DNA from: a virus
Taxonomy: Duplodnaviria > Heunggongvirae > Uroviricota > Caudoviricetes
Direction: 5' to 3' (one strand)
Length of the DNA: 64,000 nucleotides
IMG/VR virus record: IMGVR_UViG_3300030029_000205
Positions 1 through 64,000 of the stretch are shown in pieces (position 1 is the first letter of the stretch; each line of letters opens with the position of its first letter). Both the position numbers and the translations under genes were made by a program. Under the pieces are notes generated by a model. It was not told the origin of the DNA. It ran no database searches and saw only the letters and a program-made list of their open reading frames with translations.

Positions 1-81
1 ATACTATTTTAAGCAGGTTAAAACAAGGTATCAGCTTAGAGAACTTCATATCAAGTTTACAAAAATAAGGAGGGTATTAAA

Positions 82-792
82 ATGATAAATGTAGATACTA
101 TTATAGAAGAAGATTTCTACTCTACTTATATAGGTTCTATAAAAAAGAGTCTTGCGGATAAAAAGAGATTAGAGAAAAGAAAAGACAGTTTACAGAAGGA
201 ACTGTTAGAATCTCAGAATCTGTATGTAAATATGTTAGACGCACAGAAGTTGTTAAGTACAATTTCTGATGATAATACCTCTAAAACTCTTGATTTTATC
301 ACAGGAATGGTAAATAAGGTTCTTTTAGAGATGTTTACTACAGATACTCCTCACATAGTTCTTACTAAGAAGTTGTATGCAGGGTGTAAGCCTCATATCA
401 ATGTAGAATTGATTGACAGTAGCGGAAATACTCTTGATATGGCTTTACAGAGTGGTACAGGTATTTCTCAGGTAGTAAGTTTTATGTTTGCTATCTGTTT
501 AATTGAAATTCGCAAGGGTAGAAGACTTCTTGTTATGGATGAGAGGTTGAATGGCTTACATAAGGAAGCTAAGCGTATTCTTAGTAAGGTTATTGAAATT
601 TTTGCTGAGGGTGGTTTTCAGTTTATCTTTGTTGAGTATGGTTTGAACAATATCGGTAAGATTTATAATGTTGAAAAACGAGGAGATGAATCTCATATCG
701 TAAGCCTTGAGAAAGGTCAGGAGTACACAGACGATATGGTATATATCGACGATGTTGATTTATCTTTACTCTCTGAGGGTGAGGAAGAATAA
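82..792 (+). CDS. coiled-coil protein with ABC/SMC-ATPase C-terminal-like motifs; possible C-terminal half of a split SbcC/Rad50-like ATPase
   Basis: RBS AAGGAGGG 8 nt upstream of the ATG. N-terminal KE-rich coiled coil. Signature-like QSGTGISQ, Walker B-like RRLLVMDE, then FIFVEYG. No Walker A in this ORF, so the N-terminal half may lie upstream of the window. Confidence 0.5.
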   Translation: MINVDTIIEEDFYSTYIGSIKKSLADKKRLEKRKDSLQKELLESQNLYVNMLDAQKLLSTISDDNTSKTLDFITGMVNKVLLEMFTTDTPHIVLTKKLYAGCKPHINVELIDSSGNTLDMALQSGTGISQVVSFMFAICLIEIRKGRRLLVMDERLNGLHKEAKRILSKVIEIFAEGGFQFIFVEYGLNNIGKIYNVEKRGDESHIVSLEKGQEYTDDMVYIDDVDLSLLSEGEEE

Positions 793-803
793 ATAGGAAT
801 ACA

Positions 804-832
804 TTGCAATTCTCGTAAAAATATGCTATCAT
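804..832 (+). promoter_or_regulatory. sigma-A-type promoter TTGCAA-N17-TATCAT preceded by AGGAATACA
   Basis: Exact spacing and hexamers. The shared upstream motif AGGAATACATTGcAA also occurs at 1601 and 51129. Confidence 0.55.
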
Positions 833-858
833 AGTAATATAAAAAGGAGGTATTACTT

Positions 859-1233
859 ATGGTAGTAAATTTTATTAAAGAGAATGCATTGCTTAAGATC
901 ATCAAAGAGTCAGATACTAAAAAGGATTTAGTAACAAGTCTAAATTCTAAGGGTATTACTTATATATGGGAAGGTAAAAACCACATTGGTGTATTCGTAG
1001 AAAGTAAAGGGTACAGCATTTATAAATTGGGGTACAAATCCTTATTTGATAGCTTTTGGTCAGGTTTGAATGTAAAATTTACTGAGTTGTCGAAAGGGTT
1101 TTACTCCTATTTGAAAAGTATATATGATATATGTGATTATGAGTTATCTGAGGACGAGGTGGGTATAGTAGCCGACTGTTATACAAGAGAGTTACCTACA
1201 AACCTTGTTGTAAACAGGCTTGTGTATTGTTAA
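859..1233 (+). CDS. hypothetical protein
   Basis: ORF with RBS AAAAGGAGG upstream, downstream of a consensus promoter at 804-832. Confidence 0.6.
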   Translation: MVVNFIKENALLKIIKESDTKKDLVTSLNSKGITYIWEGKNHIGVFVESKGYSIYKLGYKSLFDSFWSGLNVKFTELSKGFYSYLKSIYDICDYELSEDEVGIVADCYTRELPTNLVVNRLVYC

Positions 1234-1291
1234 AGAAAGGTAGTCTACATTGAGAATTGTAGGCTACCTTTATCTTGTGAGGTGTTTGAAG

Positions 1292-1540
1292 GTGAGTTAT
1301 AAATGTAGTAAATGCCGTAATGATAGGCTAAAGAAGCTGTATAATGAGACCAAAACTTGCTATGGTTGTGGTGTTTATTATGATAAAAGAAAAGGTAGAT
1401 TAGTAAGATGCTATATATCTAAAAGAGGTGCCAAAAGGTATTATAAACATACTTCTAATAGAATGATTAGAAGAAAGAGAGCAATGGGTAATAACGGTTA
1501 TTTTAAAAAAGTTTATGATGTATGGTGGAATTTATATTAA
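1292..1540 (+). CDS. small basic zinc-ribbon-like protein (CxxC...CxxC)
   Basis: ORF 1250-1540. Best start is GTG 1292, 7 nt after GAGGTG. CSKC...CYGC cysteine pairs and K/R-rich sequence. Followed by a terminator. Start is uncertain. Confidence 0.45.
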   Translation: MSYKCSKCRNDRLKKLYNETKTCYGCGVYYDKRKGRLVRCYISKRGAKRYYKHTSNRMIRRKRAMGNNGYFKKVYDVWWNLY

Positions 1541-1545
1541 AGAGA

Positions 1546-1577
1546 CAGGTTAGGTTAATTACCTAACCTGTTTTTTT
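1546..1577 (+). terminator. intrinsic terminator (AGGTTAGGT-taatt-ACCTAACCT + T7)
   Basis: 9-bp GC-containing stem followed by TTTTTTT. Near-identical to the terminator at 6628. Confidence 0.7.
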
Positions 1578-1608
1578 AGGAATACATTATAAAATTTTTA
1601 GGAATACA

Positions 1609-1637
1609 TTGTAAAAATTTATGAAGTATGTTAAAAT
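1609..1637 (+). promoter_or_regulatory. promoter TTGTAA-N17-TAAAAT (with duplicated AGGAATACATT upstream)
   Basis: Hexamers and spacing. Located immediately after the terminator at 1546-1577. Confidence 0.55.
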
Positions 1638-1667
1638 AAAAATACAAAATTAGAAAGGGTGATTTAT

Positions 1668-2024
1668 ATGAGTATAACTCGTGTAGGCGAAAAATCAAAA
1701 GCAAATAATGGTATGGAGATGAAGATTATAGGGTATCGTAGTAGTTCGGATATTGATGTCCAGTTCGAAGACGGTACTATAGTTAAGGGTAAGAGATACC
1801 AGCAGTTTAAAAGAGGTGAAATTGCAAACCCTAATGTAAAGAAGAAAACCTTAAGAGCAGACAGATTGGGTAATGAAGTAACTGCAAAAAACGGTCAGAA
1901 AATGAAAATTGTTGCTTACCGTAGTGCATACGATGTTGATGTGCAGTTTGAAGATGGCACAAAGGTTAATAATCGTTCTTATGCAAACTTTGAAAAAGGC
2001 AGCATAAGAAATCCAAATAAGTAA
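1668..2024 (+). CDS. DIDVQFEDG-repeat protein (2 repeats)
   Basis: ATG 1668, 7 nt after AAAGGGTG. Two ~50-aa repeats of NGMxMKIIxYRSxxDIDVQFEDGxxVxxKxYxxFxxGxIxNP. Paralog of 3721, 4820 and 7874. Confidence 0.75.
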   Translation: MSITRVGEKSKANNGMEMKIIGYRSSSDIDVQFEDGTIVKGKRYQQFKRGEIANPNVKKKTLRADRLGNEVTAKNGQKMKIVAYRSAYDVDVQFEDGTKVNNRSYANFEKGSIRNPNK

Positions 2025-2047
2025 GGTGTTGAAAGGAAGTAAAAAGT

Positions 2048-2452
2048 ATGGCTTTGATTGATGATTTAAGAGATAAAACCTACAAAGAAGCTGTAGATCT
2101 TTTGGAGAAATACGGCAAGGGTTGTATCGTTAGACCAACAGGATTCGGAAAGACAGGTATTCTTACAAGGTTAATCAATGATTATACCGCAGGTATCAAA
2201 GGCAAAGAACCAAGGGTATTATATTTGTACCCTAATGAGCCGATTAAGAATGCAGTGTTAAATTTCTACTACAAAAGCAAGGGTATGCGGATACCTACTA
2301 CCAGAGAAATTCCAGGAGTACAGTTTATAACTTATACTAAGTTGGCAAGAATGGATAAACCTGAGGATATAGAGGGTTTTGATATTCTGTTAAGTTGTTT
2401 ATGTCTGATGAATGTCATAAACTTGGAGGTACAAAGATTTCCAATAATATGA
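2048..2452 (+). CDS. SF2 helicase, N-terminal segment (Walker A TGFGKTG), ends just after start of motif II
   Basis: RPTGFGKTGI P-loop. Terminates ...EGFDILLSCLCLMNV. The -1 frame continues with SDECHKLGG. Confidence 0.7.
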   Translation: MALIDDLRDKTYKEAVDLLEKYGKGCIVRPTGFGKTGILTRLINDYTAGIKGKEPRVLYLYPNEPIKNAVLNFYYKSKGMRIPTTREIPGVQFITYTKLARMDKPEDIEGFDILLSCLCLMNVINLEVQRFPII

Positions 2453-3708
2453 ACAAGTTCAGGAATAAATATAAAGATGTAAAGTATGTAGGAGCTACAG
2501 CTACTCCAGATAGAATGGATTTATTTGATGAAGTATATGAGTTTTTTGATGATAAGGTTGTATCTTCTTATACTCTACACGATGCTTTTGTAGATGGGGT
2601 ATTGCAGAGACCATATTACTGCTTTTGCTCTTATAGTCTTGAAGATGACTCTAAGTATCTCGAGAAAAGGGTAAAAGAAGAGTTTAAGTATGTAGAGGGT
2701 AACTGCGTAAGTGAATATAGAGAACTTATGGAAGCTACTGCAATTCAGATGGCAGAACTGCATAATATGCCTAAAATTATTAGAGATGTATGTTCTAAGT
2801 GTATTGAGCCAGATTCTTATATGAGAGGGGTAGTTTTCTTTGCAGACTATAACCATATTAATGCAAAAGAGAAGGTTGTGGTAAATTGGTTCAAAGAAGC
2901 TTTTCCTGATTACAGGGTAAATGTTATAAGAGTAACTGGTCAGAACAGGAAAACAAGAGAAAATGCTCAAATACTTGATTATCTTGTACCTAAAGATAAA
3001 ACTATTGACATTATTACCAGTGTAGATATGCTGAATATGGGGTATCATGTAGATAACCTTAAGTTTGTAGGAATGTACAGAGGTACTCAGTCAGGGGTAG
3101 TATATGCTCAGCAGTTAGGTAGAATTCTGAATTCGGGTAGTATGGAGCAAGGGGTAGTTTTCGATTGGGTAGATAATATCCATAGGGAATCTATGTATGA
3201 TGTTCTTGGTAGAGAAAGTAAAAAGGTTACTAAGGCTAAAGAGAAGTATGCTGAGCTAAAAGGAAAGTTGTCAGAAGCTAAGGGTAATGTAAAAGTTTTT
3301 TCTCCTGAAGAGCTTAAAGAGTACAAAATATTAGAGGGTAGATTTGAAAGACCCAATAAAGATTGGTGGGACGATAGTCCTAATAAATTGTTACCTGAGG
3401 ATTTGATTGCCACTTCTCACGAGGCTACTTACAGAGAGTTAATAGCTAAGACAGTAGCTGAACCTATTGCAATGCGTGCAAGACAGGCTTGGAAGAATTG
3501 GTTAGATGCAGGTGGTGATATAGCAGACGGAACAGCTCAGGGTATTCTTGATAATGCTTTGCTACCTAATTTGCCTTTAGGACCTTATTGTGCAAGTAAA
3601 AGACTTACTATTGAAAAGGTGTTAAGCATTATTCTCGGTGAAGGAGATTATACAGGTATGGTAAAGAATTACACAGAGAAGTGTAAAAAGCAGGGTATAG
3701 TTTGGTAA
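2395..3708 (+). CDS. SF2 helicase, C-terminal segment (DECH box, TATP motif III, QQLGRILN motif VI)
   Basis: Frame is open from 2383 (stop TGA at 2380). MSDECH, VGATATPDR and AQQLGRILNSG motifs. No convincing RBS of its own, so it is probably joined to 2048-2452 by a frameshift or sequencing indel. Confidence 0.7.
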   Translation: MFMSDECHKLGGTKISNNMNKFRNKYKDVKYVGATATPDRMDLFDEVYEFFDDKVVSSYTLHDAFVDGVLQRPYYCFCSYSLEDDSKYLEKRVKEEFKYVEGNCVSEYRELMEATAIQMAELHNMPKIIRDVCSKCIEPDSYMRGVVFFADYNHINAKEKVVVNWFKEAFPDYRVNVIRVTGQNRKTRENAQILDYLVPKDKTIDIITSVDMLNMGYHVDNLKFVGMYRGTQSGVVYAQQLGRILNSGSMEQGVVFDWVDNIHRESMYDVLGRESKKVTKAKEKYAELKGKLSEAKGNVKVFSPEELKEYKILEGRFERPNKDWWDDSPNKLLPEDLIATSHEATYRELIAKTVAEPIAMRARQAWKNWLDAGGDIADGTAQGILDNALLPNLPLGPYCASKRLTIEKVLSIILGEGDYTGMVKNYTEKCKKQGIVW

Positions 3709-3720
3709 GGATGTGAAAAA

Positions 3721-4803
3721 ATGAGTGTTTTAAGGGACGATAGAGTGGGAGAAGTACGAAGGGCGAATAACGGTATGCTAATGAAAATATTAGCATACCG
3801 TTCCGTAAAAGATATTGATGTACAGTTTGAAGATGGTGTAATTGTATGCAATAAAAGATATAGTGCCTTTGACAAGGGTAATATAGGTCATCCTAAAGTT
3901 AAACTTTCTAAGGTATCTGACGAAGATATTAAAAGATATTTGGGTATGGAGAAAGTTATGAGTTGTGGTATGAAGGCAAAAATCATAGCTTATCGAAATA
4001 CTTTGGATATAGATATACAGTTTGAAGATGGTACTGTGGTTGAACATAAAACAATACACTCTTTTAAAACAGGTTATATTAAGAATCCTAACATAGCTAA
4101 TTATATGTCTAAGACAGGTAGGGTGGGCGATAGGGCAATAGCTAACAATGGTATGGGTATGACTATTATTAAATACATAAGTCGAGATAATATGACAGTA
4201 AGATTTGATGATGGTTTTATTAAAGAGGGTGTAAGTTATTCAAACTTTATTAATGGTAGAGTGGCTCATGATGGTATGTCAACGATGAATAAAATCTATT
4301 CTTCAAAGCATCTGCATGAGAGGAATAAGATGTTAAATGGTTTATGGGCAGAGATTATAGCTTATCGTTCTACAAAAGATATAGATGTGAGATTTGATAA
4401 CGGTGTAGTAGTTAAGAATAGGTCTTATAACAGATTTAATAAAGGTTTGATAGCCTTGCCTTTAAATAGGTTAGGTCAAGTAATTGTAACATCTTGCGGT
4501 TTAAAGGCAGAGATAGTAGGGTATCGTTCAGTTGATGATTTGGATATATTGTATGAAGATGGGTGTAAAAGAGAGCATACCTCAATAAGAATATTTAATA
4601 GTGGTAATCATCCTTTGTTTGTAACCTCAGGTAGGGGTTTACATATAAGAAAAGGGCATTCGTTTTGTGGCTTTACTAATTTGTTGAAGTCTTTTGAGTA
4701 CAATGGTGACAGCTATTTTATGTGTAAAGATGCTGATGGTAAAGGTCAGGTGCGTTCTCTCCATGATATGATGAAAGAAGCTGGGGTACATTCTAAATTT
4801 TAA
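3721..4803 (+). CDS. DIDVQFEDG-repeat protein (about 5 repeats) with conserved C-terminal FEYNG...CKDxxGKGQV domain
   Basis: Repeats RVGEVRRANNGMLMKILAYRSVKDIDVQFEDG... C-terminal tail is shared with the 4820-6016 protein. Confidence 0.8.
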   Translation: MSVLRDDRVGEVRRANNGMLMKILAYRSVKDIDVQFEDGVIVCNKRYSAFDKGNIGHPKVKLSKVSDEDIKRYLGMEKVMSCGMKAKIIAYRNTLDIDIQFEDGTVVEHKTIHSFKTGYIKNPNIANYMSKTGRVGDRAIANNGMGMTIIKYISRDNMTVRFDDGFIKEGVSYSNFINGRVAHDGMSTMNKIYSSKHLHERNKMLNGLWAEIIAYRSTKDIDVRFDNGVVVKNRSYNRFNKGLIALPLNRLGQVIVTSCGLKAEIVGYRSVDDLDILYEDGCKREHTSIRIFNSGNHPLFVTSGRGLHIRKGHSFCGFTNLLKSFEYNGDSYFMCKDADGKGQVRSLHDMMKEAGVHSKF

Positions 4804-4819
4804 AAAGGGGTTGAGAGTT

Positions 4820-6016
4820 ATGAAAATAGACAGAGTAGGTGAAGTAAATAAAGCCAATAACGGTATGTTAATGAAGATAGTAGCCTATCGTTCATATGAC
4901 AGTATAGATGTTCAGTTTGAGAATGGTATTGTAGTTAATAATAAATCCTACGGTGATTTTAAAAAAGGGAAAATAAATTTGCCTAAGGCTTTAGAGAGGG
5001 TAGGTGAAGTGAATAAAGCTAAAAATGGTATGTTAATGAAGATAATAGAATATAGAAATGCCAAGGATATAGATGTCCAATTTGAAGATGGTGTAGTAGT
5101 TAAGAGTAAGTCCTATAAGGATTTTAAAGGAGGGTGCATACCTCACCCAAAATTTTCAACAAAGGTGTGTAAAAATAGAGTGGGGGAAGTCCGAAGATCT
5201 AATAATGGTATGTTGATGAAAATAATAGCCTATCGAAGTGCTAATGATATAGATGTTCAGTTTGAAGATGGTAAAGTAGTTAAAAATAAAAGTTATGGTA
5301 ATTTTAAAGCAGGTTATATATCTTGTTCTCAAACATTACCAAAGGATAGGGTAGGTGAGGTTAATAAAGCTACAAACGGGATGATGATGAGGATAATAGA
5401 TTATAGAAGTGCTAATGATATAGATGTTCAGTTTGAAGATGGTAAAGTAGTTAAAAATAGTAGTTATGGTAATTTTAAAACGGGGCATATATCTCCTTAT
5501 CGTCAAACTTTAATAAAGGGAAGAGTAGGTGAAGTTAATAAAGCCACAAATGGAATGTCGATGAAAATATTAGCTTATAGAAATACGGATGATATAGATG
5601 TTCAGTTTGAAGATGGTATGGTAGCAAGAAATAAAACATACTATAATTTTTTATCGGGAAAAATAGGTCATCCTCTTGGAAATACAGTAAAGAGAGTAGG
5701 TGATGTTAAAGTTGCAAATAATGGTTTGCGTATGAGGGTAATTTCTCATGAAACTGATAAGAATACAGATGTGCAATTTGAGGATGGAATTATAGTTACT
5801 AATAAAAGCTACCATAGTTTTACAAAAGGTCAAATAGCTCACCCAATGATAAGTAAATGGGGTACAAGTAAGAGTTTTTATGGTTTTACTGATATAAAAA
5901 AGTCTTTCGAATATAATGGTATGGTGTACTACTTGTGTAAGGACTTGCAAGGTAAGGGGCAGGTGTACACTCTACAGCAAATGATGGAATTAGCAGGTGT
6001 AGAACCTGTATTTTAA
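4820..6016 (+). CDS. DIDVQFEDG-repeat protein (7 repeats) with the same C-terminal domain
   Basis: ATG 4820 after AAAGGGG. Seven ~57-aa RVGEVNKAxNGMLMKIIxYRSxxDIDVQFEDGxVVxNKSYxxFKxGxI repeats. Directly tandem to its paralog. Confidence 0.8.
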   Translation: MKIDRVGEVNKANNGMLMKIVAYRSYDSIDVQFENGIVVNNKSYGDFKKGKINLPKALERVGEVNKAKNGMLMKIIEYRNAKDIDVQFEDGVVVKSKSYKDFKGGCIPHPKFSTKVCKNRVGEVRRSNNGMLMKIIAYRSANDIDVQFEDGKVVKNKSYGNFKAGYISCSQTLPKDRVGEVNKATNGMMMRIIDYRSANDIDVQFEDGKVVKNSSYGNFKTGHISPYRQTLIKGRVGEVNKATNGMSMKILAYRNTDDIDVQFEDGMVARNKTYYNFLSGKIGHPLGNTVKRVGDVKVANNGLRMRVISHETDKNTDVQFEDGIIVTNKSYHSFTKGQIAHPMISKWGTSKSFYGFTDIKKSFEYNGMVYYLCKDLQGKGQVYTLQQMMELAGVEPVF

Positions 6017-6075
6017 AAGTTAATGATTTATGGTAGAATTTGTATTAATTTTTTAAAAAAAGTTTTATGAAATTC

Positions 6076-6104
6076 TTGCAATTTATGTAGAGGTGTGGTA
6101 AAAT
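6076..6104 (+). promoter_or_regulatory. promoter TTGCAA-N17(…GTGTGG)-TAAAAT with TGn extended -10
   Basis: Hexamers and spacing. A TTGCAATTTATG motif recurs at 6676. Confidence 0.55.
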
Positions 6105-6137
6105 ATAGTTTAGATTTTAAATTTAGGAGATGATATA

Positions 6138-6635
6138 GTGCCAAGATTGTATTTAGGTGTTGAAGATATAAGAGCTTTGTTGACAGCTTACAATAAGTTA
6201 AATGATAGAGCATTGTCTTGTATTGGATTACCAGTTAAAGAGATTTATTACCAGTTAGGTTGTAAAAGGTATGAAGAGAGTGAATATGTTGCTGATATGA
6301 GTAACATTAAGTTAGGTTTTGATATGGGTGACGGTCATATTTCACTTGCTAATTTTTATGACTACGGTAATAAGTGTGTAAGGTTTGCTACTCATTACAG
6401 TAAAGATTTAAAAGAACATATGACTCATAGAAAGGGTATTTTAAAAGAGAGATACAGAAGGATGTATATGAATGCAATGAGTAGTGAGGTAGTTGAACTA
6501 TCTAAGGTTATCAAGGGTATTTGTAAAAAATATGATATTACTCCAGTAGGTTTAACTTTTCTGTTTGAAAAGTTAGAACCTTATGGGTTAGAGAGTATAC
6601 AGTATAATCAAGGTGTGTTCAGAGTAGCAGGTTAG
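6138..6635 (+). CDS. hypothetical protein
   Basis: GTG start after AGGAGATGA. Promoter TTGCAA-N17-TAAAAT at 6076-6104. Stop codon lies inside the terminator stem. Confidence 0.65.
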   Translation: MPRLYLGVEDIRALLTAYNKLNDRALSCIGLPVKEIYYQLGCKRYEESEYVADMSNIKLGFDMGDGHISLANFYDYGNKCVRFATHYSKDLKEHMTHRKGILKERYRRMYMNAMSSEVVELSKVIKGICKKYDITPVGLTFLFEKLEPYGLESIQYNQGVFRVAG

Positions 6636-6661
6636 GTTTAATTACCTAACCTGTTTTTTTA
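6628..6661 (+). terminator. intrinsic terminator (CAGGTTAGGTttaattACCTAACCTG + T7)
   Basis: Same hairpin sequence as 1546-1577. The stop codon of gene 6138 lies within the stem. Confidence 0.7.
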
Positions 6662-6829
6662 TGAATTACTTGCTTTGCAATTTATGAATATATTCTAAAA
6701 TTTAAAGATTTATGTTAAAATTATTATATAGTATAGAAAAGGTAATATTATGTGTATTTTTCATGTAGGTAAAAATTTAGGGTTAATCAGGGATTAAACC
6801 CCTATTTTAATAGAGAAAGGTGATATATT

Positions 6830-7783
6830 ATGAAAGTTAAAAGATTGTTAACAAAGTTAGGTGTCATTGCTATTTGTTTAGTGATGGGTGCGTGTTCTGT
6901 TGTAGGTAGTAGTGCAGCCGAGGCAGGTAGCGAGGTTTCAAGTGTTGGCTCAGGGTATAGTGAGGGTACAGGTAGGAGAGACCTTACTTTAGAGACAACA
7001 GGTCAAAGGTTATCTTGCAAGAAAGGGTATAGATTCGAATTAACTAATGTAAAAGTAGTTAGAAATTTTACAATGCCTCAAATTAAGTTAGGCAAGGGTG
7101 AAACTTTTAAGTTTTACTTGTATAATACCTATATTAAAGATGTAGTAGGTTGTCCTGCTATGATAGGTATATATAAACCTACAGCAGTGGTAAAGAAGAA
7201 AGGCTTTGGGTACGATTATGTTTGGACTGGTGAATATAATAGAAGTAGTGTAATAACAGGTCTTTCTAATAAAACCAGAGTTGCTCCAACAGATGGGTAT
7301 GCCACGGACAGATATACAGTATCAATAAAAGGTAGTAGTAATTGTAAGTATAGACTTGTTGCTTTTGATAATTATGTAAATTATGGGGCATATGGTAAAC
7401 CTCAAGAGGCTACATTTTGGGGGTACAAGATTACTAATGCCAATACTTTATATAATCAATACCCTGTTGTAGCTGTAAGTGTTTATAATGCTCCAAAATC
7501 AGTTACGCTTAAAAGAAGTGATAATAAATCTTCCATAGCAGGTAAAACAATTACTCTCAAGAGAGGTAAAACCTTGAATGTGTATGAGAGCACACCATCA
7601 GGTACATATGCAAATGCAAAGAATGTCACTTATACTTCTTCAAATAAAGGGGTAGCTAAGGTTACCAAGGACGGTACATTCAAAAGTTCAGCAAAGATAA
7701 AAGCCATAAAGAAAGGCACAGCGACTATAACAGTAAGATTGTATAACGGTAAGACATCTTCTGTAAAAATAAGAGTAGTATAA
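6830..7783 (+). CDS. secreted/lipoprotein with C-terminal bacterial Ig-like (Big_2-type) domain
   Basis: Signal peptide MKVKRLLTKLGVIAICLVMGAC with Cys. C-terminal ...KGTATITVRLYNGKTSSVKIRVV, typical of Big_2. Confidence 0.75.
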   Translation: MKVKRLLTKLGVIAICLVMGACSVVGSSAAEAGSEVSSVGSGYSEGTGRRDLTLETTGQRLSCKKGYRFELTNVKVVRNFTMPQIKLGKGETFKFYLYNTYIKDVVGCPAMIGIYKPTAVVKKKGFGYDYVWTGEYNRSSVITGLSNKTRVAPTDGYATDRYTVSIKGSSNCKYRLVAFDNYVNYGAYGKPQEATFWGYKITNANTLYNQYPVVAVSVYNAPKSVTLKRSDNKSSIAGKTITLKRGKTLNVYESTPSGTYANAKNVTYTSSNKGVAKVTKDGTFKSSAKIKAIKKGTATITVRLYNGKTSSVKIRVV

Positions 7784-7873
7784 GATTGTTTTAATTACCC
7801 TATGTAAGTATTTCCTGTTTTATTGAAGCAGGAAATACTTAAGGGTATTTACTCTAAATAGTGAGGTGGTAGA

Positions 7874-8383
7874 GTGTCAGTTGTAGAAGAAGTATCAAAG
7901 TCAAAACAGGGGTATAAAATGACTGTAATTAGCGGTTCAAAAGATGGTTTGGTATCAGTTAGGTTTGATGATGGTACTATTGTTAGAAACAAGCCGTACA
8001 AAGATTTTTTGGAAGGTAATATAGAAAAGCCTTTATGTAAAAAGATAGGTGAGGTGTCATATTCAAATAGCGGTGAAAAAATGGAGATTGTTTGTTATAC
8101 AAATAATGAAAATATAGCTGTAAAGTTTGAAGATGGAACAGTAGTCTATGGAAGAACATACAATGCTTTCAAAAGAGGTGAAATCAAGAAGCCAAGAATA
8201 GAAAAGTATGGTAGAAACAATAAACATAATGAAAGAATAGGTATAGAATCCATAAACTTAAATGGTTTAAAAATTAAAATAGTTGAGTACCGTAATAGTA
8301 ATGATATTGATGTAAAGACCGAGGACGGTAGGGTATTAAAACATCAGACTTTTAAAAAGTTTAAAGACGGTAAAATATATTAA
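7874..8383 (+). CDS. DIDVQFEDG-repeat protein (3 diverged repeats)
   Basis: GTG start after GAGGTGG. Repeats GEKMEIVCYTNNENIAVKFEDGTVVYGRTYNAFKRGEIKKP. Confidence 0.75.
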   Translation: MSVVEEVSKSKQGYKMTVISGSKDGLVSVRFDDGTIVRNKPYKDFLEGNIEKPLCKKIGEVSYSNSGEKMEIVCYTNNENIAVKFEDGTVVYGRTYNAFKRGEIKKPRIEKYGRNNKHNERIGIESINLNGLKIKIVEYRNSNDIDVKTEDGRVLKHQTFKKFKDGKIY

Positions 8384-8395
8384 GGGGTGTTTCAA

Positions 8396-8550
8396 TTGGG
8401 TATATTAAAGGTTTTATGTTGGATTTTCTTATGTTTGATAGGCTTGGTAATTTCGATGTTTTATGTGTTCTTTGGGTATTTGTTAGTCAGATACTTAGTA
8501 GACACACATAAAGAGAAAAAATCTAAAAGGTTAAAAGAAAAGGGTGATTG
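8396..8550 (+). CDS. small hydrophobic membrane peptide (about 51 aa)
   Basis: TTG 6 nt after AAGGGGTG. Translation LGILKVLCWIFLCLIGLVISMFYVFFGYLLVRYLVDTHKEKKSKRLKEKGD. Below the ORF-track size cutoff. Confidence 0.35.
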
Positions 8551-8726
8551 ATTTGATTGGAGATTTAAGATTTAGATATAGCTATCCTACCGTAGATATT
8601 TATGATGTATCAACAGGTATATTGATAGCAGAGATTGTAGGTATTTATGGCAATGAGTATGATAGTTATATACCAGTGGATTGGGCATATATCTATGAGT
8701 ATGATTTGTTAAGGGTATATATCTAA
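8544..8726 (+). CDS. hypothetical small protein
   Basis: 60-aa ORF. Start ambiguous: GTG 8544 or TTG 8553 after AAGGGTG. Confidence 0.4.
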   Translation: MIDLIGDLRFRYSYPTVDIYDVSTGILIAEIVGIYGNEYDSYIPVDWAYIYEYDLLRVYI

Positions 8727-8750
8727 TATAGGAAGGGGGTGTGTTTATTT

Positions 8751-9455
8751 ATGGATTTAAGGGATACTCGACCGTATTATGTAGTACATACTAAAGGAGA
8801 CTGTAAAATTTATCGTTGTTCGAAAGATTTTGATTTCTTGACCAAAGACGGTATTCCTCACAGTGTATATAAGTGCTATACAATAGAGGAGGCTAAAGCC
8901 TGTAAAAGAGGTAATAATCCCTCTGATAAGGACGCTCGTTATATATTTGATGATACAAACAATTATCCTTATGCTTTTATAGATGGTTCTTTTAATCATG
9001 CTAAAAAGGTGTATGGTTGGGGTGGTTTTATAGACTATTGGGGTACGAGGTATATGATTAAGGGTAACGGTGATAATCCTGAGTATGCAAAGTATAAATC
9101 CACAATCGGGGAAGCATTAGGGGTAATGAATGTAGTGGATAAAGCCGTTGAGTTGGGTATCACTCATTTGGTAATATACTTTGATTTTGCTCCATTAGAA
9201 ACTTGGTTATTTGAAGGGTGTAAAAGTGAAAATGAAGTAAGAAAGATATATAAAGACCATATAGAAAATGCGGTATCTGATGGGTTACATCTTATATTTA
9301 AAAAGGTAGAAGCTCATACAAAAGTAAGGGGTAACTGTATAGCTGATATGATAGCTAAGGATGCAGTAGGTGCGAAAAGGAAAAAGAAGTCTTTACCCTT
9401 TAGTTTTTTCAATGTAAGAAATACTGAAAGAGAATATGCTTTTATGCGTGTTTGA
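8751..9455 (+). CDS. rnhA: ribonuclease H1 with N-terminal hybrid-binding (HBD) domain
   Basis: ATG 8751, 11 nt after GGAAGGGGG. N-terminal YYVVHTKG..IY...F....G...YK.YT.EEA..A matches the RNase H1 HBD. Catalytic core FIDGSF, GEALGV, VEAHTKVRGNCIADMIAKDA. Confidence 0.75.
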   Translation: MDLRDTRPYYVVHTKGDCKIYRCSKDFDFLTKDGIPHSVYKCYTIEEAKACKRGNNPSDKDARYIFDDTNNYPYAFIDGSFNHAKKVYGWGGFIDYWGTRYMIKGNGDNPEYAKYKSTIGEALGVMNVVDKAVELGITHLVIYFDFAPLETWLFEGCKSENEVRKIYKDHIENAVSDGLHLIFKKVEAHTKVRGNCIADMIAKDAVGAKRKKKSLPFSFFNVRNTEREYAFMRV

Positions 9456-9462
9456 TTTTATA

Positions 9463-9495
9463 AAATGTGAGTCTTTTAAAGGCTCACATTTTTTA
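9463..9495 (+). terminator. intrinsic terminator (AATGTGAG...CTCACATT + TTTTTAT)
   Basis: 8-bp stem, then a T-tract. Confidence 0.6.
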
Positions 9496-9955
9496 TGCTT
9501 AAATATGTAAAATTCGGGAATGCAGAATTTTTATCAAATTTTAAGATACTTAATTTTAGTTAAAGAACCTATCAAAAATCATATGTTAAATGTGTACAAG
9601 ATTGAATAGAATATTTTAAAATAAGCTATCAAAATTTTGGTATGGTTTTCTCGTGGTTTATTTTTCTAAAGAAGTGTAATTTTTAAAATTGTGATAGATT
9701 GGTATTGTATGTATGGAAAAGAATAAAGGTAAAGGGTATTTAGAATTATAAACTATTAGAAATAAGAAAATATAAATTTAGATTTCAGAATGATAATTTT
9801 ACATATAACATAGTAAATTTTAGAAAGGAGAAAGAAATGATTAGTAAAAGGAATTAGTTTTTAAGATTGTATTTATTTTATAATATAGTGTTAGAAGAAT
9901 GTTGATTTACTTAATATTTTTAGTTATATTTTATGTTTGAGAGGAGAAGTATTTT

Positions 9956-11170
9956 ATGAGTTACATCTATGATAAATTAAGAGATGCTTTAGGTGGTAAG
10001 ATATTTAGGTCTGGTATAGTCTTTAAAAACTGGTCACCTAATGAGATTAGAGCTATCTACATTATGAGAGATTTTATTCTTGTTGCAGATTACCTTAAGC
10101 AACCTAAGATTATAAAATTAGATACTAATGAGGTAGCTATGGATTTATCAAATCCATCCAGAAGGGGTAATCTGAATAACCTGTTAGAGAGTCGTCATCT
10201 TTCTTGTATGGAAGAGATATATGTTGATTCTTGTTACCAGGGGTATAAGGATGTTATTGATTTGAATAGCTTTGTTCAAGGCTTATACAATCAAGCATCC
10301 CGACTGAGATATTATGGGTATGTCAGTGGTTTTTCAGTTGATGCTTTGCAGACTTTCTATTCCAGTGCCTTGATTAACGGTAGTATGGATATGACAGTGG
10401 CTAAGTCACTAAACAATTTTTCATACAATGACTTAAGTAACAAGGATTGGTATAAGAAGTATAACTTAAGACCTCAGTGGTATGATATTGACTCAGAGAA
10501 GGGTAGATTGCATACCTATTTTTCTAAATGTGAAAAACTTATAGGTGATAAAGAAACTGCTAAAGATGCTCAGATTAGTGAGTTGACTAAGATGAGTACA
10601 ATTGTTGATATGTTTAACAAAGATAGGGAAAGAGCTCAAGATATTAAGCTTTTAATGTCTTTCATTACTTTTTGTAAGGGTTGTGAAGAGTTTTCTGCAT
10701 CAGTAGCAAAATGTTTACAGAATAGTATGATAGAAAAATTAAAACCTATTAAGGGTTTATCTAAAGAGTTATTTTTGAAGGCTATGCGAACAAGTAATAT
10801 AAAGATGGGGGGAGCTGAGAAGTATTTATTTGATTTATACCAAAAGGTAGAAGTTTTTGATTCAGATGATACAACTGAGGAATTGAAAAAAGGTATAGAT
10901 GGTATATACCAATTAGGGTATAGATTAGATAGAGGCTTAGCTGATGCTTTAAATAAGAATAAAAAGAAAGAGTATTACATTTTATTCCTGTTAACCTCAG
11001 CAAGGGTAGATTTCCTACCAGAAGGATTATTTACTGCTAAGTTGGAGGAGAAATCTTTGTTAAATTGCAGTATGTGTAGTCCTGAAAAAATAGATGGTTT
11101 GATTAATTATGTATATAGTCTTTGTGGATTCTCTAAAGAAGACTATAAGAATAATATTGTAGTTGCGTAA
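9956..11170 (+). CDS. hypothetical protein
   Basis: 404-aa ORF with RBS GAGAGGAGAAG upstream, after a ~500-bp AT-rich regulatory region. Confidence 0.7.
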   Translation: MSYIYDKLRDALGGKIFRSGIVFKNWSPNEIRAIYIMRDFILVADYLKQPKIIKLDTNEVAMDLSNPSRRGNLNNLLESRHLSCMEEIYVDSCYQGYKDVIDLNSFVQGLYNQASRLRYYGYVSGFSVDALQTFYSSALINGSMDMTVAKSLNNFSYNDLSNKDWYKKYNLRPQWYDIDSEKGRLHTYFSKCEKLIGDKETAKDAQISELTKMSTIVDMFNKDRERAQDIKLLMSFITFCKGCEEFSASVAKCLQNSMIEKLKPIKGLSKELFLKAMRTSNIKMGGAEKYLFDLYQKVEVFDSDDTTEELKKGIDGIYQLGYRLDRGLADALNKNKKKEYYILFLLTSARVDFLPEGLFTAKLEEKSLLNCSMCSPEKIDGLINYVYSLCGFSKEDYKNNIVVA

Positions 11171-11188
11171 TGTCAAGGAGTGTTTTAG

Positions 11189-14100
11189 ATGAAAGAGAAG
11201 GTAATCTCTTTAAGGGTAGGTAAATTGGCTGAGGGAAAGAAATCCTTATTACCTAATGTATTCTCAGCTTTATGTGGAAATAAGGCAGGTAAGATGAAAT
11301 ATGTGGGTATAGAGGGTATAAACCTTAGAGGTTTTGAGAAGAAACTCTTAGGTGCAGATACTGATTTATATTTAGATACTCTGATAGATGCTATATCCAT
11401 TGTAGAAAATATGGGTATTAAAGATGCTGATTGTGCTTTATGTAGTAATGATAGCTTTAAAGTGGCGAAACTTTTTGGGGTACATTTAGCAACAAATCTG
11501 ACTTCTGATGAGATTATTTCTAAATGGGCATCTGAAGAGATGGTAGATGACTTTGATGTATATAAAGAAGGTAATGATTCAGATACAGATTGGGATGAAG
11601 TTGACGAAGATTATAGTGATGCTGATGATATCTATGATGACGAAGAAGAGGATATGGGTGAAGAAGAGGTATATGAGGATTCAGATGAACCTGAGGTAAA
11701 TGATGATGAGGCTGTTCTTAGGGAAGAGATAAAGAAAGTATTTAATTCTACTGTTATATCTCTTGTTTCTAAGGTAAAGAAGAGATATGATTTACTTTTT
11801 GAATCTGGGTATGACCTTGAAAGACCTTATTGTATTATAAGCGATAAGGGTAGTTTATTTGTAGATAGCGATAATGTATTAAAGATGCGTGAAAACCCCT
11901 CAAAGGATATAGATTTTAGTGCTATCTTAAATATATATGAGTTATTTGAAGGTAAGATTGGTTTTAACTTGAGTGATGCCAGGTCATCCAAGGTAATTGC
12001 TCAGGATTTATTAGAGGGGTATTTAAATGGAGGTAAGTTAGATTACTTCCCCTATAAGTTGTTGGAGTATGCTTATGGTAGAAATCCCTCAAGAGAAGAG
12101 AGTACACAATACAGTTATGCTACTTATAAAGGTCAAGGAGTAAGTACCAATTGGGGCAAGTTCGGTGATAAAGTAGTTGAAGATATTAGATTGACTGTTG
12201 AAGATGCAATTACTTCTTATTGTCTTGATGTACTTAAAACAGGTACTGAGAGAGAAAATATTAGAAGTATAATTAGAGATTCTCAGACTATTAAAAATAT
12301 TCAAAATTATATTGAATATGTAGCTGATAGTTTAAGTGTTTGTATCATTGTAACAGAATATAAAAGTATAGATGGAAAGCCAGTAATGCTGAAAATGAGG
12401 GTATGTGACCCAAGAGGCAAAGTTACTAACGGTATGACTGGTGAAATTATCAATACTGCTTTTTCGGGTAATACAGGAGGTTCCTCAGGTGCTACTTTAA
12501 ACAGTGGTTTAAACGAGTCAGATAGTATGACTTATAGGGTATTTGAGTTTGGTCACGAGTTTAATCACTCTTTAAGTAATGCTATGCCATTATTTGCTTA
12601 TAAGGCTTTTGAAAAGTTAAGAGAGAAAGGTGAAAATGTTTCCTTTAAGGACTTGATTCTTGGTCAGAGTACAGATGGAACTATACTTAGAAATGGCACT
12701 CACGGCTTAGTTTTGGATAAAAAATTATTCCATTATATTAATGCAGGTAGTAGAAGTGGTAAGGGTGTTATGACTCTAAATATGATTGCAGGAGCCCTGT
12801 TAAGCGGTAAGGCTGTAATATACTTAGATAATAAGCCTGATATGGTATCTATGTTAGCTAAGTTATGTGGTGGAGAAGAAGGAGGAAATTATAGTGGACC
12901 TCCTTTCTTTGGTATTAACGGTTCTAATAATGTAGATGACAAGCAGAAACAGTTTACGCACGAAGATGCTTGGATTAGTAGAGACAATATTCCGATAGAG
13001 GCAGTAGCTTTATTTGGAGAACCTACTTGGAGCAAGTATGGTGAAATTTTTTATATGAGAGCCTATACTTTAGCGATGGGTATTATCCTTGCTCGAGGTC
13101 TTGATGGTGGTCACGGTAAGATGAATGACCCAGCATATGGTGGTAAAGAGGGTATCTTCTTAGTTTGTGATGAAACTAATGTGTTACAAGAGAAATTCAA
13201 GGTAATTGGTCAAATTATTGCTGATAAGATACCTTTACAGGCTAAGAAGTTTAAGTCTATGTCAGCGAGTTTAGAGTCTGTATATAATGAGGCTTATTCT
13301 GAAAATGCAAGAAAGGGTGCAGAGTTAAAGTTTTTCAATGCTAAGCGTGATTTTGAAGAAGCTTTCAATGCTCATAAGTTTTATGCATTAGCATACTTGA
13401 ATACTTTATCTGACAACATTGCTTACATATATGATAAAAGCCTTGCAGGATTTTTACAGAAGGAGATGGAATGTTCTGATATTGTAATTATAGGTCAGAA
13501 TTTAGAGCAGAAACCGATATCTAAAGATACTATTACTTCCGCTGTATCAAGTGGTAGATTATCGGGTGAAGGTTCAGGAGCTAACGGCTTAGGAGGTACT
13601 CAGATAGCAAAGGATGTAAAAGGTATGGCATCGATTCCTTTTGCTCACTTTGTGTTTAGTAGTTCTGATGCTTTAATAGGGTATAATTCTTTACATCCAG
13701 AATACCTTGCTCAAACTGAGCAGAATTCAAAGGCTTTTGGAAGACTTGATTTGGTAGCTAATAACTTTTGTTATATTCCTAATTTTAAGGTTAGTGCCAG
13801 TGAAGATGATGTGCCAGGAGCTCAGTTAACTAAGAATGTAGCTAATGCAAGTACAAGCGTGTATTTCAAGCCTTATCTTATTCTCAATGATGCATCTAAG
13901 GCTTATACAGACCAGATGTTTGATAGAGTAAGAAATGCAGGGTTAACTCCAGAAGATGTTGTGTATGAGTATCCTAATGCCGATGGTAGTGATATTAGTC
14001 CGTATGTAGGATTTCCAGAGTACATGAGCTTAATGGGGGTATCAGATATACCTGAGAGATTACAAAAAGGTGCTAACATAGCTAATATGGTAGTAAGAGA

Positions 14101-15583
14101 TGTATTAGGGTATCAAGACGATGGTAGCGGAAGACCTTTATGGTTACAGTTTGTAACTGATATGCGACCTGAATGGATGCTCTCTGTTAGAGATATAGCT
14201 TGTATGTGTGGTGGTTTGACTTCTGACGCTAATATGACTAAAGGCAGAGATAATCCTATTACTAAAGAGTATTATGAATATATAGATTATGTTAATAAGC
14301 ATAAAGAGCTTAACATAGATGATACTACTATGTCAAGTGAAGGAGCCTATTTTGAAGATGAGAATGGTGAAAGACAGTATGATATAAGTGGGTATGAGAG
14401 TGATGCTCGCAGAGATTTCTATGCTACTGATGATGGTAGCGATGAGGAGTTTGAAGAAGAGTCTTTTCAAGATAGAATGGCTCATAGTCTTGGTGATGAT
14501 GAGACTATAGATGACTTTGAGGAAATTGATTTGTTTGATGATTCAGATAATTTCGATGAACCAGGAGCTGAAAATATTGGAGCTTTCGATGATTTTGAGG
14601 ATGCTAATGCTGTTGGTGACACATATGGTAATCCTGTTTTAGATGAGAAAGATGCTTTAATAGCAACTCTCATTGATAGATTACAGCAGAATGGTATAGA
14701 TGTATCGGATTTGGATGGGTATTCAATACCAGAGACAGGTAAAGGTGTAGATTGTGGGTATGATTGCCCTGATTATAAAGAAGAATTCTCAAGTCAAGAT
14801 ATAGGAAATATGGATTTCAGTAGTGAGGATGATGAAATAACTGCTACAACATATGCTAATCTTGTAAAACTGGTAACCAATAAGGTAATTGGTAATTTCG
14901 GTGGTTATGATAGAATAAACACCTTTAGGGTAATTGGTGGAGCTATTGCGATTAACGGTACTATTTTTAGAAGTAAGGTAAGTAAAGACTGTTTAGGTTT
15001 ACTTCCTCTTGATATAAGAAGACAGATTTCTGCAGGAAATCTGGCAGATCTGTTTAACTATAGAGAGTTGTTTAATATGCCGAATTTGAGGGGTTTAGAT
15101 TTTGATTCTGAGAGTTTTGTATATAATAGGGTATCGCCTTTACTTGGTTTTATTGATACAATTGGGGTAGATAACTATTTTGAGGCATTTAGTTCTTTAC
15201 AGATACTCAAAATTGGAAACAGGAAGTTTACAAGACAGAATTACAAAATGGAAATTGGTGATGAAGATATCTTCAGTTATCAGAGTAAAGCTACAAAATA
15301 TGCAAGGATGTGTGACAACAACTTGTCTAATCTTACTTCTAAATCTTGGAGTTTTACTAAAAATATGTTCAATAGTAAGAACCACGGCTTAGTAGCTAAA
15401 ACTTTTGGGGTAATATTTGGTACTACAGCATCGTTAGCAACAGGTGCAGCATCTTTAGGAGCTAAAGCTGCAAAGGGTATATCCCATCAGGTAGATAGAC
15501 ACAATCAGCGTAAAACCTTTACTGAGAAAGCTAAAGATGGTTTTTCTGCTTTTAAGGGTGGTTTTAAAGATTTGTTTAATTGA
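11189..15583 (+). CDS. giant 1464-aa protein with acidic low-complexity tracts and a possible deviant P-loop NTPase core
   Basis: RBS AAGGAG. Acidic tracts DEEEDMGEEEVYEDSDEPEVNDDEA, plus C-terminal DE-rich and Gly/Ala-rich tails. INAGSRSGKGVMT (GKG instead of GKS/T) and GIFLVCDETNVL (hhhhDE). Confidence 0.8.
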   Translation: MKEKVISLRVGKLAEGKKSLLPNVFSALCGNKAGKMKYVGIEGINLRGFEKKLLGADTDLYLDTLIDAISIVENMGIKDADCALCSNDSFKVAKLFGVHLATNLTSDEIISKWASEEMVDDFDVYKEGNDSDTDWDEVDEDYSDADDIYDDEEEDMGEEEVYEDSDEPEVNDDEAVLREEIKKVFNSTVISLVSKVKKRYDLLFESGYDLERPYCIISDKGSLFVDSDNVLKMRENPSKDIDFSAILNIYELFEGKIGFNLSDARSSKVIAQDLLEGYLNGGKLDYFPYKLLEYAYGRNPSREESTQYSYATYKGQGVSTNWGKFGDKVVEDIRLTVEDAITSYCLDVLKTGTERENIRSIIRDSQTIKNIQNYIEYVADSLSVCIIVTEYKSIDGKPVMLKMRVCDPRGKVTNGMTGEIINTAFSGNTGGSSGATLNSGLNESDSMTYRVFEFGHEFNHSLSNAMPLFAYKAFEKLREKGENVSFKDLILGQSTDGTILRNGTHGLVLDKKLFHYINAGSRSGKGVMTLNMIAGALLSGKAVIYLDNKPDMVSMLAKLCGGEEGGNYSGPPFFGINGSNNVDDKQKQFTHEDAWISRDNIPIEAVALFGEPTWSKYGEIFYMRAYTLAMGIILARGLDGGHGKMNDPAYGGKEGIFLVCDETNVLQEKFKVIGQIIADKIPLQAKKFKSMSASLESVYNEAYSENARKGAELKFFNAKRDFEEAFNAHKFYALAYLNTLSDNIAYIYDKSLAGFLQKEMECSDIVIIGQNLEQKPISKDTITSAVSSGRLSGEGSGANGLGGTQIAKDVKGMASIPFAHFVFSSSDALIGYNSLHPEYLAQTEQNSKAFGRLDLVANNFCYIPNFKVSASEDDVPGAQLTKNVANASTSVYFKPYLILNDASKAYTDQMFDRVRNAGLTPEDVVYEYPNADGSDISPYVGFPEYMSLMGVSDIPERLQKGANIANMVVRDVLGYQDDGSGRPLWLQFVTDMRPEWMLSVRDIACMCGGLTSDANMTKGRDNPITKEYYEYIDYVNKHKELNIDDTTMSSEGAYFEDENGERQYDISGYESDARRDFYATDDGSDEEFEEESFQDRMAHSLGDDETIDDFEEIDLFDDSDNFDEPGAENIGAFDDFEDANAVGDTYGNPVLDEKDALIATLIDRLQQNGIDVSDLDGYSIPETGKGVDCGYDCPDYKEEFSSQDIGNMDFSSEDDEITATTYANLVKLVTNKVIGNFGGYDRINTFRVIGGAIAINGTIFRSKVSKDCLGLLPLDIRRQISAGNLADLFNYRELFNMPNLRGLDFDSESFVYNRVSPLLGFIDTIGVDNYFEAFSSLQILKIGNRKFTRQNYKMEIGDEDIFSYQSKATKYARMCDNNLSNLTSKSWSFTKNMFNSKNHGLVAKTFGVIFGTTASLATGAASLGAKAAKGISHQVDRHNQRKTFTEKAKDGFSAFKGGFKDLFN

Positions 15584-15600
15584 TGATAAAACGGCAAGAA

Positions 15601-15631
15601 AAGGTACTCTTTTAAGAGTACCTTTTTTAAT
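15601..15631 (+). terminator. intrinsic terminator (AAGGTACTC-ttttaa-GAGTACCTT + TTTTTAAT)
   Basis: 9-bp stem plus T-tract right after the stop of the giant gene. Confidence 0.7.
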
Positions 15632-15673
15632 TTATATTTTATTGGTGTGCTTTTTGCAGGGGAGGTGGTGAGA

Positions 15674-15913
15674 TTGAAAAATCCATATGAAGTTTTGGGT
15701 GTATCTTCTTTAGATACCTTATCTGAAATTAAAGATAGATATAGAAAGCTATGTAAGAAGTATCATCCAGATTTAGCAGGAGCTGAATATACAGCTAAGT
15801 TTCAAGAAATAAATGATGCTTGGGAATATATAAAAACCCATACAAAGGATGATAAACCTAAGCAGTATTGGTCACACAAATCATTATTTACAGTTGAAAG
15901 GAAGTCTTTTTGA
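15674..15913 (+). CDS. J-domain (DnaJ-like) co-chaperone
   Basis: TTG 15674, 6 nt after GGAGGTG. LKNPYEVLGVSSLDTLSEIKDRYRKLCKKYHPDLAG..FQEINDAWEYI with the HPD tripeptide. Confidence 0.75.
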   Translation: MKNPYEVLGVSSLDTLSEIKDRYRKLCKKYHPDLAGAEYTAKFQEINDAWEYIKTHTKDDKPKQYWSHKSLFTVERKSF

Positions 15914-16320
15914 TGAAGAAGTTAATTAAAAATGATATCGTAAATATGGACTGGAATGCAGATACATTTTACGAGAGCAGAGATTATGGTTTTGTAGCAG
16001 CCGTAAATGTATATGAAACCGATAAGGGTAGTGTTCCTGTTGTTTTTCAGGATAATAAAATCTTTCTTCTCTATGATGCTGATGAAGGGGATTTAGCATC
16101 TCTTGATGATATTAAAGCAGTGGTTAAAGATTGCTTTGATACAGGAGAAGATGTAGAAGACAGATATTGTGAGTCTTATATCGAGATGGGTATTGGCTCA
16201 GTGGACAACGAAGATGTAGCTTATAACTATGGTCTGACCGATGATGATATTGATGATATTAATCATCGTATTGCAGATTTAGCTCCTTATTGGGAGATTG
16301 ATGAAATTCCTATGACTTAA
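15910..16320 (+). CDS. acidic hypothetical protein
   Basis: 136-aa ORF overlapping the previous stop (ATGA). D/E-rich. Confidence 0.6.
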   Translation: MMKKLIKNDIVNMDWNADTFYESRDYGFVAAVNVYETDKGSVPVVFQDNKIFLLYDADEGDLASLDDIKAVVKDCFDTGEDVEDRYCESYIEMGIGSVDNEDVAYNYGLTDDDIDDINHRIADLAPYWEIDEIPMT

Positions 16321-16527
16321 TCTGCAAAAAGAATTAACAAGATTATATTGTATTTTGTTATGATTTGTTGTAAACTATATATTGTAGTTAAAGGTATTTA
16401 AAAATATTTTTTTCTTTCCTTTCATTTTATTGTTTTTGAATATTCTTTAGCTATTAAAAGATAGGTGTGATGTGTCTCAGTCACTTAAATAAAAGAGTTA
16501 TAAATAGCCTATTGTACAATATTTAGA

Positions 16528-16566
16528 AAGTCGGTAGATTTTTATGTAGTCTACCGACTTTCTTGT
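16528..16566 (+). terminator. stem-loop terminator (AAGTCGGTAGA...TCTACCGACTT + TTCTTGTG)
   Basis: 11-bp stem. Downstream T-rich but interrupted. Confidence 0.5.
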
Positions 16567-17222
16567 GCGTAAAAATAGAAAATTAGATTTAAGAAAATTC
16601 AATTAGAATTATAAAAAGTAATATTACATATAAAAAAGAAAAAATCAGTTCTTTAAGATATTTTTATCAGATATATAAAATACATTATTTAGTTTTTAGA
16701 AATAGTTGTTATTTGCTTGGTTTTTATTGTGTTGATAGTACATATTTCTTTTGGTGGAGAAGTATGTACTTTTATTTATAAATAAATGTACAAGACTATA
16801 TTGTGTAGTTTTTATAAAGCAGTATAGGGTATAATGATGTCAAGTGGGTATTGTTGATTGTTTATCTGTTTTGTTGATTTTTAAAAATATGTTTATATCT
16901 TTCTAATGTAAATTGGAGTACTTATAGAATTTATATGACTTTATATGAAGTTATGTTGATTTTGAGAGTACTCTTTTTTATTTTGGTAAAATGGTTAAAA
17001 TTTTTGGTTATATTAATACTCATAAAATTTAACTATAGTTTATTTTTAGAATTTTTCTTGCAGGTGCGGTTAATTTTGAATAAAAAAATTGTGGGTGGTG
17101 TTCTGGTTAGGTGCAGTGGTTAAAAAATTATGTATTTAAGTTACCCATTATTAAGAATATATTAGTTGATTTATAATTTAATTTTGTTATAGGATTAAGT
17201 TTCTATAATTTGTCAGATTACC

Positions 17223-17251
17223 TTGTATTTTTGTAAGAAAAATGGTAAAAT
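17223..17251 (+). promoter_or_regulatory. promoter TTGTAT-N17(…TGG)-TAAAAT
   Basis: Same architecture as the others. About 90 nt upstream of the 17344 gene. Confidence 0.5.
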
Positions 17252-17343
17252 AATATACATAAATAAGATGTGATTAGGTTATATTTTCACAGAATTATAA
17301 ATAAGTTATTTAGATAGGTGAATTATTGCTTAGGAGTGATGAT

Positions 17344-17946
17344 ATGAATAATTTTTTTAAAGAAATGTTAAAGTGTAAGATGTTAATATACAATAAGAAG
17401 GATAGACTCTCCGCTGATGTATTTTTAAAAGTACAGACTTTTGTAGAGAGTGGTAGCTATTCTTCTTGTAAGAAGGCACCTTATATTGCTAAGATGTCTT
17501 TGCAAGGGTTTAGTCCTGTGTATATAGCACAGCATTATGGATTGTCCTCTGAGACAATAAGAGCAGAGAAAAGAAATATATCCAAAGAATTATGGAGTAT
17601 TTTCCCTGAGGATTTTTTCGAGAAATTATCAAATTACTCTTTAAATAAAGAGTATGTTGATAGTTGTATCTACTCTATTGAAAATGCAGGTACTTCCTCT
17701 AACGAATTATTGTTGATGGGTATTTCCGCTGATATTTATTCTAAAAATACTAAGCCTTTGGGTGATTATGACATTTCTGACTTACAGGATGAGTTATATT
17801 TTCTTTTAAGGTATTCTAAATCCTTTTTTGAAAATGACTTATTGAGTGTTGATTTAAATAAACTTGCTTACATCTTATCTGTTATTGATGGAAAGGCAGG
17901 AAATCCCTCTATAAGAACCGATATACTTAAGAATTTTAAAGTTTAA
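17344..17946 (+). CDS. putative transcription regulator with sigma-70 region-4-like HTH
   Basis: ATG 17344, 7 nt after GGAG. Promoter at 17223-17251. SLQGFSPVYIAQHYGLSSETIRAEKRNISKEL resembles a sigma region 4 / LuxR-type HTH. Confidence 0.6.
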   Translation: MNNFFKEMLKCKMLIYNKKDRLSADVFLKVQTFVESGSYSSCKKAPYIAKMSLQGFSPVYIAQHYGLSSETIRAEKRNISKELWSIFPEDFFEKLSNYSLNKEYVDSCIYSIENAGTSSNELLLMGISADIYSKNTKPLGDYDISDLQDELYFLLRYSKSFFENDLLSVDLNKLAYILSVIDGKAGNPSIRTDILKNFKV

Positions 17947-17968
17947 TATCAAGAAAGGAAGTTTAAAA

Positions 17969-19201
17969 ATGATTAAATGTGAAAATCTGTTGGGTATAAA
18001 TACTATTGATACATATTATGAATTTCTTTTTTGTATGGCATTAGCAGCTGAGTGTGGTAGACGACATACAGTATTGGATATGTCAACTATGCGAATTACT
18101 GATAAAAGTATGCTGTCAGATGATGATATAGCTTATATGCACTATTTAAGAAATGAAGGCTGTATTTTCGATGGTAGTAAACACAGCAAGGAAACGGTAT
18201 TGGAATTACCTCGTTACTACTTTAATACTGAAGCCATCGCTGTTCTGGGTAGCAAGTTGTTTGAGGAGAAGGAAGATTCCTATTATTGGAGTACTTCTTA
18301 TGCCTATAAACACTACAAGGGTTTTGTAGATGATGTATTGAATAAAAAGAAGTTGGGTACTACTATTTTACATTTAACTGCGTATATGCTGATTAGTATT
18401 CTTTTAGGGGAGAAACCTAAGAAACCTGTTATTTTCTATTTTAAAGACTATGAGGTTAAAACATCTCATATCTACATTACTCTTATTGCCTGTATAAATA
18501 AGCTTAGTGTGTTGAAAAATTTGGTAAAGGTTGAGTTTGATAAGAACTATATAGATATTATGGATGACTTGGACTTTAAAATTTTGTACGATACTGCTTT
18601 ACACGCTAAGAGATTAAGAAAGTGGTCTTGTAAGGAAAAATTTGATGCTTTCAATCTTATGGGTTTTGAGAGAGGGAGTATAGCAGTAATTTATGAAAGA
18701 ACAAGGATTAGTGAAAGCAATCCTATTGGTGTAGTAGGTAGAGCTTTTATTGTTAGGATAGATGATTATTCTGACGATGTAAATTCTGGTAAGGCAGGTT
18801 GGAAAGTTACAAAATTTGCTGTAAACAAAACCAAAGAAGAGTTAGAGGATGATTACTTTGGTATTGATGAAGATTACCGTAATCTTTTTAAAGATTTGTT
18901 AGACCCGAAGTTGGGTATTACAAAATCTTTTATAAGTTTTGACACTTTGGGTATCGGAACTCATTTTTTAGATGAAGAACTTATTTTAATGCCAATTGAG
19001 AAAGATGAAGAGGTTTCTAAAAAGGTGTCTGTAAATGGTAAGCAGGTAATTATGCCGATGAATGATGTAGATATTATCTACTGGATACTTAATCAGTATA
19101 ATGTAGATTTTGATAAAGATTTATATAAAAGGTATTACAATGATGGTAAACCTCTTATGTGGGATACTTGTGATGGTAGCCAGGTACATAGCTTTGATTA
19201 G
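17969..19201 (+). CDS. hypothetical protein
   Basis: 410-aa ORF with RBS AAAGGAAG. Confidence 0.7.
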   Translation: MIKCENLLGINTIDTYYEFLFCMALAAECGRRHTVLDMSTMRITDKSMLSDDDIAYMHYLRNEGCIFDGSKHSKETVLELPRYYFNTEAIAVLGSKLFEEKEDSYYWSTSYAYKHYKGFVDDVLNKKKLGTTILHLTAYMLISILLGEKPKKPVIFYFKDYEVKTSHIYITLIACINKLSVLKNLVKVEFDKNYIDIMDDLDFKILYDTALHAKRLRKWSCKEKFDAFNLMGFERGSIAVIYERTRISESNPIGVVGRAFIVRIDDYSDDVNSGKAGWKVTKFAVNKTKEELEDDYFGIDEDYRNLFKDLLDPKLGITKSFISFDTLGIGTHFLDEELILMPIEKDEEVSKKVSVNGKQVIMPMNDVDIIYWILNQYNVDFDKDLYKRYYNDGKPLMWDTCDGSQVHSFD

Positions 19202-19553
19202 AAATAAGAAATATTTATTAGATGTACGAAAGTATGTATTACATATAGTATAGTTAATTTTAGATATATAAAATAATAAATTTACATATATCAAAAGACT
19301 AATTCAGATTTCAGAATTTGTAGGTGTTTATTTTAATGTATTAGGTGTAAATGTATCTTTGTATTAGTAGGGTATTTTCTGTTTACAGGGTTAATAAGGT
19401 TACCAAAGATGGGTATTTAGATGCCTATTAAAGTTTATAAGATGATTATGTAATTTCAGAAATAAGAAAGTTATTTTTAGTTATATAATTATTTATGTTG
19501 TAGTGTGATAGAAAATATTAGATTTATAAATTTATTGTAAGGTTGTGAGGTTT

Positions 19554-21686
19554 ATGTCAAGTTCAGAAAGTATTTTTGATAAAGTAATGAATTTTTCTGC
19601 TGAAGAAAAGGTCGGTACTGTTAAGTTAAAACCCTCTGAGAGGTTGTTAAAGGACATAAAAAGTTATGGCTTTGATTTAACTCAACTTGAGCCTGTATTA
19701 AAAACTAAAGGTCATCAGTTGATTGTATCTTGTGCAGGTAGTGGTAAAACTACTGCATTGACTTTTAAAACTATCTATGATTTGAAATCAGGTAGAAGTA
19801 CAGTGCTTAAAAATATGAATGGTAATAATATTCGTGTTCCTGATAAAATTTGGGTATCAACTTTTCTTAAATCTGGTGCAGAAGAGTTGAAAACCTCTTA
19901 TAGAAAATGGTGTAATAGATTACATTGTGCTGATATGTCTCAGGCTATACAGTTTTGTACTCTACACGCAGAGTTTAAAAGAGCTTTAAATGCTCTTGGT
20001 TTGAAGACCGATATTATTTCTGATATTGATAATAAAAATCTCTTAAAGAAGGTATTAAAAACTTACGGAATTAGAAGTGTAAGGGGTACAGCTTTAAATG
20101 ATGATGAGGTAAGTTCTTTGATTGGTGCTTTAACTCGTACACGAAATAGATTAGATGACAGTAGATATCTATCTGATATCTATGATGAGTTGGGTTTGGT
20201 GGACTCTGTTATTGATTGTATTTTAAAAGATTGGAAGTCTCAGCGTATTATAAAGGATAAGGTGGATTTTGAAGATTTACAGGAAATTCTTTATGATTAC
20301 TGCTATAATAAAGCAGATGGAGATGTTATAAAATTTTTATCAGAGAGATTCAATTACATTTATATAGATGAATTTCAGGATACATCTCAAATTCAGTATG
20401 CTGTCTTGAAGGCTTATTGCTTTCAGGCGAAGCAGGTAGTTGCGATTGGAGATGACGACCAGACGATTTATAGTTGGCGAGGTAGTGATAATAGCATTAT
20501 TACTGAAAAATTCTTAGAAGATTTTAATCCAGTGAAGAATGACCTGTCTGTCAACTTTAGATGTCCAAATATCGTGCTTTCTGCAATTAAGCCGAGTATT
20601 GAGAAGAATAAGTCCCGTTTTGAAAAGACTTTGTGTTCTGCTAATGATGGGGGTATAGTCAGATTAGTAGAGGCATCAGGGTATAAGCAGATGGCTTTAA
20701 CTCTTGGTGATTTGGTATATGAAGATGTTAAGGCTGGAAGGTCAGTAGCTATACTTACAAGGGTAAATAGTGATGGTCTTTTACCAGCTATTTTCTTTGA
20801 TAAGATGGGTATGTTTTCATATTCGGTATCGGGTAAGAATATGACATTGGATTGCTATATTGGTAAGCTTGTGATGTCATTAATTCATTTGTTTACAGAT
20901 AGTTTTTCAGATTATGTGAAAAGAGCTTTATCCTATTTAACTTGGGATTCTTATGGTATTAGTAAATTATTGGATGTATGCAGGAATAATGGTACTGATA
21001 TTTGGAATATATCAGAGGAGGATTTAAGATACTCTTGTTATGAAATTTCTGATAGGCTTATTTCTTGGAGGGAATTTCGTAAAGCTAATGGGGATATTCC
21101 AACAATGAAGTTTGTACTTCAGGACTATAGATACTCCGTTTTTACTAATGATACTCAGTTTAATGATGTAGTTAAATCTGTACTGGTAAGCATAGAAAGT
21201 CTGTTAGATTATTATTCTTATGATTCAGCTGAAGATTTTTTGTCTGAGTTAGATAGTATAAATGATAGACTGAGAGCAAGGGTAAAGTTATCTAATGCTA
21301 AGGTAAGGATAGCTACTGTACACGAATTTAAGGGTAAAGAAGCTGACAGCGTGTATATTTGGAATGACTCTGAGAATGTATTTCCCTACTTTAAATCTTG
21401 TAACAATGCAAGTGAATTAGAGGAGGAAAGAAGGATACACTATATTGCTTGTACAAGAGCAAAAAGTATTAGTACACTTCTCTATAAGAAGGGTAAGGAA
21501 GGTATGTTCGTTAAGGAGATGGATTTATCTAATGCCAAGAAAGTTGTCAAAGAAACATCTGGGGTTTTAAAGAAAACTATGGAAAAGAATATTGAAGAAG
21601 ATAGTGCTTTAAGGGATTTTGAAAACTCTGTTTCAATAGATACTGGTGAGGTTTATGATGACTTAGATGTTGAAGTTGTAGAATGA
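19554..21686 (+). CDS. UvrD/PcrA-like SF1 DNA helicase
   Basis: VSCAGSGKTTALT (motif I), YIYIDEFQDTSQ (motif II), VHEFKGKEADSVY and IACTRAKS (motifs V/VI). Confidence 0.8.
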   Translation: MSSSESIFDKVMNFSAEEKVGTVKLKPSERLLKDIKSYGFDLTQLEPVLKTKGHQLIVSCAGSGKTTALTFKTIYDLKSGRSTVLKNMNGNNIRVPDKIWVSTFLKSGAEELKTSYRKWCNRLHCADMSQAIQFCTLHAEFKRALNALGLKTDIISDIDNKNLLKKVLKTYGIRSVRGTALNDDEVSSLIGALTRTRNRLDDSRYLSDIYDELGLVDSVIDCILKDWKSQRIIKDKVDFEDLQEILYDYCYNKADGDVIKFLSERFNYIYIDEFQDTSQIQYAVLKAYCFQAKQVVAIGDDDQTIYSWRGSDNSIITEKFLEDFNPVKNDLSVNFRCPNIVLSAIKPSIEKNKSRFEKTLCSANDGGIVRLVEASGYKQMALTLGDLVYEDVKAGRSVAILTRVNSDGLLPAIFFDKMGMFSYSVSGKNMTLDCYIGKLVMSLIHLFTDSFSDYVKRALSYLTWDSYGISKLLDVCRNNGTDIWNISEEDLRYSCYEISDRLISWREFRKANGDIPTMKFVLQDYRYSVFTNDTQFNDVVKSVLVSIESLLDYYSYDSAEDFLSELDSINDRLRARVKLSNAKVRIATVHEFKGKEADSVYIWNDSENVFPYFKSCNNASELEEERRIHYIACTRAKSISTLLYKKGKEGMFVKEMDLSNAKKVVKETSGVLKKTMEKNIEEDSALRDFENSVSIDTGEVYDDLDVEVVE

Positions 21687-21723
21687 AATTAATACAATAA
21701 ACTAAGATTTTTAAGAAAGGTAA

Positions 21724-21921
21724 ATGGTGAATACTATGAGAGCTTTTGGAACAAAAGAATATGGAAATGCAGATGGTTTTAAAATTATTTGTAATAGATG
21801 TGGAAGAGAAGCACGAATTGTTCCAACGCATCATTACAAGGAGCTTGGAAAGCTTGAAAAGATAACCCTTGAATTTAGATGTATTTGTGGAAACAAATAT
21901 GGGGCAACCATTCATGATTAA
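21724..21921 (+). CDS. small zinc-ribbon protein
   Basis: CNRCG...CICGNKYG, four cysteines. Confidence 0.5.
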   Translation: MVNTMRAFGTKEYGNADGFKIICNRCGREARIVPTHHYKELGKLEKITLEFRCICGNKYGATIHD

Positions 21922-21959
21922 ATGTATGTTTTCTTAGATTGGAAAGGGAAGTAATAAGG

Positions 21960-22352
21960 ATGAAGTTAGTAGATATAACCTGCCCATCTTGCGGTGCAAG
22001 CTTATCTTGTGATGAACATAGTTTAATAGTAGAGTGCAGTTATTGTGGTAAGGTGTTTTACCTTGATGATGAAGTACAGAGAGTTGAGCACTCCGTTAAA
22101 GATGCGGAGAAATTAGGGTACGATTTGGAAAAAGGCAAGTTAAAAGCTCAAAGAGAGGAAAAAGAATATCAAAATAAACAGCTTATAAAGAATAAATTTA
22201 TAAAGATTTTATTGTGGGTTGTTTTCTTTCCAATAATGGTGGGATATAAGGTTATTTCTTCTAAAAAGTTAGATACTGAAACTAAAGTAATAATTATAGT
22301 TTTGCTGATAGGTTTAGTAAGTTATATAATGACAGGAGGTTTATGGCATTGA
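21960..22352 (+). CDS. zinc-ribbon protein with C-terminal transmembrane helices
   Basis: ATG 21960 after AAAGGGAAG. CPSCG...CSYCG, then hydrophobic ILLWVVFFPIMVGY / IIIVLLIGLVSYIM. Confidence 0.6.
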   Translation: MKLVDITCPSCGASLSCDEHSLIVECSYCGKVFYLDDEVQRVEHSVKDAEKLGYDLEKGKLKAQREEKEYQNKQLIKNKFIKILLWVVFFPIMVGYKVISSKKLDTETKVIIIVLLIGLVSYIMTGGLWH

Positions 22353-23236
22353 ATTTCAAAGGTACAAACCTGATTTTGGATAATTTCAGAACAGTTTTAA
22401 GGGATTATTCTATTGATGTCCAAGATGTTGTCAGAAGTGCTATCCTTGATGATGTTGATGTTGCTGATTACATTGAAATCTGTAAAAGTAACCCCTACAG
22501 GTTAGACCAGATTAGGTTATGTAAAAAGGAAGGAGTAAATGATGAGGCTGTTTACTCTATTAAAAATGGTGATAGTATTTATAAATTAAGGCAGTTAATA
22601 CAAAAAGGTACTGATATAGATGCTATATTACAGCAATTACACCAGGGTACTTTGAATGATTATAGCATTCATAAAATGATATCTTGGGTATTATCAGGGT
22701 ATGACCTCAAGGGTATTAATCTTTCCATTATTCCAAACAGTTTATTTGAAGTGTTTGAACAAGGTTTTCAAAAAGGTTTTGATATGAGGGTTTATAATAA
22801 TGGTAAAAATTACAACCCAGAATACTTAAGGTATTGTATGATAATCCAGTTTAATAAGAAAGATGTAAAGCCATTTGTAGATAAGATTTGGAAAGTTGAT
22901 TGTATAAAACAGCTTGCAGTTTTATCAAAGGGTATTTCCACTGATAAGTGGGATACTTTCATCTCTAAGTTAAATTGTTCAATTTCTTCTGAGAAGTTGT
23001 CAGTACTTATTTCTTGCGTGAAGAATGGTATTGACATAGATAAATTAGTTTCAGATGATTGGTCTTGTGATGCAATAAGGGTGATTTTATTAGCTTTTAA
23101 AGATAATATGAATTATACTAAATTAGTTAATGTAGGACCTGATGTAGATACAGTGACTGCTTTGTATAATGAAATGAAGTTGTCAAAAATGAAAAAACTG
23201 GGTGGAAGATTAAGTGGCAGGTTAGATAGAAAATAA
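22343..23236 (+). CDS. hypothetical protein
   Basis: 297-aa ORF overlapping the upstream stop. Confidence 0.65.
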   Translation: MALNFKGTNLILDNFRTVLRDYSIDVQDVVRSAILDDVDVADYIEICKSNPYRLDQIRLCKKEGVNDEAVYSIKNGDSIYKLRQLIQKGTDIDAILQQLHQGTLNDYSIHKMISWVLSGYDLKGINLSIIPNSLFEVFEQGFQKGFDMRVYNNGKNYNPEYLRYCMIIQFNKKDVKPFVDKIWKVDCIKQLAVLSKGISTDKWDTFISKLNCSISSEKLSVLISCVKNGIDIDKLVSDDWSCDAIRVILLAFKDNMNYTKLVNVGPDVDTVTALYNEMKLSKMKKLGGRLSGRLDRK

Positions 23237-23273
23237 TTTTGATTAAGATTGTATTTAAATTATATAAGAAATA

Positions 23274-23282
23274 TGGTATAAT
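23274..23282 (+). promoter_or_regulatory. extended -10 element TGGTATAAT
   Basis: Perfect TGnTATAAT about 40 nt upstream of gene 23320. No well-spaced -35. Confidence 0.4.
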
Positions 23283-23319
23283 ATAAGTACAATAAAAGAT
23301 ACTTAGGAGGAAGTTTAAA

Positions 23320-24237
23320 ATGATTTTCGTTAATATGTTAGATGAGCTGAAAGGCTCTTATGAAAGAAACAAGGGTAATTCTTTACCCTTGATGATAAAT
23401 GTTGATACCAGTGAATCAAAAGTTTGTACATTAAGGAAAAATAATAATGTTTTGGAAGTATCAGAAGGTACTTCTGAAGATAATATTTTTGCTTTAATGG
23501 GGGATGACAAAGATTCACCTATCAAGGTAAAAGGAGCACCATCTCTTACATATAAGGATTTAAGAGATACAGCTGAGAATCCTCTTATCATGGTAGCAAC
23601 AGACGGTATCAGGTTTTTTAACGATGTACCTACTTTTGTTAAGGTACTGTTTGTAAACGATGATTTCTTTCTTGTAATGCTTGTATATGGTGCTTGTGAG
23701 ATGAAACTTGGTACATCATATGTTCCTCTACAGAGATGTAATTCAGATGACATCGAAAGAAAGGGTATTCATTCGGCTTATAGTACATCAGCATTTAAAG
23801 AAATGGTATATAACCGCACCAAGGGTAATTGGGATAAGTCATATGAGATGGTTTGTCCTGTTTATGTAAAGGTTAAGGGTGGTGATTCAACCTTTAGATG
23901 TTTACAGAATGACCCTAATTCTTATGGGGTATTTAATGCAAGTGCCATTGAGGAAAGATTGAAGTACGAAGAAGACCTTGCTGAACAAAAGAAAAAACAG
24001 CGTGAAGATGCTGAACTTGAGAGGGTAGAGAGGAAAAAGCGTTACGAAGAAAGCAAAAGGAGAAGAGAAGAGGAAGAAAGACTGAGTCGTATTGAAGAGA
24101 ATAAGAGAAAAGCTGAAGAAGCTAAGGCAAAAAGAGGTTCAGCTAAGGCAAGAAAATTGAATGTACCTACTACTGATGAAAAGGGTAGAAATACAGCAGC
24201 TGAGGCTTTTCTTGCTTTTGTAAATGGAGGTAAGTAA
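23320..24237 (+). CDS. hypothetical protein with C-terminal K/E/R-rich coiled coil
   Basis: RBS TAGGAGGAAG. Extended -10 TGGTATAAT at 23274-23282. C-terminus EQKKKQREDAELERVERKKRYEESKRRREEEERL. Confidence 0.7.
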   Translation: MIFVNMLDELKGSYERNKGNSLPLMINVDTSESKVCTLRKNNNVLEVSEGTSEDNIFALMGDDKDSPIKVKGAPSLTYKDLRDTAENPLIMVATDGIRFFNDVPTFVKVLFVNDDFFLVMLVYGACEMKLGTSYVPLQRCNSDDIERKGIHSAYSTSAFKEMVYNRTKGNWDKSYEMVCPVYVKVKGGDSTFRCLQNDPNSYGVFNASAIEERLKYEEDLAEQKKKQREDAELERVERKKRYEESKRRREEEERLSRIEENKRKAEEAKAKRGSAKARKLNVPTTDEKGRNTAAEAFLAFVNGGK

Positions 24238-24238
24238 T

Positions 24239-24508
24239 ATGAATGCAACTCAACTTGTAAAGGCAGTAGCCGTAGAAACAGGGGTATCTGAAGACCAAGT
24301 TTCTGTTGTTTTTAATTCGGTAATTAAAAATATCTTAAATGGTGTAGCTAATGACGGTAAAGTTTCAATATCAAGGTTTGGAACATTTAAGAGGGTAGTA
24401 ACCAATGAGAGGCAGTGTTACAATCCTGTATTAAAGAAAAAGGTGGATGTACCATCCAGGGTTAAGATTAGGTTTATTCCTTCGGAATATACAAGGGGCA
24501 ATATATAA
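24239..24508 (+). CDS. hup: HU/IHF-family histone-like DNA-binding protein
   Basis: ATG 24239, 8 nt after GGAGGT. MNATQLVKAVAVETGVS..VSISRFGTFKRVVTNER..NPVLKKKVDVPSRVKIRFIPS matches the HU fold signature (RFGTF arm). Confidence 0.75.
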   Translation: MNATQLVKAVAVETGVSEDQVSVVFNSVIKNILNGVANDGKVSISRFGTFKRVVTNERQCYNPVLKKKVDVPSRVKIRFIPSEYTRGNI

Positions 24509-24716
24509 TTTACATATTTTATATGTTGTTTTCTCACCTCCAAGATTTTATAGGGTTTTGTGGGGAAGATTAAATTCTTCCCTACAAAATAATAAAATTA
24601 TTTTAAGAAAGCATTTAAGTTTTGTTAGGTATATGTTAAAATGTAAATACAATATTCAAGTTATTGTATTTACATTTTAGTATATAGAATATTTTAAAAA
24701 TGTTTTAAGAATGACT

Positions 24717-24745
24717 TGTAGCTATACTTGAAATATGGTAAAATA
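24717..24745 (+). promoter_or_regulatory. promoter TTGTAG-N17(…TGG)-TAAAAT, copy 1 of tandem duplicated promoter
   Basis: Lies inside the first 115-bp repeat unit. Confidence 0.55.
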
Positions 24746-24830
24746 TGTATATACTTAGAAAGATACAATATTTAAACTATTGTATTGCATTTCAGTATAT
24801 GAGATATTTTAAAAATGTTTTAAGAATGAC

Positions 24831-24859
24831 TTGTAGTTAGTTTTAAAATATGGTAAAAT
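24831..24859 (+). promoter_or_regulatory. promoter TTGTAG-N17(…TGG)-TAAAAT, copy 2 of tandem duplicated promoter
   Basis: Lies inside the second repeat unit, about 40 nt upstream of the ORF-free RNA region. Confidence 0.55.
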
Positions 24860-24899
24860 ATGTATATACTTAGAACCTTGACAATTATAAATATTATAA

Positions 24900-25640
24900 G
24901 TGGCAGTAATACCTCAGTGAAGAGCGACTAATCATCGTGCTGAGAATATACTGAATGGAGTAACGGTATGTTGGGATACTTACATACTAAGACTTTACTA
25001 TACATCGAGAGGTGTAAGGTAGGAGTTTCAAAGCGAAACAACCAAGGGTATATGTGCTGTAAGTAATTTTTTCATAAGGTACTTTTAAGATGACGTAGAC
25101 ATAATAGACAGCCCAGTGGGTGTTGAATCAAGGTAGCTGACAAGTGTGAGAGCTTGGGTAGCGATGTGAAAACTCAAATAAGTCTAAATTTTGCAGTTGA
25201 AGCTCAGAAATGAGTGTATAAGTCATTGATAAAGGTATGAGTAGCCCAAATCTGCAAAGAACTGTAAAAGAAAAAAGGTTTAGTTAACCTAAGAACAATT
25301 TCTGAATGATGGGTGAAAATGAAGGGTATCAATCCCTTGTACTCAGTGTACCCTAAAGGGTAGGTGTAAGAAGTTTATATGTGACGATGTATAGGCTCAG
25401 ACTTACATCAGTACTGACTGATTAATGAACTGATTATATTATGGTATGCTGAATAAAAGGCAATTGCTGTTACTTATAATATTTATAATGGAGAGGGTAA
25501 TTCCAATGGGCAATCTAAGGGTGAGTTTTTGATAGTCTTATCTCGCCCCAGAAAGACTATCCGAATTGATTTCTAATACCTGTAATATAGCTATTAGAAT
25601 AGTTCGTTTTGTAAGCTCGGCTTATCCATAAGTCGAGCAG
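24900..25640 (+). ncRNA. candidate large structured non-coding RNA (ORF-free ~740 nt between tandem promoters and the tRNA array)
   Basis: No ORF of 60 aa or more on either strand from 24680 to 26028. Numerous local hairpins, e.g. a 10-bp stem at 25612-25636 and AAGGGTATCAATCCCTT. Lies directly downstream of duplicated strong promoters and upstream of tRNAs. Confidence 0.3.
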
Positions 25641-25642
25641 AT

Positions 25643-25748
25643 ATGTGTCGATAGTTCAATTGGTAGAAACTTACGCTTGAGCTAAGGGGTATTGGTTAAA
25701 ATATTTCTTAGTAAGTATGGGATATAGGTTCGAGTCCTATGAGACACA
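25643..25748 (+). tRNA. atypical tRNA-like element (D-arm AGTTCAATTGGTAGAA, T-arm ATAGGTTCGAGTCCTAT, ~106 nt; possible intron or long insertion)
   Basis: Canonical D-loop and GGTTCGAGTCC T-loop motifs. Acceptor GTGTC/GACAC pairs. About 30 extra nt between anticodon region and T-arm. Anticodon not resolved. Confidence 0.3.
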
Positions 25749-26057
25749 ATAGAAAAATAAGCTTGCAATATGCCGTTTACAAGCGTGGAGGTTTTGAGAC
25801 AAAGCCAAAAGCGGTGGGTAGATTTATTCTTTAAATTTGTCTTAAACCTCTAAATCTATTAAGCCTTTTAAGATAAGTATTTAAAAGATTATCAAACACA
25901 CACTTTGAATACCTTATTTTAATAAAAACTTATGAATATTGGCTGTATTCATTCTTACAACGAAGGAGTTTATGGTAGTAATTTGTAATATAATTCGAAC
26001 CACTGGTGTAAATGTAAAAACACACCTTTGTTGTTTAAGAGAAAAGGAGAGTATATT

Positions 26058-26231
26058 ATGTTAAATGTAAACAATGTACCTAAATATGCAAAATCAAGAA
26101 GATTTTGGGTAATTCGTGAAGTAGGTGAAGAGCATTGGTTTTACGGAGCTTTTGATGATGTTACAAGAGCTTTTAAAAGTGCCAAGGAAGTTGAAAATGC
26201 TTTGCTTATAGAAAATACAGAGTTAATTTAA
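26058..26231 (+). CDS. small hypothetical protein (57 aa) embedded in the tRNA region
   Basis: ATG 26058, 8 nt after AAAAGGAGAG. Translation MLNVNNVPKYAKSRRFWVIREVGEEHWFYGAFDDVTRAFKSAKEVENALLIENTELI. Confidence 0.5.
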   Translation: MLNVNNVPKYAKSRRFWVIREVGEEHWFYGAFDDVTRAFKSAKEVENALLIENTELI

Positions 26232-26284
26232 AGAACCCATTGTATTTTGATAAGATTTGTAGTAAACTACAAGTAGTTAAATAA

Positions 26285-26372
26285 GCTGGTATGGTGGAAT
26301 AGGCAGACACAAGGGACTTAAAATCCCTCGGTCATTGCGACCGTATCGGTTCAAGTCCGATTACCAGCACCA
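26285..26372 (+). tRNA. tRNA-Leu (anticodon TAA), type II with long variable arm, CCA encoded
   Basis: Acceptor GCTGGTA/TACCAGC. Anticodon stem AGGGA/TCCCT with loop CTTAAAA. Variable arm CGGTC...GACCG. T-arm TCGGTTCAAGTCCGA. Discriminator A plus CCA. Confidence 0.85.
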
Positions 26373-26517
26373 TGAGGTGGGTATTAGAGTTACCCATCTT
26401 TACATCCAAAGGTAGTCCTCCAACTACATAAAGCATTTAAATGGGTGTGTTAGGTTTTCATAAAAAAACTCTCCTAAAAGAAGTCCTTGCAATTAGTGAG
26501 TGTTGCAAGGACAACCT

Positions 26518-26591
26518 GTAGATGTAGTTTAATGGTAAAATGTCAGTTTCCCATACTGAGGTTGTGGGTTCGATTCCCATCATCTGCTCCA
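26518..26591 (+). tRNA. tRNA-Gly (anticodon CCC), CCA encoded
   Basis: Acceptor GTAGATG/CATCTGC (one G-U). D-arm GTTTAATGGTAAAAT. Anticodon stem TCAGT/ACTGA with loop TTCCCAT. T-arm GTGGGTTCGATTCCCAT. Discriminator T plus CCA. Confidence 0.6.
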
Positions 26592-26890
26592 CTGGTGATT
26601 CACCAGTTTATTATAAGAAAACCAGCTTATATGTTGCAGGTAAATTTCTTATAAAAACCTACAGAAAGCAAGTCCTTGAATAAAGGTTGAGTAGGGTAAG
26701 ATGCTTTAAAGTTATGCACCTTTAGCTTAAAGATAGCAACCGTGTAAAAACGGTAAAGACGGTAGGGTATCCATTATAGAAGGGGTTAATGGTACTCTTT
26801 ATGGTGCTAATTATTCGAGTAAAGTTTCTTCAGTAATCTTGCTCGAATACAAACTGAAGTGACCAACCCCTATATAGGGGTTGGGTATAT

Positions 26891-26958
26891 GGAGATGTAG
26901 TATAAGTAGTATCTTAGCTATGTTAAGGGTATGAGTGCAAGTCTCATCATCTTCACCA
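26891..26958 (+). tRNA. short tRNA-like element (good acceptor and T-arm, reduced D region; anticodon unresolved)
   Basis: Acceptor GGAGATG/CATCTTC. T-arm ATGAGTGCAAGTCTCAT. ACCA at the 3' end. Only 65 nt before CCA, so possibly a degenerate tRNA. Followed by a terminator at 26958-26981. Confidence 0.3.
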
Positions 26959-26981
26959 CCCATCCAGAATGGGTTATTTTT
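26958..26981 (+). terminator. small terminator hairpin (ACCCAT-ccaga-ATGGGT + TATTTTT) after tRNA-like 26891
   Basis: 6-bp stem plus T-tract. Confidence 0.45.
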
Positions 26982-27078
26982 AAAGAGTGCTTACTTTCGC
27001 TGTTTCTTTCTTTTTTGTACAAATTGATTACATAACATAACCGTTCAAATCTTTATAAAGTAAGCACTCAATTGAATA

Positions 27079-27152
27079 TGCAGAAAGTAGTTTAATGGTA
27101 GAATACCCGCCTAAGAGGAGGAAGATGCAGGTTCGACTCCTGTGTTCTGCAG
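27079..27152 (+). tRNA. tRNA-like gene, type and anticodon unresolved
   Basis: Acceptor TGCAGAA/TTCTGCA, 7 bp perfect. D-arm TAGTTTAATGGTAGAAT. T-arm GCAGGTTCGACTCCTGT. Anticodon stem pairs poorly in every register. Loop region contains CCTAAGAGG. Confidence 0.45.
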
Positions 27153-27341
27153 TGTAATGATAGGTAGCAAGTGTTATATACAAGCAATAAAGAGCTCGAT
27201 TGTGGAGTATGACACTGTCATAGGTAACTAAGGTAGACTTGTGAGCAAGGTCAAGTACATCTGTTATCGAATGGTGTTAAATCCTGTGATGATATAGAAC
27301 CTGCGAAACTATATGTTATCTGTCATTCGAGTGTATATTAT

Positions 27342-27370
27342 AAGGCTACTGTTTAAGTAGCCTTTTTATT
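27342..27370 (+). terminator. intrinsic terminator closing the tRNA/ncRNA operon (AAGGCTAC-tgtttaa-GTAGCCTT + TTTATT)
   Basis: 8-bp stem plus T-tract, immediately before the DHH gene. Confidence 0.65.
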
Positions 27371-27403
27371 ATGTATTAAACAAAATAGGAAGTGAAGTAA
27401 GTC

Positions 27404-28852
27404 ATGCAAAGGTATAATTTTAGGGGTACAGCTATATGTGAAAGGTTGTTAAAGAGTTTTATAACATCTAATAGGAAGATTGTAGTATATTTTGACCCAG
27501 ATGTAGATGGGATGATAGCAGGGTATTTTGTATGTAAGTATTTAGCTATGTATGGTAAGCCTTTTAGTTGGTATGTAAATACCAATAGAAGTCATAATTG
27601 GGACTTAGATTTAGAAAAGGTAAAGGATTGTAATATTGTAGCTGTAGATTTTATGATACCTAAACAGGTAATGCAGGATATTGTAGATAATGGTGTAAAT
27701 ATTGTAAGTATGGACCATCATGTGAATGGTGATTCTTTTATACATATTATGTCTAAAGGTGAAGGGGTTATTATAAATAATCAGTATCCTTTTGAAGATA
27801 GAGAAAGAGCTTACTTATCAGGAGCAGGTGTAGTTTTTGAAACATTGTCTAATTTAGATGGTAATTTTTATACTGATGAGAATAAAGCTTTAGTAGGTTT
27901 AACCTTATTATCTGATGTCTGTAATATAGAAAACGCTTTAGCTAAAGAATATTTAACTACTCTGTACTATCATAAATACAAAGGGTACATAAGGTATTTA
28001 ATTGATGGTACTATGGGTGATAAGGATTGGGGTTTTGGTGTTCCAAGACTTGATAGAAAGTATGTTGAGTTTAAATTTTCCCCAGCTGTAAATGCTTGTT
28101 TACGCTTTAATAAAGAAACAGATGTTGTCAAGTTTTTTCTTTGTACTGCTAAGTTAGATTTAACTTACCGAGAAGAACAGAAAAAGCTTATAAAGAAGAT
28201 GCTTAAGATAGTAGAAGTACGAGAGTTTGAAAAGCTAAGGGTAGTTTTTCTTAATGATTGGGATAAGAGTGTTTCTTATTATAGTGATGTGCTGTCAAAT
28301 TTTATAGGTTTGATAGCATCTCGGTATCTTGATGGGAAAAAATCTGTATTAGCTTATTTAATAAGTAAAGATGTCTATGGCAAGAGGTATGTAAAAAGGG
28401 CAAGTTTTAGAGGTCATATAAACGGAGCAGATTACCTTAAGGAATCTAAGGGTATTATTGATGGCATAGGGCATCAATCTGCATTTGGTATATTAAATTT
28501 AAAACCAAGCAAGCAGTTATTTGAGAAAGTAAATATTGCGTGTAAAAAGGCTGAAGAAGGGTATATTAACGGCAATACGATAATACCTGTTACTAATTTG
28601 GCAATTTTTGCAGACAGAAAAGGTAGACGATGTGCTGAACATAATATGTACTGTTTGGCTCAGAATAATACATATGTAAGGTATATTGGTAGCAATGTAA
28701 AAGTAATATCAAATACTTCATCTTTTCAAAAGTATAAAGTAGATGGTATAGAAGTTAAATGCTTTGATTCTTCAATAGATTTTACTAATGGGGTAATATA
28801 TCCTATTCTGGAGAGAGGTTTTATTTATTATTACTTACAAAAAGAAAATTGA
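27404..28852 (+). CDS. DHH-family phosphoesterase (RecJ-like exonuclease / NrnA-like)
   Basis: DHH motifs: YFDPDVDGM (I), VAVDFMIP, VSMDHHVNGD (III). DHHA1-type GIGHQSAFG near the C-terminus. Confidence 0.8.
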   Translation: MQRYNFRGTAICERLLKSFITSNRKIVVYFDPDVDGMIAGYFVCKYLAMYGKPFSWYVNTNRSHNWDLDLEKVKDCNIVAVDFMIPKQVMQDIVDNGVNIVSMDHHVNGDSFIHIMSKGEGVIINNQYPFEDRERAYLSGAGVVFETLSNLDGNFYTDENKALVGLTLLSDVCNIENALAKEYLTTLYYHKYKGYIRYLIDGTMGDKDWGFGVPRLDRKYVEFKFSPAVNACLRFNKETDVVKFFLCTAKLDLTYREEQKKLIKKMLKIVEVREFEKLRVVFLNDWDKSVSYYSDVLSNFIGLIASRYLDGKKSVLAYLISKDVYGKRYVKRASFRGHINGADYLKESKGIIDGIGHQSAFGILNLKPSKQLFEKVNIACKKAEEGYINGNTIIPVTNLAIFADRKGRRCAEHNMYCLAQNNTYVRYIGSNVKVISNTSSFQKYKVDGIEVKCFDSSIDFTNGVIYPILERGFIYYYLQKEN

Positions 28853-28864
28853 TTTAAGAATAAC

Positions 28865-28893
28865 TTGAATAGATTTTTGATTTGTGGTAAAAT
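28865..28893 (+). promoter_or_regulatory. promoter TTGAAT-N17(…TGG)-TAAAAT
   Basis: Hexamers and spacing. Upstream of gene 28923. Confidence 0.5.
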
Positions 28894-28922
28894 AATATCA
28901 ATAAAATATAGGAGGTCTTACA

Positions 28923-29414
28923 ATGACTTTGGTAGATATTATTAAATCTTATAAGGATTCTAATGATTTCGGTAGTAAAAAAATGTTGCGTGAGTTAGAG
29001 GACTCTGTAAATAACTTAGGTTTTAATGCAAGTAATTGCGGTGAGGCTTTATACAATCAGTTCGGTGCAGATGAGGAAATAATTTGCTTTATCGATGGTT
29101 GGTGTAAGCTGTTGAAGAACAGACTTGGTGATGGCGATGATAGGTATCAGGACTCAGCCAGAAGATGTAAACTTTACTGCTATGTATCAGGGGGAAGTTC
29201 AAATCCCTATGCAGGGGGTGGAGATAACAAGGCAGGCAACATAAGAATGTTGCACCATACTCTGATTCAGAGATTATCTTCTGTATGGTTTAAGTACCTT
29301 GATATGTGTGGTAAAGATGCTAATCTACCTGAAAGATACTCTTACTTAAAAGGGGTAAGGGATGCTATGGTTGCTACTTTCGGTAGAGATTGGTATGATA
29401 TGTTTTATATTTAA
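28923..29414 (+). CDS. hypothetical protein
   Basis: RBS TAGGAGG. Promoter TTGAAT-N17-TAAAAT at 28865-28893. Confidence 0.7.
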   Translation: MTLVDIIKSYKDSNDFGSKKMLRELEDSVNNLGFNASNCGEALYNQFGADEEIICFIDGWCKLLKNRLGDGDDRYQDSARRCKLYCYVSGGSSNPYAGGGDNKAGNIRMLHHTLIQRLSSVWFKYLDMCGKDANLPERYSYLKGVRDAMVATFGRDWYDMFYI

Positions 29415-29446
29415 TTTAGGTTGTAATAAATTAGGAGGTTAAGAAA

Positions 29447-30598
29447 ATGATTACAGGAACAGCAAAACTGGTAGTTGACTTGGGTAATTCTGAAACCCGT
29501 GTTAAGACTATCTACGGAAAGACAGCAAAGGGTAATGTAAGAGAAAGGTTGAGTATTATTGATAACAGGTATAGTATTGTACCTGATGAAAAACTTGACC
29601 TTTACTTGAAAGGTGATACCTATTCAAGCGAAAGCTCTTATGTTTTTGAAAGAAATGGTATTTACTATTGCAATGGAGATGTTTGTAATATTGAGATGGC
29701 TCAGACTTCTTTCAGACCTACAGCTCTTGAAAAGAAGTATGAGTCTAAGGTTACTCTGTTTACGCTTATCAATGCATTCAGACAGGGTATTGAAGATGTT
29801 GCAATATTCTCAAATTGCGACAGTGATAATGTAGATGTAGATTGGGAGGTATATCTTCTTTTGCCACCAGAAGACCTTGAGGCAGGCTCTCAGGCTATTG
29901 CAAGTATGGTTAAGAGTATTGAAGATATTAACTTCTTAATGCCTGAGCTTTATAAGAAAATCAGCATCTCAAAGGTAAAGGTATTTCCAGAGGGTATGTG
30001 TGCTTTCTTCGGAGTTCTGTTCTCTTCAAAGGGTATTGTAAGAAAGGGATATGACTATCTTATGAATCCTGTAGAATCCACGGTAATATTTGATATCGGT
30101 GCAGGTACTACTGACATTGTTATGATTAGGGGTAGTCAGATTGTACAGAGTTCAAGATTTACTAAGGAAATCGGTGGTAACAATGTACATAGATTGGTAC
30201 AGAGAAGCCTCAGAAGCAAGGGTATTTCACTTCCAGATGAAGTAGTTCGTGAAGGAGTAAATACAGGTTATGTTAAGAGTGGTTCTCGTTCTATTGATAT
30301 CGCTGAAGAGATTGCATCTGCTAAGCAGGCGGTATCTAATCAGCTTGTAGACGCTGTACAGGAATTCTTTGAAAGTTCTATGATTAGTATTAGAACTATT
30401 TCAAATATTCTTGTATGCGGTGGCGGTGCTGAAGTATCTTCTAATAAGGAGATTAAGCCTATTTCTGATTATATTGTAAACTATATGAAGAGATTGTCGC
30501 CAGATATTAAGCTTGTAAAAATTCCAGAGGACGAAGAGGGTAATCCTGTTTCATCAAGATTGTTAAATATCAATGGAGCAGGTATTCTCGCAGAATAA
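29447..30598 (+). CDS. actin-like ATPase (ParM/StbA/Alp-family)
   Basis: Actin-fold motifs: LVVDLGNSETRVK (phosphate 1), IFDIGAGTTDIV (phosphate 2), ILVCGGGAEV (adenosine). RBS TAGGAGG. Confidence 0.8.
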   Translation: MITGTAKLVVDLGNSETRVKTIYGKTAKGNVRERLSIIDNRYSIVPDEKLDLYLKGDTYSSESSYVFERNGIYYCNGDVCNIEMAQTSFRPTALEKKYESKVTLFTLINAFRQGIEDVAIFSNCDSDNVDVDWEVYLLLPPEDLEAGSQAIASMVKSIEDINFLMPELYKKISISKVKVFPEGMCAFFGVLFSSKGIVRKGYDYLMNPVESTVIFDIGAGTTDIVMIRGSQIVQSSRFTKEIGGNNVHRLVQRSLRSKGISLPDEVVREGVNTGYVKSGSRSIDIAEEIASAKQAVSNQLVDAVQEFFESSMISIRTISNILVCGGGAEVSSNKEIKPISDYIVNYMKRLSPDIKLVKIPEDEEGNPVSSRLLNINGAGILAE

Positions 30599-30768
30599 GA
30601 GGAAAAGCTATTGATAAAGATGGGGATGACTCTTTCCTTACGGAAAACAGCATTGAGTTTTATCTTCCACGAAGCTCGTATTCAGATGTAGATGGTATTT
30701 CTCCTGATACTGTTGATGTAGCTTTTACAGGGTATAAGGATAAAACAAAAACGAAAGTAGAAGGTGTT

Positions 30769-31548
30769 GTGTCTGCGGTAAACAAGGATACAGGCACCTC
30801 CAAAGACTTTATAGTATCTTGTAGTATGAATAAGAATAACCAGTGGGTAGTCGACGGAGAGGAGTTCTACCATACAGATTTTTCTTTTATTACTGCGAGT
30901 GGTGTGACTATTGTTGCTAATGGTAAAGAAGTACCAGATAGTATGTTAGTTAGTAAAACAGGTGTAAACGATACTGAAAATGTATGCACTTTACCTTGTG
31001 TGGGTAAGGATGATATACATATTAAATTGTCTTGTGACAACTATACTTATGAAACTGATATTTCTCCAGCAATGAGCAATGGAGCAGAAAATGCTGATAT
31101 TGTACTAAGTCCATTATCTGATGAGGATAGAAAGGCTTGTGAGAATTTTATTAAGACTTCTTTCAATGCCATGTATTCTGATTACCTTGATGGTGCAAAA
31201 GCATCAGATTTTAACAAGTATATTTCATCAGATGCTGACCCTGATATCTGTAATCAAATTTTAGATGGTTTTAAATCTATGTCAAATAAGGGTTCATCTG
31301 GCAATTCTAATTTTAAGCTGTCCAAATGTATTGTTTCAGATAAAACAAATTGGGTATCTGGTGATTCAGTATATGTAGACTTTAAGTATCAGCTGGATTG
31401 GGTATATAATCTCGCTAAATGGAATCAGAATACTAAAAGATTAAGTAATATTCTTCTTAAAAAGGAAGATGGCGAGTTTAAGATTTATGGTTTAACTGAT
31501 TCAGGGTTATTTACTGAATGCAATAATTTCACACAGGAGTGGGAGTAA
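30769..31548 (+). CDS. hypothetical protein; reading frame is open and protein-like from 30544, so the true start is probably upstream and non-canonical
   Basis: First canonical start is GTG 30769 with a weak RBS. The same frame has no stop back to 30541 and encodes a plausible peptide (GKAIDKDGDDSFLTENSIEFYLPRSSYSDVDG...). Confidence 0.6.
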   Translation: MSAVNKDTGTSKDFIVSCSMNKNNQWVVDGEEFYHTDFSFITASGVTIVANGKEVPDSMLVSKTGVNDTENVCTLPCVGKDDIHIKLSCDNYTYETDISPAMSNGAENADIVLSPLSDEDRKACENFIKTSFNAMYSDYLDGAKASDFNKYISSDADPDICNQILDGFKSMSNKGSSGNSNFKLSKCIVSDKTNWVSGDSVYVDFKYQLDWVYNLAKWNQNTKRLSNILLKKEDGEFKIYGLTDSGLFTECNNFTQEWE

Positions 31549-31553
31549 GTTAA

Positions 31554-32450
31554 ATGAATTTGATATTGTTGATTATAGGAATTATTCTTGTTATATGTGC
31601 AGGTGCATTTTCCATAATTTCTTATAAAGAGGAAAGTGCGAAGCGTATTATCGGAGGTTTGCTGTTGATAGTTGGATTGGCTTTTGCAGTGGTATCTCAG
31701 AGTTTTGCAATTATTCCGACAGGGTACACAGGTGTAAAGACTACTTTTGGTCAGATAGATAATACTACTCTACAGAACGGTTTTAACTGGAAGACTCCTT
31801 TTATTCAGAGTATTGAGATGGTTGACAACAAACAGCAGGATATCTCATTTAACGATGATGAAATATGGAGTGAAACCAAAGAGAGAACAGCTATTTACTA
31901 TAAAGGGGTAACTGTTACATATCAAATTAATCCTGAAAAGTCCTCTTGGATTTATGCCAATATTTCTAATTATAAAGATAGTTTGGTAACAAAGCCTTTA
32001 GTTAGTTCTGCTATTAAGGCATCGAGTAAAGATTTATCCGATGTAGATGCTACTAATCGTTCTATTATTGAACCTAAAGCTTTAAAGAATATACAGGATA
32101 GTCTTAACGATAAGTATGGTAAAGATGTTATCTATGTAAATAAAGTAACCATTAATAATGCCGACTTTGAAGAGTCTTATAATAAGGCTATTGCTGATAA
32201 ACAAAAGGCTCAGCTTGCAGCAGAACAGCAGGAAATTGAGAATAACAAAGCTATTGCTAAGGCAAAGGCTGATGCTGAGGTAGCTGTAAAAGAGGCTCAG
32301 GGTAAAGCAGATGCCAATGAGATTTTGAGGAAATCTTTATCAGATGAGGTTCTTAGGGATAAGTACATTGAGAAATGGAATGGTCAGATGCCAAATGTAG
32401 TATCTGATGATAGTTCTGTTATGTATGGTATAGATTCATCAAGTAAATAA
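31554..32450 (+). CDS. SPFH/band-7 (prohibitin/HflK-like) membrane protein
   Basis: N-terminal TM IIGIILVICAGAFSII and a second hydrophobic segment. PTGYTGVKTTFGQ....LQNGFNWKTPFIQSIEMVD matches the SPFH core. C-terminal coiled coil AQLAAEQQEIENNKAIAKAKADAE. Confidence 0.8.
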   Translation: MNLILLIIGIILVICAGAFSIISYKEESAKRIIGGLLLIVGLAFAVVSQSFAIIPTGYTGVKTTFGQIDNTTLQNGFNWKTPFIQSIEMVDNKQQDISFNDDEIWSETKERTAIYYKGVTVTYQINPEKSSWIYANISNYKDSLVTKPLVSSAIKASSKDLSDVDATNRSIIEPKALKNIQDSLNDKYGKDVIYVNKVTINNADFEESYNKAIADKQKAQLAAEQQEIENNKAIAKAKADAEVAVKEAQGKADANEILRKSLSDEVLRDKYIEKWNGQMPNVVSDDSSVMYGIDSSSK

Positions 32451-32571
32451 TTTGGGTGAGGACTCACTGTAAATATGGTGAGTCCTCATACCCTATAAGG
32501 TATAATTATTAAAAGATTTATTAAGATGATTTAATAGGTGTTTTAATAATTATAGGTGGGAGGTTTTTCAT

Positions 32572-34524
32572 ATGCCTGTATTATCTGTATTATGTGCAGG
32601 GGTATCAACAACGGGTATAGAGTATATTACAGAGGCTGTAAATCAGGCTTTTGGTGAATGTTCTGTACAAGAGTTGCATAGAGATGATTTACGATTTAAA
32701 GTAAGATTGGGTACTAAAGATACATCTGTTGTATTGATTATATTAGATACTACTTCAATGGATGAGTGCAAGGATATTGAAAATGGTCTTTTTAGCTCAG
32801 ATAAGTTTTATAAATATGTGGGTGATGGGCAGTTAGTATCTTATCTCAATGAGAAATATGATTTAAATATGGATTTTGTTGTGGAAGATCTAACTTCCGT
32901 TACACCAGATGGTGTGTCAGCCTCAAATTGTGATGAAGAGGTTATTGAGAGGTATAGAAGTCAAATAGCTGATAAAGATGGTATTATTAAAAACTTAACT
33001 TGTACCGTTAAGGAATTAGAGGGTATTATCTCAGAAGGTGGCTATTCTGTAGATACTTCAAAGGTTGAAGGAGTAGAAGCTGAAAATCTTGAATTAAGAG
33101 GAAAAGTATTAGACTTACAAAAAGTTGTGGATACTGTTAATCAAGAGGTAGAAAACTATAAGAAAAATGACTCTGCTTTAAAAGATGAGAATGCTAAGCT
33201 CACAGATAAAATAGGTGTTCTACAGGTTAAGAATGAAGATGTTATTAAAACGCTTGCTACTGAGAGAGAGCTATCTTCTCAAAAGTCAGCTGTTATTCGT
33301 GATAAAGAAAAAGATATCTTAAAGCTACAAGAAGAATTAAAGGGTATCAGAGTTACAGAGATAAACATAAACAATTTTAAATCGGAAATCTCAGATTTAA
33401 AAAGTAGATGTAAGAATCTTCAATTAGAAAATAAAAATCTTATTATAGATTTAGATTCTAAAGATTCAGAAATTAAAAGATTAGGTTTAGACTTAGAAAA
33501 GCGTGGAGAGTATGATGAAAAGGTATCAGAATACAAAAAGATGTTAAGCACGCTTGAAAAAGAAAAGTCTGATTTAGCTAAAGAACTGAATGATGTTAAA
33601 AGTGATTATAATTCTTTAGTAACTCAGAATAACGAGTTGAACGAAGATTTAGATACATATTCAGATAAACTTACTGCTTTAGAAGAAAAATGTGCTGAAA
33701 CAGAAGGGTATTTATCTCAGGCAAATGTTGAAAAGATTAAATTGGAAGATAAACTCAAGGTTCTTGAGACTTCTACAAACAGAGATGCTGATGTAGAAGC
33801 AACCATAACCGAATTAAGTGAGTTAAAGAAAAAATATGCTGAGTTACAAACTAATATCTTTACTATCATAGGTACTAAGTCTTTACCTAAGTGTGGTATT
33901 AAAGCTCCGTTGATTAAGGGTATTCCATCTCATTATAGTAATGTGAAGTTTATATTTTCGGGTAGTTCTGAGAGTAGAAAAGGTACTTACAAATGCTTAT
34001 ATAATGAGTTAACAGGCTCTAAAGACAAGTATTTGATTTTAGATGTAACCTCTGAGACAGCTATTGATTATGTTTTCCAGATGAAGAAAATAGCTGATGG
34101 TATGAATTGGTTTACCTCAGGAGGGGGAGTACAGCAATATTTATCTTCTACTTGTTTACCTAATGTCAAGGTACTGATGCCAAAGATAGGGTATGTAAAT
34201 GATAGTTTTTTCTTAATGGTAAATTGGGAAAAACGCTTGAAAGAATTAGAAGAATCAGGTTATAAAGTAATAGTTTACTGCGGTGATATTTCTAATTTAG
34301 TTGGCAGGGTTTTATTAGAATCCTTTTCTGAATTAGGTGATACTCTTGTATATGTACATGGAAATGCACTTGGTTCAAGAACTATCATAGCAAATGCTTT
34401 TGGTTTAACAGGTATTAAATTGTGTACAGTGTTATATTATGATTTTGATAAGAGTATATTTAAATTTTACAAAATGATGGAAAGTAAAGCTAATTGTAAA
34501 ATTGTTTCTTATGCAAGGTCTTAA
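32572..34524 (+). CDS. 650-aa protein with ~300-aa central coiled coil and globular N- and C-terminal domains
   Basis: Heptad-rich region with repeated LK/LE/DL segments. RBS GGTGGGAGG. Confidence 0.75.
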   Translation: MPVLSVLCAGVSTTGIEYITEAVNQAFGECSVQELHRDDLRFKVRLGTKDTSVVLIILDTTSMDECKDIENGLFSSDKFYKYVGDGQLVSYLNEKYDLNMDFVVEDLTSVTPDGVSASNCDEEVIERYRSQIADKDGIIKNLTCTVKELEGIISEGGYSVDTSKVEGVEAENLELRGKVLDLQKVVDTVNQEVENYKKNDSALKDENAKLTDKIGVLQVKNEDVIKTLATERELSSQKSAVIRDKEKDILKLQEELKGIRVTEININNFKSEISDLKSRCKNLQLENKNLIIDLDSKDSEIKRLGLDLEKRGEYDEKVSEYKKMLSTLEKEKSDLAKELNDVKSDYNSLVTQNNELNEDLDTYSDKLTALEEKCAETEGYLSQANVEKIKLEDKLKVLETSTNRDADVEATITELSELKKKYAELQTNIFTIIGTKSLPKCGIKAPLIKGIPSHYSNVKFIFSGSSESRKGTYKCLYNELTGSKDKYLILDVTSETAIDYVFQMKKIADGMNWFTSGGGVQQYLSSTCLPNVKVLMPKIGYVNDSFFLMVNWEKRLKELEESGYKVIVYCGDISNLVGRVLLESFSELGDTLVYVHGNALGSRTIIANAFGLTGIKLCTVLYYDFDKSIFKFYKMMESKANCKIVSYARS

Positions 34525-34538
34525 ATAGGAGGTTGTGT

Positions 34539-35186
34539 ATGCGTAGAACAAGTATAATGTTAGAGTTCTCAGATGATATTTATGATTCTTTAGTAGAGCC
34601 TTTAAAAAAGAATAGAACATTTTCTAAATTAGTAGTATCTTTAATCAATGGGTACATAGAGGACGGGTATATTCATGCATATGTAGATGATACTTTAAGT
34701 AATCTTAAAAAGGCAGCTGTTGACTCTTTTAATAGTTCTATTGATTCTATGTCAGAGTCTTTAAGCAATATGGGATTGTTTACAGATGAACTAAATTCCG
34801 TATCTTCAAGTGCAAAAACTAAGTTTACTGAGAAGTATAACGAAGCATCAAAAGGGGTAAAGCCTGAAAGTAGAGTTGATAGCAAGGGTGATATTGATAA
34901 AATCAACAAGCGTATTGATGATATGCAAGAGGATGTTAATGCCAAGTTAAGCACTCTTATTGATTTAATTAGTTCTTTGTCAACGGGTGGTGTTCCTGTT
35001 AAGAAAAATGTGGAAAATGTTATTCCAGATGTTTCCAATGTTAAGAGAGATGTGGAAAATGTTATTCCAGATGTTTCCAATGTTAAGAGAGATGTGGAAA
35101 ATGTGGAAACCACTGATACCGAAGAGGAAAAAGAGGCTCTTGATTTTATGTCTAACCTGTTAAATGGTAACTCTTTTGAATTTTAA
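34539..35186 (+). CDS. coiled-coil protein with perfect 14-aa tandem repeats (VENVIPDVSNVKRD x2.3)
   Basis: ATG 34539, 7 nt after AGGAGG. DNA tandem repeat 35010-35105. Confidence 0.7.
   Translation: MRRTSIMLEFSDDIYDSLVEPLKKNRTFSKLVVSLINGYIEDGYIHAYVDDTLSNLKKAAVDSFNSSIDSMSESLSNMGLFTDELNSVSSSAKTKFTEKYNEASKGVKPESRVDSKGDIDKINKRIDDMQEDVNAKLSTLIDLISSLSTGGVPVKKNVENVIPDVSNVKRDVENVIPDVSNVKRDVENVETTDTEEEKEALDFMSNLLNGNSFEF
35010..35105 (+). repeat. in-frame 42-bp tandem repeat (2.3 copies) within CDS 34539-35186
   Basis: GTGGAAAATGTTATTCCAGATGTTTCCAATGTTAAGAGAGAT repeated exactly. Confidence 0.85.
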
Positions 35187-35207
35187 GGTACAAGGAGGGT
35201 ATAAACT

Positions 35208-36791
35208 ATGGAAGATTTTAACTTAGAAGAGGTATTAAATTCTTCTGAAGATAGTAAAGAAGTAGTAAATACTAAAGAGCCCAAATCAAAAGGTAAAATA
35301 TCAGGTGGTAAGATTACTGCTTGCGTGTTCGTTGGTTTAGGGGTATGTTTTTTGATATTCTTGTTAGTTGGGGTATTATATACTAATTTTATAAGATTTC
35401 CTGCTCAAGAAGAAATAATCAAGGAGCAGACAGGTATTTATGCTTTAGAGAACTATGAGAAAAATGTACACGACCAGAAAAGTGTTTTTGATGGTAAAGA
35501 TTATTTAACAAAAGAGATTACTTATGCTAATTCAAATAAGCATAAGTTATCTTTTATATCTAAGATTGTTAATACAGTACATTATGAGTCCAAATCAGTT
35601 AGTGCTAAAAATATATTTGGTAATGATATGATTGATAGCAAAACATTGGAAGTAGTTGATATGACTTCCCCTGTTGAAGAAGGTGAAGAGGTTTTCTTTA
35701 CATATGTAAATTATAATGCTATTAATTTTGATGAGGAAACTTTAAAAAAGTTAATTAAGGATTATGATTTAACCGCAGACAATGTTGATTATGCTAACAT
35801 AGCTGTAGATATGTTTTGTGATTATATATCAGGTATGAAAACAATTCCTAAGATACAGGTATCAAGAGCTCCAAATATAAAAAAGACTGGTAATGCCTAT
35901 ACAGTATTACAAGATGAGGATACCTATTTAGACAGATTACTTTTTTCAAGCGATGCTTTTAAAAACTGTGAAATGCGATTTACTGTAGCATTAGGTAAGC
36001 TGTTATCTGATAAGGGTAGTTTTAAACCAACAGAAGAGTGGACTAAATGGGATAAGCTTGCAAAGATTGAAAAAGAGGAAACTCCTGAACCTGCAAAATA
36101 TGGTAAAATGACAATGGCATCCACTTGGGTGGGAGCTTACTATTTGCAAAATGAGTATTATACAACTGACGAGGATGGTAATAAGGCAAAAGATAAAGTA
36201 TCACCTCAGCTGGGCGATGGTAGTTTTGATAGTCCAGCAAGTATAGGTACACCAGTTATATCATATGTACTGTCAAAGGATAAGAAGGGTAATTTAATAA
36301 AGGACCCCATAAGGGTAGAAATGACAGAATATGGTTGCTCTGAAGATGCAATAACTTGGTTTCAAAGTAAAGATGTTCAAAACAGAGGTTTTACTCTTGA
36401 TTCTGAAGTGCAGTATTGTTACTATGTCTTTAAGGTGACTAACCTATCTAATAAGACTTTAGTGGTTAAAGATAATGCAAGTTTGTGTGATAAGAATGGT
36501 AATATTTCTACAAAAACAGGTAAAATTTTCGGTTTGGCTGAAAGTGTAGAATTAAAACCCGACGAGACAGGTATCATAGAATCTTGGGGTAGGTCAACAG
36601 AATTAAACTTAAAATATGTAATATGGGGTAAGGACTTTGAAAAACAGCAAGACCCAGTGTGGTTTAGGGTACTTGCAGGCAACAAAGAGGATAAGTCAGA
36701 AGATAAGGGTGTATATATCATTAACAGGAGACAGAAAGAAACTTCAGCTCCTAAAACAACGGTAGTTAATAGTACATCTTCTACGGAATAA
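35208..36791 (+). CDS. membrane-anchored (signal-anchor) protein, large extracytoplasmic domain
   Basis: RBS AAGGAGGG. TM ITACVFVGLGVCFLIFLLVGVLY after a K/E-rich N-terminus. Confidence 0.75.
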   Translation: MEDFNLEEVLNSSEDSKEVVNTKEPKSKGKISGGKITACVFVGLGVCFLIFLLVGVLYTNFIRFPAQEEIIKEQTGIYALENYEKNVHDQKSVFDGKDYLTKEITYANSNKHKLSFISKIVNTVHYESKSVSAKNIFGNDMIDSKTLEVVDMTSPVEEGEEVFFTYVNYNAINFDEETLKKLIKDYDLTADNVDYANIAVDMFCDYISGMKTIPKIQVSRAPNIKKTGNAYTVLQDEDTYLDRLLFSSDAFKNCEMRFTVALGKLLSDKGSFKPTEEWTKWDKLAKIEKEETPEPAKYGKMTMASTWVGAYYLQNEYYTTDEDGNKAKDKVSPQLGDGSFDSPASIGTPVISYVLSKDKKGNLIKDPIRVEMTEYGCSEDAITWFQSKDVQNRGFTLDSEVQYCYYVFKVTNLSNKTLVVKDNASLCDKNGNISTKTGKIFGLAESVELKPDETGIIESWGRSTELNLKYVIWGKDFEKQQDPVWFRVLAGNKEDKSEDKGVYIINRRQKETSAPKTTVVNSTSSTE

Positions 36792-36919
36792 GATTTATTT
36801 AATTATTTTTATGATAGTGATAGACATTTCATGGATTTTATGGTATAATAATACCATAGAATAAGGTTACCAAATTCAGACACCATTATCCATGTATCAG
36901 TTCTCCTATTCTATAAATT

Positions 36920-36957
36920 AACCGTTCTATCGAAAGATAGGACGGTTTTCTTTTTAT
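36920..36957 (+). terminator. intrinsic terminator (AACCGTTCTATC-gaaa-GATAGGACGGTT + TTCTTTTTAT)
   Basis: 12-bp stem with one G-U pair, GAAA tetraloop and T-tract. Confidence 0.75.
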
Positions 36958-36964
36958 GAAAATA

Positions 36965-36993
36965 TTGCAATTATGTATAAATTATGGTAAGAT
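36965..36993 (+). promoter_or_regulatory. promoter TTGCAA-N17(…TGG)-TAAGAT
   Basis: Follows the terminator at 36920-36957. Upstream of gene 37028. Confidence 0.5.
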
Positions 36994-37027
36994 ATAAACA
37001 TAGAAATTGAAAGGAGAGATATTTATT

Positions 37028-37651
37028 ATGAAAGATATCTATTATCATTTTTACAAAAATTTTCTTATTGAGAGGTTTAAAACTAATGAAGAGAGGTATG
37101 ATTTTGTTAAGTCCTCTTTGTTAGGTACTGCTTTGGATGAATTTAGGTATGCTTGTAACTTCCTAACAATGTTTGATGAAGACACAAGTGAGGGTTTATT
37201 TCAGGAAGATACATACGGGGTAGCAGATTTAAAGAGAATAGCTAATGAGAGGGTAGAGGCTATTTTAGGACCTATAAACTTTGTATTCATCGGGGTAATT
37301 CTAAAGTACGGTTATCCAAATAGTTTTGAGAATATATACAAACTTTTCTCATTTAAATATACTGCGATAGATGAAGTTATTCCTGAAGATATTAAAAGAT
37401 TGGTTATTTGCTTATTTATTTCATTAGCTATTTACACTGATGCACAAGAAGGTGTAATTAAATCTACAGAAGACTATAAGAAAGCAATACTTGATTCAGA
37501 GGATATAATTTATGCCTTTTCTGAGAGAATAAAAAACTTGAGAAGTATGAATACTTTTCTTGAAAATTTTTGGAACAGGGATTATAATAAGGCTAATGAT
37601 TATGTTATGTTTATATTAAGCATTGTTCAGAGGTATCTGGAAACAGAGTAA
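37028..37651 (+). CDS. hypothetical protein (ACNFL-motif family, paralog of 37873-38463)
   Basis: ATG after AAAGGAGAG. Promoter TTGCAA-N17-TAAGAT at 36965-36993. Confidence 0.7.
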   Translation: MKDIYYHFYKNFLIERFKTNEERYDFVKSSLLGTALDEFRYACNFLTMFDEDTSEGLFQEDTYGVADLKRIANERVEAILGPINFVFIGVILKYGYPNSFENIYKLFSFKYTAIDEVIPEDIKRLVICLFISLAIYTDAQEGVIKSTEDYKKAILDSEDIIYAFSERIKNLRSMNTFLENFWNRDYNKANDYVMFILSIVQRYLETE

Positions 37652-37737
37652 ATTATGTGTTTTGATTATATTGTAAAACATTGCATTTTGTGTTAAAATA
37701 TAAACATATAATATAAGAGGTATAAGATACGAGCAAT

Positions 37738-37869
37738 AATTGGTTTTCTGATAAAATGTCAGAAGAAGTTCCATTTGAAGAAATTGAAGAGAAAGCTGAC
37801 AAAGGAGATTTTCAATGGAATTCATTAGATGTATGTATTTTAAGCAGTATAGTGAAATAAGGGGGTATT
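37738..37869 (+). pseudogene. duplicated 5' fragment of methyltransferase gene 38617 (about 80 nt, ~90% identical) forming a 37-codon remnant ORF
   Basis: AATTGGTTTTCTGATAAAATGTCAGAAGAAGTTCCATTTGAAGAAATT is shared with 38623-38670. The remnant reads MSEEVPFEEIEEKADKGDFQWNSLD... and then diverges. Confidence 0.6.
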
Positions 37870-37872
37870 TAT

Positions 37873-38463
37873 GTGTATAAGTGCAGTAATGTTGTAAAAA
37901 ACAAAAGTGAAGAAATGTTCTATAAATACTGTTATGAATTGCCTGATAATGCTGAAGATGTGTGTAAATCTGTAAGTAAAGCATTAAAAACAGGTGATTT
38001 TGAAGATTTTTCAATGGCTTGTAATTTCTTGGAAATGCTTGATTATAAGAGTAACGATATTCCGTATGAAAAGAAGAGTCTGTTAAAAAGAGAAGCAAAT
38101 GCAAGAGTTCGTGAAATTCTTGGTGTTGACTTATCAGGTTTGTATGACAGGATTGTGAAGGTTTCAAAGCAGGAATTGTATTGTGGAGATGAATTATATA
38201 AGTTGTTTGGTTATGAAGTAGTTCCTGATTATGTTCAGGATTGTATTGTAAGTACAATAGTTGTATATCATATGTTACAGGGAAGTGTTAATCTTGTAAA
38301 TGTATTTACTTTGGCAGATATGATATACCATCCTTTTGTATTTTGGGAAAATAAGGATGTTAAGTTTGTATGTTCAGTGTTTAGAAATATTGCTTATGCT
38401 CTTTATGAAAAAGATATTGATAAAGCATATGATATATACAAAGAAAACATTAAAAAGGAGTAA
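37873..38463 (+). CDS. hypothetical protein (ACNFL-motif family paralog)
   Basis: GTG 9 nt after AAGGGGG. Shares the FSMACNFLEMLD / ...ARVREILG block with 37028-37651. Confidence 0.65.
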   Translation: MYKCSNVVKNKSEEMFYKYCYELPDNAEDVCKSVSKALKTGDFEDFSMACNFLEMLDYKSNDIPYEKKSLLKREANARVREILGVDLSGLYDRIVKVSKQELYCGDELYKLFGYEVVPDYVQDCIVSTIVVYHMLQGSVNLVNVFTLADMIYHPFVFWENKDVKFVCSVFRNIAYALYEKDIDKAYDIYKENIKKE

Positions 38464-38616
38464 AAAATGTTTAATATTATCATCTCAGTAGATTGCTATT
38501 AACGGCTTGTTCACATTAAAATACTATTTCAAAGCATATTTTTAACAATAATATAAAAAGTGTGTATAAAGAGTATTTGTTAAATAATAATAATACTTAA
38601 ACAGGAGGTTATAAAT

Positions 38617-40608
38617 ATGGAAAATTGGTTTTCTGATAAAATGTCAGAAGAAGTTCCATTTGAAGAAATTCAAGAGAAAGCTGACAATGGTGATTTTCAT
38701 CAGTGGAACTTTGAACCTTTTGAATTTCAGGAGAATGGCTATGAAGATGTACTTGATGAGATTAAGAAGTACACTGCTGTAGATTATCTTAAGCTTGACG
38801 AGGAAAGAAAAAAAGCTGAAAGTAGTGGAAATTCCGAAAAGGCAAAAGAGTACAAGGCTAAGATGGATAAAATGGTAGACGATGTGCTTGCAATTTACAG
38901 ACAGAAGAACATCTTTCCCATTCAGTATTTTTCAGAATTCGGTATTTTTGATGAGATTGAAAAATGCGTGGCATACAAAGCCTTTTGGAATGGAAATGTA
39001 GTAAGTTGTGGAGCAGGAGTGGGTACTACTCTTTGTAACTATCTTTTTCCTAATTTGTTTGATACTCCATCTCAGCACGATTTGGATAAAACAAATGCTC
39101 GTTCTCTTTATGAGAAATTCAACAATGATGATTTTCTCCGTAGAGCTATAAAGTTCTGTTTTAGTTATAAGAATGGTTGTCCAGTACCTACATCAGTTAT
39201 GGGTGGTTTAAGATTGGTAGGTAGTGCACCTACAAACTTTCGACCTATGAATGCTAAGGCAGTGTTTGAAAGGTTTTGTCCAGAGGGCGGAGTGATTTAT
39301 GATTTCTGTTGTGTATCTGGGGATACTGAGTTCTTTTGTGGCGATGGTTGGAAACCTATTAGTGAATATATGAAAGGCGACAAGGTTTTGCAGTATAATG
39401 AAGACGGAACTGCTAAAATGGTAGAACCAGAGGAGTACATTCATTATAAGAATAACGAGCCTTTTTATGAATACGAAAATGAAGAGTTTGCATCTTGTCT
39501 GACGGGTAATCATGATGTGGTTTATACACGATATGATGGCATACATAAAATCAAGCAGAGTGAGATATTAGACGGCTTTGATGGCGGGATTCCCATCACT
39601 TGTGAGTTTGGTTCAAAAGGGAGTGTTTATAGCTATGAAGATATGATTAGTATGGTTACTCACTTTGTAGCTATGTCTGAGAAAGATTCATCTCTTTACA
39701 AACAGTTTTGTAATGCTCTTTATTCTATGTCTTATGACGACAAGTGTTTTTTTATTGAGAAAGTTTTTCAGGGTAAAAATATATGGTTTACTGTAAATAA
39801 AAAGGCAGCTGATATTGTAAATACTCTTTGCAGAATGGTAGGGTGTTATTCTGTTATGAATAATGACCGTATTGCTGATGATATTTATTATGTAGAAAGG
39901 GATACTACTGGTTATAAGAATACTTCAAAGTATGAAGTAAATGAAAAGTACAGCTTTAAAAAGGTAGAACAGGAAGATAAATATTGTTTTGTTGTACCCA
40001 GTCATATGCTTGTGCTACGCTATAAGGGTAAAGTATTTATAACTGGTAATTGCGGTTTTGGTGGAAGAATGCTTGGAGCTCTTTCTTCTAAGAAGAATTT
40101 TAAGTATGTAGGAACTGACCCTTGTACTGAGACAATGTATCATCTGCATCAGCTTGGTGACTATATTGAGATGGTCACTGGTAGAGATGATTCATATGAA
40201 CTTCATTGTTGCGGTAGTGAGGTCTTTAAAGGACCAGAGAATAGCATTGACTTTGCTTTTAGTTCCCCACCGTACTTCAACCTTGAGGTGTATTCTGATG
40301 AAGAAACCCAGTGCTATAATAAGTTCCCAGAGCTTAATCAGTGGTTAGAGGGATATGTAAGAGAGACGATTAAAAATATTAAGCATATGCTGAAGAAGGG
40401 CAGATGTTATGCAGTAAATATTGCAGACTTTAAAGTTGGTGGAGGTAGTGAAGTAGCTTATGTAGATGAGTGGATTCGCATATCAACAGAAGAGGGTATG
40501 CCTTTATTTGATACAGTATATCTTGGTGTAACTGCAAGAGCAGGTAGTAAAGAGCAGGCAGCTGGAGAACTTAAGAAAGAAAATATTCTTATCTTTAAGA
40601 AAGTGTAA
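38617..40608 (+). CDS. DNA amino-methyltransferase (motif I DFCCGFGG, motif IV SPPY) interrupted by an intein
   Basis: Extein: ...VIYDFC | CGFGGRMLGA...FSSPPYFNLEV. Inserted Hint domain CVSGDTEF...GDKVL (block A), LTGNHDVV (block B), YCFVVPSHMLVL...FITGN followed by +1 Cys. Confidence 0.8.
   Translation: MENWFSDKMSEEVPFEEIQEKADNGDFHQWNFEPFEFQENGYEDVLDEIKKYTAVDYLKLDEERKKAESSGNSEKAKEYKAKMDKMVDDVLAIYRQKNIFPIQYFSEFGIFDEIEKCVAYKAFWNGNVVSCGAGVGTTLCNYLFPNLFDTPSQHDLDKTNARSLYEKFNNDDFLRRAIKFCFSYKNGCPVPTSVMGGLRLVGSAPTNFRPMNAKAVFERFCPEGGVIYDFCCVSGDTEFFCGDGWKPISEYMKGDKVLQYNEDGTAKMVEPEEYIHYKNNEPFYEYENEEFASCLTGNHDVVYTRYDGIHKIKQSEILDGFDGGIPITCEFGSKGSVYSYEDMISMVTHFVAMSEKDSSLYKQFCNALYSMSYDDKCFFIEKVFQGKNIWFTVNKKAADIVNTLCRMVGCYSVMNNDRIADDIYYVERDTTGYKNTSKYEVNEKYSFKKVEQEDKYCFVVPSHMLVLRYKGKVFITGNCGFGGRMLGALSSKKNFKYVGTDPCTETMYHLHQLGDYIEMVTGRDDSYELHCCGSEVFKGPENSIDFAFSSPPYFNLEVYSDEETQCYNKFPELNQWLEGYVRETIKNIKHMLKKGRCYAVNIADFKVGGGSEVAYVDEWIRISTEEGMPLFDTVYLGVTARAGSKEQAAGELKKENILIFKKV
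39310..40050 (+). mobile_element. intein (247 aa) inserted within methyltransferase motif I (FxGxG loop)
   Basis: Begins Cys (CVSGDTEFFCGDGW) and ends ..KVFITGN followed by Cys+1. The central ~140 aa may be a degenerate homing-endonuclease or linker domain. Penultimate residue is Gly, not His. Confidence 0.6.
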
Positions 40609-40621
40609 TAAGGTGGTAATT

Positions 40622-41080
40622 ATGAAAAAGGTACTTGCAGTATTTGTTTCGTTGGCTTGTATTATGGTAGTGTTGGTAGGATGTCAACAGCTTTCAGAGG
40701 AAGATTTCTATACTAAAACAGGAGATGCAGGTATGGCTACTTCTGATATGGCAGTTTCAGGAGAAACTGCAGAGCTGGGTATTGTAAAATATGGTACAGC
40801 CTCAAAAGATAATGCTTATTCTATAGAGTATTTCGAGTTTTCTAATGGAAGTAAGGCTGAATCCTACTATAACAATATTGTAAAAAGGTATAACGAGTTA
40901 TTTGATAAAAAAGATAGTAACGATGTCTTTGTTAAAGACCACAATGAGTACACTCTTGATACTGATATGTTTTATATGAAGGTATACAGGAAAGATACCA
41001 AATTGGTGGTGCTTTCTGTAAGGGATTTATCTTATAAAAACACTGCTTTGAAAGTATTTAACAATGTTGTTGCGAAGTAA
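40622..41080 (+). CDS. lipoprotein
   Basis: ATG 5 nt after AAGGTGG. MKKVLAVFVSLACIMVVLVGC with lipobox LVGC. Confidence 0.75.
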   Translation: MKKVLAVFVSLACIMVVLVGCQQLSEEDFYTKTGDAGMATSDMAVSGETAELGIVKYGTASKDNAYSIEYFEFSNGSKAESYYNNIVKRYNELFDKKDSNDVFVKDHNEYTLDTDMFYMKVYRKDTKLVVLSVRDLSYKNTALKVFNNVVAK

Positions 41081-41115
41081 GTAATATTGTGTTAAATATA
41101 TTAAATGAATATTAT

Positions 41116-41147
41116 AACCCTCTGTATTTATAGAGGGTTATTTTCAT
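41116..41147 (+). terminator. intrinsic terminator (AACCCTCT...AGAGGGTT + ATTTTCAT)
   Basis: 8-bp stem, T-rich tail. Confidence 0.55.
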
Positions 41148-41189
41148 ATTATAGAATGTTTTAATAACTGTATATAGGAGGTATTGTTT

Positions 41190-41900
41190 ATGGGTAATAC
41201 AGTAGTAAAAATTAGTAAGTATGATTACAATAACAAATACAAAGATGTACCAGAATTGAGCAGTTTAAACTCAAGAGAAGATGTGGCTACATTCTTAGAT
41301 ACTTTTGAAGAGTCAGGTTTAAAAGGGTACAATATTGAAAAGATACTGACAAAAAATTCAAAGTATATTTTTGTGTACAGTGATAAGATAACTGGTTGGG
41401 ACTTTTTCAAAGAGATTAATAAGTTATCTTCTATTGATATTGATATAACTCCTCAGAATATAAAAATTTTGTTTGATAAAACAAAATCGAGGGGATATTT
41501 CACTGAAGAAGATTATACTCCAGCTACTAATACGAGTGATATGTCTATGAGTGTAGACGAAGATGCTCCTACAGGTTTTATGGGGGACGATTCACCTATA
41601 TTGGATAGTGTTGATAGAAGATTACTCCATGTAAGAAGGGGTGTAAGACTACCTATAAATGACGCTCACGGTATTATCATAGGTAGAAGTACCTCTCAGT
41701 CGGAGTACACAGTGAATAATACAAAGGTTTCTCGTAAGCATGCACAAGTGTATAAAGAAGGTAATAAATGTATGGTACACGATTTTGATTCTGCTAATGG
41801 TACTTTTATTGATGGTTTAAGAGTTAGGTCTGATTTAGACAGAGAATTACTGGTAGGTAGTTCTTTAATGTTGGCAGACGAAGAGTTTAAACTTGTGTAA
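41190..41900 (+). CDS. FHA-domain protein
   Basis: ATG 8 nt after AGGAGG. C-terminus IIGRSTSQSEYTVNNTKVSRKHAQV....DFDSANGTFIDGLRV is a classic FHA (GR...SR.HA...D..S.NGT). Confidence 0.8.
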   Translation: MGNTVVKISKYDYNNKYKDVPELSSLNSREDVATFLDTFEESGLKGYNIEKILTKNSKYIFVYSDKITGWDFFKEINKLSSIDIDITPQNIKILFDKTKSRGYFTEEDYTPATNTSDMSMSVDEDAPTGFMGDDSPILDSVDRRLLHVRRGVRLPINDAHGIIIGRSTSQSEYTVNNTKVSRKHAQVYKEGNKCMVHDFDSANGTFIDGLRVRSDLDRELLVGSSLMLADEEFKLV

Positions 41901-41918
41901 TCAAGAGGTAGGTATCTT

Positions 41919-42608
41919 ATGAGAATAGATTCTTTATCTGATGTAGGTATAAAAAGAAAAGAGAACCAGGATAATTTCTGGTCATCAGTGCTTTTGGTAG
42001 ATGGCAAGGAAGCAGGGGTAATCTGTATTTGCGATGGTATGGGTGGTTTAGATAACGGTAAGTTGGCAAGTAAAATGGTGGTAGAAGGGGTAAGAGACTC
42101 AATACTTAGTAAATTTGATTTCAATGATTTATCTAATGTCTTAGCATCTGTTAATGATAGTATAAGGTCATTGTATGGTGGAGATAGGTCTAAGGCTATG
42201 GGTACAACCTGTACTGTATTGGTTTGCTATGATAATAAATACAAGATAATACATATAGGTGACTCACGAGCATATAAAATTTCTAATGGTACTTGTACTT
42301 TACTTACAGAAGACCATTCCGCTGTAAAGCAGTTCAATATATCTAAGAAAGATAATCCTGTTTTGTGGAACAAGTATAAAAGCAAGTTAACAAGGTGTAT
42401 TGGGGTAGAACCAAGTATTAAACCGTATATATCAGAGGGTACTTATAGTATTGGAGATATATTTGTACTTTGTTCCGATGGCTGTTGGCACTATTTTGAA
42501 GATTTCAATCTAAGTAAAGGTACTATAAATGATTTAAATTCTTTGGTTAGAAGTTGTATATCTAATGGTGAAACTGACAACATAACAGTTAGTGTTTTAT
42601 ACATTTAG
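41919..42608 (+). CDS. PP2C-family Ser/Thr protein phosphatase
   Basis: DVGIKRKENQDNF, ICDGMGG, VLCSDGCW motifs. Confidence 0.85.
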   Translation: MRIDSLSDVGIKRKENQDNFWSSVLLVDGKEAGVICICDGMGGLDNGKLASKMVVEGVRDSILSKFDFNDLSNVLASVNDSIRSLYGGDRSKAMGTTCTVLVCYDNKYKIIHIGDSRAYKISNGTCTLLTEDHSAVKQFNISKKDNPVLWNKYKSKLTRCIGVEPSIKPYISEGTYSIGDIFVLCSDGCWHYFEDFNLSKGTINDLNSLVRSCISNGETDNITVSVLYI

Positions 42609-42784
42609 GAATTTTTAAAATTTTTAAGATATGGTAAAAATAGGGAGTTATGAATTATTATTTATGTATTAAAATATTGTGAGATATGTATCTGATTTTT
42701 CGTTAATATTTGCCTATTTTTTGTGGTTGAGTTTCTGTTGAGCTTTAATTTCGTAAATAGCGTAATGAAAGGAGTTGGAATCTG

Positions 42785-44458
42785 ATGGCAAATAGAAGGG
42801 AACATTTGAACAATGGTGACCTTGTATTAAACGGTAGGTATGAAATACTTAAATGTATTCATTCTAAAGGAATGGCTAATGTTTATCTTGTAAGAGATAC
42901 TCAATTAGGTAAACAATGGTGCTTAAAAGAGATTAGGTTATCTCAAGCAGGTAGGGAAAATATTGAGTATATAAGTCTTATGCAAGAGGCAAACATACTG
43001 CGTTCCTTAAATAATGAGAAGATACCAAGAATTACTACCATTGATAATGATGGTGACTCTTTGTTTGTGGTAATGGATTTCTTAGACGGTGTTACTCTAA
43101 AGGATTTTGTACAGGAGAAAGGCAGAATACCTGAAGAGCTGGCTGTTAAATGGATGATTCAGATAGTACAAGCCGTTGGGTATTTGCATAGTGAGAGGTC
43201 AAATAAGAAGCCTATCTTTTACAGGGATATGAAACCAGATAACTTAATGATTAGGTCAAATGGTGTAATAAATATATTCGATTTCGGTATTAGTGTTAGG
43301 ATAGAGAATCCTAATCAATTACCAGAATACACTCTGGGTACTCCAGGTTATGTTGCTCCAGAGCAGAAAAAGAAAAATTTACCTATGGATTTAAGGTCAG
43401 ATATCTATTCAATGGGAAGAACTTTTTATTTTATGTTGACAGGGGTAGACCCAAGGGGTTTCATAGGGGAGAAGTTAAAACCGATTAGTGATTGGAGTCC
43501 AGATGTTTCGCCAGTATTGATATCTATTGTCAATAAATGTATGGAAGAGAATCCTAACGATAGATATCAGAATTGTGAAGAGTTACAGTATGCTTTAGAG
43601 AATTACAAGTATTCTGATGAAAAACATCGTTCTTCCGCAAAGAGGAAGGTTAAGGTAGTAATTGGATTAGCCGTAGCAGGCATTACAATGGGTATCTTCA
43701 GTATAATTCCTTTTGGTATAAACGGAGCTCAGTCTAAAGATGCTTACAATAAAGCTTTAGTAGTTGCTCAGCAAAGTGGTAGATTAGAAGATTATGATAA
43801 GGTGCTTTCTATGAATCCACTAAGCATACCACCATATGAAGGGTATATAGATGCTATTAAGGAAGATGGTGTTTTTTCTTTAGATGAAGAAAAAGGTCTA
43901 TTAAATCATATAAATCCTAATTTAATAGACTTAAAAAATGATAAGGATTATGGTAAAATTGCTTTTGATATAGGTAAGCTATATTGGTTTTACTATCCAT
44001 CTGAAGATGGAAAAACCTTGTCTATAAAATGGTTTGATGATGCAATAAGCAGTGGTTTTAATAAGGAAGAGTCAACCGCTTATTACAAGTTAGGAGTGTT
44101 TAATAGAGATATTTCTAAATCTGTTAAAGAAGCAAGTGATAGCGGTATGTACAAGGATTATTGGGACAATCTGTTATCTATACAGAATATGGATACAAGT
44201 GATATAATTACTTTACAGACAAATATTTCTATTGCTGAGTGTATTTCAACATATGCATATAACTTAAAGAAAGATGGGGTATCTTATGAAGATATTTCAA
44301 AAGAATTGAAGTTATTAAATGGTTTTGTTAGCAGTTATAAGGTAGATAGTTCTACTTTAGATACTATTAAGTCCTTGTATGCTGAATTAAAATCTGATTT
44401 GGAGGGGTTAAGTGATAGGGTTGATGTGATTTATGGTAAAAGTGGAGGTGGTAATTGA
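42785..44458 (+). CDS. Hanks-type Ser/Thr protein kinase with transmembrane segment and extracytoplasmic C-terminal domain
   Basis: YEILKCIHSKGMANVY (G-loop), WCLKEI (Lys), YRDMKPDNLMI (catalytic loop), DFGIS, GTPGYVAPE. TM VVIGLAVAGITMGIFSIIPF, then ~270-aa domain. Confidence 0.85.
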   Translation: MANRREHLNNGDLVLNGRYEILKCIHSKGMANVYLVRDTQLGKQWCLKEIRLSQAGRENIEYISLMQEANILRSLNNEKIPRITTIDNDGDSLFVVMDFLDGVTLKDFVQEKGRIPEELAVKWMIQIVQAVGYLHSERSNKKPIFYRDMKPDNLMIRSNGVINIFDFGISVRIENPNQLPEYTLGTPGYVAPEQKKKNLPMDLRSDIYSMGRTFYFMLTGVDPRGFIGEKLKPISDWSPDVSPVLISIVNKCMEENPNDRYQNCEELQYALENYKYSDEKHRSSAKRKVKVVIGLAVAGITMGIFSIIPFGINGAQSKDAYNKALVVAQQSGRLEDYDKVLSMNPLSIPPYEGYIDAIKEDGVFSLDEEKGLLNHINPNLIDLKNDKDYGKIAFDIGKLYWFYYPSEDGKTLSIKWFDDAISSGFNKEESTAYYKLGVFNRDISKSVKEASDSGMYKDYWDNLLSIQNMDTSDIITLQTNISIAECISTYAYNLKKDGVSYEDISKELKLLNGFVSSYKVDSSTLDTIKSLYAELKSDLEGLSDRVDVIYGKSGGGN

Positions 44459-44859
44459 TGCTATTAACAATAGGATTCATTATGTTGTTAGTAGGAGTAT
44501 TACTGATATTACTATCTTTAATATTAATGGTGGTATGGAAAGTACCATCGTTGATTGATGAGTTATCAGGTAGAAAAGCTAAAAGACAAATAGAACGAAT
44601 GAGAAAACTTAATGTTGCAACAAGTGGTTTAACTAATATGGATACTAATGAGTTTTACAGGTCTATGGTAGATGCATCATATTCAAGTAATACAGTAGGT
44701 TCTATGTTAGACAATCCATATAATGCAATGTCTGAGAAGGTTGTAAGTTCTTCAATTGGTAATTCATCTTCAGATGATATTGCTACAGATTTATTTGATA
44801 ATTCTGAACAAAAAGGTCATAGTATTAAGGTTCTTATAGAGCAAACAAGTTTAAATTAG
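44455..44859 (+). CDS. small membrane protein
   Basis: Overlaps the kinase stop (ATGA). N-terminal TM LLTIGFIMLLVGVLLILLSLILMVVW. Confidence 0.65.
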   Translation: MMLLTIGFIMLLVGVLLILLSLILMVVWKVPSLIDELSGRKAKRQIERMRKLNVATSGLTNMDTNEFYRSMVDASYSSNTVGSMLDNPYNAMSEKVVSSSIGNSSSDDIATDLFDNSEQKGHSIKVLIEQTSLN

Positions 44860-44870
44860 GAGGTTACAAA

Positions 44871-47800
44871 ATGGTGAATTTAAATTCAACAAAATGTAAG
44901 TTAATAGCATTTTTGTTAGCTGTTATGACTGTAATATCTATGTGCACTAATGCCATAGCAGTATGGGGTAACGATAGCAAATATGGTATTAAGGTACTTG
45001 ACGAGTCTGTAATAGGCAGAATCGATGAAGAAATCGATACTGGTTATATTATAAATGGTAAGACTCTTCAGTTAGATTGTAGTGATTGTGATTGGGAAAA
45101 TATCTCAAAAATTGAAGTTATCAATGAGAAAAATCACAAGAGCAAGTTAACTGAAAAAGGTATCTTAGATGTGCCTAAAGAAAATGGTACATATACTGTT
45201 GTAATTACATACAAAGATGGTGTAAGTACAAAAGATGAAGCAGTAAAAACTAAAAGCACTGCAGATGAGGCTGTAAAAGAGGTTTCTTTCCCGTTAAAGG
45301 ATATTACTTCTTTCTCAACAGTAAAATATGACAAATATGGTACAAAAATCTACTCGGTGTATATAGGTAGAAACCTGATGTCAGAGGGTAGTTGGTTAAC
45401 GGATAAAGTTGCCACAATTTCAATAAATACAAATTTACCTAAAGATGAAATGGTAAAAACTAAAGTGTTGTTAAATGGTAATGAGGCAATTACAGAATTA
45501 AAAGATAAGAAAATTTATGTACAAAGAAAAAATGTATCTTTGCAGAGAGAAAATAAATTAGAGGTTTACATTACTAATTTATATGGTACAGAGTTCAGTT
45601 ACACTTTGAATTTTAAATTTGATAATACAAATGTAAAAGTATCTGATGCTGAGATAAGTGGTAAGACAGCATATCTTGAAGATACTTTACTTGCTGAAAA
45701 AGGTGCTACTGTTAATGTACCAGTAGATTCTGGTGATTTATCAATTTCTTCTGTAGAAGTGTTAAAAGAAGACGAATTGTACGCTAATAGTAATACCTTT
45801 AAATTAAATGATGAGGGGTATTATTCAATAAGGGTAACTAAGGAGTCAGGAAAAGTATCAGTCTTTAACCTTTTTGATGGTAAAAAGGTTGTTTTTGATA
45901 CTGAGAGTCCTAAGTTAGTATCTTCAAAGTATAATGATGCTGATTTTGATACTGATTCTTGGTATAATAAGGAAGGTGTTCTGTCATTTATTGCAAAAGA
46001 TAATATAGCTTTATCAAAAAACTATACTTTAGTAGTAAATGGCAAGGATTATACTTGTGATATCAAAGAACTTGAAGATGATACTTACAGCTATAATATA
46101 GATACAACTTTATGGGATAAAAATGAAGAAGGTATTTATAAAATTGCTCTTACAGCGGAAGATTTAATGGGTAATGAGTTAAATATTTCTACTGTACTGA
46201 AACTTGATACTATTAAACCGAGTTATCATGGGGTTACTGTTGAGAGTGACAGTCAAATTGATAATGTATATTACTTTAAAGATGAAATTACCTTAAAAGG
46301 TCAATTCTCGGACAAAGGCTCAGGGGTAAAAACAGTAAGCTATAAAGATACTGATGATGAAGATTTTAAAGAAATCTCATTACCGTTCAAGACAAAAGGT
46401 CAGGGTACTTTCAAGGTAGAAGATGTTGCAGGTAATATATCTACTTATACTACTGGAGAATTATTAACTCTGTTGGGGGTATCACCCTATGTGGTAGATG
46501 ATGACAATCCTGTAATTGTCAGAAACAGTTTAGATGTACCTTATACAAAAGATGGTGAAGATTATCTTTCAAAAAAGCCAATCTTAACATACAAAGTTAC
46601 TGATAGTAATATGAAATCAGTAGATTTTTACATTAATGGTGTATTACAGGATAGTACATATAATGTAAATGATTTATATCAGTTTAGTACAAACGGTATT
46701 TCTGATGGAAAAAATACCGTAAAGGTAGTTGCTACCGATAAAGCAAACCATGTTTCAGAAGATGTGTACTCTTTTGTTTTAGATAAATCAGCTCCTAAAA
46801 ACATACAGGTGAAGGCTGATAAACCTACAAATGAAAAACAGGGTAATGTTTATTATCAGGAAGATTTAAATGTAAATATTTCTGCGGAAGATAAAACATC
46901 AGGCATTAAATATTATAGTCTTAATGGTAATAACACAGACAAAGGTAATTTTACTATTACTGAAGATGGTTCTTACAAGTTTAATGTATATGATAATTTA
47001 GGTAATAATATAGGTAATACTCCATTATCTGATTACACAGGTTGGGATGGCAATAACATTGTTATTGATAGAAATAATCCTGTTATTGAGGCAAAAAGAC
47101 CTGAGGGTAGTAAGGATGATTGGTTTGATAAGAATGTAGTATATAATGTGTCAATATCAGATGACAAAGGTATTAATTCAGCATATATTACTATTAACGG
47201 AATCAAGGTAGCTACTTTTGAAACAGATAAAACTGATGTAAAGACAGCAACTTTATCTGCTGATACCTCTTTAGTAAAGCCAAACTATGATGGTAGTTAT
47301 GATATTAAGGTCTATACAGAAGATAATAGTAAACGAAATGCATCTTGGTCAGATAAGGTATATATTGATACCGACGCTCCTACTGATATAGTTGTTGATT
47401 GCGAAACCCCATCTAATGAAAAAGGTGGTAATGTTTATTTTAAAAACAGTTTTTACATTCAGGTTTCTGCAAGTGATGATTATGCAGGTATTAGTAAATA
47501 CTATTTAAATGATACAGAAGTCAATGATTCTGGTAGATTTCTTATTGAGGCTAATGGTTCATATACTGTAAGTGTAGAAGACAAAATGGGTAATAAATCA
47601 AAACCCATAACCTTACAAGAGTTGCTTGGTTGGCAGGGGAATAACATTGTTATAGACGGCAATAAACCTGTATTTGATGCAAGCAGACCTAACGGGGAAG
47701 ATACCGAAAACAAGAATTGGTATAAGAAAGATGTAGTATATTCTGTAAAAATTACAGATGATGAGGGTATTAACTTTGCTTATATGAAAGTTAATGGTTT

Positions 47801-50800
47801 AACAGTTTCAGAGTTTACCACTGATGATACTAATGTAAAATCTAATACCTTATCTTTAGATACCTCTAAGGTAGCACCAGATAGTAAAGGTGCTTATGCT
47901 ATTGATGTATACACAGAAGATAATTGTAAAAACGAAAACAGCTGGTCAGATACTATATATGTAGATTACAAGCCCCCTTATAACTTATCTGCTACATCCA
48001 CCACACCAAAGAAAGAAAAGGGTGGAAATGTTTATTTTAACGAGGATGTTGCTTTATCTGTAAAGGCTGTAGACGATTATGTTGGTTTAAAGGGTTTTAA
48101 ACTTAATGGAAAAGAATCAACAACGGGTAAATATACTTTAACTACTGATGGGGAATACTCAATTACTGCTTATGATAAATTATATAATGAGTCAGGTAAG
48201 TATTCTTTACAGTCTTTATTAGGTTGGAGTGGAAATAATGTAGTCATTGATGATAGTAAACCTGTAATTTCAGCTCCAAGACCCTCAGGTGAGAGTTCTA
48301 TAAAGAAAAATTGGTATGGCAAAGATGTAGTTTATAATATCTCAGTATCCGACAACAAGGGTATAGATAATGCTTATGTTACTATCAATGGCGAAAAGGT
48401 TGATAGTTATTATACAGCTGAAACTAATGTTAAAAATATCAGTTTAAAGGCAGATACTTCTAAGGTTGGTGCTAACTCAGATGGTAGTTACAATATTAAA
48501 GTGTATGCTGAAGATAACGGTACTTTAAGTGCTGTATTTGAAGATACAATTTATATAGACACTACTAATCCTGTAGTTGCGAATTTTGGTATATTTGGAG
48601 ATATAAGTAGAACAGGAAAGACTGTCAATGGCGGTGGAAACTATGGTTTTTACTTTGATGGTAAAGGCTCTGTTCAGGTACAGGTAAAAGATGAGGGTAT
48701 CTCATCAGGTATTTACTCTATTTGGACAAAGTTAAATGGTCAAGATTGGGTAGAGCATAAGACAAATGGTGATACCGTTTGTTATGTTGATGTACCTGCT
48801 AATTATAAAGGTTTTGTTGAAGCTTATGTAGTTGATAATGTAGGTCATAAGAGTGGTGTAAATAAACCAGATGGTTTAGTATCAGAGACATCAACCGCCC
48901 ATAAGGGTAGTTCTAAGGTAGCAATTACCTTACCTAAGGAAGTAAGTTTCGATGAAAACAATGTGCCATTGTATAGTGGTAGTCTTACGACAGATGTATA
49001 TGTATCTTGTGATTGGTCTGGTTTAAAGAAGTTAGACTGGGGTATCAACAATACTACATATGGTACAATTACAGACTTCAGTAATGCATCTTCGTGGGAT
49101 AAAAACTTACCTTTAAGCTTTAATAGTAAGTTTAATTTAGATGGTAATGAAAGTTCTATGAAGTTTTGGGTAAGAATAACTGATAGAACTAACCATACTA
49201 CTGAGAATGATAGATTATTTAGTATAGACAAGGTAAAGCCTGTTATCTCAGTATCTTATAATACCACAGAGAGTAATAGTTATTACAATAAAGATAGAGT
49301 TGCAAACATTACGGTAACTGAGAGAAATTTTGATTCTTCTAAATTTGAAGTATCAGGAACAGCAGGAGTTCTTGGTAGTTGGTCAAGAAATGGAGATACT
49401 TGGTCAAATACTATGACATTTAGTGGTAATACTGATTACAAGTACACTTTGAGATGTACTGATAGAGCTAATAATGTTTCAGATGCTTATACAAGTGAGT
49501 CATTTACAGTAGATAAGGTAAATCCAACATTGTCTGTATCTTGGGATAATAACAGTGTTTTAAATGGTAATTATTACAAGTCTGCAAGAACTGCAACATT
49601 AACAGTAGTAGAGCATAATTTTGATGCATCTTTAATTAATGTTGCTAATGCTACTGTAAGTGGTTGGAGTAATAATGGTGATGTGCATACTGCTAATATT
49701 ACTTTCAATTCTGATGGGGAGTATGACTTTACTGTAAGTGGTAAAGATAAAGCAGGTAATAGCTTTGATTCTAATTATAAAAGTGGTACTTTTATAATTG
49801 ATACGGTAAAGCCTAATATAGAGATACTTGGTGTATCAAATGGTGTGTCTTATAAGAAGGATGTATCCATTAGGGTATCTTTAAGTGATAAGTATTTAAA
49901 TAGTGATAACATTTCTGTAAGATTGTACGGTAAGAACCATAAAGAAAAGTATTTAATCGGTGTAAGTGCAGGAAATACTATTACTTATTCATATGATGCT
50001 TTTCCAAAGGATAAGGATACTGACGATGTATATACATTGGAGGTAGTTGGAAGCGACCTTGCAGGAAACATCATGAAAGAGGAAAGGGTATTCTCTGTAA
50101 ATAGATTTGGTTCGGAATACAAATTTATAGAGGAAGGGTATCTCGGTAATTACTTAAATACTTCTAAAGATATTTCAATCTCAGAGTTAAATGTAGATAA
50201 GATTGATACATCTAAGGTTAAGTTTGTTGTAACTTTAAATGGTAAAAATATTGATATAGATTCCAAATATATTACTATTTCCGAAGAAGAGAAAGATGGT
50301 AGGTATTTATATACTTATACAATTAGTAAAGATGCCTTTACTGAGGACGGTAAATATGTTATTCAGGTATATTCAGAGTCTGATGATGGTACAGAATATA
50401 CAAGTGTAGCGGAAGAATATAATTTTGTAATAGATACTCAAAAACCAGTAATTCTTGTATCAGGTGTAGAAAGTAATAACATTTATCAGGATTATAATAG
50501 AAAAGTAACTGTGGATGTAAGAGACTTTTCTGGTGTAAAGAGTATTTCAGTAATTCTTAACGGTAAAGCTATTGAGTACACTGTTGAAGGTGATATGTAT
50601 GTATTTACAATACCTGAGAGTACTGATAGACAAAGTTTGGTAGTAAAAGTTACAGACCTTGCAGGAAATTCTAACGAAATAAAGGTGGATAATTTCCTTA
50701 TTTCTTCAAATACTTGGGTATATCTGATTAATCAGATTTGGTTTAAGGTATTAATAGTGTTAGTTGCTCTTGCAATTATAGGTTTGATAGTATTACTTAT

Positions 50801-51005
50801 TGTAAGAAAGCGTAAAGATATTAAAAATGAAGAGATGCTTGCTAAAGAGAATGAAAAGTATTACAAGAGTTCAGGTGCAAGTTCTTCAGGCAATTCTTTA
50901 GGTGATAAGGATGAAACAGAGTTAATGTCAAATGCTGATACCAATAAGGGTACTGATGTTGTAAACAATGATGATAATGATTCCAATACAGATATGCTTG
51001 AATAA
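44871..51005 (+). CDS. 2044-aa surface protein: signal peptide, many Ig-like/adhesin-type repeat modules, C-terminal TM anchor and acidic cytoplasmic tail
   Basis: RBS TTAGGAGG. Signal peptide MVNLNSTKCKLIAFLLAVMTVISMCTNAIA. Repeated ~290-aa modules (…DTDAPTDIVVD..PSNEKGGNVYF..., IDxNKPVIxAxRP...). TM VLIVLVALAIIGLIVLLIV followed by RKRKD and a D/N-rich tail. Confidence 0.85.
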   Translation: MVNLNSTKCKLIAFLLAVMTVISMCTNAIAVWGNDSKYGIKVLDESVIGRIDEEIDTGYIINGKTLQLDCSDCDWENISKIEVINEKNHKSKLTEKGILDVPKENGTYTVVITYKDGVSTKDEAVKTKSTADEAVKEVSFPLKDITSFSTVKYDKYGTKIYSVYIGRNLMSEGSWLTDKVATISINTNLPKDEMVKTKVLLNGNEAITELKDKKIYVQRKNVSLQRENKLEVYITNLYGTEFSYTLNFKFDNTNVKVSDAEISGKTAYLEDTLLAEKGATVNVPVDSGDLSISSVEVLKEDELYANSNTFKLNDEGYYSIRVTKESGKVSVFNLFDGKKVVFDTESPKLVSSKYNDADFDTDSWYNKEGVLSFIAKDNIALSKNYTLVVNGKDYTCDIKELEDDTYSYNIDTTLWDKNEEGIYKIALTAEDLMGNELNISTVLKLDTIKPSYHGVTVESDSQIDNVYYFKDEITLKGQFSDKGSGVKTVSYKDTDDEDFKEISLPFKTKGQGTFKVEDVAGNISTYTTGELLTLLGVSPYVVDDDNPVIVRNSLDVPYTKDGEDYLSKKPILTYKVTDSNMKSVDFYINGVLQDSTYNVNDLYQFSTNGISDGKNTVKVVATDKANHVSEDVYSFVLDKSAPKNIQVKADKPTNEKQGNVYYQEDLNVNISAEDKTSGIKYYSLNGNNTDKGNFTITEDGSYKFNVYDNLGNNIGNTPLSDYTGWDGNNIVIDRNNPVIEAKRPEGSKDDWFDKNVVYNVSISDDKGINSAYITINGIKVATFETDKTDVKTATLSADTSLVKPNYDGSYDIKVYTEDNSKRNASWSDKVYIDTDAPTDIVVDCETPSNEKGGNVYFKNSFYIQVSASDDYAGISKYYLNDTEVNDSGRFLIEANGSYTVSVEDKMGNKSKPITLQELLGWQGNNIVIDGNKPVFDASRPNGEDTENKNWYKKDVVYSVKITDDEGINFAYMKVNGLTVSEFTTDDTNVKSNTLSLDTSKVAPDSKGAYAIDVYTEDNCKNENSWSDTIYVDYKPPYNLSATSTTPKKEKGGNVYFNEDVALSVKAVDDYVGLKGFKLNGKESTTGKYTLTTDGEYSITAYDKLYNESGKYSLQSLLGWSGNNVVIDDSKPVISAPRPSGESSIKKNWYGKDVVYNISVSDNKGIDNAYVTINGEKVDSYYTAETNVKNISLKADTSKVGANSDGSYNIKVYAEDNGTLSAVFEDTIYIDTTNPVVANFGIFGDISRTGKTVNGGGNYGFYFDGKGSVQVQVKDEGISSGIYSIWTKLNGQDWVEHKTNGDTVCYVDVPANYKGFVEAYVVDNVGHKSGVNKPDGLVSETSTAHKGSSKVAITLPKEVSFDENNVPLYSGSLTTDVYVSCDWSGLKKLDWGINNTTYGTITDFSNASSWDKNLPLSFNSKFNLDGNESSMKFWVRITDRTNHTTENDRLFSIDKVKPVISVSYNTTESNSYYNKDRVANITVTERNFDSSKFEVSGTAGVLGSWSRNGDTWSNTMTFSGNTDYKYTLRCTDRANNVSDAYTSESFTVDKVNPTLSVSWDNNSVLNGNYYKSARTATLTVVEHNFDASLINVANATVSGWSNNGDVHTANITFNSDGEYDFTVSGKDKAGNSFDSNYKSGTFIIDTVKPNIEILGVSNGVSYKKDVSIRVSLSDKYLNSDNISVRLYGKNHKEKYLIGVSAGNTITYSYDAFPKDKDTDDVYTLEVVGSDLAGNIMKEERVFSVNRFGSEYKFIEEGYLGNYLNTSKDISISELNVDKIDTSKVKFVVTLNGKNIDIDSKYITISEEEKDGRYLYTYTISKDAFTEDGKYVIQVYSESDDGTEYTSVAEEYNFVIDTQKPVILVSGVESNNIYQDYNRKVTVDVRDFSGVKSISVILNGKAIEYTVEGDMYVFTIPESTDRQSLVVKVTDLAGNSNEIKVDNFLISSNTWVYLINQIWFKVLIVLVALAIIGLIVLLIVRKRKDIKNEEMLAKENEKYYKSSGASSSGNSLGDKDETELMSNADTNKGTDVVNNDDNDSNTDMLE

Positions 51006-51021
51006 GTCATAAGGTATTAGA

Positions 51022-51061
51022 AAGGGTAAAGCTTATTAAGGCTTTACCCTTTTATTTTTTG
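51022..51061 (+). terminator. intrinsic terminator (AAGGGTAAAGC-ttattaag-GCTTTACCCTT + TTATTTTTT)
   Basis: 11-bp stem plus long T-tract after the giant surface-protein gene. Confidence 0.75.
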
Positions 51062-51137
51062 ATATTTTATTAAGAAAATTATTTTGGTAATAGTTTTATA
51101 TGAGGGAAAGATTAAGCTTTTATTTAATAGGAAATAC

Positions 51138-51166
51138 TTGCAAAATATTAAGAAATATTGTAAAAT
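51138..51166 (+). promoter_or_regulatory. promoter (GGAAATAC)TTGCAA-N17-TAAAAT upstream of sigma factor gene
   Basis: Hexamers and spacing, plus the shared GGAAtACaTTGCAA upstream motif. Confidence 0.55.
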
Positions 51167-51200
51167 AGTATCATAAAATAAAAGTTGGAGGTAAATTACA

Positions 51201-51770
51201 ATGAAAGCAGGTTTATATACAAGAGAAATTAGAAGGTATTTAGAAAACAGAACTGATGAGGGTAGAAACAGATTACTGTTAGTTTTTATTCCCTTTATTG
51301 ATAATATAGCAGAGTCTTACATATCGGATAATAAGGGTATCATTACTGAAGTTGAAGACTTTAAGCAGACTTTATATGTATGTACTATGGAGTTTATTGA
51401 AAATTATAACTACTTGGCAACTAACAGTGTATCTACATTTAAACAACGCTTGGAAAAGCATTTAAATGCTGACATTAACAGGTATGTTAAGAGTTTAAAT
51501 AGAAATTTAGAAGTAGCAGTATGGTTTGATACTGATAAAAATGACTTTGATTTTATTAAAGCTTATGAAGATGAGTTTGCTTTTAAGGAGTTAGTAAAAG
51601 CATTAGAGTATTTGACTCCCAGAGAGAAGCAGATTATAATGTGGAGGTATTTTGATTGTTTTACTCTTGACAAGATAGCAGATTATTATAATATCTCAAG
51701 AAATAGAGTTAAAATGATTATAGATAAAGCAATTTTTAAATTACAAAAATATACAAAGGTGCTTGTATAA
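51201..51770 (+). CDS. sigma-70-family (ECF-like/phage) sigma factor
   Basis: Region 4: EYLTPREKQIIMWRYFDCFTLDKIADYYNISRNRVKMIIDKAIFKLQK. Promoter AGGAAATACTTGCAA-N17-TAAAAT at 51138-51166. Confidence 0.75.
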   Translation: MKAGLYTREIRRYLENRTDEGRNRLLLVFIPFIDNIAESYISDNKGIITEVEDFKQTLYVCTMEFIENYNYLATNSVSTFKQRLEKHLNADINRYVKSLNRNLEVAVWFDTDKNDFDFIKAYEDEFAFKELVKALEYLTPREKQIIMWRYFDCFTLDKIADYYNISRNRVKMIIDKAIFKLQKYTKVLV

Positions 51771-51783
51771 AAAGGAGGAAGTT

Positions 51784-52104
51784 ATGAAAGGGTATTATCT
51801 AAATTTACATAATAGAGATTGTTTTCTCATTACAAACCAGCAGAGAAAGACTGATAAATTGGTTTTAAAGTTTTTAAATGCTTTGAAGTGTATTACCAAT
51901 GATGATAGATTTACACCCTATTATGAGGTGTTGTATAAGGCTAAAAGTTGTATGCAACCAGCAACTATAGAAGAGCGTGTTATTGTTAATGGTAGATTTG
52001 CGGGTTTAAAATACTTGGTAGTCAGTGGTAATGATTTCGGTTGTACTTCATCACCAAGTTTAAATCCCTATGCAGAATTTATTGTAGTAAAGGATGAAGA
52101 TTAA
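51784..52104 (+). CDS. hypothetical protein
   Basis: ATG after AAAAGGAGGAAG. Confidence 0.6.
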   Translation: MKGYYLNLHNRDCFLITNQQRKTDKLVLKFLNALKCITNDDRFTPYYEVLYKAKSCMQPATIEERVIVNGRFAGLKYLVVSGNDFGCTSSPSLNPYAEFIVVKDED

Positions 52105-52106
52105 TA

Positions 52107-53165
52107 ATGGAAAAGAAGAAAACAGCAGCAGATATTTTAATTGAGGCTTTTTTAAAGGATGTTGACGAAAGAGGTACAATGCCTTGGCAGAGACCATATG
52201 AGAGATATAATGCTTTTAATTGGTATACAAAGAAAGCTTACAGAGGATTTAATAGACTTCTCTTACCATTTGGAGAGTATCTTACAAAAAACCAAATAAC
52301 TAAGTATAATGCTGAGAAAGGGTATATTGAATTATACGAAAATGGTAGGTTGAAAAATATAACTCCTCAGGCTTACTATATGCAGAAGGGTATTAAGTGG
52401 TTACCAGTAGTATTTTTTAAGGTGGATAAGAAATCAAGTAGCAGGGAAGAAATAGCTGAAAACTTTCCTGACTTTGATAAGTTTAATTCAGATGAAATTG
52501 CTTATGCAGGAAGAAAGAACGGATACTTATATTATGTTGAAAAGGGTAAATGTATTAAATCCCGAAACATTTTAAGATATTATGATGTAGCTGACAGGAA
52601 GCATTTCAGAAATGCTAATGGTGACTATCTACCATCCAGAATTGAAACAGGTGAGGTAGAGATAACTAAATCTGATGCTAAAGAAGTAATGGATAATTAC
52701 ATAAACCTTTCAGGTGTAAAGGTAGATTATAAGAATTATGGCACTCCTTGTTATGTACCAGAGTGGGATTTGGTTAGATTAAATCCTCTTACTAAATCTG
52801 AAGATGCTTGGTTTTCCACTGCATTTCACGAATTGGCTCATAGTACAGGGGCAGCATCAAGGTTGAACAGAAAGGGTGTTGTCTCACCAAGTGTAATGAG
52901 AGAATCTACATATGCTGTAGAAGAGTGTATTGCTGAAATCACAGCTTGTCTATGTTGTGCAGAGACAGGTATTTCAGATTTTGAGACCTCTTGTTCTGAG
53001 GAGTATGATAACAGTGTATCATATGTTCAGGCTTGGAAGAAAAGAGTAAAAGACTGGGGTAAAAATTTTATTTACATTGTATCTCAGGCTGATAAGGCTT
53101 TCAATATGATATGTGGTGCACCTGACAGTGTTGCACTTGATGAGGATGGTCAGGAAATAGAATAA
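52107..53165 (+). CDS. ardC: ArdC-like antirestriction protein (ssDNA-binding N-domain plus zincin-like metalloprotease C-domain)
   Basis: N-terminal MPWQRPY...KAYRGFNRLLL (ArdC-N). C-terminal FHELAHSTGAASRLNR (HExxH followed by a RLNR-type motif). Confidence 0.7.
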   Translation: MEKKKTAADILIEAFLKDVDERGTMPWQRPYERYNAFNWYTKKAYRGFNRLLLPFGEYLTKNQITKYNAEKGYIELYENGRLKNITPQAYYMQKGIKWLPVVFFKVDKKSSSREEIAENFPDFDKFNSDEIAYAGRKNGYLYYVEKGKCIKSRNILRYYDVADRKHFRNANGDYLPSRIETGEVEITKSDAKEVMDNYINLSGVKVDYKNYGTPCYVPEWDLVRLNPLTKSEDAWFSTAFHELAHSTGAASRLNRKGVVSPSVMRESTYAVEECIAEITACLCCAETGISDFETSCSEEYDNSVSYVQAWKKRVKDWGKNFIYIVSQADKAFNMICGAPDSVALDEDGQEIE

Positions 53166-53222
53166 AAGGTTGATTTTAAGAATAGTAAGTATAGGGTACT
53201 ATATTAATTCAAGGAGTTTATT

Positions 53223-53612
53223 ATGACAATATTTCAGTATTTAAAATGTATGGGTAAAATTGAGGACTTTGTTAAAAGGGTTTATGAGAAGTCACAGTCA
53301 AGGAACTGGTGGGTATTTGAAACACCTGAGTGGTCTTTTGTAGACGGGAAAGAAAAGGTTCTGATAAAAGGTAAGAAGTACAATTTATCCAACATCTTGT
53401 GTAACGATGTGACTTCTGCGGAGTTAAAAAGTATGACGGATAAAGTGTTGGATTTGATAGCGACTAAGAAGGGTTTAAATAAGAGTACCATCGCTAAAAT
53501 AAAGGTAACAGGTGTATCTGTTTATATATATATTTTGAAGGTGAAGATGAAAACGATTGGAGAAGTGGAAAATATTATACTCTTAGTGACATATATGATA
53601 TGTGTGAACTAA
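53223..53612 (+). CDS. hypothetical protein
   Basis: RBS AAGGAG. Confidence 0.6.
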   Translation: MTIFQYLKCMGKIEDFVKRVYEKSQSRNWWVFETPEWSFVDGKEKVLIKGKKYNLSNILCNDVTSAELKSMTDKVLDLIATKKGLNKSTIAKIKVTGVSVYIYILKVKMKTIGEVENIILLVTYMICVN

Positions 53613-54379
53613 AAAAGCCAGTGAAATCAGATAACCCTTTCAAAGAGTATCAGATTGTTGATAAAGGTACTGGTATGGTGATAAATCCAGAATGGGTAGC
53701 ACTAAATGCTACCTCAATACTTTCTGAGTTAAAATATCAGGGTTTTGAGTTGTTATTAAAACAACATATAATTTCGAGGGAAGGTAAGGAAGAGTATTAT
53801 TACCTTTTGGTGCATAAAGCAGGGGTAATAGTGACTTTAAATGACATAAAAGGGTTCTATCCTAAACTAAAAGGTAGTATGTTCATTATATGTAACGGTA
53901 ACTCTAAAAATCTTCACTCTATCCTCAAAGAATGGGATGGAGGCGGAAACTGTTTTAGAAAGAACATATATTTAGGTATTACAAATGAACTAAGAAAAGC
54001 GTATGATTTGTCAGACGTAAAGTGGGTATGTGAACTTTCAGATAGTAGTGTATTATCCTCTTTTTGTATATACAGTGGAGCGGATTGTTTAGAGTATTTA
54101 GGAGGTTCTATAAGAGAGGAAAAAGGTGGTGACAATAAATGCTATATGTTAGACGACGCTTTTAGTAGTGTTGAGTTAAGTATGTTTTGTAGCTATTATG
54201 AAAATATGGTTATTTTTAATAAAATCTCTCAAAACAAGTTAAAAGTACCAGTAAGAGAATTTAACAAGTGTTATAACGATAGAATAGCAGCCTTTAAAGA
54301 AAAGTACCCCTCTGAGTGTTATCTTATGTCAGAGTGTGCTAAAAGAATAGACGAGGCTTATGGGGTAACTAATAAATAA
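53600..54379 (+). CDS. hypothetical protein
   Basis: 259-aa ORF overlapping the previous gene. Confidence 0.65.
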   Translation: MCELKKPVKSDNPFKEYQIVDKGTGMVINPEWVALNATSILSELKYQGFELLLKQHIISREGKEEYYYLLVHKAGVIVTLNDIKGFYPKLKGSMFIICNGNSKNLHSILKEWDGGGNCFRKNIYLGITNELRKAYDLSDVKWVCELSDSSVLSSFCIYSGADCLEYLGGSIREEKGGDNKCYMLDDAFSSVELSMFCSYYENMVIFNKISQNKLKVPVREFNKCYNDRIAAFKEKYPSECYLMSECAKRIDEAYGVTNK

Positions 54380-54433
54380 TTCTATTTTAAGATTTGTAAA
54401 AAACTTGTCTAAAAAAATATTTGTATTTGAGTT

Positions 54434-54461
54434 TCAATGTATATTAAAATATATACATTGA
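54434..54461. promoter_or_regulatory. perfect 11-bp inverted repeat TCAATGTATAT-taaaat-ATATACATTGA (candidate operator) in promoter region
   Basis: Palindrome centred on a TAAAAT -10-like hexamer. Preceded by TTGTAT about 18 nt upstream. Confidence 0.4.
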
Positions 54462-54647
54462 AAATTTGAGGTAGTTTGTATAAATAAAAAGGAGAATAGT
54501 ATGGATATTTTACTTTATTTAGATAGAATGTGTAAAATTGAGGAATACCTTACAAGAGAATTAGGGTATTCTAAGTCAAGAGATTGAGAATTTTCAAACC
54601 TGAATAGAATAAAGGTTGGAAAGAAGTATTATAAGGTTCCAAGTATC

Positions 54648-55979
54648 TTGCAGGAGAATGTTTCTGATAGGGAATTGCGTAAGCAGTCGAGTTATGTAAT
54701 TTCAAAGATTGCAAAATTAAGAAAGATTCCTACATCCAATATTATAAGTATGGAAGTAACCAGAAATGGTATTAAACTAAAAGTAAAGGGTAAAGGAACT
54801 GTATTTGTAAACCTAAACAGTTTGATGGTTACATTTAATAAGGATATTCCGTATGCTTTACCTTTTCCAGGTCAGTCTTTTATAGATGATACAGATGAGA
54901 ATAATCTTTTTGCAACTCTGAATTATTTGAAGGCTTATGGCTTTGAACAAATCTTTACAAAAACTATAGATTACAGTGGAATGCTTAATGATTATTATAT
55001 GTATGCTAACAAGATTGGTGTTATTATTGTAGTCAATAAGGTTAAGTACAAAGATTCAAATATAAGTAATATCAAAGGGTATGCTTTTCTGTTTGGAAAA
55101 AAGAAGTATAACTTTGAAGCTAAAGATTTAATTGATGATTACGGAACTGTTATTGAAGATAGAGATGGTTGTCTTGTTATAAATCTTGGTGCTATGTTTA
55201 CTAATGATATGAATGATTTTTGCAGAGGTACTAACTTTGAGTTTTATGGGTTAAGAGACTTAAGTAATGAGCAGATAGCAATCTTTAGTAGATACGCTCA
55301 TTTCAGTAGTATGAGTAATATACCTGCCGAGTTAATAAGAATTAAAACTATTGTAGAAGAGTCTGTACCGACTGAAAATATAACACAGATATGTTGTGAC
55401 CCCTATTTAATGGATTATAGTAAAGTATTGCAACTCAACAAGGTATTTAATGATGTTACAAATAGTACAAAGGATGATGATTATAGAAATCTGCTTAATT
55501 GTATCTATGTGTATAGTAGATATCTTTATACTAAGTATAAATTAAAGCATCCTAATAATTTTTATATCTTGGGAGAATGTTCAGGTTTAATTGATAATAT
55601 TTATTACGATGGCAAGGTAAAGATAGATGTTTCTAATCTTATTCCAAGTAAATTAAAGTATGTTTTGAGGCACGATGATTTTGATTGTTATTATTTGTTG
55701 TTTAATAAGGATGTAGGAACAAAGTTAGTGGATAGGGTACTTCTTGAATTTAAATCCTTTACTCAACGAGATAGAATTGATTGTAAGGTAGTTGTTAATG
55801 AGGACAATTTGTATGATATGTTTTCCGAGTTATGTCCTTATGGTTTAAGAGGTCTTATTCTTTATATTAATAGTAGTGGTTCTGTTGTAGCATACAAGTG
55901 TCAGTTTGGTTATATTAATGTTTTTGATGCTAATATGTTTAGTTGGGAGGTAGTTAAAAATGACAGCATCTACCGTTGA
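54648..55979 (+). CDS. hypothetical protein; same frame as upstream 28-codon ORF 54501-54587, separated only by an in-frame TGA
   Basis: No RBS of its own. Strong RBS AAAAGGAG sits in front of ATG 54501, whose frame runs MDILLYLDRMCKIEEYLTRELGYSKSRD-TGA-EFSNLNRIKVGKKYYKVPSILQENVSDREL... Confidence 0.65.
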   Translation: MQENVSDRELRKQSSYVISKIAKLRKIPTSNIISMEVTRNGIKLKVKGKGTVFVNLNSLMVTFNKDIPYALPFPGQSFIDDTDENNLFATLNYLKAYGFEQIFTKTIDYSGMLNDYYMYANKIGVIIVVNKVKYKDSNISNIKGYAFLFGKKKYNFEAKDLIDDYGTVIEDRDGCLVINLGAMFTNDMNDFCRGTNFEFYGLRDLSNEQIAIFSRYAHFSSMSNIPAELIRIKTIVEESVPTENITQICCDPYLMDYSKVLQLNKVFNDVTNSTKDDDYRNLLNCIYVYSRYLYTKYKLKHPNNFYILGECSGLIDNIYYDGKVKIDVSNLIPSKLKYVLRHDDFDCYYLLFNKDVGTKLVDRVLLEFKSFTQRDRIDCKVVVNEDNLYDMFSELCPYGLRGLILYINSSGSVVAYKCQFGYINVFDANMFSWEVVKNDSIYR

Positions 55980-56628
55980 GAGATATCACAAAGGTGCTTT
56001 ATTTCTTACAGGTAAAGGAAAGATTGTACTTTATTGTGGTAATTCTCCTAAGACTGGTGAAAAGACCTATCTTTGGGTAGATAATGCAATCTATTCTGAA
56101 GAGAATGGTAATTACAATATTGTAAATTGGGATATTATTCGCTCAAGGTTATTTGAAAACATAGACTTGTTGATATCAAGGGGTACTACAATTATGTTAA
56201 AGGAGACTCCATATTCTTTAAAGCTGTTTTTAGGTTACATACAGCAACAGAGTCCTACTTTAGTAAATTTTCTTAGCGGTTTTAAAGATGTTAAGACTTC
56301 TACAAATACAATCGAAGGTTTCAAACCAGGGTATTTGTACAAGAAGATAAAAACTGGAGAAACCTATGTATATTTGGGGAATTTAGTTGTATCGATAAAT
56401 AGTAGGTATAGAGTTAAAGGCGGAGTTCGTAAGGTACATTTGTTTATGTACTATACTAAGGGTGATGCATATTATTACGATTTTGAAGATGTCCTCAATT
56501 CAAGATTGGGTTTTGGGTATGACGGTAACTTTTCAATTAACTTCAAAAAGAGTGATGTTGAAGAAGTAGGTAAGGTTATTGATGAAAAATTCATACCTAT
56601 TGATAAAGAAAAGGTACTACATCTTTAA
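55960..56628 (+). CDS. hypothetical protein
   Basis: Overlaps the upstream gene. RBS GGGAGG. Confidence 0.7.
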   Translation: MTASTVERYHKGALFLTGKGKIVLYCGNSPKTGEKTYLWVDNAIYSEENGNYNIVNWDIIRSRLFENIDLLISRGTTIMLKETPYSLKLFLGYIQQQSPTLVNFLSGFKDVKTSTNTIEGFKPGYLYKKIKTGETYVYLGNLVVSINSRYRVKGGVRKVHLFMYYTKGDAYYYDFEDVLNSRLGFGYDGNFSINFKKSDVEEVGKVIDEKFIPIDKEKVLHL

Positions 56629-56634
56629 ATGAAG

Positions 56635-56668
56635 GAGGGTAATCTTAGTATTACCCTCTTATATTTTG
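56635..56668 (+). terminator. intrinsic terminator (GAGGGTAAT-cttag-ATTACCCTC + TTATATTTTG)
   Basis: 9-bp stem plus T-rich tail. Confidence 0.65.
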
Positions 56669-56682
56669 TATGTAAGAATATA

Positions 56683-56711
56683 TTGTAGTTTATTGTAATA
56701 TATGGTAAAAT
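56683..56711 (+). promoter_or_regulatory. promoter TTGTAG-N17(…TGG)-TAAAAT
   Basis: Hexamers and spacing. After the terminator at 56635-56668. Confidence 0.5.
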
Positions 56712-56741
56712 ATTAATATAAAACAAAAGGGGGTAAATAGT

Positions 56742-56921
56742 ATGTATGAGGTTGGCAGTTGGGTAATTGATACCAATATAAAAGAAGGAGTAACTATTGA
56801 AAAGGTTATAGATGATTGTTCCTCAGGTAATATTTATTTAGTATCTAAGGATGATGGCGATTGCTATCTTGTAAAAGAGGACAGGTTAATTAAATATGAT
56901 AAATATTATTTTGATAAATAA
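56742..56921 (+). CDS. small hypothetical protein (59 aa)
   Basis: ATG after AAAGGGGGTAAA. Promoter TTGTAG-N17-TAAAAT at 56683-56711. Translation MYEVGSWVIDTNIKEGVTIEKVIDDCSSGNIYLVSKDDGDCYLVKEDRLIKYDKYYFDK. Confidence 0.45.
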   Translation: MYEVGSWVIDTNIKEGVTIEKVIDDCSSGNIYLVSKDDGDCYLVKEDRLIKYDKYYFDK

Positions 56922-56933
56922 GGAGGTAATATA

Positions 56934-58082
56934 GTGGAAAAGAGAGTAGTAATTGTAGATTTTAACCATCAGTTATTTACTTATTTTCATTCAAATCACA
57001 GACTTTCATGTAAAGTGGTGATAAATGGAGAGGTAGTTGAAAAAGATACTACTATTCAGAATGCTTGTATAAAGAACATACATAGATGGTCAAACGGAGG
57101 GGTATATCCTACAGCGGTATGTTTTGATAGGGGTGTTCCTGCAAGAAAGGCTTACTGGCAGAAAGAATTTCCTGAAATGTCAATAGGTTCAGGAAAAGAA
57201 TATAAGGGTAACAGGGAGAAAATGCCTGAAGCTATGTTTGAGGCAGGCTCAGATTGTGAGTCCTTGTTGAGAAGTGCAGGGGTATCTTGTTTTGCTCATA
57301 AAAATTATGAGGCTGATGATTTGATTTATGCTTGTGTTCAGCGAGCTAAAGAGAAATACCCAGGAATGCCTATTGATGTTGTAACAAATGATGCTGACTT
57401 GCTTGCTTTAGTAGATGATACTGTTTCAGTATTCATTAGAAGTAGAAAGTTAACTTGGGCAGAGAATGACGCTATTAAGAAGACTCATTATGTTCAAGTT
57501 ACTCCTCAAAACTTCCAGGAAGTTGTTGAAGATTTGTCAGCTTATAAAGGTTTTATGATTCCATATAATACCCTTTTACTTCATAAACTGTTAAGAGGTG
57601 ATAGTTCTGATAATTTCTTGAGGAAAGAAATCAGCAGAATGTACCCTAAGTCAAAGTATAATAATATGATTTTGGCTATGGAAGCGGATGAGATTAACTT
57701 TGAAGAGGTATTCAGGTACAGTCCACCAAGGTATGAAATCTTTAATAAAGTAACTGGGAAGGTCTTTGACGGTACTCTTGAAGATGCCTTAAAATCTCCA
57801 GATAGAGCTAATCTGAAGAAAAGAATGAAGGATTCTGAAGAACTTGAGGCTATTTTATGGTGTCTCAAGAAGTATTCACCTATTTCTGATGAACAGCTTG
57901 AGGTAGTAAGAAAGGTATATATAGGTATGAACCTTAATCAGCCTTATCTGAACAGGGATACTAATTTGAACAGGTTGGAATACAAGGTGGGTAAGACAGA
58001 AAGTATTGATATCAATTCCTTTGATGAAATAGAATTACAGAAAGTTATTTCACCTTTAAAGATTATGTTAAATATTAAATAA
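56934..58082 (+). CDS. 5'-3' exonuclease / flap endonuclease (T4 RNase H / FEN family)
   Basis: GTG after AAGGAGGT. YEADDLIYACVQ and DVVTNDADLLALVDD are PIN/FEN catalytic motifs. N-terminal VVIVDFNHQLF. Confidence 0.8.
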   Translation: MEKRVVIVDFNHQLFTYFHSNHRLSCKVVINGEVVEKDTTIQNACIKNIHRWSNGGVYPTAVCFDRGVPARKAYWQKEFPEMSIGSGKEYKGNREKMPEAMFEAGSDCESLLRSAGVSCFAHKNYEADDLIYACVQRAKEKYPGMPIDVVTNDADLLALVDDTVSVFIRSRKLTWAENDAIKKTHYVQVTPQNFQEVVEDLSAYKGFMIPYNTLLLHKLLRGDSSDNFLRKEISRMYPKSKYNNMILAMEADEINFEEVFRYSPPRYEIFNKVTGKVFDGTLEDALKSPDRANLKKRMKDSEELEAILWCLKKYSPISDEQLEVVRKVYIGMNLNQPYLNRDTNLNRLEYKVGKTESIDINSFDEIELQKVISPLKIMLNIK

Positions 58083-58142
58083 AATGATTATACCCTATCT
58101 ACGATATAGATAGGGTACTTATATTTATAAGGAGTGTTTGTA

Positions 58143-59330
58143 GTGAGAACTAACTATAATGGTATCAATCAAAACGGTGATTACGATGTTAATTGGTTTA
58201 ATGATGAAGTTAAAGAGAACATAGAAGTTTCTAAAGAAAATGAAGATATTGTGGATGTAGAAAAGGCATTTATTCATGAGGGTTTAGTTAATGCTTATGT
58301 TGCTATGGATGAAGCTATGTTGGTAAAATCTGCTGAGGAAGAGAGTCTTAAAGAGGAAGTTGATAGTAAAAGTAACTACCAGGAAGGCTCACCTTTTGAG
58401 GGTGGTGAGGAGAGTAATTTCCAGGCAGAAGGTAGTAAAAAGAAAAAGATGTCAAAAGGGGCAATTATAGGTATTATTGTAGGAAGTGTAGCTTTAGTAG
58501 GTATAATAGTTACCTTAGTTATAATGTTTGTAATACTCCCTATGAGTAAGGGTAGTGGTAATTCTCAAGAAACTACTATTTCAGCAGGTGTTTTAGATGA
58601 CTTGCAGAGTAGAATAAATATGCTTTATACTGATAATTTAAAATCAGATATCAAAGATGGATACGCTGTAAGTGACTTAGATGCTTTTAGAAAGGAATTA
58701 AAGACCTTAAGTAATTCTACAGATGTATCTGATGTAGAAAAAGAATTGAATACTATTGAAGCCTATATGACTGATAGTAAAAAGATTAAAACTTATGCTA
58801 ATTTGTCTTTTAATATTGAGCCATCGTATGTAAGTGAAGATTGCACAAGTGTAATTCAGGGTTGTGAGACTTACACAGTAGCAGGTCTAAAGGCTACTAT
58901 ATCTAATCTTGCCCAAGGGATATTATCAGATAGAAATAGCTATATAGATATAAAGAAATCCTTATCTGCCGTATCTGATGCAAGTACCTTTAATGAAGGA
59001 AACTACCAGGAAAAGATTAACAGTATTAAACATGAAGTTAATAAAAAAGAATTACAGTCAATGTATGATAAGTTAATATCTGATAAAAATACTGCCTTAG
59101 CTAAGAAAAAGTTAAAAGATGCTAAAGATGAGGCTGAAAAGAAGTTAGCTCAAAGTGCTTTGACAGAGGCTCAAAATAAACAAAAGCAGGCAGAAGAAGA
59201 ATTAAGTAGTGTTAAAAAGCAGTTAGAAGACGCCTTAAAAACTCCTACTGAAGAACCTACTAAGGAAGTTAGTGTAGTTCCTACAGATAGTGTACCTACA
59301 GTAGAAGAAAATACAGAAGGAGGTAATTGA
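58143..59330 (+). CDS. single-pass membrane protein with acidic N-terminus and C-terminal coiled coil
   Basis: GTG 58143, 8 nt after GGAG. TM IIGIIVGSVALVGIIVTLVIMFVILP. C-terminus KKLKDAKDEAEKKLAQSALTEAQNKQKQAEEEL. Confidence 0.7.
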   Translation: MRTNYNGINQNGDYDVNWFNDEVKENIEVSKENEDIVDVEKAFIHEGLVNAYVAMDEAMLVKSAEEESLKEEVDSKSNYQEGSPFEGGEESNFQAEGSKKKKMSKGAIIGIIVGSVALVGIIVTLVIMFVILPMSKGSGNSQETTISAGVLDDLQSRINMLYTDNLKSDIKDGYAVSDLDAFRKELKTLSNSTDVSDVEKELNTIEAYMTDSKKIKTYANLSFNIEPSYVSEDCTSVIQGCETYTVAGLKATISNLAQGILSDRNSYIDIKKSLSAVSDASTFNEGNYQEKINSIKHEVNKKELQSMYDKLISDKNTALAKKKLKDAKDEAEKKLAQSALTEAQNKQKQAEEELSSVKKQLEDALKTPTEEPTKEVSVVPTDSVPTVEENTEGGN

Positions 59331-59331
59331 T

Positions 59332-60147
59332 ATGCATAGTTTAGAAGACTTATTCATTCGAGAATTTCGTGACGAAGTATCAAATAAGGTGGGGTATAAG
59401 GATGTTTATAAAATGCCTTTACCTGAAGAATGTTCCTCTTGGAAAATAAGTGGTACAGATTTGTTTGCCGTAAAGAATGTTGATAAAGAGTATTACAATT
59501 CTTTAGAAAAAACAATAGTAAGAAAAGTACCATCTGGTTACGAAGTTAAAAGAAGAGTTATCGATAAGGTTACTCGAGGTTTTAAAAAGGATGAAGATGG
59601 TTCATATGTATATGAAAACTATTCAATACCTAATGGCAGTATGGCAGTGATATCAGATAAAAAGATTGATTTGCCTTATAAAGAGTATAAATACCCATCA
59701 AAAGATGGTTACGGGTATGTTGATTTTATTGATAAGAATGGTAGTGTTGAGTACATATATGTACTTCCAAAAACGGTACTGTATAAGATAAATCAAACAG
59801 CATTAGTTTTATCTGTAAAGAATATGAAAAACTATTGGGGCAGAGGAATAATGACTTGGGTAATGGGTACAGTATTTTTACATATAGTACCTTATAAACC
59901 TAATAGTCAGTATATTGGTTCTAAGATACTTAAAACAGGCTATACTTTAGATTATAGTACAGAAATAGGTAAATTACTGACTTACTGGCAGGAAATAGGT
60001 GTAATACCTAATATAACTTTAACCACTTTAAGTGATGGTACTAATTTGGCTTTAAAAGATACTGTAGTAGGTTATGAAAGTTATATACCTGTAGATAGTA
60101 TGGCTTATGGCGATAAAGAAGTTTATGGTGGTGATATAGTAGAATGA
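59332..60147 (+). CDS. hypothetical protein
   Basis: ATG overlapping the previous stop (TGATATG). Confidence 0.7.
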   Translation: MHSLEDLFIREFRDEVSNKVGYKDVYKMPLPEECSSWKISGTDLFAVKNVDKEYYNSLEKTIVRKVPSGYEVKRRVIDKVTRGFKKDEDGSYVYENYSIPNGSMAVISDKKIDLPYKEYKYPSKDGYGYVDFIDKNGSVEYIYVLPKTVLYKINQTALVLSVKNMKNYWGRGIMTWVMGTVFLHIVPYKPNSQYIGSKILKTGYTLDYSTEIGKLLTYWQEIGVIPNITLTTLSDGTNLALKDTVVGYESYIPVDSMAYGDKEVYGGDIVE

Positions 60148-60539
60148 GTAATACTTATTTTATTTGTAAAGGGAATTACTACTATATAGCAGATAGAATA
60201 TCAGGGGAAGGGTTCTCATTCTCTAATTTCGGTAGAAGTATAGAGAAGATACCAGCTGATTATGCTTTATCTTTAGGGGGTAATGTTGAAAAGGCTGATG
60301 TTATCAGTATTTTATATGATGTTAACAGTGATATATGTGAGTTGTACTTAAATGGCAGTAAAAAACTGATAAAAAAGAAAGGTATATCAGCTTTTGCAAC
60401 ATTGAAGAATCATGTTAAGTTGTTAACATATATACCATTTAGGGTAATAAGGGATGATTGTCAGGGACTAAATCAGTTATTACTGCCTGTAGAAGAAGGC
60501 AGTATAAATTTTAATGAAGTTTTACAATTAATAAATTAG
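60144..60539 (+). CDS. hypothetical protein
   Basis: Overlapping ATGA junction. Confidence 0.65.
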   Translation: MSNTYFICKGNYYYIADRISGEGFSFSNFGRSIEKIPADYALSLGGNVEKADVISILYDVNSDICELYLNGSKKLIKKKGISAFATLKNHVKLLTYIPFRVIRDDCQGLNQLLLPVEEGSINFNEVLQLIN

Positions 60540-60573
60540 ATTTAAGAATGTTTTTTAGTTTTGGTAGAAACTG

Positions 60574-60602
60574 TTGCATTTTTTCCTATTTTATGGTATA
60601 AT
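60574..60602 (+). promoter_or_regulatory. promoter TTGCAT-N17(…TGG)-TATAAT
   Basis: Hexamers and spacing. Upstream of gene 60634. Confidence 0.55.
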
Positions 60603-60633
60603 ATAAACAAATAAATCAATAGGGGGTAATTAA

Positions 60634-61914
60634 GTGTTATCCGAAGTTATATCTATGAATAGGAAAGCAAAGGTAAAATTAAAGCGTTTAATGGAGGTTA
60701 AGAAGTACTATCTTTCCCTGTATCGTTGCTATATGATGATGTTATATGATAAGGGTTATATAGATGATCCTACTGTTCTTAATAAAAACAAGTTACTTAA
60801 ACTTATTATTGAGATGAATGTAAATGATTTATATACATATTCGGGTAAGGTAGAGTTAGATTCAAGTCATTTCTTATTCGCTATAGCAAAGAATAGGGGT
60901 GATAAGGAGATTTTTGAACTTCTTTCTTTGTTATACAATGTATTTAAATATAGGGAATACTGTAAGACAATAGATAATATCTTTGAAGAATATTCCTTTA
61001 GAGAAAGAGACATCAATTTAGTTAAAACTTTGATGGTAGCTAAAGGAGCAAGGGTAGTACAGAGGTCAGGTATTCCCTTTAATACTGCTGTTGGTAGATG
61101 TATTTCTGAATTTATGACAGAAACAAAATCTATCAATATAAACGAATGTATTTGGTGCTTGGCTTTGAAAACACTTGGAGTACCTGAAGAAGATTGGTAT
61201 AAAGATGGTATTTTTGATGCTGAGTTATCTCATAAGGATGAGGTAGAGAATGCAAGGGGTATTTTAAACGGGTTTTATGTTGTAAGTGGCGGTAAGTATT
61301 TACCTTTACTGAAAGAGTGGCTTTTTAAACACAGATGGAATTATGAGTCTAAGTTTAAAATGGAATTATTAGGTTTGTATGATTATGTATTTAGTTCAGA
61401 TGTGTCTGAAATCTCTAAACACATAGATACGAAACTTGAAGGTTTAAAAGAGTATGATATTTTAGCTATCCAAGATGCTAAAATTTATTACAATGTACCA
61501 AGAAATACTTTTGATATGCCATTTGGCTGTTTTAGTGTAGTATGCAGTGGGTATGGAGAAGTATTATCAGATGAAAAAGAAAATATATACGGTTATACGG
61601 GAGAAGCTTACTCAGAAGATTACCTCATAGATGAAGATATTGATTTTGTAGGATGTCCAATAGAGGTACAGGGAAGGATTTGCTATGACCTTGAGCAAAC
61701 AAATATCACATATGATACTTGGTTTAAGTCTGAGGGTGCAAATTTCGAATTTGTGGGTAATGCTGATGGAAAGTATTTTAATGAAGTATATAAAAAATAT
61801 AAAGAGTCTCAATGTGATGCTAATAAGCTGGTAGCAACAATTGAAATTAAAGATGAAATTGATTTTAGCAAAGTCATTAAAGAGGCTCAAAGGTGTATAA
61901 TTACAGGGGGATGA
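60634..61914 (+). CDS. hypothetical protein
   Basis: GTG 6 nt after AGGGGGT. Promoter TTGCAT-N17-TATAAT at 60574-60602. Confidence 0.7.
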   Translation: MLSEVISMNRKAKVKLKRLMEVKKYYLSLYRCYMMMLYDKGYIDDPTVLNKNKLLKLIIEMNVNDLYTYSGKVELDSSHFLFAIAKNRGDKEIFELLSLLYNVFKYREYCKTIDNIFEEYSFRERDINLVKTLMVAKGARVVQRSGIPFNTAVGRCISEFMTETKSININECIWCLALKTLGVPEEDWYKDGIFDAELSHKDEVENARGILNGFYVVSGGKYLPLLKEWLFKHRWNYESKFKMELLGLYDYVFSSDVSEISKHIDTKLEGLKEYDILAIQDAKIYYNVPRNTFDMPFGCFSVVCSGYGEVLSDEKENIYGYTGEAYSEDYLIDEDIDFVGCPIEVQGRICYDLEQTNITYDTWFKSEGANFEFVGNADGKYFNEVYKKYKESQCDANKLVATIEIKDEIDFSKVIKEAQRCIITGG

Positions 61915-61918
61915 CATT

Positions 61919-62416
61919 ATGTTTATTGATTTAAAAGCAGATGACCAGGGTAATTTTGCTTTTGTTGAAAAATACAAACCATACAGATATACTCACGGTA
62001 GTATTAAACTGTTGATGCTTGTAGACGCAGGAGTAGGTATGGTAGAACCTGTTGTATTCAGGGGTAATAGTTTTATTCCAATTAGTCAAATAGAAGACGA
62101 AATGGGTATTGATAAGTATATAAAGGCAAAGAAGCCATTCTATTCTATGTTGGGTAATGGAAATCTTATTGTTAATATGAATGTAGCCTTTGATTTATCA
62201 ACAGGTGAGTTTCTTAAAGATAAAACCTATTATCAGGCTTATACTATTGTTAAAGATAGTTTAAGATTCAATAAGGGCAAGGATGTTTGGTCAGTGAATA
62301 CTCGAATGTTAAGGTCAAGTTCTCCAGAGCTTGATTCTTGGTTTGAGAAATTATCAGAAGGTATAGCAAAAACAGGTTTTGATAGGGAGAAGTTCTTAAA
62401 ATCAAGGATTAAATAA
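61919..62416 (+). CDS. hypothetical protein
   Basis: 165-aa ORF tightly coupled to the upstream gene. Confidence 0.65.
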   Translation: MFIDLKADDQGNFAFVEKYKPYRYTHGSIKLLMLVDAGVGMVEPVVFRGNSFIPISQIEDEMGIDKYIKAKKPFYSMLGNGNLIVNMNVAFDLSTGEFLKDKTYYQAYTIVKDSLRFNKGKDVWSVNTRMLRSSSPELDSWFEKLSEGIAKTGFDREKFLKSRIK

Positions 62417-62434
62417 GTAAGGTAGGTTGAAAAA

Positions 62435-63664
62435 ATGGGTAAAAGTTTAGTAGAACATATTGGGAAGTATGATTTACTTGGTGAGCAAACTCCATTCAGG
62501 TCAATTGTAGAACAGTTGGTAGTAAATATAGTAAAGAGTGGTAAGTGGTTTGGTTTCTGTACAAGGGTAGATGATAGTCAGGTTAATATTTTCGATTTGG
62601 TAGGAAATAAAGAAAAACTTGGTTCAATGCTTTATAAAGAAGTGATGTGCGATGACGGTTATCGTACATCATTATACAGATACTTACTTCAGGATTACTT
62701 ATGTTATTATGAGGCTCCAACTGTAATTAAGCAGAAGAATTACTCAGGATTTAAAGATTCTTATAATAAATATTTGATTACTTCAAATATTTGTGTAGTT
62801 GCAGAGTGGTTGGGTATCTCTGTAGAAGAGGCTGTACAAAAGTATGGTTCTCGCTTAGAGGGTAATTACTATGAGGATATGATGTGTCCTTATGTAAAGC
62901 TGACAGTAGCCAAGGACGGTACTAAAAAGGTTGTAAAACCAAGGTCAGATTTAAATCTTTCCTTAAAGGGTACTCGAATAATTCCTTTATTTGCTATTAA
63001 GAAGGGAATTGAGGTACTGTATGATATTTGTTCTAATGATTTTCACAATATCACCTTTGTAAAAGACTCAGGTCAGAAAAGAACGATTTGTGTATGTTTT
63101 GATTATGACAAGTTGGCATCAATATATAAAGATGCAGGTTTGCTATTATCAGCATATGAAGACCAGTTTAAAGGTGATATCTTAAATGCCAAAACTCTTA
63201 CCAGAGGGTATATAAGAGTTATTGAGGTCGGTACAAATATTAAAAATGAAGCTTTAAGAAGTATTAATCTTGCGAGAATTCTTTCAATAGAAAAGACGGA
63301 ACCCGATTTAACCTTTATAAATGTTAATTTAGATACTGTAAAGAATACTTTCTTATCTAAATTATCATCAAAAAAGGTAAATTATGCTGAACTCGTTGAT
63401 ATGCTTAACTTATTTGGTGTAGGAACAACAAGAATGCATAATGGGAAGGTAATTTCCTCTTATCCAGAGTTAGAAAGCTGGGTAGATTCTCAGGAAGTTC
63501 TTTTAAGTACCCCCTTTATAAAGCAACTTGCATTATTTATGATGGGTAATCCCCAGTGGTTTGATGGTTATACAGGTGAAGAGGTGGTTGCACCAGTTGT
63601 TGAAGAAACTACTGATGATACTTCTGATTTAGATGACCTTGAATTAGATTGGGATTTTGATTAA
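62435..63664 (+). CDS. hypothetical protein with acidic C-terminal tail
   Basis: RBS AAGGTAGG. C-terminus TDDTSDLDDLELDWDFD. Confidence 0.7.
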   Translation: MGKSLVEHIGKYDLLGEQTPFRSIVEQLVVNIVKSGKWFGFCTRVDDSQVNIFDLVGNKEKLGSMLYKEVMCDDGYRTSLYRYLLQDYLCYYEAPTVIKQKNYSGFKDSYNKYLITSNICVVAEWLGISVEEAVQKYGSRLEGNYYEDMMCPYVKLTVAKDGTKKVVKPRSDLNLSLKGTRIIPLFAIKKGIEVLYDICSNDFHNITFVKDSGQKRTICVCFDYDKLASIYKDAGLLLSAYEDQFKGDILNAKTLTRGYIRVIEVGTNIKNEALRSINLARILSIEKTEPDLTFINVNLDTVKNTFLSKLSSKKVNYAELVDMLNLFGVGTTRMHNGKVISSYPELESWVDSQEVLLSTPFIKQLALFMMGNPQWFDGYTGEEVVAPVVEETTDDTSDLDDLELDWDFD

Positions 63665-63682
63665 AGAAGGAGATAAATTAGT

Positions 63683-64000
63683 ATGGCTAAGGCAAAAACT
63701 CTTAGGGAGTTAAAGGACAACATTTCGGTTGTAAAAGCTACTCAGCTTGAGTTAAGAATGAATACAACTATTATTAATGGGTATTCAGAAGCAATTAAGA
63801 ATTATGTAATGAGTCAGGTTACCAGTAGATATGGTCATATTGGTATGCCTACATTACATTTTTTCCTTGATGCTTTTCCTGATGCAAAATCAAAGTATGA
63901 GAAACTGTATGTTTCTAAAATGGAAGGTCAGAAAGGGTATGAGCAGGTAGATGTAGATACTATGATTGCTCAGGGTTTTCTTTTTGACAGTCTTTGTTTT
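63683..64000 (+). CDS. hypothetical protein, 3'-truncated by window end
   Basis: ATG after AAGGAGATAAA. Open to the end of the window. Confidence 0.6.
   Translation, partial: MAKAKTLRELKDNISVVKATQLELRMNTTIINGYSEAIKNYVMSQVTSRYGHIGMPTLHFFLDAFPDAKSKYEKLYVSKMEGQKGYEQVDVDTMIAQGFLFDSLCF

Follow-up and report, generated by a model that had tools for sequence, protein, structure and literature searches.

An in-frame TGA in a conserved 492-codon gene of an uncultivated phage is very probably a strain-specific nonsense allele

Programmed readthrough is characterized by a conserved stop codon, a functional short product and a minor extended product, and the leaky UGA of the RNA phage Qbeta gives the coat-protein extension A1. 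Another use of this codon is seen in the TGA-recoded phages of Borges et al. (bioRxiv 10.1101/2021.08.26.457843). In-frame TGAs are numerous there and cluster in the structural and lysis genes, suppressor tRNAs are frequent, the stop had been depleted before it was recoded, and the gain in coding density under code 4 exceeds 5% for contigs of at least 100 kb and 10% for contigs of 5–100 kb. Phage genes may also simply be broken, among others by loss-of-function alleles through which phages escape host defence systems, as in the laboratory escaper phages that had a frameshifted gam or an inactivated methylase (bioRxiv 10.1101/2022.08.27.505566).

We examined a TGA located at 54585..54587 (+ strand) of a 64,000-nucleotide stretch of phage DNA, referred to here as the window, and compared it with these systems. 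The TGA is very probably a natural, strain-specific nonsense allele, W29* (TGG→TGA), by which a conserved 492-aa gene would have lost its function. As in readthrough of the Qbeta type, the UGA is followed by a long open frame and Trp is the residue likely to be inserted; unlike it, none of the orthologs has the stop, and termination would leave only 28 aa of a folded domain. The source phage resembles the code 4 gut phages in its low GC, gut type, similar genome size and TGA at a conserved Trp, whereas those phages have many in-frame TGAs in structural and lysis genes and here there is one, in the replication/early region; moreover, TGA is a common true stop here, the one at codon 29 is private to one strain and no suppressor tRNA was seen in the window or 10 kb on either side of it. 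With phage nonsense and escape alleles the locus shares a single transition from sense to stop in a gene that is otherwise whole, further frameshift and deletion alleles that arose independently in other lineages, and a variable accessory region with an anti-restriction-type (ArdC-like) gene adjoining. Unlike those of laboratory escapers, the alleles here come from metagenome assemblies, and two adjacent paralogs are hit together.

The source phage is uncultivated, with a genome of about 185–195 kb and 32% GC, and contigs of 183–200 kb carry the genes described below. All genes of the window are on the + strand. The 492-codon gene belongs to the replication/early/accessory part of the genome, with helicases, a primase, SbcCD-like proteins, RNase H, RecJ, a ParB-like protein, a Ser/Thr kinase, a sigma factor, an ArdC-like protein and FEN. 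A blastn comparison of this region with 50,697 phage records found no match, and tblastn with the helicase for annotated relatives gave at most 26% identity. The region beside the ArdC-like gene (window 52107–53165) is a variable accessory island. In a more distant relative, L002, a gene for a 1011-aa LRR_5/Ig protein (8219–11254 of that sequence) is inserted between the 222-aa and FEN genes. Two other genes of the window were recorded in passing: a 2044-aa protein with Big_13 Ig-like domains (44871–51005), which stands in the middle of the replication/early block and is kept in all relatives, and a 401-aa ORF (4811–6016) with a partial match to phrog_1582, for which BLAST self-offset matches (~75% identity, offset ~165 nt) indicate tandem repeats of ~55 aa.

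The gene starts with the ATG at 54501–54503, and its Shine-Dalgarno AAAAGGAG (54487..54494, + strand, 6-nt spacer) is kept in the orthologs L001, L003, L009 and L011. Codons 1–28 (54501..54584, MDILLYLDRMCKIEEYLTRELGYSKSRD) align with residues 1–28 of the intact 492-aa proteins P0001–P0003. Beyond the TGA the frame is open and nearly unchanged through the remaining 463 codons and their own terminator, TGA 55977–55979 (54588..55979), and 492 sense positions are counted in total from ATG 54501. This arrangement, including the strong RBS, had been described in the first-pass annotation and is exact in the sequence. At 32% GC composition, 463 codons would stay open by chance with a probability of only ~2e-19, and the 28-codon and 463-codon parts are thus one coding sequence, whose full-length reading across the site is ...SKSRDWEFSN... 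(SKSRDWEFSNLNR). The first-pass annotation had likewise proposed a single gene of about 500 aa; it is one gene, although its size is 492 aa, with orthologs of 491–492 aa.

The same signals bear on whether there could be two genes here, with a 28-codon leader or uORF that regulates a separately started 443-aa gene, or, as a related option, selenocysteine insertion at the UGA. The strong RBS ahead of the short ORF and the TTG at 54648 are in line with two genes. Nevertheless, no in-frame start beyond the TGA (TTG 54648, TTG 54675, ATG 54750, TTG 54822 and ATG 54825) is preceded by a Shine-Dalgarno in the searched interval 54588–54900. TTG 54648, where the mechanically called ORF 54648–55979 begins, has only a weak AAGG ahead, which agrees with the earlier remark that this ORF has no RBS of its own, while genes nearby carry AAGGAG or GGAGG. 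A separately started product would also lack the N-terminal ~100 residues, which are the only part predicted to fold with confidence and the part with the clearest BLAST similarity to the neighboring paralog. Orthologs split into two genes, the second with a start of its own at the site corresponding to 54648, would have spoken for this arrangement, but all orthologs are one continuous ORF with Trp at the site. Selenocysteine recoding was rejected, as no SECIS-like hairpin was detected 3′ of the UGA and the orthologous residue is Trp rather than Cys or Sec. Taken with its selenocysteine variant, the two-gene arrangement has a probability close to negligible.

At its 3′ end, the broken gene overlaps by 20 nt with a 222-aa gene (55960..56628, + strand) that has its own GGGAGG at 55945–55950 and is intact in every lineage. 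On the other side, 40 nt upstream of the ATG, there is a 10-bp perfect inverted repeat, CAATGTATAT-N6-ATATACATTG (54435..54460, + strand), which is kept in relatives, occurs once in the window where none is expected by chance, and might serve as an operator or form an RNA hairpin; it is treated here as context rather than as part of the lesion. The intergenic region (54380–54500) also shows a 14-nt deletion at ~54431 relative to L001, L009 and L011 (TATAGTAAATCTAT). This deletion is common to the window strain and L016, in both of which both genes are disrupted, yet L003, in which 13 nt are missing at this site, has intact genes.

The conceptual full-length product was used as a query against 5.8 billion protein clusters, and only four clusters were returned. 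Three of them (P0001–P0003) hold intact 492-aa proteins with 96, 91 and 89% identity, all with Trp at position 29. The truncated remainder of the window gene is recorded within a cluster of 203 members, of which the others listed are 491–492 aa long. DNA was compared for eight non-identical relatives (L001–L006, L009 and L011), with 87–98.4% nucleotide identity to the window. In all eight the gene has 491–492 codons and codon 29 is TGG, so the sense codon that the first-pass annotation had proposed to look for at the site is Trp. The window differs there by a single G→A transition at 54587, A being the derived base. The Trp at the W29 position is moreover invariant across both paralog subfamilies in our alignment A8.

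The values of dN/dS are 0.12–0.24 for all pairs and 0.14–0.24 between the window and the orthologs, and, judged from these sequences, the gene is functional in the relatives and under purifying selection. Only four codons are private to the window allele, namely W29*, A209D and two synonymous ones, and the lesion is young. Of the explanations offered in the first-pass annotation, a recent nonsense mutation in one gene is the one borne out by the single 491–492-aa orthologs with TGG and by the few private codons.

A sequencing or assembly error, with G as the true base at 54587, was another of those explanations. A difference of one base is what the simplest error would produce, and the allele is supported at the level of assembled contigs, from datasets (ERR912140 and JGI 3300045988) that may be related samples. 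Still, the same TGA is present in contigs of other datasets that are 100% identical to the window: L007, L010 and L015 from a 116.7-kb contig of Logan ERR912140, and L008, which carries the TGA, from the 184,950-bp contig of JGI 3300045988 to which L013, also 100% identical, belongs. The identity of the carriers L007, L008, L010 and L015 to the window spans 8.8–11.6 kb, and the same base was therefore obtained from two or more datasets that had been assembled with different pipelines, with identity over at least 8.8 kb in each case. Truncated products are recorded on ~6–7 contigs, the remainder being called with 409 aa on 4–5 contigs from Logan/ENA and with 443 aa on 2 from JGI. Random error is also not expected to place both of the disruptive differences found in 21 kb in two adjacent paralogous genes, nor would it account for the independent lesions that other lineages bear in the same two genes, both described below. 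We consider an error highly improbable.

The position of the stop exactly on a conserved Trp could also be explained if TGA is read as Trp through a phage suppressor system, in a code-4-like and possibly incipient manner, so that TGG→TGA is effectively synonymous. Gut phage clades of 150–210 kb do include TGA→Trp recoders, with a code switch at >90% ANI, and just 35% of the TGA-recoded genomes yielded a suppressor tRNA (bioRxiv 10.1101/2021.08.26.457843). To cover more of the genome, the strain was extended by 10 kb on each side with L013 and L010, which match the window at 100% throughout their overlap with it, giving 83.6 kb; ~100 kb, including the presumed late/structural module, lies outside this part. 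Within the 83.6 kb, TGA terminates 16 of the 71 ORFs of at least 100 codons, against 48 for TAA and 7 for TAG, TAG being thus the rarer of the two minor stops. In the window alone, TGA terminates 12 + strand ORFs of 80 codons or more, and it is also the terminator of the gene itself, here and in 7 of the 8 orthologs.

Only one in-frame TGA junction was found in the 83.6 kb. The TGA at 54585 is the sole TGA between two long open segments of the same frame, in the window as in the 83.6 kb, apart from the TGA stop at 28850, which is followed by a minor tail of 30 codons. Two further same-frame junctions, at 3706 and 41898 (TAA), were considered and turned out to be ordinary gene boundaries with an RBS and an ATG. 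When TGA is taken as sense, the + strand ORF length in the window rises by 2.4%, which is below the 5–10% of the coding-density criterion, although the two measures differ. A global code 4 or 25 is rejected for the 83.6 kb by these three results together, that is the TGA-ended ORFs, the single junction and the small gain in length.

ARAGORN detected no suppressor tRNA, and thus no tRNA(UCA), in the window or its ±10 kb, and no tRNAs at all in five flanking or related loci. The window does contain a small tRNA cluster at 26285–27152, with Leu(taa), Gly(ccc) and Leu(aag), in a 2.7-kb stretch poor in long ORFs. The site also lies among replication/early genes, whereas the recoding described by Borges et al. 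is found mostly in the structural and lysis genes and leaves out replication regions. Only one strain has the TGA, against ~200 cluster members that are called at 491–492 aa. None of the recoding features of Borges et al. was seen in the 83.6 kb of the strain. The recoded TGA envisaged in the first-pass annotation is thus disfavored by a stop private to one strain, by the frequent use of TGA as a true terminator and by the lack of a suppressor tRNA in the window ±10 kb. A phage suppressor system of this kind is very unlikely, and that the TGA marks incipient TGA→Trp recoding has at most a very slim chance.

Programmed readthrough, also raised in the first-pass annotation, does not fit a stop that is private to one strain. 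A search downstream of the TGA revealed neither a readthrough-stimulating structure nor a SECIS-like hairpin: the 89 nt after the stop gave z=0.31 with an MFE of −12.4 kcal/mol, which was equalled or surpassed by 117 of 200 shuffles.

Immediately upstream of the 492-codon gene, an adjacent paralog (53223..54379, + strand) is itself split in the window strain, where two ORFs (53223–53612 and 53600–54379) replace the intact gene of relatives (373–391 aa by the start called). The two proteins match by BLASTP with E=2e-8 over the N-terminal ~100 aa, and by hhalign with 96% probability and E=2e-9, target residues 1–368 being aligned with the whole paralog; from this span, the target consists of the paralog core plus a C-terminal extension of ~124 aa. 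The paralog is one intact gene in L001, L003, L005, L006, L009 and L011. Its frame is broken in the window by a 2-bp TA insertion within a (TA)5 run (53523..53532, + strand), where relatives have CATATATA. Over 21 kb compared with the closest relatives (98.1–98.4% identity), this insertion is the only frame-breaking indel in coding sequence and W29* the only premature stop, while the lengths of all other genes agree.

Both genes are disrupted by other lesions in other lineages (codon numbering follows the L011 reference unless stated). In L016 (ERR13986035), the paralog has an inserted A at codon 26 and a lost T at codon 86, and the target has lost a T at codon 341, all outside homopolymer runs. 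The paralog of L019 (ERZ28658966) has GAG→TAG at codon 65 and its target a 5-nt deletion at codon 334; L021 (DRR171886) has the same paralog stop as L019, and its sequence ends before the target gene. L020 (ERR10101779) has lost a T at codon 36 of the paralog and 106 nt from codon 21 of the target. In L017 and L018 (ERZ28638051 and SRR32147892), TGG→TAG at codon 29 (own numbering) and two later 1-nt deletions are found in the paralog and the target is intact, while in L002 the paralog is absent and the target intact. We do not claim that the same Trp was hit in the paralog of L017, as BLAST and hhalign disagree on which Trp of the paralog corresponds to W29.

By this count, the 492-aa gene has been inactivated independently at least four times and the paralog at least five times, with different lesions in different lineages, and the disrupted lineages are scattered among intact ones. 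The flanking genes (sigma factor, 106-aa gene, ArdC-like, 222-aa, 59-aa and FEN) have their normal length, with one exception. The sigma-70 region-4 gene at 2018–2338 of L017/L018 (ortholog of window 51195–51770) has an internal deletion of ~140 nt and is called there with 106 aa versus 189 aa. L019 and L020 are 99.5% identical across both genes and have no lesion in common, with flanks that are 2.2% divergent, which suggests a recent recombinational exchange of the paralog-plus-target segment between backbones.

Disabling lesions are concentrated in the two genes, with 12 of 13 falling within this 30% of the sequence (P ~1e-3, after one ascertainment lesion per lineage was discounted). The target was never found broken without the paralog being broken as well (4/0 vs 2/6, one-sided Fisher P=0.03), a co-occurrence statistic that is biased by locus retrieval, as several disrupted lineages were retrieved via their truncated proteins. 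Taken at the level of these alleles, the paired genes are a lineage-restricted accessory module that has been inactivated repeatedly and independently in natural populations.

These alleles also bear on the idea that W29* is a leaky hypomorph, in which near-cognate tRNA-Trp reads the UGA at a low but useful rate, so that expression is tuned down and not abolished. TGG→TGA is the sole nonsense change at which near-cognate decoding gives back the original residue, and a UGA reporter in wild-type E. coli was read through at about 2% at 37 °C and 4% at 25 °C, in a competition between Trp-tRNA(Trp) and RF2 (PMC10570021); this is an E. coli figure and may not be that of the host. The frame beyond the stop is fully intact, as for a tolerated or leaky stop, but this is equally expected from the recency of an allele with four private codons. 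Elsewhere the same gene was destroyed by frameshifts and a 106-nt deletion, which cannot be read through, and the paralog is frameshifted in the window strain itself, a pattern that points to loss; nor is there a stimulatory structure in the 89 nt 3′ of the stop. We consider a leaky hypomorph unlikely. The frameshift and deletion alleles of the other lineages speak for loss rather than tuning as the relevant phenotype.

Nothing meaningful was found for the 492-aa protein in Pfam, PHROGs, NCBIfam or PDB, and a profile search of 1.84 billion representatives returned two clusters only, that of the query itself and that of the paralog, which has ~240 members. AF2 models had a pLDDT of 37 with 3 sequences and 42 with 11, with residues 1–104 alone at ~64–84, and W29 is placed in the model within the first beta-strand. 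Foldseek against PDB and BFVD gave no match at E<=0.001; the best ones were weak and PUR-repeat-like, with E ~0.09, and are uninterpretable.

If W29* is a loss-of-function allele, ribosomes starting at ATG 54501 would terminate after 28 codons, MDILLYLDRMCKIEEYLTRELGYSKSRD would be the whole translated product of the gene and the protein would be lost. As the remaining 463 codons have no start preceded by a Shine-Dalgarno, the gene would be essentially knocked out. By analogy with E. coli, at most a few percent of the ribosomes might insert Trp at the UGA by near-cognate tRNA-Trp and restore the wild-type protein. The overlapping 222-aa gene is probably still expressed, given its own GGGAGG.

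The pair may have been lost through neutral decay, as a module that is dispensable, or through selection against proteins that a host defence senses, in the manner of the laboratory escaper phages. A more specific possibility, which we regard as rather doubtful, is that the 492-aa gene and its paralog form a co-functional module under recurrent positive selection for loss, e.g. by host defence sensing. Escape from CRISPR was also considered and dropped, since a 20-mer around the site matched four unrelated genomes with no flanking repeats, which looks like chance.

The finding is real but ordinary, very probably a young nonsense allele of one 492-codon gene. The locus should be annotated as a disrupted 492-codon gene, in contrast to the public calls of a 28-aa ORF plus a 409- or 443-aa ORF, and a TGA signature that resembles recoding, readthrough or selenocysteine insertion would here be a plain knock-out allele. 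The loss of this ORFan pair beside an ArdC-like gene in at least 4–5 lineages, with the neighbors intact, points to a conditionally costly or dispensable module and makes the pair a candidate for work on anti-defence or defence triggers. If defence sensing is indeed the cause, W29* and the frameshift and deletion alleles would be natural escape mutations visible in metagenomes.
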